A stretch of 30,448 nt of DNA from a virus. Numbering within the stretch: position 1 is the stretch's first letter; the number at the start of each line of letters is the position of its first letter. A program made the position numbers and the translations under genes. Below the pieces are notes generated by a model. That model was not told where the DNA came from. It ran no database searches and saw only the letters and a program-made list of their open reading frames with translations. Shown piece after piece: positions 1 to 30,448 of this stretch. The DNA is taken from positions 1 through 30,448 of the IMG/VR virus record IMGVR_UViG_3300045988_004183. One strand, given 5' to 3'.

Positions 1-95
1 GACCCTGTACCGACCCCAAAACCTGCTTTTGACCCCTCAAAACCTGCTTTTGACCCCTCAAAACCTGCTTTTGACCTACCCCAAAACGAGGTTTT
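1..95. repeat. Iteron array (putative origin of replication) inside the replication gene
   Basis: Direct repeats with about 21-bp period: GACCCCAAAACCTGCTTTT (12-30), GACCCCTCAAAACCTGCTTTT (31-51 and 52-72), GACCTACCCCAAAACGAGGTTTT (73-95). An A-rich stretch with ACCCAAGA(G)AACAA repeats follows at about 96-160. Confidence 0.7.
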
Positions 96-582
96 GACTA
101 ACAATACCCAAGAGAACAAAACCCAAGAACAATACCTGCGCGAAGAAGAAAAAATCACAGTCTCATGCCATTCGGTGGATACGCTCAAGGCGCTCATGGA
201 GTTGTGGCCGAAGAAATGCAGGGTGTCCAACGAATTCATTCAGTGCTTCAATCAGGCATTCGATGAGGTTGGTGCCGATGCGCTTATGAGAGCGGCGAAA
301 CGCTTCGTAGAATCGTGCGACGGTACTCCATTGCAGTATGTGCGGACTCTCCCCGTATGGTTGGCCAACTCGGTCAATTGGAGGGGCCAGAAGCAGGATC
401 AGCGCAGCGAAGCCCGGTTGTCGAAGTGGATGGCTAGGAGGCTTCCAGATTCCATGGCTGCGGACGTGGAGACGGTTCTGCGGGCGAGGCGCGCGTATTG
501 GGGTGCCGCAGGTGGTGTGGAGGCTCTGGAACGTGAGTTCTTCCCGGACGCTGAGAATGGTGGCAATTTGCAACAGAACTAA
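1..582 (+). CDS. Replication initiator / replisome-organiser protein, C-terminal part (same ORF as 30088..30448, joined across the circular junction)
   Basis: Frame 1 is open from base 1 (DPVPTPKPAFDPSKPAFD...) to TAA at 580-582. Bases 1-55 equal 30394-30448 and the frame continues from the ATG at 30088, giving one protein of about 295 aa. Confidence 0.8.
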   Translation, partial: DPVPTPKPAFDPSKPAFDPSKPAFDLPQNEVLTNNTQENKTQEQYLREEEKITVSCHSVDTLKALMELWPKKCRVSNEFIQCFNQAFDEVGADALMRAAKRFVESCDGTPLQYVRTLPVWLANSVNWRGQKQDQRSEARLSKWMARRLPDSMAADVETVLRARRAYWGAAGGVEALEREFFPDAENGGNLQQN

Positions 583-596
583 CAATGTGATATAAT
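568..596 (+). promoter_or_regulatory. Early promoter P1 (near-consensus sigma70 type, extended -10)
   Basis: -35 TTGCAA (568-573), 17-bp spacer, TGTGATATAAT with -10 TATAAT at 591-596. It lies just after the rep stop codon and upstream of the 625 CDS. Confidence 0.7.
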
Positions 597-608
597 GTAT
601 ATATCACA
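586..608. promoter_or_regulatory. Perfect palindromic operator-like site overlapping P1 -10 and the start site
   Basis: TGTGATATA (586-594) and TATATCACA (600-608) are exact reverse complements separated by 5 bp. The same arrangement recurs at 7697-7719. Confidence 0.6.
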
Positions 609-624
609 CATGGAAAGGATGCAT

Positions 625-1023
625 ATGAAGATCTACACAAACCGATACCGCGACTTTAATCCTGCTCAAGGCATACCGGTACGCATAACGTACGGTTCGC
701 CACGATGGCGTCTGTCATACACAATCGCAGCATCGGCGAAAACAGTAACGCCGGGCCGATGGTTCATGGAAGGAACCGACGAAGAATTCACTGAACGGTA
801 TCGTTCCATGCTGGACTCGCACGGTGTCGCCCGCATCAGAACGGAACTTGAAACAATATCGCAACTCAACGGCGGTAAAGACATCGTGCTTCTATGCTTC
901 GACGATGTAAGCAAAGGCTTGTGCCACCGAACGCTTTTCGCCCGATGGTGGCAGGAAAAGACCGGTGAAGAAGTCAAGGAATTACAAAAAGGTTTGGAGG
1001 TCGAACAAAATGTGCTATTCTGA
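625..1023 (+). CDS. DUF488-family protein
   Basis: In frame with track ORF 595..1023. ATG 625 follows GGAAAGGA with 5-nt spacing. MKIYTNRY... start and LLCF..(x)..CHR motif are typical of DUF488 as I recall the family. Confidence 0.7.
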   Translation: MKIYTNRYRDFNPAQGIPVRITYGSPRWRLSYTIAASAKTVTPGRWFMEGTDEEFTERYRSMLDSHGVARIRTELETISQLNGGKDIVLLCFDDVSKGLCHRTLFARWWQEKTGEEVKELQKGLEVEQNVLF

Positions 1024-1037
1024 TTACTGTTGCCATT

Positions 1038-1110
1038 CCGCCCCTAGCTCACCGGATAGAGCGCCTTGTCTCGAACAGGGAGGCACCAAGTTCGACTCTT
1101 GGGGGGCGGT
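1038..1110 (+). tRNA. tRNA, probable tRNA-Arg (anticodon UCG), atypical anticodon loop
   Basis: Hand-folded cloverleaf. Acceptor CCGCCCC/GGGGCGG (7 GC pairs), U8 A9, D stem GCTC/GAGC with loop ACCGGATA. Anticodon stem CCTTG/CAGGG with loop TCTCGAA. Variable loop of 5 nt, T arm CCAAG-TTCGACT-CTTGG. No encoded CCA. Confidence 0.85.
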
Positions 1111-1113
1111 CTG

Positions 1114-2520
1114 ATGGCAGGTTTCAACTCACCGTCCATACTGTTCCTCAACACTTGGGATAAGCCCGAACGTGATTGGAACGGGAATCTGTTTAGGCAG
1201 GCACTCGCGTCAGGGTATACGCGATACGTCGAACTGTACGCCGGAGCCTTCGCGAACTGCATGGTCGCCGTGGAGAACGGTTGGAAGCCGGAGCAGATCG
1301 AGGCGTGCGACGTGTGGGCGTACACCGCAGCGCTCGGATATGCGTATAGCGGGACGCCTCTCACTGAAATGGGAGCAACGGTTGACGGTTCACCAGTACC
1401 GCTCTCCGGGAACGCTGCGGATGACGCGGCTACCGTAATCATGGCGCAATACCGTATGCGTCTCAGCAAGCACGAAGATGTCGATTACTACCGTGAGCTT
1501 CTGGCTGATCTTGACATCAACGACTCGGAACACGTCGGCCAGTTACGGGAGCGAATCGCATCGAATATGGTCAGACTGGGTGGGGTGAAATATGAGGCCA
1601 CCGACCCGATGAAGTACGCGGAACGTATCATGGACGATCCGCACACCATCGTGTTCGCCAATCCTCCTACGTATCCGGGCGCTTATGAAAAGTTCTTCGA
1701 TACCGGGGGTAGGTTCCAATGGGCGGAACCTGAATACAACGTGTTCAATGCTCCCGTTGATATTCCCAAGCTCTGTAAGCTGTTCGATGGTCGTAAGGCG
1801 TTGCTGATATGCCAGCAGCAGCAAACGCCCGGAAACGCCGCAACGACTAGCCCGGTCTACGCTAGGCGTCTGGGTCTGGACAGTGTGATTTACATGAATT
1901 CCAACCGTCCGAACGAGATCAAACGTCTTGTCGGCGGTAACATGGTGACTGTGGCGGCGTCGAAATCGTCGGAGATACCGATACCGATATTGCCCAGAGA
2001 TCATCGGATTACCGAACGTTCCAAAATCGAGGTCGTACCGTTGCATGATAGCGCGGCCCAAGACTCGTATCTGCAAGTCATGCGGCACAGGATATCGGGA
2101 AACGTAAGTTCGATGTGTGTTCTCGTATTAATCGACGGTTACGTTGCCGGGATCATCGGATATGGTTTGCCGAACTTTATGTACACGACTCGATATGCGG
2201 TATTGCGTCAAGCGTTCGGTGTATCCCACGAACGGTATCGGCTTACGAAGCTGGTCACGATGATAGCGTTGCGTCGTTCCACGTTCCAGCTCTGCGCTAC
2301 GCCCAAGTCGCAGCTCATCGTTGATGCGTGCGATCAGCTGGCAACCGTTGAGTACACGCGATACCCAGAGGCGAAGGGGTTGCGCGGCCTGATGAAGCTG
2401 GACAGACGCGACCGCAAGAACGGACAGTACCAATTGCAGTATAAGAGCGATTGGCACGACGAGATCGGCTTAAGGAACATTCTCGGACAGTTCCTAGCCA
2501 AGGAGAACAGGAGGAAATAA
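1114..2520 (+). CDS. Putative DNA N6-adenine methyltransferase (Dam-like alpha-class order) with a large C-terminal extension
   Basis: Track ORF 1066..2520 overlaps the tRNA. First ATG after the tRNA is 1114, with the G-run of the tRNA 3' end acting as an SD. ELYAGAFA (motif I-like) lies about 150 aa before FANPPTYPG (motif IV-like). About 210 extra C-terminal residues are of unknown function. Confidence 0.5.
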   Translation: MAGFNSPSILFLNTWDKPERDWNGNLFRQALASGYTRYVELYAGAFANCMVAVENGWKPEQIEACDVWAYTAALGYAYSGTPLTEMGATVDGSPVPLSGNAADDAATVIMAQYRMRLSKHEDVDYYRELLADLDINDSEHVGQLRERIASNMVRLGGVKYEATDPMKYAERIMDDPHTIVFANPPTYPGAYEKFFDTGGRFQWAEPEYNVFNAPVDIPKLCKLFDGRKALLICQQQQTPGNAATTSPVYARRLGLDSVIYMNSNRPNEIKRLVGGNMVTVAASKSSEIPIPILPRDHRITERSKIEVVPLHDSAAQDSYLQVMRHRISGNVSSMCVLVLIDGYVAGIIGYGLPNFMYTTRYAVLRQAFGVSHERYRLTKLVTMIALRRSTFQLCATPKSQLIVDACDQLATVEYTRYPEAKGLRGLMKLDRRDRKNGQYQLQYKSDWHDEIGLRNILGQFLAKENRRK

Positions 2521-3230
2521 TGGCCGATATCGACACGTCGCAAGAAATGACCATAGCCGACGGTTTGGTAATCAAGTGGGTTGATGTGGTCAATCTCAAG
2601 GAACAAGACCTGAACGCGCAAGTCATGGAACCGCGTAAGTTCGACGCTCTGACACAGAACATCAAGCTACGGGGGATGTTGGAGTCATTGCCGTACTGTT
2701 CGCAACCGAACGGAGAAGGGCCGATAAGTATTGTTTCCGGCCATCATCGTACAAGAGCCGCCGCCCGCGCCGGTATCCAACGTATCCCGGTTATCGTGGA
2801 CACGAAACCTATGACACGTTCCACCATAACGGCGAAGCAGATAGCCGCCAACGAACTCACCGGCCACGCCGACGAGAAACTACTGGCGCAGTTGGTCACT
2901 CAGATGGACAACGTAGACGACTTGTTGCTGAGCGGGCTTGATCAGGACAGTCTACCGCACGTAGAACCGCAGCAAGTCAACCTGAACGGTTTGAATGTGA
3001 AATACGAGTATAAGAACGTGGAGTTTTTGTTTCTGACTCGCGAATACGAGGAACTTGAACAGTTCGTGGATGATTGCAACGCGGATATGCTCGGGTTGGT
3101 GCCTATGGAATTGTACGACGAGTTCGTGCATCAGGTGACATCGTTCGCTTCACGTAATGGAATCAAGAATATGGCTGCTGCGGTTTCCAAGATCATCGAG
3201 ATAGCAAGGAAAGACGCCGAGGAAGAGTGA
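2520..3230 (+). CDS. ParB-like nuclease (ParB/Srx N-terminal) domain protein
   Basis: ATG 2520 overlaps the upstream TAA (TAATG) and follows AGGAGAACAGGAGGA. ISIVSGHHRTRAAARAGIQRIPVIV matches the ParB-N GxxR/HHR box. Confidence 0.7.
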   Translation: MADIDTSQEMTIADGLVIKWVDVVNLKEQDLNAQVMEPRKFDALTQNIKLRGMLESLPYCSQPNGEGPISIVSGHHRTRAAARAGIQRIPVIVDTKPMTRSTITAKQIAANELTGHADEKLLAQLVTQMDNVDDLLLSGLDQDSLPHVEPQQVNLNGLNVKYEYKNVEFLFLTREYEELEQFVDDCNADMLGLVPMELYDEFVHQVTSFASRNGIKNMAAAVSKIIEIARKDAEEE

Positions 3231-3234
3231 TTAC

Positions 3235-3262
3235 AGGCCGGGCGAGTCCCGGCCTTTTTTTG
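3235..3262 (+). terminator. Rho-independent terminator
   Basis: AGGCCGGG-cgagt-CCCGGCCT followed by a T7 run, 5 nt after the stop at 3230. Confidence 0.85.
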
Positions 3263-3263
3263 T

Positions 3264-3293
3264 TTGCATCACAAGACACAATGTGATATAATA
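3264..3293 (+). promoter_or_regulatory. Early promoter P2 (extended -10)
   Basis: -35 TTGCAT (3264-3269), 18-bp spacer, TGTGATATAAT (3283-3293). Confidence 0.65.
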
Positions 3294-3294
3294 A

Positions 3295-3320
3295 ATATAT
3301 CAAGCAATAAGGCTTGATCT
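3295..3320 (+). other. Conserved 5'-leader stem-loop, copy 1
   Basis: ATATATCAAGCAATAAGGCTTGATCT. Stem ATCAAGC (3299-3305) / GCTTGAT (3312-3318) starts a few nt after the -10. Copy at 3873-3898 differs at 1 position. Confidence 0.6.
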
Positions 3321-3344
3321 ATTCCATAAACAAGGAGTATCGAA

Positions 3345-3704
3345 ATGCGTGATGAAAACACTTTCGCAACGGCATACCGTTCCGACTTGCGGGATGAAAT
3401 CGTTGAAACCCTCAAGGATTATGCGGACGGCATTACGCCGACCTACCAATGGTGCTGGGACCAGTATGACGACGTTGAGCTTCCAGTTACCGGCAACGAT
3501 AACGGTTCCTGGACGTGCAACGCTAGCAAGAGTTCCGAGAATATGCAGAACGTCATGTTCTCAGATGACTGGGATGGGTTCGGCGCTAGCGATTACGCTT
3601 ACGACGCACCCTTTGATAATTCTGAAGAACTTGAGGTTCTCTACCGTACTTGGCTGTTCTCCGAAGAGTTTGACAATGCGGTTTCCGAACTGCTTGCAGA
3701 GTGA
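3345..3704 (+). CDS. Small, highly acidic early protein (function unknown; DNA-mimic/anti-restriction is only a guess)
   Basis: AAGGAG 7 nt upstream of the ATG. 119 aa with many D/E and few K/R by eye. First gene after P2. Confidence 0.75.
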   Translation: MRDENTFATAYRSDLRDEIVETLKDYADGITPTYQWCWDQYDDVELPVTGNDNGSWTCNASKSSENMQNVMFSDDWDGFGASDYAYDAPFDNSEELEVLYRTWLFSEEFDNAVSELLAE

Positions 3705-3841
3705 GGCGTGAGGGGAACGTAAGTAGTCTCCCTACATTCCGGGCTTTCGGGCGTGAGCCTACCAATCACGCCCCATCAATCACCATCGATCATCAAGGAA
3801 AGGAAAACATCATGGTAATGCTGAGAAATACAGACATCAGT

Positions 3842-3870
3842 TTGTAATATCACACAACATGTGCTATAAT
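3842..3870 (+). promoter_or_regulatory. Early promoter P3 (extended -10)
   Basis: -35 TTGTAA (3842-3847), 17-bp spacer containing ATATCACA, then TGC-TATAAT (3862-3870). Confidence 0.65.
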
Positions 3871-3872
3871 GG

Positions 3873-3898
3873 ATATATCAAGCAATAGGGCTTGATCT
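3873..3898 (+). other. Conserved 5'-leader stem-loop, copy 2
   Basis: ATATATCAAGCAATAGGGCTTGATCT. Stem 3877-3883 / 3890-3896. Same position relative to the -10 as copy 1. Confidence 0.6.
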
Positions 3899-3919
3899 TA
3901 TACCCCAAGGAGGTCCACA

Positions 3920-4381
3920 ATGAACAACAATCTGAAGCCCATCGACCAACTGCTCGACAACTGGAAAGCCAACATCATCGAACAAGTCCCGGCCCTCTAC
4001 AAGCAGTACAAGGAAAAGCGTGGAGCCATCTGGCACGATCCCGAGCTCGACAGCTATGGCAAGCTTGAGGCTCAGGCCGACCTTAAAAGCGCCTATGGCA
4101 AGATAGTCGTAGAACATGGATACGACTCCGTTTACGACCCCGTAAAGTTCGCCATGTTCCTCGACAAGGAAGCCGCCTGCAAGAAGGCCGACATCATCGA
4201 CCGTTGCAACGCCAAGGCCGGAGGCATAGATGAAGTCGAGTGGACCTACATCGGCCCCGATGGAAGAATCAACGGCATCATCTCCGGACCCAAGGGTCGC
4301 TTCTCGATCAAGAGCATTTTCGCGGGAGGATACAACATCCAGTGCCTCCATGTGAGGGTCCTAGTCCACAAACTCAAGTAA
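3920..4381 (+). CDS. Hypothetical early protein
   Basis: Track ORF. AAGGAGG 6 nt upstream of the ATG. No motif I can name. Confidence 0.75.
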   Translation: MNNNLKPIDQLLDNWKANIIEQVPALYKQYKEKRGAIWHDPELDSYGKLEAQADLKSAYGKIVVEHGYDSVYDPVKFAMFLDKEAACKKADIIDRCNAKAGGIDEVEWTYIGPDGRINGIISGPKGRFSIKSIFAGGYNIQCLHVRVLVHKLK

Positions 4382-4390
4382 TCACACTCG

Positions 4391-4413
4391 CCTCGCGGCC
4401 AGCAGCCGCGAGG
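4391..4413 (+). other. GC-rich hairpin between genes (possible attenuator or RNA-stability element)
   Basis: CCTCGCGGC-cagca-GCCGCGAGG. No clean T-run follows (TACCTTATATAT). Confidence 0.4.
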
Positions 4414-4453
4414 TACCTTATATATCATCACACTATCAGAAAGGAACATTGAG

Positions 4454-5047
4454 ATGGCAACCAACAACCTCAGCAACAAGTTCATGCGGGTACTCAACGA
4501 AGTCCCCAACTTCGTGACCGACGAAACCGCACAGGCAGGCAACCGGACTTACAAGTACCTCAACCTCGCCACGATACTCAAAACCATCAAACCCGTTTTC
4601 GAGAAGCACGGGCTTGCATTCAGCCAGCGCGTCACGTTCGACAACACGGGAGAAGCGCGACAGGTCATCGGAACAGTAGAAACCATCATCTTCGACGATG
4701 AAGAACAGATGGTGGCCTGCTCCTACCCGTTCTTCGTGACTGGCGACCCCCAGCAGGTCGGCAGCGCGATCACCTACGCACGCCGCTACAGTCTCTACGC
4801 GGTGTTGGGCATCTTCCCCGACAAGGACGACGACGGCGCGTATGCGAAACAGCGTTACGATACTGCCGACCGTACCATCAGCGCCGAACAGTACGCCGAG
4901 CTGGTCAAGGCGATGGACGTCCACAACATCCCGTCCGAGGCACGCGGCGAGTTCATCAACGGCACTCTGAACCGTCAGGTCAGGGGATGGCGTGGACTCA
5001 CCCAAACCGATTTCCGGAATCTGATGAACGCCATCAACCGAGTGTGA
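4454..5047 (+). CDS. erf: ERF-family single-strand annealing protein
   Basis: RTYKYLNLATILKTIKPVFEKHGL and GSAITYARRYSLYAVLGI...DDDG are hallmark ERF blocks. RBS GAAAGGA. Confidence 0.85.
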   Translation: MATNNLSNKFMRVLNEVPNFVTDETAQAGNRTYKYLNLATILKTIKPVFEKHGLAFSQRVTFDNTGEARQVIGTVETIIFDDEEQMVACSYPFFVTGDPQQVGSAITYARRYSLYAVLGIFPDKDDDGAYAKQRYDTADRTISAEQYAELVKAMDVHNIPSEARGEFINGTLNRQVRGWRGLTQTDFRNLMNAINRV

Positions 5048-5075
5048 ATTGAACCAAAGAATTGGAGGATCTGAA

Positions 5076-5300
5076 ATGAATCAACAGAAGAACAACCACG
5101 ACAGCAAACCCGAAGCAACGAAGCCGAACTACACGCTCCGCCGTCTGAAGTTCGCAGCCGCCATCATCGGATTCGTGAGCAGCATGACCCTGCTGTTCAC
5201 GTGGCGGACGGCGGACTCGCAGGCCGCGACCGTCCTTGTGATCGTCATCTACCTGTTGACCGGCCTATGGCTGACCGTGCGGTTCGCCCCACGAGATTAA
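5076..5300 (+). CDS. Small membrane protein (two predicted TM segments)
   Basis: ATG 5076 follows GGAGGA. Hydrophobic stretches AAAIIGFVSSMTLLF and VLVIVIYLLTGLWLTV. Confidence 0.6.
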   Translation: MNQQKNNHDSKPEATKPNYTLRRLKFAAAIIGFVSSMTLLFTWRTADSQAATVLVIVIYLLTGLWLTVRFAPRD

Positions 5301-5511
5301 AGACTTCCCACCAGCCGACAGTCCACCGAAACAAACCATTGGGATGTTTTCGCGGACATCCACGTTCACCATTGTTGGCTGGCGGGAACCATAACTGAAT
5401 ATCGACAAACAAACAAAAATCCGCCACGGCGTTTACATACACCGTTCTGTCGTGGCATTCGGCTGGGCGGGACTCATCACCCGCCCACACCCAACAGAAA
5501 GGACAACCACA

Positions 5512-6420
5512 ATGAAGATCATCAATGTATCGCAAGCCACCGAAACCGAAGCATGGCTCGATGAACGCATGGGCCGTATCACCGGCACTAAAAGCGGCGG
5601 ACTCGCATTGGAACACTACACCCAGACCGACGTGAACAAACTCGTGGAATACCGAGACAAGGCGTTGGAACAGGCAAAGAAAGCGAAGACGCCCGACAAG
5701 GCCAACGAGTATTACAGCAAAGCTCAGGGGTATGACATCAAGATCACCGAAGCCGAAGCCAAGAACAAGCGGCTGAAAGTCGGCGTTGACTTCTGGAAAT
5801 TCCTAGCGGAACTGTGGGCCGAACCAGCGAACGGTGAACCGCCGATGGAACGCGGCCACCGTCTCGAACCCGAGAACATCCAGACCACACTCAAAACGCT
5901 CGGATTCGACCCCGGCGATTGCGTCACCGACTGCGGTATCTGGGAGAGTGACGATGATGACCGTATCGCTTGCAGTCCAGACGCCTACGAGAACACTGAG
6001 AAGCCGACGTGGGCCATCGAATGCAAGTCGCTCGGCTCCGCCTACCATTTGCAGACCGTCGTACCGTGGATGATGCACACCGACGCCATGCGATCCCATA
6101 TCGCCAACCTGAAACCCGAACTGGTCGAGGTCATCGAACAGGTGTTGCCCGAGGACACGCTCGACAGCAAGGCTACCGGCTTCGACTTCCTCCCAGACCA
6201 GTACAAGGCGCAGGTGCTCCAATACTTCGTGGTGTGCGATTCGCTGGAAGTCCTGTATTTCTCGATGTTCGACCCGCGCGTGGTAGGAGCTGCACACCAT
6301 CAGGTCATTCCCGTGTACCGCAAGGACATCACCGAACAGATCGAAGAGCATAAGCGTCGCCAGTTGGCCACGCTCCATATCTCCGACGTGCTGGCCGACG
6401 CTCTGGGGGTGACGTTCTGA
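5512..6420 (+). CDS. YqaJ-like (PD-(D/E)XK) recombination exonuclease
   Basis: ATG 5512 follows GAAAGGA. WLDERMGRITGTKSG near the N-terminus, then ...SPDA... and IECKS (D...ExK). Partner of the ERF gene. Confidence 0.75.
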   Translation: MKIINVSQATETEAWLDERMGRITGTKSGGLALEHYTQTDVNKLVEYRDKALEQAKKAKTPDKANEYYSKAQGYDIKITEAEAKNKRLKVGVDFWKFLAELWAEPANGEPPMERGHRLEPENIQTTLKTLGFDPGDCVTDCGIWESDDDDRIACSPDAYENTEKPTWAIECKSLGSAYHLQTVVPWMMHTDAMRSHIANLKPELVEVIEQVLPEDTLDSKATGFDFLPDQYKAQVLQYFVVCDSLEVLYFSMFDPRVVGAAHHQVIPVYRKDITEQIEEHKRRQLATLHISDVLADALGVTF

Positions 6421-6740
6421 TGAAGACCACGGCAATCTTGGAAAGCCGGGACATGTTCGTCCTGTTCGAAAGTTGTCCCACGTGCAACTGGCAGGACGCC
6501 GGTTATCTGGTGGGGTGCCGCGTGTACGCACAGCAGATGGGTCGTAGGCTCCGTGTCGTGCCGTCTGGGAGTCCCACCGCCAGAGCGATACGCACCATAG
6601 CCAAAGACCAAGGCGTAGGCGTGCGCTATCCGATGATCTTGCTGGACGGATTGATCTACCTCACGCCGAAAGACATCAGCCTAGCCGATTATGTGGCGGA
6701 CGACGAAACCGAAAAAAAGGATGACACTAATGAAGACTGA
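6420..6740 (+). CDS. Hypothetical protein (single CPTC motif)
   Basis: Track ORF. ATG overlaps the upstream TGA (TGATG). Confidence 0.6.
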   Translation: MKTTAILESRDMFVLFESCPTCNWQDAGYLVGCRVYAQQMGRRLRVVPSGSPTARAIRTIAKDQGVGVRYPMILLDGLIYLTPKDISLADYVADDETEKKDDTNED

Positions 6741-7068
6741 CACTTTAACCAGCGATGTGCTGGAACTGTTCGACCGGAACCGTATCACGGTGAACACTCT
6801 TCGTACGTTCGTGGTGGAGAGCGTTGCCGACTTCCTCGGAGACGACAAACACGACAAAGTGTGTGGCAAACTGTTCGACCGCTGGTATCAACACGTTCGC
6901 CGTTCCATCTGGATTGGTGCCGCGCAATACGTCTTGGAACACCACGGATTTAAATACGAGGAAGCCACCAAAGAGGCGAAAAAGCTTTACGAAACCATGT
7001 ACGCGGATTACGACAAGCGGTATAACTGCTGGCGTCGCCACGAGGAAAGGAGAACCAATGAAGACTGA
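6730..7068 (+). CDS. Hypothetical protein
   Basis: In frame with track ORF 6691..7068. ATG 6730 has AAAGGA 8 nt upstream. ATG 6721 is an alternative start. Confidence 0.6.
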   Translation: MKTDTLTSDVLELFDRNRITVNTLRTFVVESVADFLGDDKHDKVCGKLFDRWYQHVRRSIWIGAAQYVLEHHGFKYEEATKEAKKLYETMYADYDKRYNCWRRHEERRTNED

Positions 7069-7423
7069 TGGTAATTGGTGGACTGCCGTGCTTTCCGCTG
7101 GAATCACAGCGGGATACTCGACTGCCGTTGTGCAGCTCTCTCCCGGCCCCGGCTACGTGTTCTCAGCGCTCCGCCGCAAGCTGACCGTAAAGACCGAGAA
7201 CCTGCCAAACTCGCTCCCCACGTGGGCCAAGGATTACGTGGGGAGTCTCGGGGAGCTCGCCTACTGCGGCTGGTGTCTCAGCCCGTGGGTGTCGCTCCCG
7301 GTGTGGGCGATGGCCGCCAAGATCAACCGGGTACGTTTCGGAGTCAAGTGGGTTGCCGGGTGGATTGTGGCGGCGAGTATTGCCGCGTTCCTACGCCACT
7401 CCGCTGAAACGACGGTGGCGTAA
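7058..7423 (+). CDS. Membrane protein, DUF1360-like
   Basis: In frame with track ORF 6824..7423. ATG 7058 follows GGAAAGGAG. CGWCLSPW motif between hydrophobic segments. Confidence 0.6.
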   Translation: MKTDGNWWTAVLSAGITAGYSTAVVQLSPGPGYVFSALRRKLTVKTENLPNSLPTWAKDYVGSLGELAYCGWCLSPWVSLPVWAMAAKINRVRFGVKWVAGWIVAASIAAFLRHSAETTVA

Positions 7424-7701
7424 TGTTCGGCCTGCAACAGGTTCATGTGCTGTTGATTCTTTGGATGGCGAAACGACCGCTTACCCATGAGGAAGTCGAA
7501 CGGATGGCGGTCTTGGCGAAGTATGACGATACTCCGCAGGGATTGAGGTCGCGCATGATTGAGCTTGTGCGTTCCGGTCATGTGTGCCGTGTTGATCGGG
7601 AGGGTGTGAACAGTCGGCATCGCCATTGCTGGCGGTTCGCTCTGACCGACGACGGGCGCGAAGCCATTAGTGAACTGTTTGGCGAAACACAAACCATGTG
7701 A
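7423..7701 (+). CDS. Small winged-helix (MarR/PadR-like) DNA-binding protein
   Basis: TAATG overlap with the upstream gene. 92 aa. LLILWMAKRPLTHEEVERMA...LVRSGHVCRV pattern. Its stop codon lies inside the P4 extended -10. Confidence 0.5.
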   Translation: MFGLQQVHVLLILWMAKRPLTHEEVERMAVLAKYDDTPQGLRSRMIELVRSGHVCRVDREGVNSRHRHCWRFALTDDGREAISELFGETQTM

Positions 7702-7707
7702 TATAAT
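7679..7707 (+). promoter_or_regulatory. Promoter P4 (extended -10)
   Basis: TTGGCG-like -35 (7679-7684), 17-bp spacer, TGTGATATAAT (7697-7707). Confidence 0.6.
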
Positions 7708-7719
7708 ATATATATCACA
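7697..7719. promoter_or_regulatory. Perfect palindromic operator-like site overlapping P4
   Basis: TGTGATATA (7697-7705) / TATATCACA (7711-7719). Same arms and spacing as at 586-608. Confidence 0.6.
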
Positions 7720-7736
7720 TTGTAGGGAGGTGAAAC

Positions 7737-8066
7737 ATGCGTAAGCAAAACAAGATCAAGACAGTAATCAACGGTCAAGAAGTCACCGTGGAACAGGACA
7801 GTCAGACCGGCCAGTTCTTCACACGGCAAACCGTTGGCAACATCCCCGTTGACTACGCGAGCGTCAGCGACCGCGTGACCATCGGCCAGTGCATCAAATA
7901 CTGGAGGATACGCCACGGGTATTCACAGGCGGAACTAGCCGAACGAATCGGCGTCGCCAGTCCGAACGTGGTCGCCATGTGGGAAAACGGACGCCGCAAA
8001 CCACAAAAGCAATACCGGTTGAGGTTGGCCGAGCAACTCGGCTATGACATTCTGACCAAAGACTAG
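7737..8066 (+). CDS. XRE-family HTH transcriptional regulator
   Basis: GGGAGG RBS. IKYWRIRHGYSQAELAERIGVASPNVVAMWENGRRKP is a classic Cro/C1-type HTH. Confidence 0.8.
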   Translation: MRKQNKIKTVINGQEVTVEQDSQTGQFFTRQTVGNIPVDYASVSDRVTIGQCIKYWRIRHGYSQAELAERIGVASPNVVAMWENGRRKPQKQYRLRLAEQLGYDILTKD

Positions 8067-8126
8067 AAGATAGTCTAAAAAAATCTGCACGATCAGTCCA
8101 ATCATCATCACACCAAAGGAGCAACA

Positions 8127-8435
8127 ATGGAAAACGACACTGTCCACTACCTGACCTCGATCATCAACCTCCTACAGAAGAAACCGGAAGTCCAAAAGAT
8201 CATCGACACTCACGGACTCGGACAGGAACTCACATTCGGGCAGATCGGCTTTAAAAACTCCGGAGCGTTCCTCCGAGTCTACGAAATCTTGAACAGTATC
8301 GATGGAGCAGAAACCACGCCCATACGCGAAGCAGAATTCGGGAAGACGAAACAATACTCGTTCCGTCTGGTCGCTCCGGTTAATCTGTCGTTCTTCCACT
8401 GCACGGGAGTGTTCGATGAGCAAGACCGATCCTGA
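8127..8435 (+). CDS. Hypothetical protein
   Basis: Track ORF. AAAGGAG RBS. Confidence 0.65.
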   Translation: MENDTVHYLTSIINLLQKKPEVQKIIDTHGLGQELTFGQIGFKNSGAFLRVYEILNSIDGAETTPIREAEFGKTKQYSFRLVAPVNLSFFHCTGVFDEQDRS

Positions 8436-8745
8436 CATCGAAACCCGTACGAAGGTGTTCAACCGAGACCACGGGAGGTGCTTCATCTGCGGGAGAACGT
8501 TAAGCGCCTCCGCGTTCAACCTGCACCACCGACGTATGCGCTCCCACGCTTGGGAAAGACTGAACCTACCCAGCAACCTGATTACCGTGTGCGGTTCGGG
8601 AACAATGGGATGCCACGGGCGTATCCACCAGCACCCTAAAGAATCGTATGAGAACGGTTGGCTGGTCAGCGCATACAATGACCACCCCGAAGAAATACCA
8701 GTGTTCAGCGAATACCGAAATAAAAAAATACTCTTAAGCAACTAA
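8416..8745 (+). CDS. HNH endonuclease
   Basis: In frame with track ORF 8302..8745. ATG 8416 overlaps the end of the upstream gene. CFICG...NLHHR...CGSGTMGCHGRIH is an HNH/zinc pattern. Confidence 0.8.
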   Translation: MSKTDPDIETRTKVFNRDHGRCFICGRTLSASAFNLHHRRMRSHAWERLNLPSNLITVCGSGTMGCHGRIHQHPKESYENGWLVSAYNDHPEEIPVFSEYRNKKILLSN

Positions 8746-8756
8746 AAAAAAGAATT

Positions 8757-8791
8757 AGCCCGGCACCAGTCATCAAGACCAGTGCCGGGCT
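8757..8791. terminator. Convergence-point hairpin terminator
   Basis: AGCCCGGCAC...GTGCCGGGCT is a 10-bp stem. An A-run on its + strand 5' side reads as a T-run after the stem on the - strand. It sits between the last + gene (8745) and the last - gene (8841). Confidence 0.75.
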
Positions 8792-8840
8792 GATTCACTT
8801 GGTCATCACACCATCGCTCGAAAGGAGCAACCCCAGTGTA

Positions 8841-9116
8841 TCACTTGGAGATGCCTGCGTAGTGGACGCCGAACATTCCAGCCACGCCGGAGCCGACCAG
8901 AGCGCAAGCGCCACCCATCACGGCAATCCATGACGGAACGTCCGGCACGGCGCTCACGAAACTCAGCACCGCGCCAGCGATACCGACCAGACCGGAAACC
9001 AGATACGCCCACTTGCGAGTCGCCGCGTCGAACGTCGGCACGTAATCATCATTACCGTCCGCCACCTCATTTGCAATGGCAGTGTCATTGGTCTGCTCAC
9101 CAGTATTCGTGTTCAT
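8841..9116 (-). CDS. Holin-like membrane protein (two TM segments)
   Basis: In frame with track ORF 8841..9176. ATG 9116 follows GGGAGG. Immediately downstream of the endolysin. Confidence 0.6.
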   Translation of the reverse strand: MNTNTGEQTNDTAIANEVADGNDDYVPTFDAATRKWAYLVSGLVGIAGAVLSFVSAVPDVPSWIAVMGGACALVGSGVAGMFGVHYAGISK

Positions 9117-9138
9117 AACAAAACCTCCCATGAATAGT

Positions 9139-10278
9139 CTACTTGATACGGATCGTCTGGCCCGCGTAGATAACATTAGGATTGGCGATGCCGTTGATCT
9201 GCGCGAGATGCTGGTAGGTGGTCCCGTACTTTGCGGCGATACCGCTCAACGTGTCACCAGACTGGATAGTGTACGTCGTAACGGACGGTGACGGTGCGCC
9301 ACCCGGCAGCTTCAACACCTGACCCGGATAAATCAGATTCGGGTTGGCAATACCGTTAAGCTGCTGGAGAGTCTGCCACGAAGTCCCATACTTGGCAGCG
9401 ATACCACTCAACGTGTCACCGGAACGCACCGTATACGAGCCACTACCGGACTGAACCTTAGTGACAGTACCATTGATCTTCAACACCTGACCCGGATAAA
9501 TCAGATTCGGGTCAGACAGATTATTAATCTGCGCCAACACCTGCCAGCTAGTCCCATACATCGACGCGATACCACTCAACGTGTCACCGGAACGCACGGT
9601 ATACGTGCCAGACGCAGGAGTAGACGGAGCAGGAGCGGAAGGCGTCGGCACGTTGGTCACACTCGAATGACCCGCCTTATACGAGTTCCAAGCATTCACA
9701 TCACCATAGAACTTGTCAAGGTCAAGACCGCCTGAATATCCGGGAAGACGACCATTGGAAGAATACTGTCGGATCGCGCACCCATATGCGCCCTCGTTCC
9801 ACGGCGTATCCTGATATCCGGTAGCGTTCATGTTCGCGTACTGCGCTACCCACAATCCACGATCGCCAATGTTCTGCACGTCGTTAAGCATGGACGCTTG
9901 CACGTAGACGATAGGCTGGGAACCTGTACGCTCGTACACACGGTCACAGAACGCCCTGATCCACTGTTGAGCAGACGCGCCAGACCCAAACAGTCCGTTA
10001 CCCTGTGCCTCCCAGTCCAAGCACCATACGACCTTGCCGACCCAATTCGCGCAATTGTTCACGAAGTAGTCAGCTTCGGAAACAGCGTCACCGCCGTTGG
10101 CGTAATGGTATACGCCCACGCACTTTCCCAGACTCAACGCCTGCTCCACTTGCCGGGCGCAATCCGCTGACACGTACCAGCATCCCTCAGTAGCCTTGCT
10201 GATAACGAAATCACACGGCACGGCAGACAGGTCGATACCAGCCTGCCAATTACTGATGTCGATACCGTTCAGAGCCAT
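9139..10278 (-). CDS. Endolysin: GH25 muramidase plus three LysM repeats
   Basis: ATG 10278 follows GGAGGAG. N-terminus is [12 protein letters not shown]...ISKATEG (GH25). Three C-terminal copies of Y(T/I)[16 protein letters not shown]...NPN(L/V)IY(P/A)GQ, also visible as DNA repeats at about 9140-9640. Confidence 0.9.
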
Positions 10279-10289
10279 CGAAACTCCTC

Positions 10290-10421
10290 CTATAGGCTGA
10301 TTATGTATAAGAACAGCCACGCCATGTATAAAACGGCGTAGACCGTCATCAAGACGTGGACTATCAACGAGACGACGGCGAGCAACACTACAAGGATCAC
10401 GCACCGTTTGAAACGTCTCAT
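10290..10421 (-). CDS. Small hydrophobic protein (43 aa), possible holin
   Basis: Hand-translated: [43 protein letters not shown]. Below the ORF-track size cutoff. It ends inside the endolysin RBS. No clear SD of its own. Confidence 0.45.
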
Positions 10422-10492
10422 AGTGTCATCTTATCATCGAAAACGAATCGATATTATTATCACCAATAATGCCCATAAGGAGTCATGTTAGG

Positions 10493-10861
10493 CTAGTCAT
10501 TATCTCCGGCCAGTTCCTCAAGGGACGCGATACGGTCGCGTAGATCATCGGGCAACGACGGTTTAGGATGATTCGCCAAGAATTCAGGTTCGATGATATC
10601 GCAAAACTGGGACAGCCAGTGCCCTAACGCGCGAATATACCCCGTCTCCAAGTCGATGGTGTATTGCAACTCATCACGGGTTTTGATTAGCGCGTCTATC
10701 TTCTGGTCTTGCGTGTCAATCTGCCGTTTCATATCCCCTTGGGCTGAGACTAGTGCCTGATATGCGCTGGTCAGGTCTGACCGTCGGTTAGCTACCCATG
10801 TTATGAATCCTCCGAGGGCTACGCCGCCTACGCCGATGATTGCCGTGAGAATTTCCATCAT
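10493..10861 (-). CDS. Membrane-anchored coiled-coil protein (possible lysis accessory)
   Basis: Track ORF. N-terminal TM (ILTAIIGVGGVALGGFITWV) followed by heptad-like charged sequence. Confidence 0.6.
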   Translation of the reverse strand: MMEILTAIIGVGGVALGGFITWVANRRSDLTSAYQALVSAQGDMKRQIDTQDQKIDALIKTRDELQYTIDLETGYIRALGHWLSQFCDIIEPEFLANHPKPSLPDDLRDRIASLEELAGDND

Positions 10862-10881
10862 GGTTCCATCTTAGACCGAGA

Positions 10882-10907
10882 CGATAATGCCCATTATGTC
10901 AGAAAAG
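10882..10907 (+). repeat. Inverted repeat, left copy (IR-L)
   Basis: CGATAATGCCCATTATGTCAGAAAAG. Its exact reverse complement is at 11682-11707. Contains the dyad ATAATG-CC-CATTAT. Confidence 0.95.
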
Positions 10908-11330
10908 GCAATGGTATGGGAGGCTGAGCCGGAAGACCGTTGGTACAGGTTCGATTTGAAGATGCAAAACGAATCGTCGTTCACTCCGATTCCATACGGC
11001 GGGGGAAGCAGTATTTTCTGGCACCCGAAACTGCGGTTAATCAGCGTAAAGTTGGCTTCGTTTATCTCCCATGTCGGCGTGAAAACGTACAGCGTATATT
11101 TGCCAAAAACTGGGACTTTCGGCGTATCAGAGTCCGTTGAACTTGGTCAGGCTGAGTTCGAGAATTTCACCGGACGAGGCGTTGAGTTGACTTTGAACGG
11201 CAACTACGCTGGCTCAATCTTGGTAGGCCCACAAATGGCGGCCAACGACGTAATCCGTCCGTTGGGAAGCTTCGTCGTTCCGATTCCGAAGAACGTCGAG
11301 GTGCGAGCCACGGGCGGCACGCCACTGTGA
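10887..11330 (+). CDS. Opposite-strand ORF inside the late operon (possible alternative receptor-binding module or moron)
   Basis: This is the only long ORF on either strand across 10862-11346. Start is uncertain (ATG 10887, 10896 or 10911). ATG 10911 is preceded by AGAAAAGG, which lies in IR-L. Confidence 0.55.
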   Translation: MPIMSEKAMVWEAEPEDRWYRFDLKMQNESSFTPIPYGGGSSIFWHPKLRLISVKLASFISHVGVKTYSVYLPKTGTFGVSESVELGQAEFENFTGRGVELTLNGNYAGSILVGPQMAANDVIRPLGSFVVPIPKNVEVRATGGTPL

Positions 11331-11346
11331 TTCAAATCGAGTAATA

Positions 11347-12243
11347 TTACTGCCTCTGCACCGGCCAGCACACGCTGCCACTACGGGCATCGCTAGAACC
11401 GCTCGAACCCATATTCTTCACACTGATAGTCCCGTCAGGTGATACCACGAGAAAGCCAGTATGGCTTGTGCCGTTAAGCACCAACATCGGGTTTGACATC
11501 TCGATTTTCGGACGGTACTCCTGCTTAATCTTCTCACCCCAGTTTACCAAATCCCATGACCCCGAGCCGATTTTTACGGCAGTCACCTGAACTGCGCACG
11601 AGGACTCTCCGTAAATGATGGCTATCGAGCCGTGTTGCCATGCCTTATGCACGGTTTCAAAAACCGGCTTCCACGCGCCTTCTTTTCTGACATAATGGGC
11701 ATTATCGGCCATAGTCACAGCCTCCTGCCCGTCCACCGCGGCAATAGTGTTAAGCTGTTCAAGATCACGCGCCATCAGGATAGCGCTGTTACGAATCATC
11801 GGGGCCGCGTCCGTCGCGACACCGGCGTTAACCGTGGCGATAACAAGACCGTTGATATTCGAGTCAAGCGTACCAGCCGGGAACACATTGAGCTGGCCGC
11901 GCGGAGTCGTACCATGAGACTGTGACGGGTCTTCAACAGTAACCGCAACCTTGTAACTATTGGTGGAGTCTGCGAGTTGCACGGTCGTATTGGTGGTGAT
12001 GGCGTAAGTGTACGCGCCCAAACCGTCCCACGGGCTGATGGTACCGCAATGAGGTTTGACCGTAACAGTCAGACCGCTCACCGTGACCAGAGGACTCGGG
12101 GAACCGTAACGGATTCCAGACAACCCGTTGAACGCGGTACCATCGGACGGCAGAATCAGAGGATTAATGGCGTGCCTGTAATCGTCCGCCGTATACTCCG
12201 GGGAACCGTTCAACGCGGTAAGCGGGTGCATGATAATAGCCAT
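11347..12243 (-). CDS. Tail fibre / receptor-binding (minor tail) protein; codons 179-187 lie in IR-R
   Basis: In frame with track ORF 11347..12249. ATG 12243 follows GGAGGA. Last structural gene before the lysis region. Function is inferred from position. Confidence 0.65.
   Translation of the reverse strand: MAIIMHPLTALNGSPEYTADDYRHAINPLILPSDGTAFNGLSGIRYGSPSPLVTVSGLTVTVKPHCGTISPWDGLGAYTYAITTNTTVQLADSTNSYKVAVTVEDPSQSHGTTPRGQLNVFPAGTLDSNINGLVIATVNAGVATDAAPMIRNSAILMARDLEQLNTIAAVDGQEAVTMADNAHYVRKEGAWKPVFETVHKAWQHGSIAIIYGESSCAVQVTAVKIGSGSWDLVNWGEKIKQEYRPKIEMSNPMLVLNGTSHTGFLVVSPDGTISVKNMGSSGSSDARSGSVCWPVQRQ
11682..11707 (-). repeat. Inverted repeat, right copy (IR-R)
   Basis: CTTTTCTGACATAATGGGCATTATCG on the + strand, the exact reverse complement of IR-L. 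In the fibre frame it encodes ADNAHYVRK. Confidence 0.95.
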
Positions 12244-12245
12244 AA

Positions 12246-12974
12246 TCAATCCTCCGAATCGTCTACACCTATTTTATCTTCGTTGGTGGATAGCGCTTCC
12301 ACCTTAGCTTTGAGCGCGTCCAAATCATCCGCCACCTGCTGAGCGAGGCGAAGCGCCGCCACACCAAGCATGGGATAGTTGATGCCTACCAGCGTGCCGT
12401 CTTCATCGTATTCGCAGAAGAAACCTAAACCGTTTTCATCCAAATTGTCGGCAATCATACCGACCAACGGCTGAGCGTCATCAAGATGCTGGTTCTTGTC
12501 ATCCTTCATCCGATAGACGCACCATTTCACCTTGCGGAGCGCGTCAACAGGAATGTAGTCGTCCGCGTCCACGATATCGGTTTTCACCGCACGAATCGAC
12601 TGAGCCGTTCCCATAGTGCCGTTGGACAATACCCATACGGCGCGCCATTGGCCGGACGTAAACAAGTTATTGTAGGCGTTGACGGTACCAGTACCACCAC
12701 GGTTCGGAGTCAATACCCCCCAGTTCCATTCCTGCGTTTTAGCGTCAATCTCGGAACGGGTGTAACTGTTGCGGGTGATGCTTTCCTGCACACGCTGGTC
12801 AAGATTGTTCGTCAACGTCTGCACTTCCTCATACATTTTCGTGATCTGATCGACCATAGGTTTAACGCTGTTGACGATGCTCGGCGGAAGCTCCTGCAAC
12901 TGGCGTTTGATGTCCGCGAACTGGCGGGCGGTCGCGTCCGCGCTATCGAGACTGAACTTGAATTTGCTCGGCAT
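12246..12974 (-). CDS. Tail fibre protein with C-terminal intramolecular chaperone (peptidase S74-like) domain
   Basis: ATG 12974 follows AGGAGGA. SIRAVK...VKWCVYRMKDD...PLVGMIADNL...GINYPMLGVAALRLAQQV...LKAKVEAL resembles the S74 autoproteolytic chaperone. Confidence 0.65.
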   Translation of the reverse strand: MPSKFKFSLDSADATARQFADIKRQLQELPPSIVNSVKPMVDQITKMYEEVQTLTNNLDQRVQESITRNSYTRSEIDAKTQEWNWGVLTPNRGGTGTVNAYNNLFTSGQWRAVWVLSNGTMGTAQSIRAVKTDIVDADDYIPVDALRKVKWCVYRMKDDKNQHLDDAQPLVGMIADNLDENGLGFFCEYDEDGTLVGINYPMLGVAALRLAQQVADDLDALKAKVEALSTNEDKIGVDDSED

Positions 12975-14103
12975 TATCATCCTCCTGTTGCAATGCAGGT
13001 GTGATAGTCCACACCTGACTGAAATCAATCTCGTAGCCGATGATACGGGCGGAACCGTGATTATAGTCGGGGAAATGCTCGGCGTCTTCCTCCACAGTCC
13101 ATGCGATAAGGTCGCCCGGCTTCCACTCCTCATACACCATTGGAGCGAATAGCAGACTCAAGCCCATAGTGATGGTCTGGGTACCGTTCTGCATCTGCAA
13201 CAACGAGGACTTGGCATGTTCGTTCAACGTACTCTTGTTCTTGATGCTTGTAGACGGTTGGAACACATATTCGAGCCGAGGCCGGTGGGGCTGATCTGCG
13301 ATCATCCAATCGGACTGGGGACGGTCACCCGCGTCAGCCGTACTCACCGCCATGACCGCGTTAGCACCATACCCGTTCGTATAATCCTCCAACAAGGTGA
13401 AAGTGGTCATAACGCTTTCATCGAACGTTGTGCTTGGCGTGGTGGAACCGATACGGTCGGCTACCGTCATGACCGGCTCATAATGACCGTCATTGATGGC
13501 CCGCCAAGAGGTACACCATTCAGGACCGTTCAACACGTTGGCAAGCTCCTGCAATACGCTTAGCAGGGTCTTGTCGCTTTCGGCCTCATACGTGCGGTCA
13601 CGTTTGATGCTGCTCGGTGACGCTTCGACAACGAGGTTGAACCGGTGGTTTTTAAGCGTGGTGGTCACGAGGTCTTCCACTATCTCGCACTGGTCACGAT
13701 TAGTGTACGTGTGATCCTGCACATACACATTATCGAGATAGTGTTCGACGGTTGCCAGTGTCAACGTCAAACCGTCGCCGCGCATTGCACGCTCGCGTTT
13801 GACCACGATACCGCCCCACAACACGGTAGATTCACGCACCAGTAGTATGGCGGCCTGATACGGTGTGGTGGCTTCATCCCAATTGCGGGGAGCGTTGCGC
13901 CACGGGAGAGTGGCCGTTTCGCTGGTCGTTTCCTCGAAACGATACGTCACATGGGTTAGTTGGAGGTCTGGGAGTTCCGCTATCACAGTACCGTCATCCA
14001 ACGTGACGGCCAAGAACTGCAAACCGGAACGCTGCCACAATACACGCTCCGTGCCCGAGGATAATCCGTTCGCCTGCGGCAACCGGTTAGAGATAAAAGA
14101 CAT
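12943..14103 (-). CDS. Tail-associated (Tal-like / prophage-tail family) baseplate protein
   Basis: Track ORF, 386 aa, directly after the Dit-like gene. Call is by position and size. Confidence 0.6.
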   Translation of the reverse strand: MSFISNRLPQANGLSSGTERVLWQRSGLQFLAVTLDDGTVIAELPDLQLTHVTYRFEETTSETATLPWRNAPRNWDEATTPYQAAILLVRESTVLWGGIVVKRERAMRGDGLTLTLATVEHYLDNVYVQDHTYTNRDQCEIVEDLVTTTLKNHRFNLVVEASPSSIKRDRTYEAESDKTLLSVLQELANVLNGPEWCTSWRAINDGHYEPVMTVADRIGSTTPSTTFDESVMTTFTLLEDYTNGYGANAVMAVSTADAGDRPQSDWMIADQPHRPRLEYVFQPSTSIKNKSTLNEHAKSSLLQMQNGTQTITMGLSLLFAPMVYEEWKPGDLIAWTVEEDAEHFPDYNHGSARIIGYEIDFSQVWTITPALQQEDDNAEQIQVQSR

Positions 14104-14114
14104 TCGCCGCCTCC

Positions 14115-15008
14115 TTAGATGTAAGCCGGGTTGAACGTGACCGTCATACGAGCGTTATCAGATGGTTCCTCGGCGCTGAACATCCAGATATTCTCCCCGA
14201 TTTCCGCGTAGCTCCATTCGCGGCGAATCACACTGCCACGTGCCGGATCGGTGCCATCGATAAGAATCTCATGAGTGGCACCGTTGATTAGAATGTAATG
14301 GCCCTCGCCCAAACTGAGGTCGAACGCCATGATATGCCCGCTTGGACTATGCTCAATCTGCGGATTGACCACAGGCCCGTCGACACGAATAGTCACCGGA
14401 CTCGGAGCACTACCCGTGTTAGTCAGACGCACGCTACCCGACACGGTTGTTTCAGACCACACCCACATTGAACCATTGCCCGTGTCTATATCCTCGAAAT
14501 GGTAGGGGAACGTCATACCGCCCTGAGTGTGCGGCAACCCGGTTTTTCCGCTCACTGACTGAGTATCGTAAAGATACGAGTCCAAAGCGGTCAGACCGAT
14601 ACTAAATTTAAGAATGTTCACACCAGCCCACTCCACCAGCGGAGCGGAAGACGACTGCATGACCTGCACTTGACGGCTGATATTCCCCAACTCCACGACA
14701 AGCGACTGTTCAGTGATGTTGAACGAACGTTTGAACGCATCCCAAGAGTTGATACAGTTTTCCGTGCATTTGCCGATGATATGGCCTTCAATGGAGATAG
14801 ACCGGCCTTGAGCCACGGGGATATTGCTGAACCAACCGTCCGACCATGCTTTGTCCTTGGTCTGCAAGGTCGAACCTACGCCATCGAACAGTCCAGAAAC
14901 GTTTTGAAACGTTACGTGCCACTCGCACCCGTATGAGTCGGTTCCGTACAAGGGGAAACCGTTCAGGGTAAGACGAACGTCGCGCGGGTCAAGGGTAAAG
15001 ATAGCCAT
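14115..15008 (-). CDS. Distal tail protein (Dit-like)
   Basis: Track ORF, 297 aa, immediately downstream of the tape measure. Confidence 0.65.
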   Translation of the reverse strand: MAIFTLDPRDVRLTLNGFPLYGTDSYGCEWHVTFQNVSGLFDGVGSTLQTKDKAWSDGWFSNIPVAQGRSISIEGHIIGKCTENCINSWDAFKRSFNITEQSLVVELGNISRQVQVMQSSSAPLVEWAGVNILKFSIGLTALDSYLYDTQSVSGKTGLPHTQGGMTFPYHFEDIDTGNGSMWVWSETTVSGSVRLTNTGSAPSPVTIRVDGPVVNPQIEHSPSGHIMAFDLSLGEGHYILINGATHEILIDGTDPARGSVIRREWSYAEIGENIWMFSAEEPSDNARMTVTFNPAYI

Positions 15009-15034
15009 ACCCCTCAGTCTACCCGCGCGTCATG

Positions 15035-17080
15035 TCACACGTAATGAAAATTAATCACCCTCACGGTTTCCTGTGCCGCTGCGTTCGGGTCAAGCGCGTT
15101 CACCGTAATAGGCGCGCTCACACGCGGGCCACTATTCGCGTTCATGGGCACAGGGCTAGACACTACCGGCATGGGCGTCACGATGGACGATGGTAGAAGA
15201 GAATTCACCATGTCTTCCACCGGACGAGTGGCCGCACGCTCGTTCTCCGATACGCCACGGCCAAGACCAGCAGGAATCATCCGACCTATCTCACGGTCGA
15301 ACACCTTAGACGGGGACGCGATACCCAGTAGGCTCTTGGCACCGTCGATGATACCGCCAACAGCGTTCTTGACTGCTGAGATGGCACCGCCGATGGCGTT
15401 CGTGATGCCGTTAATCAGACCCTGAATAATGTTCTGGCCTGCACTCAGCAACCATGATCCGGCTCCGCTGAACACGCCCATGATACGGCTTGGGATACTG
15501 GTGATGAAATTCATCATCGAGCTAACGCCACTGCTGACAGCACTGGTGATGCCACTCCATGCACTGCTTACCGCGCCCTTGATGCCGTTCCATACACTGC
15601 TGAAAATACCGCTTATGCCGCTCAGCACGCTTGAGATGACGCCTGACACTGCATTGATGGCACCGGAAACGATACTTTGGATACCGTTCCAAACACTGGA
15701 AACGATACTTTGGATACCGTTCCATACTCCAGACCAATCACCGTTAATCGCTGCCAATACGGTGCTGATTATCGCGTTGACAACGTTCATAACGGATGTG
15801 ACAATCGTTTGAATGAATGGGAAAACCGCGTTAATGACACCCTGAATCGCGGAACCCCACGATTGAAACGCTGACTGGATTACCGGAAGCACCGTCTGAA
15901 TCAACGCAGCGATGTTATTAATCACCGGCGTTACAGCAGTCGCGATAACACTCATGGTTTGCCCGATGTTGCTCACTATGGTAGACAACACTGGTGCAAT
16001 GGTCTGGATTGCGGCCGTGATAATAGGCATGATGGCATTACCGAGATTCTGCAAAGCACTCATAAGCGGCTTGAGTGCCGGAAGCAACTGAGATTGCACC
16101 ATTTCCACAACTGGTTGAAACGCTGTCTGGAACGTTGTGCCGATTTGTGAGAGAATCGGGCCGATAGTCTGCACCAGTCCCGTAAAAACGCCACTAAGTC
16201 CGCTGATGCCCTGCGCCAACATGCTGATGCCTGATGTCAACGGGCCTTTGAACTGGTCAAGAATCGTTGTACCCACGCCGACCACGGACGCTTCCAGATT
16301 ACCCATCGCGCCCTCGATAGTGCTAGTGCTGGTAGCGGCTTCCTTCGCGGCGTCCGTCATACCCAAGTCCATTATGGCTTGGTTGAATTCATCGGCGCTG
16401 ATCTCGCCTTTCTCCATCGCGTCGCGGAAGTTCCCGGTATAAGCGCCGTTCTTCAGCATCGCCTCTTGAAGTTTGCCGGATGCACCGGGAATGGCGTCGG
16501 CTAACTGGTTCCAGTTTTCTGTGGTGAGCTTGCCCGCGCCAGCGGTCTGCGTAAGCACCATACCGACCGAGCTGAAAGTTTCCGCGTTACCACCGGCGAC
16601 AGCGTTCAAATTGCCTGCCGCCTCGGCTAGTTTGTCGAAGCCCTGTACTCCGTTCGCGGCAAGCTGAGCGGTCACGTTACGGATATCGCTGATACTGTAA
16701 ACGGTCTGGTCGGCGTAAGTCTGAGTGCTGGCGGTGAGCGCGTCAATCGTACCCGTATCCAGTCCGGCGAAGTTCAGCGTGCTTTTGAACTTGTCCGCAG
16801 AGTCGGAGGCTTCGATAATGTCTCCGGTAAGATCACCGATGGCGTCCACAGCCATACCGATACCCGAGGAAACAAGACCGCCAACGGCACCGGCTGCGGC
16901 ACCGAACTTCCCGAACCCGCTGGAAGACTTACTAGCAGACTTGTCAACGTCACCCAACGCTCCATCAGCCTGTCGCGCCGACTCTTCGATCTGACGGCTA
17001 CCCGATTGAATATCCTTTACGCCAGCGTTCCAATCGCCGGTGTTAATCTCGGCGTCTAGGGTCAGTGTCGAGTCTGCCAT
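15035..17080 (-). CDS. Tape measure protein
   Basis: 681 aa, rich in A/G/S/I/V, with internal repeats (SSVWNGIQSIVS x2 and related). Follows the chaperone pair. TAATG overlap at 17080. Confidence 0.85.
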   Translation of the reverse strand: MADSTLTLDAEINTGDWNAGVKDIQSGSRQIEESARQADGALGDVDKSASKSSSGFGKFGAAAGAVGGLVSSGIGMAVDAIGDLTGDIIEASDSADKFKSTLNFAGLDTGTIDALTASTQTYADQTVYSISDIRNVTAQLAANGVQGFDKLAEAAGNLNAVAGGNAETFSSVGMVLTQTAGAGKLTTENWNQLADAIPGASGKLQEAMLKNGAYTGNFRDAMEKGEISADEFNQAIMDLGMTDAAKEAATSTSTIEGAMGNLEASVVGVGTTILDQFKGPLTSGISMLAQGISGLSGVFTGLVQTIGPILSQIGTTFQTAFQPVVEMVQSQLLPALKPLMSALQNLGNAIMPIITAAIQTIAPVLSTIVSNIGQTMSVIATAVTPVINNIAALIQTVLPVIQSAFQSWGSAIQGVINAVFPFIQTIVTSVMNVVNAIISTVLAAINGDWSGVWNGIQSIVSSVWNGIQSIVSGAINAVSGVISSVLSGISGIFSSVWNGIKGAVSSAWSGITSAVSSGVSSMMNFITSIPSRIMGVFSGAGSWLLSAGQNIIQGLINGITNAIGGAISAVKNAVGGIIDGAKSLLGIASPSKVFDREIGRMIPAGLGRGVSENERAATRPVEDMVNSLLPSSIVTPMPVVSSPVPMNANSGPRVSAPITVNALDPNAAAQETVRVINFHYV
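15665..15724. repeat. 33-bp tandem duplication within the tape measure gene
   Basis: GGAAACGATACTTTGGATACCGTTCCA at 15665-15691 and again at 15698-15724, in frame (11 aa unit). Confidence 0.85.
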
Positions 17081-17409
17081 TACACATCCTTCCCGAGTTT
17101 TTCGATAATCGTGTTAATCCTGCGGTCGCCATTCTTGCTGAACGCGGCGGCTATGCAGTCGAACGTCATGAGGTATTGTTCCGCCAGCCGCCGCCGTCTG
17201 ATACGGCGTCCTTCCCTGAGCAGTTTCATCATCAGGGAAGGAGACACGTTGTTTTCCAGCACGTCGCGGATAGCCTGCCACCCATACAAGTCACCAAGCT
17301 CAGCGAGGATATGAACGCTCGGAAGCGGCTTGCGAGCCGCCTCCTTCTGCTTGTAATTCTTCATCGCCTCCCGTTCGGCGGGAGTAAGCAGGCTATCCCA
17401 CGACTTCAT
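17080..17409 (-). CDS. Tail assembly chaperone, second ORF (gpT-position)
   Basis: Track ORF. Own ATG lies directly after the TAA of the upstream chaperone. Call is by position. Confidence 0.55.
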   Translation of the reverse strand: MKSWDSLLTPAEREAMKNYKQKEAARKPLPSVHILAELGDLYGWQAIRDVLENNVSPSLMMKLLREGRRIRRRRLAEQYLMTFDCIAAAFSKNGDRRINTIIEKLGKDV

Positions 17410-17763
17410 TTATTCGCCCTTGATGTCAACGGTGATGTTCTTCGCCATCAGACCGCACAACGCGGTCATGGCACGCTGATAGGCAAGGTCGCTACGCTTA
17501 CGGGTCTGTTCAGCCCACTCGGAGAATTTATCAGCTGGACTCATAAGCGATTCAACCATCGGGAAAATAATCTTTTCCGCGGTTTCCAAAGTCTCACGGT
17601 TCGCCACGCCAGCGCTCAGCTTGTCGATTGTCTCCGCATTATCCAAGATCGTGAGCATATCCTTCGAGCCGAGCGGGCGCATGGTGTACACGGTGCCGTC
17701 GATTTTCACGGTGAGGGTGCGGAACGATTCGCGGGTGTCGATGCTCAAAACCGGTGTGGTCAT
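17410..17763 (-). CDS. Tail assembly chaperone (gpG-position)
   Basis: Track ORF between the major tail and tape measure genes. Confidence 0.6.
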   Translation of the reverse strand: MTTPVLSIDTRESFRTLTVKIDGTVYTMRPLGSKDMLTILDNAETIDKLSAGVANRETLETAEKIIFPMVESLMSPADKFSEWAEQTRKRSDLAYQRAMTALCGLMAKNITVDIKGE

Positions 17764-17824
17764 TATTGCTCCATTCGTGTGATATCATGTGACTGTTCCC
17801 CCTCTAGGAACATTCTCTCAACTG

Positions 17825-17855
17825 CGCCCGCCACCCACAATTCTGGTGGCGGGCG
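17825..17855 (-). other. GC-rich stem-loop after the major tail gene (partial terminator or stabiliser)
   Basis: CGCCCGCCACC / GGTGGCGGGCG, 11-bp stem with 9-nt loop. No strong U-run on the - strand. Confidence 0.5.
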
Positions 17856-17865
17856 TTACTTATGC

Positions 17866-18693
17866 TCACGCAGCGGCGACATTGAAGTTAACCACGGTTT
17901 GCACACTGCCGCTCTTGAACGTGACGGTACCCGTACCAAGCTGCTTCAACTGAATATCCCAAGTACCATCCCCGTTGTCCGTAGCGACAACCTTAGCAGT
18001 TTCAGCTACGGTGGCGGTGATAGTACCAGTCGCACCATTCGGGGAGGCCACCACATTCACTGTCACATGATCACCGACTTTGCCGGAAATGTTCGCCGGG
18101 GACGCGGTAAGCGCGGTGACCTGAACGTTCTCCGTCTTGATGGTGCCGGAATCCTCGTCGTAATATGACGGGGTATTCAGATCAAGTTCGCCCATGACCA
18201 CGGCACCGTTCGCACCGGAGGTCATCGAGCCGGACAGTGTGACCACGAACGGGTCGGACAGGCTCACGGTGAACTCGCCGCCCGCGCTGATTAGCGCCTG
18301 CGGGATACGGAAGTCCTGCGCCGACGAATGACCATCGCACACGTTATGGATAATGATGTCACGAGGAGTGTTGGAAACACATTCGGTGCCGCCGAAACGC
18401 ACCTGACCCGTCTCGGACAGCGAACCGGAGATAACACGCTTGAACTTCGCATTATGGTACAGTTCCGGAAACAGCATACCGAGGTAGCGGACGCTCGGAC
18501 AGATAATGTTCAGCTCGAAACTCATTTCCTCATATGAGCCATTCGGTACGTTGATAGTGCCGGACTGCGAGGACACCTCGGTAGTGCCGGGAGTCAGGGT
18601 AATGGTGCCAACTTCATCCTGAACGTAGTCGGGGGAGATCACCATATCGTCGATGTAGACTGTCTTCTTGCCAATAAGGGGGTAGGAAGCCAT
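17866..18693 (-). CDS. Major tail protein with C-terminal Ig-like (Big_2-type) domain
   Basis: ATG 18693 follows GAAAGGA. The C-terminal ~85 aa (VQVTALTASPANISGKVGDHVTVNV...GTVTFKSG) look Ig-like. Confidence 0.7.
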   Translation of the reverse strand: MASYPLIGKKTVYIDDMVISPDYVQDEVGTITLTPGTTEVSSQSGTINVPNGSYEEMSFELNIICPSVRYLGMLFPELYHNAKFKRVISGSLSETGQVRFGGTECVSNTPRDIIIHNVCDGHSSAQDFRIPQALISAGGEFTVSLSDPFVVTLSGSMTSGANGAVVMGELDLNTPSYYDEDSGTIKTENVQVTALTASPANISGKVGDHVTVNVVASPNGATGTITATVAETAKVVATDNGDGTWDIQLKQLGTGTVTFKSGSVQTVVNFNVAAA

Positions 18694-18746
18694 TGTTTGT
18701 CCTTTCGTCGGGCGGGACTGCACACGCGGCGACTAATGGACGGTTA

Positions 18747-19175
18747 CTATTCTACCGTTGCCGGGTCGAGTTTGTAATCCACGTTGAACCGGATGCTTTT
18801 CACCCAGCGGCCTTCACCGTCGATGGCGTCCATGTCGATGGCGGTCGCCGGATGCACGCGGATTGATACAAAGTCAATATCAGCAATGGGATTACAGGTC
18901 AGTCGGCAATAGTCATGCAGACGATTGTTGACGAAGTGCAGGAGACGGAGCATCAGACGGCCTTGTTCGATCACGTCGAAATAGCGGCTACTGATAGTGA
19001 GCTGATCGGTGTACAGATCGCCGTTGATGTCAACCGTGTTCGCGTTGACCCAGATGCCTTCGACGTTCGTAACGCTACCCGTGTCCAATACGGGACTAGT
19101 GCCGAAAAACAGGGTCTTTCCGTAAGTGCCGAAACCCTCGTTCTGGAGGGTCATGCACATAGCCAGATCAATCAT
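18747..19175 (-). CDS. Tail terminator / tail completion protein
   Basis: Track ORF. AGGAG RBS. Call is by position, immediately upstream of the major tail gene. Confidence 0.5.
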   Translation of the reverse strand: MIDLAMCMTLQNEGFGTYGKTLFFGTSPVLDTGSVTNVEGIWVNANTVDINGDLYTDQLTISSRYFDVIEQGRLMLRLLHFVNNRLHDYCRLTCNPIADIDFVSIRVHPATAIDMDAIDGEGRWVKSIRFNVDYKLDPATVE

Positions 19176-19185
19176 GATGGCGCTC

Positions 19186-19509
19186 CTATCCTAGGTTGAA
19201 ATACGATTTAGCACGGCTGGCGGCAGTGTTCCGCGCCCGCTGGAGGTAGCGTACCGTGTTCGGGTGCAAACGGTTAGAGTATTCGCGGATACGCGCGTAT
19301 GGGACGCGACTGTTGCCGAACGTGATACGCCACTTCACGGTGGAAAGTTGTTGGAAGCGTCCGCTGTTACGCAAAGCGCCGGTCAAGACGGGAGCGTTCT
19401 GACGTGCCATCTTGAGGATGTCTGTCATCATTCTCACTCCGCCCTTGTTCAACTGTTGGGTGGAGAGCTTACGCGCCCATTCAGCGGACAACTGTAATCG
19501 GTAACTCAT
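19186..19509 (-). CDS. HK97 gp10-like head-tail joining protein
   Basis: NAPVLTGALRNS motif typical of gp10-family proteins. ATGA coupling to the upstream gene. Confidence 0.6.
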   Translation of the reverse strand: MSYRLQLSAEWARKLSTQQLNKGGVRMMTDILKMARQNAPVLTGALRNSGRFQQLSTVKWRITFGNSRVPYARIREYSNRLHPNTVRYLQRARNTAASRAKSYFNLG

Positions 19510-19877
19510 ATGCTGTCCCTGCCATACGGGTTCCCATACACGGTAATAAACCGGGTTTCCCCCATGTCCATATCATCGCCTCGACTGGCTTGCGTGACTT
19601 GGTACACTCTGCCATCGGACAATTCCACCATGAGATCGGGCCATAGTTCCATGTTTTCCCGCAAGTTCTCGGGAACCGTGTCCGTTTGAATATGGAAGCG
19701 TCGGCTGCTGATACGCGAACCGTATTCAGTCGGCTGGTCGGACTGGGTTGAATGCTTCACAATCACCTGCAAGTCGGCCAGTCGTTCGTTAGGCAGACCG
19801 GGAGCCGTGTACCGCCAAAGCGTAGCCGTCTGGACTTGGTTAGGGAACAAGCGGAACGGGTCACAGAGCGTTGCCAT
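19506..19877 (-). CDS. Head closure protein (SPP1 gp16-like position)
   Basis: In frame with track ORF 19506..19961. ATG 19877 overlaps the end of the upstream gene. Confidence 0.5.
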   Translation of the reverse strand: MATLCDPFRLFPNQVQTATLWRYTAPGLPNERLADLQVIVKHSTQSDQPTEYGSRISSRRFHIQTDTVPENLRENMELWPDLMVELSDGRVYQVTQASRGDDMDMGETRFITVYGNPYGRDSI

Positions 19878-20523
19878 AAGCGTAGTCACCTCCCATGGAA
19901 TCCTGCGGGTTGAGCCACCACGGCAGATTGCAGTGCTTGCGAGGCATGGAGAGAATGCCACCAGTCTGGACTCCGTTCCGGCATAGGCTCCACTGGCTGA
20001 TAAGCGACTGGTACGGGGTCAACGCGCGTTCCATAGCCGTCTCGTTGATCGTTGCGTAGCTTACGCTCACATCCTCGATGCTCTTCGACGTGATGCGATC
20101 CGTCTGTTCAAGAACGTTCTGGTCTGCCTCGATAACAGCCGCCAATACTGAAGATAATGGGGCGGGAAGCTTGGCGAACCCGTGCGTTCCGGTCACGGTT
20201 ATTGCCGTGCCGACATTAAGACGTTGCGCGATTGTCAGGCAGTTGGCGTACTTGGTTTCAGGCGTCCACCCGTCGCCCATATCGTAGTTCACGCGAAAAT
20301 CGAGCTTCACACCGTTGGTGGTCTGCACGTTGGTCACATCCGAATACCATGCCAGTAACGCTATGTGGCGGCCATCTCCTACGACAATTCCCACGTAATC
20401 ATCCGTAATCGGGAATAGGTCTTTTTGGCATATGATGTTGGCGAGGTCTGCGAGCGCGGCGTCCTTCCATCGCGCGTAAATCGTCTCTCCCACTTGATCG
20501 ATTACGCTTGCGTCGATGTCCAT
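19861..20523 (-). CDS. Head-tail connector/adaptor protein
   Basis: Track ORF. First gene after the capsid-region terminator. Call is by position only. Confidence 0.45.
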   Translation of the reverse strand: MDIDASVIDQVGETIYARWKDAALADLANIICQKDLFPITDDYVGIVVGDGRHIALLAWYSDVTNVQTTNGVKLDFRVNYDMGDGWTPETKYANCLTIAQRLNVGTAITVTGTHGFAKLPAPLSSVLAAVIEADQNVLEQTDRITSKSIEDVSVSYATINETAMERALTPYQSLISQWSLCRNGVQTGGILSMPRKHCNLPWWLNPQDSMGGDYAYGNAL

Positions 20524-20547
20524 GATCGCTCCTTCCGAAAATGAGTT

Positions 20548-20580
20548 AGGCCCTACCTCCCATTGTAGGAGATAGGGCCT
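20548..20580 (-). terminator. Hairpin terminator after the capsid / collagen-like genes
   Basis: 13-bp stem with one mismatch (AGGCCCTA.CTCC / GGAG.TAGGGCCT). On the - strand it is followed by AACTCATTTT. Confidence 0.55.
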
Positions 20581-20616
20581 TTGCGGTGCAGTCCCGCTAC
20601 TGTCTAGGGTAGCGTG

Positions 20617-20973
20617 TCAGGCGGACGCCATCAAACCTGCGGCGATCAGAGCGTTCACTACTTGCGTTACTGTGCCGGATGACGGGTTAACGTGAGCGGC
20701 CTTAGTGATCGGGCCAGCAGGCCCCTGCGGGCCACGCTCACCCTGCGGGCCAGCAGGCCCCTTCGGGCCAGCAGGCCCCTGCGGGCCAGCAGGCCCCTGC
20801 GGGCCACGCTCACCCTGCGGGCCACGCTCACCCTGCGGGCCAGCAGGCCCCTTCGGGCCCGTCAAAGACACTGGTTCGCCGGACTTGTCCACGATGTTAA
20901 TGACCTTAACCGTGTTCAGGTTGTCTTCTGGCAGCGCTTTGCCGCCGACTCGTGCGTACATTTCAGCGTTCAT
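20617..20973 (-). CDS. Collagen-like (G-X-Y repeat) protein, possible head decoration or fibre
   Basis: TGATG overlap with the capsid gene stop. 17 consecutive G-X-Y triplets ([18 protein letters not shown]...). Confidence 0.8.
20707..20859. repeat. Near-identical 9/18-bp DNA repeats encoding the G-X-Y tract
   Basis: Repeated GGGCCAGCAGGCCCCT(G/T)C and GGGCCACGCTCACCCTGC units. Confidence 0.85.
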
Positions 20974-22790
20974 CACTTGACCTTCGGCTTGATGACCACG
21001 GCGGACTTCTCAGCGTCCAGACCGCCACCAGCGTAAATCTCCTGAAGATACTCGTTGGTGTTCGTGGACAACGCGAAGTTCGTGAACGCCTCGATGGACG
21101 TATCGCCAACCACCGCGTAGTGGGATGCGGCCATGATGACACCCATAGTGGTGGTGTCGTCCGTGTCAGTCCACCATTCCGGGGTAATGATCTGCTGGAC
21201 GCCGAGGGCGCGGGCCAGAGTATCGTCACCACCGAGAGCGATGTACGTGTTGCCGTTAGCGTTCGCGGACATCAGCAGGTCGGCAACAGTGTCAGCGTTG
21301 CACAGGAGTACTTTGTTGCCCTGCGCTCGCACCATGTGGGAGGCGCGCACGAAGTCCATCAGCGGGGCCGCGTCCGTCATGGTGTAGGAGAGTGCGAAAC
21401 GGTTGCCCTTCCAGTCGGACGTGTTGTCTTCCGCGTCGGTGACGACGCTACGGAAGTGCGCCATGTCCGTGTAGCCGCCGAGAGTGACCTGACGTTCGGC
21501 GGTCTGAACGATGTAGTTCGGGAGTTCCTGAAGCACGTAGCGGAGCAGAGCGCCCGGACGCTGGGTGCGGCGGATATCGCCCTTGTTCAGGGTGATGTAC
21601 TTGTAGGTGTAGTCGGCCTGAAGCTCACGCTTCACGAACGAAAGCTCCTGTTTCTTCTTATTCTGGCCGTACTCGCTCACCGGGTAGCCGTGGGCGCGGG
21701 TCTGATCAGTCAGACCAGTAATGTTGCCGCCGATGGTGAGGCGATCCATGCCGGTCTTGCGCAGCAGGTTCCACAGGCCGGAGCCGCGCGTGTTCAAAGC
21801 GTCCGAGATAGTGGTGATGGCTTCGGTCGGGATGAACTTGTTCACATCGTCAGCGTCAACGCCGAACGATGCGGTGTCCGACATGTTACGGTTCACGGTG
21901 TCAGCCCACTCACGGTGGAACGCTTCGACACCCTTGTTGTCAGTGTTGATAAGGGCACGCTCGAATGCGATCATGGCATCGTCGGAGTCAAGCCACGTCT
22001 TACGGTCATGCGAGAACTTCACAGTCCCCGACTGGTGGGCCGCGTGGTTGGCTTTGTTGATGATGATGGTCTTGCGACCGCTGGAAGTCTGCACGGGTTC
22101 CTCCGGTGCTGGAGTGTTTTCCTGATTGTCAGATTCGGACTGTTCTCCGATGGCTTCGGTGATGTCATCGAGAGCGCCCTGCATGATGTCACCGATAGAC
22201 GTGGTGAGCTGTTCCGCCTCGTCCGGCGTGAGCTTGAACTGGGCGATGGTACGCGCCAGTTTCTTCAGGAGTTCCGGGTTCATGGTGTCTCCATTCGTGT
22301 TGTTGCGGCTGTTGATTGCGGTGAAAGCGGCCCTTGGGTCGGCCCCACGATATACGACGCTGATTTCCAGAAGTTCGCCATCGTGGATGATGCCGTCCTT
22401 GCCGGGACGCTGGTTGAATTCAACGGTGATGCTGAAACTGTTGGTCAAACATCCGTCTGCTGCAAGCTGGCGGATACGTTCGCCTTGGTCTACCTCACTG
22501 AGTTTAGCCTCGGCCATTAGTCCAGCGTCGGTCATCCACAGTCGGGTGATTGCACCCGCTTGGCATTCGATGCTTGGCATGTGGTCGATCAGCAACGGTA
22601 GTGATAGTTTGTCGGACTCGGTGAGGTCGGACACGAGTTTCAGAGTGCCGTCGATTAACGGAGCTTTCAGTGTCTTCAAGTCTACGGTGAGTCCGTCGCA
22701 CATCACTTTGCCGCTGTTGGCGAGGAAGGTGAGGGTACGACCATTGGTTTCAGGGGCACCGCTGTTGGAGAAGCTCTTGCGAGTCTTCAT
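20973..22790 (-). CDS. Prohead protease - scaffold-like linker - HK97-type major capsid protein fusion
   Basis: 605-aa single ORF. N-terminal ~170 aa resemble the prohead serine protease (..LLIDHMPS..), followed by an acidic helical region, then a capsid-sized C-terminus. AAAGGG RBS. Confidence 0.65.
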
Positions 22791-22838
22791 CTTGGCCCTT
22801 TCAATAGGTAGTGGTGCGGTCGAACGTCCTTAATGGGC

Positions 22839-22979
22839 TTAATGTTCTGTACTCCATAGTAGCACGATGCGGTACGTGTCCAAACCTTTGCAGTTCGGGC
22901 ACTTCAACGTAACCATCGTGTCGCGGGTGCAGGAGCCTAGGTAGCGTCCGCAGCGTTTGCAATGGATGTCATACGTCAT
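22839..22979 (-). CDS. Small zinc-ribbon protein (46 aa), Mu Com-like CxxC...CxxC pattern
   Basis: Hand-translated: MTYDIHCKRCGRYLGSCTRDTMVTLKCPNCKGLDTYRIVLLWSTEH*. ATGA overlap with the portal stop. GAGGTGG SD. Below the track cutoff. Confidence 0.55.
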   Translation of the reverse strand: MTYDIHCKRCGRYLGSCTRDTMVTLKCPNCKGLDTYRIVLLWSTEH

Positions 22980-25063
22980 GATTCCACCACCTCGTAATCC
23001 TCGTAGCATCGGCAGTTGGGATGTCCGTTCGGTGTTTGCATACTCTCGAAGTTGTTCACGTAGGTGCGCTCGCCGATTTCGACGCTGGCGTTCTCGGCCA
23101 TATACGTGTCATCCAATGCGATTCGCTTGCCTTCCATGTGGTTGCAGAATTCGCACACTTTGCCATCACCGGAAGTACGCCACACCTTGTCCAGTCGGAC
23201 GCCAAGAGTCTCACTGAGATTGCGGGCGCTGTACAAGCTGCCGAGCCTCTGCGATTGCACCGTCTCGCAGCGGGCAATGAGTTCGGCGTGATCGTTGCCT
23301 AATTGTTCGAGACGGTCGCGCAGCTGTTCGGCGTCCCACTGTTCCACGTCGGCCCGGTTCAACAGTTCGAGCACGTCATTCGTAATGGTCTTACTGGTGG
23401 ACTTGGCGATGCTCCGCAAGTGTTCCACGTATGCTTCACGCACGGTTGCGGGGAGTTCCGCCCAAAAGTAGAGTTGCCGCCAATCATCGGCGGTGTATCC
23501 CTCGACCTGCACGGCAATGGAGCTTTCCGGATGGACTTCCGCCCACGCTGTAATGACCTGTTCCAGCTCGTAGCCGGTACGGCGTGCGTAGGCGGCGAGG
23601 TTCTTCATCAACTCGTCTTCCACGTCGTTTATCCACTGGTCGCCGATATCCTCCAGATCATCGCGTAGCCCGTTCTGGGAGCGGCGTGCCATGCGGATTA
23701 CGCGGTTCACGTAGGTGCGAGTGGCGGGGAGGATACGGGTTTCGGTTGCCGTTTCCTGCGGTTTGATATTACGCGCATATCGTTTCGCGGCTACTGGGAT
23801 AGTCAGCGTCGGAGCCTGCTGGTGCAAGTCAAGACGCTTGTACGAGTCGGGGAGTCCGAGCGCGTCCACGGCTGATTCCAGACTGGCTCCCATGTTCAGG
23901 AGTTGGGTCAGCGAGTCGATACGTACTTTCTGGATGTCGGCCTGTACCTTCTCTACGTCGGTTTGGGACGGCAGGTTGAGATCGAACGTGATACCGTAGC
24001 CGAGTCCCCCGGTGATGCGGTCAAGTTCGAACTGCCATTTATCCCACACCGTCATACACAACGGTTTCAGCGTATTCTCGATGAACGCGCGTTCCGCCTG
24101 TTCGGCGTTGGCGTAGGTCTGCCCGTTATCGATGCCGCGAATAATATCCGGGACAGCGAGCGCGTTCGACAACCTGTTGTTTACCACGTCGTTCACGGTC
24201 TGCAAGTCCAGCGTATCGTTGGCGTTCTGGAACGGCACCCACACCAGCTTGCTCGTGGTGCTGGGTTTATGGGTCATTGGGTCAACCGGGATCATGTTGT
24301 AAACGATCCCGTTGTTGTTGCCTGCGCCTCGGAATGTGCTTTCGAGGCGTTCGCGGTTACGTTGGAAGTCTTCAGTGTTTTCCGAAACGATGCCGAGCAT
24401 TCCAGCCGGGACAGCGTTGTTGCCGAAGAAGCCACGCTCGTAGTCGGCGATCATATCGTCCACGTTCGCCCACTTCTTCACGGTCATGGCTGGTGCGATG
24501 CCGCGCGTCGGGTCGTTGGGGTGCTGGCTGTAGCTGAGAGCGATGGTTTCATCACGGGAGAATTCGTAGACTCGTTCGCCGTCGCCCAAGTCCATAGTGA
24601 CGCGATGGTACCAGTCCGAGCGGGAGGAATTATACTGTCGGCTGTTCGACGGTAGTAGCGTATAGCCGATGATGTTGTCGGCTGTAATGTCTCCGCCCGG
24701 CCCGTTAGATGTCCAGATAAGGATGTCCAAGTGGGATTGAGTGAGGATGGTGGCGCAAACGATCTTGAGGAATTCCAAGCATGAATACGTGTCGTTGGGC
24801 GCGTAGAGTGCGGCCAATGGTGCGGGAGCCGGGTCGATGCGCCTGTTCTCCGAGTCCACGGCGTAGGGGATTACCGTGCTGAACCGTTGTGCGATTGCGT
24901 TCACATACGGGAACACGTTATCGTAGGTGTCGTGCAGTGGAATGGTGTTGCCGCCCATCGGCTGCCAAATGTTCCCGCCCATCGGTGTGGGGGACATGCT
25001 GGGCGCATGGTTACGGTCGAACGCGCTCATAAAACCTTCACGGAGATTGTTCAGCAGGCTCAC
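22976..25063 (-). CDS. Portal protein fused to a MuF / SPP1 gp7-like minor head protein domain
   Basis: 695 aa. GTG start after GAGGAAAA. C-terminus has CEFCNHMEGK...NGHPNCRCY, the MuF-family signature. Confidence 0.7.
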   Translation of the reverse strand: MSLLNNLREGFMSAFDRNHAPSMSPTPMGGNIWQPMGGNTIPLHDTYDNVFPYVNAIAQRFSTVIPYAVDSENRRIDPAPAPLAALYAPNDTYSCLEFLKIVCATILTQSHLDILIWTSNGPGGDITADNIIGYTLLPSNSRQYNSSRSDWYHRVTMDLGDGERVYEFSRDETIALSYSQHPNDPTRGIAPAMTVKKWANVDDMIADYERGFFGNNAVPAGMLGIVSENTEDFQRNRERLESTFRGAGNNNGIVYNMIPVDPMTHKPSTTSKLVWVPFQNANDTLDLQTVNDVVNNRLSNALAVPDIIRGIDNGQTYANAEQAERAFIENTLKPLCMTVWDKWQFELDRITGGLGYGITFDLNLPSQTDVEKVQADIQKVRIDSLTQLLNMGASLESAVDALGLPDSYKRLDLHQQAPTLTIPVAAKRYARNIKPQETATETRILPATRTYVNRVIRMARRSQNGLRDDLEDIGDQWINDVEDELMKNLAAYARRTGYELEQVITAWAEVHPESSIAVQVEGYTADDWRQLYFWAELPATVREAYVEHLRSIAKSTSKTITNDVLELLNRADVEQWDAEQLRDRLEQLGNDHAELIARCETVQSQRLGSLYSARNLSETLGVRLDKVWRTSGDGKVCEFCNHMEGKRIALDDTYMAENASVEIGERTYVNNFESMQTPNGHPNCRCYEDYEVVES

Positions 25064-25126
25064 GGTTTTCCTCGATTCATAATAATAAATCCTATGTCTA
25101 GTCTACTGGGTGCAGAGTCTAAAGAG

Positions 25127-26512
25127 CTAGCAGACCGCTACGTCCCATGAGGGGAGTTGCAGCGGCTTGTAGTATGCGAGAAGGACGCTATCCGCTAGAT
25201 CGGGGCTTCCGGTCTGGTTCTCTGTTTTGTAATCTTTCTTCCGCTGCACTTCGCGTAGGTTCCGGTTGTTGATCATCCATTCACGGGTGCTGAGTTCCTG
25301 AAACAGTTCGGCTCGGTGTTCCAGACTCGGGTTGATGGTGATTTCCGGAAGCTGTTCGGCGAACTCGAACCATAGTTCCGAACTGACTGCCGGGTAACGG
25401 TCGGGGTGCTTGGGTTTGGCTCCGAAGTTGACGCCGTTCACTGGTTGGTTTCGGCTGCGGAGAATGTCCGTTACGCCTCCGCCTACGCCGGTATCGTCCA
25501 CGTTGATGATGCTTGGATGATGTGTTCCGGCAAGGGTGATTATGCGTTCCGCTGTTTCGACAAGACTGGTCTTGCTCCAGCTAACGAGGTCTACTAGGTG
25601 GCGTCCTTTTACGATGGCTACGGCGGTTCTGTCGGCTCCGTATCGGGCCACGTCAACGCCGAAGCTTACGCCGCCGTCTGTTTGCGGTTGGCGTTCGGTC
25701 GCGTCTGCGAGTTGCTGCCAGCTTATGATCTGGTTGATGGTTTTCTCGTATGGCATTCCTTCCCAGATGTGGGCGAAGTTTGGGTTGTTTCGTGATTCCT
25801 CGACCTGTCGCAGTATTTCTTCCGGGAGTATTCCGGCCTGTTCCGCGTCCCGCCATGTGGTGTGGTGGTGGGTGGTGCGCTGTTGGGTGAGCTGGCTGGG
25901 GTGGGTGACGAAACGTGTGGTTATCGCATCCTCCGGGGTCAGTGGGTTGCGGGTGAAGATGATGGTGCTGCCGTTCTTTCGGATGGTCGGCAGCAACACG
26001 TCTAGGCTGTGGTCGGTGATGAACTGGGCTTCCTCGATCCAGCACCTGTCCACGCCTTCGATGCCTTTTAGTGTGCTTTCGGGATCTTCGTGCAAGCCTT
26101 TGAACCAGAACACACTACCGTTCACGTGGGTTATTTGTTCGCGGGTGATGGTGAAGCCGGGAAGCTGATAGCGGTTGATGATGTCCGCTAGGAGCTGTTT
26201 GACGCTTTCCTGAATGCTGTTCTGGAATTCGCGGGTGCATAGGATGCGGGTGGGGTACATGCTGGCTTCGAGTGCTAGGGCTAGGGCGACGCTGGTGCTT
26301 TTCGCGCTCGAACGGCCTCCGCTGTAGTCGTAGTAGCGGTATGGTGGGTTGTCGCGGTCATGGAGGAAGAACAGTAGGTCTTCGTATGCTTTGGGGATTA
26401 CGAGGTTGAATGTTCCGTTTTGTTCCATAATGTGCGCGCGATTCTCAATAGGCTGGTCTTCACTCGAGGAAACCCGAGCCTTATTGAGAATAGTAGGCTC
26501 GGGTTTGTTCAC
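25127..26512 (-). CDS. terL: Terminase large subunit
   Basis: Walker A-like YSGGRSSAKST, WIEEA Walker B-like, and a C-terminal nuclease-sized domain. The GTG start overlaps the TerS stop (GTGA). ATG 26428 is an alternative start. Confidence 0.85.
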   Translation of the reverse strand: MNKPEPTILNKARVSSSEDQPIENRAHIMEQNGTFNLVIPKAYEDLLFFLHDRDNPPYRYYDYSGGRSSAKSTSVALALALEASMYPTRILCTREFQNSIQESVKQLLADIINRYQLPGFTITREQITHVNGSVFWFKGLHEDPESTLKGIEGVDRCWIEEAQFITDHSLDVLLPTIRKNGSTIIFTRNPLTPEDAITTRFVTHPSQLTQQRTTHHHTTWRDAEQAGILPEEILRQVEESRNNPNFAHIWEGMPYEKTINQIISWQQLADATERQPQTDGGVSFGVDVARYGADRTAVAIVKGRHLVDLVSWSKTSLVETAERIITLAGTHHPSIINVDDTGVGGGVTDILRSRNQPVNGVNFGAKPKHPDRYPAVSSELWFEFAEQLPEITINPSLEHRAELFQELSTREWMINNRNLREVQRKKDYKTENQTGSPDLADSVLLAYYKPLQLPSWDVAVC

Positions 26513-26883
26513 TTCACTGTGACGTTGATTGTTGGCGGCTCGTACATCTGCACCGTCTGGTCAACCTGTTGGCGTGGCATTCCCTCGGTACGGTTGGCGA
26601 TGTCCTGATAGGCGCGGAATGCTTTCTCACCGTCCTTCTTCGATTCGAGTACACGACGGAGGGCGATCTGTTCGGCTTGGGTCAGTTCGTCCATACGCTG
26701 CACCCATTCCGCGAGTTCCTCGTTCGTGAGTTCAAGGAATTGTTGGAGGTTGTATTTCACGCTGCCGCGTTTTGTCCATTTACGGCTGCGGTCTTGTGGG
26801 CGTTCTTGGAAGCCGCCTTTGCCGGTCGGGTTGTTGACGCCTCCGGTGATTCTGCCGTGGGCGTCTCTGGTTACGTTGCTCAT
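26509..26883 (-). CDS. terS: Terminase small subunit
   Basis: 124 aa directly upstream of TerL. Has an NPTGKGGF N-terminal motif and a helical DNA-binding-like core. Confidence 0.65.
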   Translation of the reverse strand: MSNVTRDAHGRITGGVNNPTGKGGFQERPQDRSRKWTKRGSVKYNLQQFLELTNEELAEWVQRMDELTQAEQIALRRVLESKKDGEKAFRAYQDIANRTEGMPRQQVDQTVQMYEPPTINVTVK

Positions 26884-26949
26884 AGGGGTATTTTATGCTT
26901 TCTTGAGTTTAGTTTGTTGTTAGTGTTGGTTGATTGGCATGATGGTTCC

Positions 26950-27108
26950 TTACGCGAGGATGTAGGTTATGAGGAGTTTGAGTAGGGCGATGGTGCCGGT
27001 GGTGATGAGGAGTACGGCTAGGGTGATGAGTAGGCCGCCGAGGATGCGGCCTAGCTTGTAGCCGGGTGTGGTGTTGCGGAAGTAGTCGAATTCGTTTGGT
27101 TTTTTCAT
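26950..27108 (-). CDS. Small membrane protein
   Basis: In frame with track ORF 26950..27198. ATG 27108 overlaps the RusA stop (ATGA). One long TM segment (LGGLLITLAVLLITTGTIALL). Confidence 0.5.
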   Translation of the reverse strand: MKKPNEFDYFRNTTPGYKLGRILGGLLITLAVLLITTGTIALLKLLITYILA

Positions 27109-27554
27109 TGGTTTGGTTTCCATGTGATTGTGAGGGATACGCCGGTGGCGGTGTTGTCGGCGTATCGTTTGTGGCTGGTTACGTCGGTGATCTGACAATC
27201 ATCGTGCCAGATGTGGGTTTCGGTTATGGCGTCGTATAGGGCGCGTTGGAGTTTGTCTATGTCTGGTTTGACTGTGGGGTGTTTTCGTTTTCTGGGTGGG
27301 ATGGTTTTGGGTCTGGGTAGGTAGAACGTGGTTTCTACGGTCACGTATGAGTCGTGGGGGATGGTGGGTGTGCGGTGGCTTAGGATGGTGTCGCGCACGT
27401 GGTCACGCCACGGGCGTTCCTTTTTGTCCATTGGTATGAGGCGGGTTACGGGTTTGCCGGTGGTTCGGCTCCTGCCGGTGATTGGCCGGTAGGAGCCTTT
27501 ACTGGCTGGTATGCCGGGAATGAACAGGCTGAATGCGTATGGTTCGCCGGTCAT
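27105..27554 (-). CDS. rusA: RusA-like Holliday junction resolvase
   Basis: ATG 27554 (ATGA overlap). KPDIDKLQRALYDAITETHIWHDDCQI matches the RusA D-x-D-N/K...DD block. Confidence 0.75.
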   Translation of the reverse strand: MTGEPYAFSLFIPGIPASKGSYRPITGRSRTTGKPVTRLIPMDKKERPWRDHVRDTILSHRTPTIPHDSYVTVETTFYLPRPKTIPPRKRKHPTVKPDIDKLQRALYDAITETHIWHDDCQITDVTSHKRYADNTATGVSLTITWKPNQ

Positions 27555-28162
27555 TGGTTGATCTCCTCCAGATCGAATGTCGGTTGCGTCTCCGCCTTGA
27601 GTTTGAGCGTGCGCAGTATGTCGGCACGGTTGCTTTGATGCTTGTAGGCTAGTTGGTTTTGGCCGACGTATTTGAATCGTTGACCGCAATTATGGCAGAA
27701 GAGCGGGTCAGGGGTGTTCTTGTAGATTTTGAGAATTCGTCGGTAATATTCGGCGTCGTTTTCGTGTTGCCCGTTGATGCAGCGCTGTGTGGTGTCTGGC
27801 CAGATCAACGCTCCGCAACGTGGGCAGTATGAGACGGGTGGGATGCCGTCCACGGGTTTCGGACTGGCGGTGATGAACTTCATGGGCGTCCAGAAGTCGC
27901 CGGTTTTGCTGAGCATGTCACGGTAGTTTTTCACGAGGCCTATGAGGTCGAATGATTCAGCGGTGAGACAGCTTTCGAGGATGTCGAATTCGTCCATACT
28001 GTTGACGAACGCATAACGTTCCAGCAGGTAGAGTAGGGCTACCGGGATGCTGTTGAGTTCGTTCGCGTCCTCGTAGTCATAGAGGGTTATGGTGGTGTCT
28101 TCGCGTTCATCTTCCGGGCAGTTCTGCCACACCTTGACGTAGGCACGTTTCGTGAATTTCAT
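27551..28162 (-). CDS. Hypothetical protein with two CxxC pairs (zinc ribbon)
   Basis: Track ORF. AAGGAGTAATC-ATG. Contains CPRCG...CHNCG. Confidence 0.65.
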   Translation of the reverse strand: MKFTKRAYVKVWQNCPEDEREDTTITLYDYEDANELNSIPVALLYLLERYAFVNSMDEFDILESCLTAESFDLIGLVKNYRDMLSKTGDFWTPMKFITASPKPVDGIPPVSYCPRCGALIWPDTTQRCINGQHENDAEYYRRILKIYKNTPDPLFCHNCGQRFKYVGQNQLAYKHQSNRADILRTLKLKAETQPTFDLEEINQ

Positions 28163-28171
28163 GATTACTCC

Positions 28172-28261
28172 TTAACTGATCGTGAATATGATGATAGGGG
28201 CGACGCACAGGCAGACCGTCAACGTGACCGCGAACAGGATTCCAAACGGGTTGTGTTTCAT
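28172..28261 (-). CDS. Very small hydrophobic peptide (29 aa)
   Basis: Hand-translated: MKHNPFGILFAVTLTVCLCVAPIIIFTIS*. ATGA overlap with the upstream stop. Below the track cutoff. Confidence 0.35.
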   Translation of the reverse strand: MKHNPFGILFAVTLTVCLCVAPIIIFTIS

Positions 28262-28566
28262 TCGATGGTCTCCTTGTACGGGTTGTCAGTGGTATATTTC
28301 GGAAAGTCGCATTCTTGGTCTTTCCATCCGGCTGCGTAGCCTTCCTGCCATGCCTTGCGGCGTTCGTGTTCCAACCATTCCAAACTGCACATGGTTTCCG
28401 GTTTATCGTGTTTCATGATTTCTCCTTGTTGAGTCGTTTCGCCATCTGGCAGGCTCGTTGGTCTGGCGTGGCGGTTTCCTTGTTGCGGCTGGGCTATGAT
28501 GTCCAATGCTTCCGCGATCTCCACCAAGTCCGGTGGGGGCCAAGGAAGAATTCCAACATCTTCCAT
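28258..28566 (-). CDS. Hypothetical protein
   Basis: In frame with track ORF 28258..28770. ATG 28566 overlaps the upstream stop. An internal ATG at 28416 with a strong AAGGAGAAATC SD is an alternative start. Confidence 0.5.
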   Translation of the reverse strand: MEDVGILPWPPPDLVEIAEALDIIAQPQQGNRHARPTSLPDGETTQQGEIMKHDKPETMCSLEWLEHERRKAWQEGYAAGWKDQECDFPKYTTDNPYKETIE

Positions 28567-28739
28567 CACATGCTCCCGAATCGCTTGTAGAATTCGCTGT
28601 CGGTCATGCCATACAGCGGATCCATGCCTGTCTGCTTGCGCGCGGCCAGCTTGAATCCGCAGTACGGGCATGTGACGTAGTAGGTGCCGACAGTCTCGCC
28701 GCAGTGGGCGCATTCCACGTATCGGATCGTCTTGCTCAT
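28566..28739 (-). CDS. Small zinc-ribbon protein (57 aa)
   Basis: Hand-translated: MSKTIRYVECAHCGETVGTYYVTCPYCGFKLAARKQ...*. ATGA overlap with the MazG-like stop. Below the track cutoff. Confidence 0.55.
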   Translation of the reverse strand: MSKTIRYVECAHCGETVGTYYVTCPYCGFKLAARKQTGMDPLYGMTDSEFYKRFGSM

Positions 28740-29047
28740 TCCGCGTCCTCGCCTTCCAGGAATGGGTCATCGGCCTGCATTCGCTCGTATTGCCTTGCCG
28801 TCTTGCGCGCGGTCCATTCTTCCAACTGCTCGTCGGTGATGCCGTACATTTCCTTGAGCATGTGCAGGCAGATGGTCACGTCGGCCATTTCCTCCGCAAG
28901 ATTGTCGATAGCACCGGGCTTGCCGCGTAGGCGCTTGCTGATGGCTTGGATGAGTTCGCCGCATTCCTCCATGCACACGATGCTTTGTATCTCCTTGCCG
29001 TATTTTCTGATGCTTTCACGCCAGACAACTTGCTTATCCTTGTTCAT
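28736..29047 (-). CDS. MazG-like nucleoside triphosphate pyrophosphohydrolase
   Basis: ATG 29047 (ATGA overlap). CMEECGELIQAI and LAEEMADVTICL are the EExxE/ExxD helix pair of the all-alpha NTP-PPase fold. Confidence 0.7.
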   Translation of the reverse strand: MNKDKQVVWRESIRKYGKEIQSIVCMEECGELIQAISKRLRGKPGAIDNLAEEMADVTICLHMLKEMYGITDEQLEEWTARKTARQYERMQADDPFLEGEDAE

Positions 29048-29298
29048 CGGCTTACCGCCTTTACATTCGCGTCCTCGCTTTGATTCGGCACTTCGGACGG
29101 CATGGAGCCGGAATAGCCGAGCATGGAACGGCAAAGCTCTAGCATTTCATGGAATGCGTTAACTTGGCCGTCATAGAAGTCTCGGTCGCTCTTTCTGCGG
29201 ACATCGAATCTGGAAAGTCCGGCTTCATGACAGCGACTTTTCGCCCAGTCGATGATCTCGTTGAGCGTCTTGTCTTTCTCGGTCACGTTCACTGCCAT
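29044..29298 (-). CDS. Hypothetical protein
   Basis: Track ORF. Starts directly after the SSB stop. Confidence 0.6.
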   Translation of the reverse strand: MAVNVTEKDKTLNEIIDWAKSRCHEAGLSRFDVRRKSDRDFYDGQVNAFHEMLELCRSMLGYSGSMPSEVPNQSEDANVKAVSR

Positions 29299-29754
29299 TT
29301 AGAACACGCCCCATTCGTCGCCGGTCTGGTTGAACGAGCTGGTCGGGTCGAACGTGTCGGTTCTCGGCCACTGGTTGCCGGACTGCTGGTCTTGCTGAGC
29401 CTGCTGATTCTTCGCCTTGAGCATGGCGAGACTAATGGTCGCGTGTTCGATGATGAAGTCAGTGCGAGGCTGACCTTGGTTGTCGGTACCGGTCTTCCAT
29501 TTCAGGACGCCCTCGACCAGTACCGGTGTGCCTTTGCGCAACATGCGTTCGTAGGTTTCCGCCAGTCTCATGTCATACTCGAAGATGGTCGCCCACATGG
29601 TGTCGTGGTCCACCCATTGCTTCGTGTTTTTGTCCATGTGGCCTCCGGTGGCGGCGACTCGGATAAGCAGGTAGGGGGTGCCGTTGCGGGCTTGTTTGCG
29701 TTGGGGGTCTGCCGCCAAGCGTGCGAGCGGTAGCGTGATTCTTGGGTCATTCAT
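29299..29754 (-). CDS. ssb: Single-stranded DNA-binding protein
   Basis: OB-fold-like N-terminus (LARLAADPQRK...YLLIRVAA...PVLVEGVLKWK), Q/G-rich linker and acidic-aromatic tail DEWGVF. Confidence 0.8.
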   Translation of the reverse strand: MNDPRITLPLARLAADPQRKQARNGTPYLLIRVAATGGHMDKNTKQWVDHDTMWATIFEYDMRLAETYERMLRKGTPVLVEGVLKWKTGTDNQGQPRTDFIIEHATISLAMLKAKNQQAQQDQQSGNQWPRTDTFDPTSSFNQTGDEWGVF

Positions 29755-29929
29755 CGTTGATTGTTTCCCCTACCGGTAGTGGTGTGATGTCGAGGTTGAA
29801 GTAGTAGCGGTGGCCTACCTTGATGTAAGGCAGTCGTTTCTCACGGCAGTATCTACGGACGGTCTGGATGTTGAGGTGCCAGCGTTCCGCGTACTGCTCC
29901 ACCGTTGCGGTGTAGTCTTTAGCGTTCAT
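29747..29929 (-). CDS. Excisionase/AlpA-type HTH (HTH_17-like) DNA-binding protein
   Basis: 60 aa. YAERWHLNIQTVRRYCREKRLPYIKVGHRYYF fits the MerR-like Xis/AlpA pattern. First gene of the - arm. Confidence 0.65.
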   Translation of the reverse strand: MNAKDYTATVEQYAERWHLNIQTVRRYCREKRLPYIKVGHRYYFNLDITPLPVGETINDE

Positions 29930-29959
29930 AATTAAAAATATACATTATATTGTACTCGA

Positions 29960-29988
29960 TTGCAAGTGGTGTCGTCGTAATATATAAT
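29960..29988 (+). promoter_or_regulatory. Promoter for the replication gene (P_rep)
   Basis: -35 TTGCAA (29960-29965), 17-bp spacer, -10 TATAAT (29983-29988), within an AT-rich divergent control region. Confidence 0.6.
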
Positions 29989-30043
29989 AAATATATACGC
30001 AAAAAAAATAGCGTCAAGTAGAAGTCGAATACGGTCAAATAAA

Positions 30044-30072
30044 GTTAGCGCCTCCCCAAGAGAGGCGCTAAC
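30044..30072. other. Perfect 11-bp stem-loop in the rep leader
   Basis: GTTAGCGCCTC-cccaaga-GAGGCGCTAAC ends 2 nt before the rep SD (AGAAAGGTGG). On the - strand it is followed by TTTATTT, which is terminator-like. Confidence 0.6.
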
Positions 30073-30087
30073 AGAAAGGTGGAAAAT

Positions 30088-30448
30088 ATGTCCGATACGA
30101 GTATAGCACAGAACACTGGTTTTTCGATGCTGCCGAATTGGGCGGTGGACGATGACCGGTTGGGCGGCTACGACCTGCTGGTGTACATGGCGCTGATACG
30201 CCACGCCGACAACACCGGCATATGCTGGCCGAGCTTGGAACGGCTGGCGAAGATAGCGCGTTGCTCACAACCCACGGTATCCAAGAGCCTCAACAGGCTT
30301 GAGCAACTGGGGTACATTCGACGGGTCAAGGCCGAAGGCAGGGCCAACCGGTATCACGTCTCGTTGTGGCAGCCGACCCCAAAACAGGGTTATGACCCTG
30401 TACCGACCCCAAAACCTGCTTTTGACCCCTCAAAACCTGCTTTTGACC
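30088..30448 (+). CDS. Replication initiator / replisome organiser, N-terminal winged-HTH part (continues at 1..582)
   Basis: ATG 30088 follows AAAGGTGG. FSMLPNWAVDD...LLVYMALIRHADNTGICWPSLERLAKIARCSQPTVSKSLNRLEQLGYIRR is the HTH_36-type fold of phage replication proteins. The ORF is open to the window end. Confidence 0.8.
   Translation, partial: MSDTSIAQNTGFSMLPNWAVDDDRLGGYDLLVYMALIRHADNTGICWPSLERLAKIARCSQPTVSKSLNRLEQLGYIRRVKAEGRANRYHVSLWQPTPKQGYDPVPTPKPAFDPSKPAFD
30375..30448. repeat. Iteron array, left portion (30394-30448 duplicates bases 1-55)
   Basis: GACCCCAAAACAGGGTTAT (30375-30393) is followed by the same iterons as at 12-55. ACAGGGT-tatg-ACCCTGT forms a small hairpin. Confidence 0.7.

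Follow-up and report, generated by a model that had tools for sequence, protein, structure and literature searches.

The stretch of DNA analysed here (the window, 30,448 nt) is circular: its termini overlap by 55 bp and the genome of a related phage, L087, is collinear through both ends, in agreement with an earlier note that had taken the genome to be closed. Sequence comparison reveals a perfect 26-bp inverted repeat, CGATAATGCCCATTATGTCAGAAAAG, with the left arm at 10882-10907 (+ strand) and its exact reverse complement, the right arm, at 11682-11707 (- strand). The arms are separated by 774 nt and contain the dyad ATAATG-CC-CATTAT. Enclosed between them are the last 111 codons of an open reading frame on the - strand (11347..12243/12249) and a second frame, ORF2, on the + strand (10887..11330), the two being convergent and 16 bp apart. 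The earlier note had described all of these features, and every one was reproduced. Its claim that the repeat is not a chance occurrence was also upheld, with 0 matches across 100 dinucleotide-preserving shuffles of the sequence. No third copy is present in the window, even when up to three mismatches are allowed.

The - strand frame encodes a 298-amino acid protein that structural modelling suggests is a p2-type receptor-binding protein (RBP), with receptor binding probably being a property of its heads. The constant part (shoulder and neck, residues 1 to ~179) is encoded at 11708..12243 (-), outside the invertible segment, whilst the expressed head, cassette A, occupies the last 111 codons (11347..11681, -) and lies within it. 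The silent head, cassette B (the ORF2 module; 10908..11330, +), is inside the segment also. Foldseek aligns the full-length RBP model to the RBP of lactococcal phage p2 (E 1e-5 to 2e-4, probability 1.00, ~270 columns), the next matches being TP901-1 RBP heads, and the chimeric TP901-1/p2 RBP structures 3D8M and 3DA0 are found among the matches; the model has a pLDDT of 65 and its global TM-scores to the p2 RBP are low (0.25-0.29). Head B is modelled as an all-beta domain (pLDDT 85) whose best matches, when it is searched alone, are viral receptor-binding heads at weak, non-significant scores (E 0.05-0.4). Head B is also found as the C-terminus of 225-aa prophage tail proteins. A Pfam scan of the RBP gave no match.

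The surrounding genes are those expected of a siphophage tail module: TMP (15035-17080), Dit (14115-15008) and a minor tail protein (12943-14103) are followed by the tail-fibre gene, the RBP gene and the lysis genes. The tail-fibre protein has a chaperone domain and is encoded at 12246-13133, between the minor tail protein and the RBP, and the genes upstream of that for the RBP are those for Dit, a Tal-like protein and the tail fibre. Immediately outside the other end of the invertible segment is a gene for a holin-like membrane/coiled-coil protein (10493..10861, -; phrog_1397, function unknown).

To place the locus in context, we compared it with those of related phages, ~80 genomes of ~30 kb. 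In ~70 relatives the RBP constant part is 85-92% identical, whichever head lies downstream. The constant N-terminus, 189 residues long, is continued from the repeat onward by one of ~10 alternative head domains, and one or two extra heads are stored downstream in the opposite orientation, each opening with the same neck/head linker, A-D-N-A-H-Y-V-R-x-x-G-x-W. Seven of the ~10 cassette types are found expressed in some genomes and silent in others. L087 is particularly informative: it is ~90% identical to the window genome-wide and collinear with it except for positions 10882-11711, which are flipped, with the repeats as exact boundaries. L087 retains both cassettes intact, the ORF2 module being present as an in-frame 327-aa RBP fusion and cassette A (cassette type 4, expressed in 12 relatives) being the silent one. 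Two 327-aa proteins, P0176 and P0178, are likewise fusions of the constant part to head B. Further isomer pairs are formed by L014/L069 versus L021, L080 versus L008/L009 and L047 versus L056, and in every pair the similarity of the inverted segment equals that of its flanks.

On this comparative evidence the locus is a putative shufflon-like system in which cassettes for the head domain of a siphophage RBP are invertible. The central proposals of the earlier note therefore stand: that the C-terminal module of the RBP is switched by inversion (relatives carry both orientations, with breakpoints exactly at the repeat, as the alignment that it had suggested as a check makes plain), that a constant N-terminus lies outside and opposed alternative C-terminal modules inside, and that ORF2 is a genuine alternative C-terminus, since relatives at least 90% identical in the module carry it as in-frame 327-aa fusions.

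Silent cassettes are preserved to varying degrees. Frames of 95-163 aa are open and in frame at 37 of the 68 silent sites, decayed stubs being found at the other 31, and the silent copies have dN/dS values (type 3, 0.31; type 7, 0.085) similar to those of expressed copies. (A word-indexed database search with ORF2 was non-exhaustive, missing the query's own cluster, and is excluded from the expressed/silent counts.) That not all silent cassettes are intact, including the frameshifted one in the window, suggests that switching is too infrequent to preserve every one. Expression of silent cassettes from a start of their own was considered and is unlikely: there is no conserved in-frame start upstream of the linker, and the extensions proposed by gene callers run antisense through the holin-like gene.

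Judged by its sequence, the copy of the switch in this particular genome is damaged, with head A expressed and the stored head B frameshifted. An extra G at 10913/10914 shifts cassette B by +1 relative to the D-N-A-H-Y-V-R-K linker (AATGGTATGG in the window versus AATGTATGG in L002 and L010, in an alignment that includes L008 and L080), and the same 1-bp insertion is present in assemblies L081 and L082. The flipped form of the window would read ...ADNAHYVRK-GNGMGG-stop, just as the earlier note had translated it, and because of the insertion in cassette B a flip would be expected to give a truncated, probably non-functional RBP. The earlier note saw in this a switch between a single chain and a split two-protein form. 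The mismatch amounts, however, to one extra G, whereas in-frame fusion is the norm for the family, and comparison with relatives indicates that the out-of-frame state is a defect peculiar to the lineage and no part of the design of the switch. Neither the predicted truncated product, sought in a collection of 15 billion proteins, nor the flipped-junction pattern for this strain, sought in JGI metagenome contigs, was found, and flipping in this particular strain is thus not borne out.

What sets the locus apart is the nature of the repeat. By its sequence it is a dif mimic with an 11-6-11 layout (XerC arm, central region, XerD arm). Site 1 (11685..11712, -) has the sequence ATGGCCGATAA-TGCCCA-TTATGTCAGAA and lies within the RBP gene where neck and head meet, with the XerC-type arm at 11712-11702, the central region at 11701-11696 and the XerD-type arm at 11695-11685; it codes for M-A-D-N-A-H-Y-V-R-K. 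Site 2 (10877..10904, +), which is inverted relative to site 1 and lies at the head of the silent cassette, has the sequence CGAGACGATAA-TGCCCA-TTATGTCAGAA, its corresponding parts being at 10877-10887, 10888-10893 and 10894-10904. The two sites have an identical central region, TGCCCA. To the left of this, site 2 is non-coding in the window, yet it is conserved across the family. Some cassettes depart from the XerD-type arm in its outer half (for example, TTATGTATGTG in type F).

The arms of site 1 match the Bifidobacterium chromosomal dif at 18 of 19 specified positions and those of site 2 at 17 of 19. A scan of the genome returned only the two repeat-arm sites at a score of 15/19 or above, the next best scoring 13, and the top dif-arm score in 400 simulated genomes was 16. 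Published dif sequences for comparison with the phage site, GCCGATAATGCCCATTATGTCAGAA, are CACGCCGATAATGCACATTATGTCAAGT in F. alni and GCCGATAATGTACGTTATGTCAGAT in B. adolescentis and B. longum (Kono 2011). The exact phage arms are found once per contig in at least 120 genomes, almost all from Actinomycetota and many from Bifidobacterium, where ~4 would be expected by chance; in at least 120 actinobacterial genomes they thus behave as a single-copy chromosomal site. The earlier note had likened the repeat to the hix/gix crossover sites of serine invertases, two half-sites around a 2-bp core. The 11-6-11 layout fits better, being nearly identical to actinobacterial and Bifidobacterium dif: instead of 12-bp half-sites around a 2-bp core there are dyad arms of only 6 bp, and variation spans 6 bp.

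Two further observations concern how the sites vary. Between genomes the central 6 bp take the forms TGCCCA, TGCTCA, TGTCCA, TGCGCA and TACTCA (TGNNCA, TACNCA), and partner sites have a common central region in 28 of 36 intact cassettes as against 11 of 31 decayed stubs (Fisher p = 6e-4). Random pairing would give ~10 shared central regions in 36, and never gave more than 18 in 5000 permutations. Sharing of the central region by partner sites fits a prediction specific to a tyrosine recombinase. In addition, the dif-like junction site is absent where silent cassettes are absent, namely in bee-gut Bifidobacterium phages and in the distant clade L075/L077/L079, whose members lack cassettes as well as any convincing inverted repeat at the junction; we attribute an 18-nt, 83% match in L079 to chance. 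As to constraint at the DNA level, 11 of 40 twofold codons are invariant and the four site codons all end in T (P ~0.014 from codon usage), a synonymous-site test that is suggestive at most, since conservation is high throughout the constant region.

Which enzyme might act at these sites? Pfam scans of ~50 ORFs, among them the gene lying across the junction of the circle, identified no serine, tyrosine or DDE recombinase: there was no Resolvase-family match in the closed genome and no Phage_integrase-family match either in the window or in the gene calls for L086 and L087. Six-frame tblastn of the window and the loci of ~80 relatives with Hin, Gin, gamma-delta resolvase and XerD probes (approximate probe sequences) returned only noise, a single weak match to the XerD probe in L052 proving to be noise in a low-complexity reverse-frame ORF. 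These results agree with the earlier note, which had found no invertase encoded in the genome, and a host-supplied enzyme is the best explanation for the inversion. Pfam scans found no XafT-like activator (DUF3653). The phage does possess recombination genes of another kind, which are encoded by the window and its relatives alike: an ERF single-strand annealing protein (4454..5047, +; Pfam ERF, E 3.5e-21), its partner YqaJ-type exonuclease (5452..6420, +; Pfam YqaJ, E 4e-6), a RusA Holliday-junction resolvase (27105..27689, -; Pfam RusA, E 7e-17) and SSB. ERF is the phage's own homologous-recombination function and as such bears on a homology-driven alternative discussed below. More speculatively, RusA could resolve junctions arising from single Xer strand exchange.

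Since both Xer arms match the Bifidobacterium dif and the central region is shared by partner sites, the most likely invertase is the host XerC/XerD pair, which we infer from sequence to catalyse the inversion. In the mechanism that we propose, the DNA of the linker would serve as a 28-bp mimic of host chromosomal dif, made up of XerC arm, 6-bp central region and XerD arm; the host XerC and XerD tyrosine recombinases would bind the two inverted sites, strand exchange at the shared central region would invert the segment, and the inversion would fuse a different head in frame to the RBP constant part. TGCCCA differs from the central region of the host, TGTACG, at three of six positions, and the phage sites would therefore be expected to recombine with each other and not to complete recombination with the chromosome. 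There is precedent in Acinetobacter plasmids, where host XerC/D drives reversible inversions between opposed dif-like sites and active pairs have an identical central region (PMC9947245). Invertible RBP head cassettes acted upon by host XerC/XerD at dif-mimic sites are, in our judgement, the probable and best overall explanation of the data; that lytic gut Bifidobacterium phages have copied the host dif into the RBP linker and use XerC/XerD as a free invertase we regard as somewhat better than an even bet. Chromosomal Xer recombination normally needs activation by FtsK at the septum, which counts against a role for Xer here.

Alternative explanations differ in how much of the evidence they can accommodate. 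Inversion could be driven by homology, with ERF/YqaJ or host RecA recombining and homogenising the 17-46-bp linker copies and no site-specific enzyme taking part. This is consistent with the ERF, YqaJ, RusA and SSB genes of these phages, with the decay of almost half of the silent cassettes, as rare events predict, and with the evolution of the arms in concert. The exact-identity tract between arms, moreover, ranges from 2 to 46 nt across the family with variable ends, resembling gene conversion or homologous exchange, and homology-driven conversion would also yield concerted arms and a shared central region; both points were counted against the Xer mechanism. Homology leaves unexplained, however, the match to host-type dif arms and the co-occurrence of dif-like site and silent cassettes in a single clade. 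In L014, L021 and L069 inversion has taken place between arms exactly identical over no more than 14-19 nt, a length that to our knowledge is below the useful range of annealing-type recombinases, and the conserved core stops sharply at the Xer-arm positions although the linker continues at the protein level. We consider homology-driven inversion unlikely, albeit a possibility of some weight. That the host or a resident prophage provides a dedicated invertase in trans, whether a Rin-type tyrosine or a Hin/Gin-type serine enzyme, as the earlier note had suggested, seems more doubtful still. The phage lacks a recombinase, the 6-bp dyad around CC is readable as a serine-invertase core, and Bifidobacterium prophages encode Rin invertases, with a recombinase-less inverting RBP locus also described there (PMC6109161). 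Against this, the site is nearly identical to dif and unlike both the Rin crossover TTCCCTAACCC and the 8-bp CAGGGTTA of that recombinase-less locus, the bases that vary between genomes fill a 6-bp central region and not a 2-bp core, and a strictly lytic phage reliant on a prophage-borne enzyme would be able to switch in some hosts only, whereas XerC/D is universal.

Two other possibilities can be given very little credence. Were the phage to integrate at chromosomal dif through Xer, as CTXphi, TLCphi and XacF1 do (lysogeny of the IMEX type, without an integrase), the resemblance to dif would be accounted for and the inversions would be a by-product. One 142-kb contig does join the phage family to bacterial DNA carrying a genuine dif, but we reject it as a prophage: the join is chimeric through copies of an IS605-family TnpB (an extra 413-aa ORF, with a second copy nearby), a 78-bp 'att-like' repeat is the IS end, and the chromosomal dif, ~50 kb away from the end of the phage, is intact. 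Searched with a profile of the RBP constant part, 185,579 species-representative genomes yielded no relative, and hence no prophage source of an invertase, nor did any relative in integrated form or any direct connection to a host genome come to light. The mismatched central region also speaks against integration, and an attachment site has no need of inverted pairs set in a coding linker in frame with alternative heads. Equally improbable is that there is no switching at all, with ORF2 a dead relic and the repeat either the trace of an event that duplicated the 3' end of the RBP gene long ago or an element acting as an operator or RNA duplex. The frameshifted cassette and the failure to find the flipped form of this strain would suit such an explanation, but the RNA-duplex and operator/promoter alternatives raised in the earlier note account for none of the comparative data. 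For at least three cassette pairs the two orientations are both on record, the breakpoints falling at the repeat; purifying selection acts on the silent cassettes, partner sites co-vary and close relatives carry the same cassette as in-frame fusions; on these sequence comparisons, absence of switching appears largely refuted.

The nearest isolated phages infect Bifidobacterium, which is probably the host of this phage family also. The family apparently comprises abundant, strictly lytic, ~30-kb gut phages of Bifidobacterium type and is very common in human gut metagenomes, with more than 2000 protein clusters. Bifidobacterium is thus the probable prey, and the lytic phages of the genus and their receptors are poorly known.

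Several known systems resemble parts of this one. In Mu G, P1 C and p15B Min, as here, a constant N-terminal part lies outside and opposed C-terminal modules inside, short inverted sites fuse a new module in frame and multiple sites allow nesting. Those systems, however, have their own adjoining serine invertase (Gin, Cin or Min), a Fis-dependent enhancer and 26-bp sites with a 2-bp core, in contrast to the 11-6-11 dif-type sites seen here and the lack of an invertase gene. In Bifidobacterium prophages, Rin is an XerD-like tyrosine invertase acting at 11-bp rix sites, and a recombinase-less bifidophage locus has 8-bp repeats, on which an enzyme acting in trans was suggested to work (Mavrich et al. 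2018, PMC6109161). These loci share with ours the probable host genus and the inversion of variable genes for the RBP C-terminus against a constant N-terminal gene, but they belong to temperate phages, ours to small non-integrating ones, and only here does a 28-bp dif mimic point to a specific and universal host enzyme pair. The repeat is unrelated to rix, and the window holds no dedicated recombinase gene of the R64 Rci or Rin type.

The locus has, on the other hand, the features of elements that exploit Xer and dif, namely a 28-bp dif-like site, no recombinase of its own and a shared central region. Like the pdif (pXerC/D) modules of Acinetobacter, it has opposed 28-bp dif-like sites with a common 6-bp central region; those modules are plasmid-borne and move resistance genes as whole units, whereas here the sites are in coding sequence of a lytic phage of a Gram-positive host and a chimeric protein would be rebuilt. 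By analogy with the IMEX phages CTXphi, VGJphi, TLCphi and XacF1, it would be a phage with a dif-like site and no integrase that exploits host XerC/XerD; IMEX, however, use one site for integration at chromosomal dif, whilst here two inverted sites would act on each other and integration is unseen. A shoulder-neck-head organisation like that of p2 and TP901-1 is tentatively predicted from the RBP model, and there as here the heads appear to be exchangeable at the neck/head junction. Lactococcal phages have exchanged heads between genomes over evolution; here, spare heads are stored behind recombination sites.

Invertible tail-fibre switches are normally recognised by an adjoining invertase gene. 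A switch that borrowed host Xer would escape detection and annotation pipelines based on the invertase, and similar systems may therefore be widespread and overlooked. The present one appears to be a recombinase-free RBP switch, the new point being that its repeat mimics host dif, and a search of the literature for Xer-driven inversion of a phage tail fibre or RBP found nothing equivalent. If our interpretation is correct, the locus would be the first host-range shufflon in a phage to be driven by Xer and to need no recombinase of the phage itself, and its repeat the first dif site to double as protein-coding sequence, with recombination rebuilding a chimeric protein in frame. Hijacking of Xer would then extend from IMEX integration and the shuffling of plasmid modules to programmed protein diversification in a lytic phage, and a 30-kb virulent phage would gain host-range bet-hedging without the cost of a recombinase gene. 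The catalogue of ~10 head types, together with a defined junction, offers a map with which to alter or predict host range.

Some loci have more than two sites. Among those compared, the site pattern is '+-' in 42, '+--' in 10 and '++-' in one, and multi-cassette layouts include +G -H -E and +F +H -G, so that nested inversions between several sites are possible; the latter layout, in L013, matches what is expected of a nested inversion across three sites. The window itself retains a degenerate remnant of a third site, CACCAATAATGCCCATAAGG (10458..10476, +), downstream of the holin-like gene, which thus lies between it and site 2. In L087, L086, L008 and L012 the core of this third site is intact and is followed by an 18-aa stub.

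The perfect 26-bp inverted repeat singled out in the earlier note is real: CGATAATGCCCATTATGTCAGAAAAG at 10882-10907 has its exact reverse complement at 11682-11707, with 774 nt between the arms, and no further copy with three or fewer mismatches is found in the window or in shuffled genomes. Enclosed between the arms are the final 111 codons of the gene for the receptor-binding protein (RBP; minus strand, 11347-12243) and a plus-strand ORF (ORF2; 10887-11330), which converge with 16 bp between their ends. The late genes, transcribed from the minus strand, include those for terminase, portal and capsid, together with a tape measure protein (15035-17080), Dit (14115-15008) and a Tal-like minor tail protein (12943-14103), and run through a tail-fibre protein with an intramolecular-chaperone domain (12246-13133), the RBP, ORF2 on the opposite strand, a holin-like protein (10493-10861) and a GH25/LysM endolysin (9139-10404). 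The early genes encode, among others, ERF, a YqaJ exonuclease, RusA, SSB, a DAM-like methylase and ParB-N, as well as an HTH_36/DnaD-like replication protein whose gene runs across the circular junction. The genome is a closed circle, as claimed: its ends overlap by 55 bp (30394-30448 being identical to 1-55) and a relative's contig crosses the junction uninterrupted. Also upheld is the reported lack of a recombinase, with no serine, tyrosine or DDE enzyme among some 50 ORFs scanned and only noise when all six frames were searched for matches to invertase and XerD probes. Among isolated phages, lytic Bifidobacterium asteroides phages of the honey-bee gut come closest, with 48% portal identity over 97% of the length; the DNA match to B. 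adolescentis phages is weak.

Both orientations of the segment occur among relatives. L087, a phage genome ~90% identical to the window throughout, differs only in that 10882-11711 is inverted, and has both heads intact. In three further sets of isomers (L014 and L069 versus L021; L080 versus L008 and L009; L047 versus L056) collinearity extends as far as the repeat, the inter-arm segment is reverse-complemented at flank-level identity, and collinearity returns past the other arm. In addition, the 90%-identity protein cluster containing ORF2 includes 327-aa proteins reading ...ADNAHYVRKGNVWEAEPEDRW..., the predicted flipped fusion, whilst the cassette layout of L013 (+F +H -G; letters denote head types, signs orientation) is that expected from nested inversion across three sites. 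The invertible C-terminal switch proposed from the window alone is thus borne out for the family, in which we have high confidence in an invertible RBP head system.

What is switched appears to be a receptor-binding head. The RBP has no Pfam match and is labelled 'virion structural protein' in PHROGs. Modelled with AlphaFold at moderate confidence (pLDDT 65), the 298-aa protein matches the lactococcal phage p2 RBP over ~270 columns (E 1e-5 to 2e-4), followed by TP901-1 RBP heads; global TM-scores are low, and for this reason we regard the shoulder-neck-head architecture suggested by the model as likely rather than proven. ORF2 is confidently modelled (pLDDT 85) as an all-beta domain; it comes closest to the receptor-binding heads of adenovirus, reovirus and lactococcal phages, though no match is significant. 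Domains 55-61% identical to it form the C-terminus of 225-aa tail proteins, attached through an analogous linker (NGAY-x-YTGS-x-W), in temperate prophages with integrase, holin and amidase (L083, GCA_963597155.1, 10001-10678; also L084 and L085), so that, within the presumed host group, head domains are common to lytic and temperate phages. This evidence would place the repeat at the neck/head boundary of the RBP.

Over 2000 relatives of the RBP are present in the database, on ~30-kb contigs. Across 79 IMG/VR loci, residues 1-189 are 85-92% identical and the sequence changes completely beyond the repeat. The repeat core, GATAATGCCCATTATGT, is found once in the RBP gene at a fixed position (site 1), with no, one or two extra copies downstream, nearly always in the opposite orientation: the pattern is '+-' at 42 loci, '+' at 22, '+--' at 10 and '++-' at one. 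Of the 68 opposite-facing sites, 37 lead, in the D-N-A-H-Y-V frame, into intact ORFs of 95-163 aa and 31 into decayed stubs. Of about ten head types, seven occur in both states, expressed or silent depending on the genome. Silent cassettes of type 3 have a dN/dS of 0.31, against 0.40 for expressed ones. A 99-aa type (WKLKRKTITFGSV...) is silent in all eight of its carriers (among them L018, L059, L064 and L068, all at 5177, and L038 at 4540) and occupies the expressed position in none of 77 genomes, yet its dN/dS of 0.085 at a dS of 0.74 indicates strong purifying selection. Silent cassettes are thus under purifying selection as expressed ones are, which implies expression frequent enough to expose them to selection. 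The bee-gut Bifidobacterium phages BlindBasel1 (L088) and BlindUri1 (L089) share the RBP constant part and the module boundary, the sequence being fully different after about residue 191 (gene at 3501 to ~4450), but have neither a dif-like site nor a stored cassette; in relatives without cassettes the dif-like site is likewise absent.

The earlier note had likened the repeat to hix/gix crossover sites. This is not supported: the site is unlike hix, and its arms instead match the Bifidobacterium dif at 17-18 of 19 positions. The phage site, GCCGATAA-TGCCCA-TTATGTCAGAA, can be set beside Bifidobacterium dif, (G/T)CCGATAA-TGTACG-TTATGTCAGAT, and the actinobacterial dif of Frankia alni, CACGCCGATAATGCACATTATGTCAAGT (Kono et al. 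2011). All eight inner XerC positions and 10 of 11 in the XerD arm agree, the difference being confined to the central region. When every 28-mer of the genome was scored against the 19 specified arm positions of dif from Bifidobacterium, the inferred host, the two repeat arms scored 17 and 18 and nothing else exceeded 13; the maximum in 400 composition-matched simulated genomes was 16. In at least 120 genomes, against about four expected by chance, the exact arms are present as one copy per contig, and among the matches listed almost all are from Actinomycetota, many of them Bifidobacterium, with central regions that are mostly TGTACG, TGCACA or TGTACA. Furthermore, the XerC-arm bases CGATAA are kept in silent copies despite being non-coding there. 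By its sequence, the site has the features of Xer-exploiting elements.

Tyrosine recombinases require partner sites with identical central regions. Phage central regions vary (TGCCCA, TGCTCA, TGTCCA, TGCGCA and others) but are common to partner sites: 28 of 36 intact cassettes share theirs, compared with 11 of 31 stubs (p = 6e-4) and roughly 10 of 36 under random pairing. In Acinetobacter plasmids, segments between dif-like sites of opposite orientation are reversibly inverted by host XerC/D, and the two sites of an active pair do not differ in their central region (PMC9947245). On sequence grounds we therefore favour, with moderate confidence, host XerC/XerD as the enzyme that would invert the segment between the two oppositely oriented phage sites; with a central region different from the host's, the phage would, we infer, be barred from recombination with the chromosome. 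Homology-driven exchange by ERF/YqaJ or RecA is a possible alternative that would suit the variable length of the between-arm identity tracts (2-46 nt), and gene conversion would likewise give concerted evolution, but it leaves the dif identity of the sequence without explanation; inversions are seen between arms with as little as 14-19 nt in common.

Less probable is a dedicated invertase supplied in trans, given that the site is similar to neither rix nor hix. Xer-mediated integration into the chromosome is unsupported: no prophage relatives of the RBP constant part were found in 185,579 species-representative genomes, and the sole contig joining phage to bacterium, of 142 kb (L375, IMGVR_UViG_3300014917_000051), was rejected as a prophage, being a chimeric assembly through IS605 TnpB copies in which positions 1-78 recur 31.2 kb further on. 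The Xer-based switch that we favour is alike in function to the Mu G, P1 C, Min and Rin switches but does not belong with them, since the phage has no recombinase in cis and the site class differs. Among the closest in logic are pdif modules and the recombinase-less bifidophage locus (Mavrich et al. 2018); the searchable literature yielded no account of a phage RBP switch built on Xer/dif.

In the window itself the switch is damaged. That flipping would yield ...VRK-GNGMGG-stop, as previously noted, is correct for this genome, but the cause is a single extra G in the silent cassette (AATGGTATGG at 10910-10919, versus AATGTATGG in the relatives L002 and L010), and flips in relatives give in-frame fusions. 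The same G is present in two further assemblies (runs ERR209823 and ERR209824, possibly from the same individual), so the insertion is real and the spare head defective; family-wide, 46% of silent sites have likewise decayed. The truncated flip product is not on record in the protein collection searched, nor is the flipped junction of this strain present in JGI metagenome contigs.

Downstream of the holin-like gene there is a third dif-like site, so that the gene is bracketed by this site and site 2, the partner at the silent cassette. The third site is degenerate in the window (10458-10476), whilst in several relatives (L087 ~11793, L086 ~13568, L008 ~5799 and L012 ~5779) its core is intact and followed only by an 18-aa stub (DNAHYGQSDGTWNMNRLG*). 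In L079, from a distant clade without cassettes, the holin-like gene (4957-5304) is on the strand opposite the RBP and endolysin genes, unlike in the window, where all three share a strand. IS605-family insertions, comprising TnpA and TnpB or TnpB alone, are found in L086 (11435-12969), between the RBP cassettes and the holin-like gene, and in L375 (10719-11960 and 16154-17371), in the convergent intergenic region. Elsewhere in the window, a small collagen-triple-helix-repeat protein (20617-20976) adjoins the major capsid gene, and a phage DAM-like methylase fused to a GNAT-like domain (1066-2520) is followed by the ParB-N protein (2451-3230), a pair that may form a DNA-modification module. 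Finally, three tandem 21-bp repeats (CCCTCAAAACCTGCTTTTGAC) at ~30-95, within the HTH_36/DnaD-like replication gene, encode PKPAFDPS repeats and look like iterons inside a replication-initiator gene.
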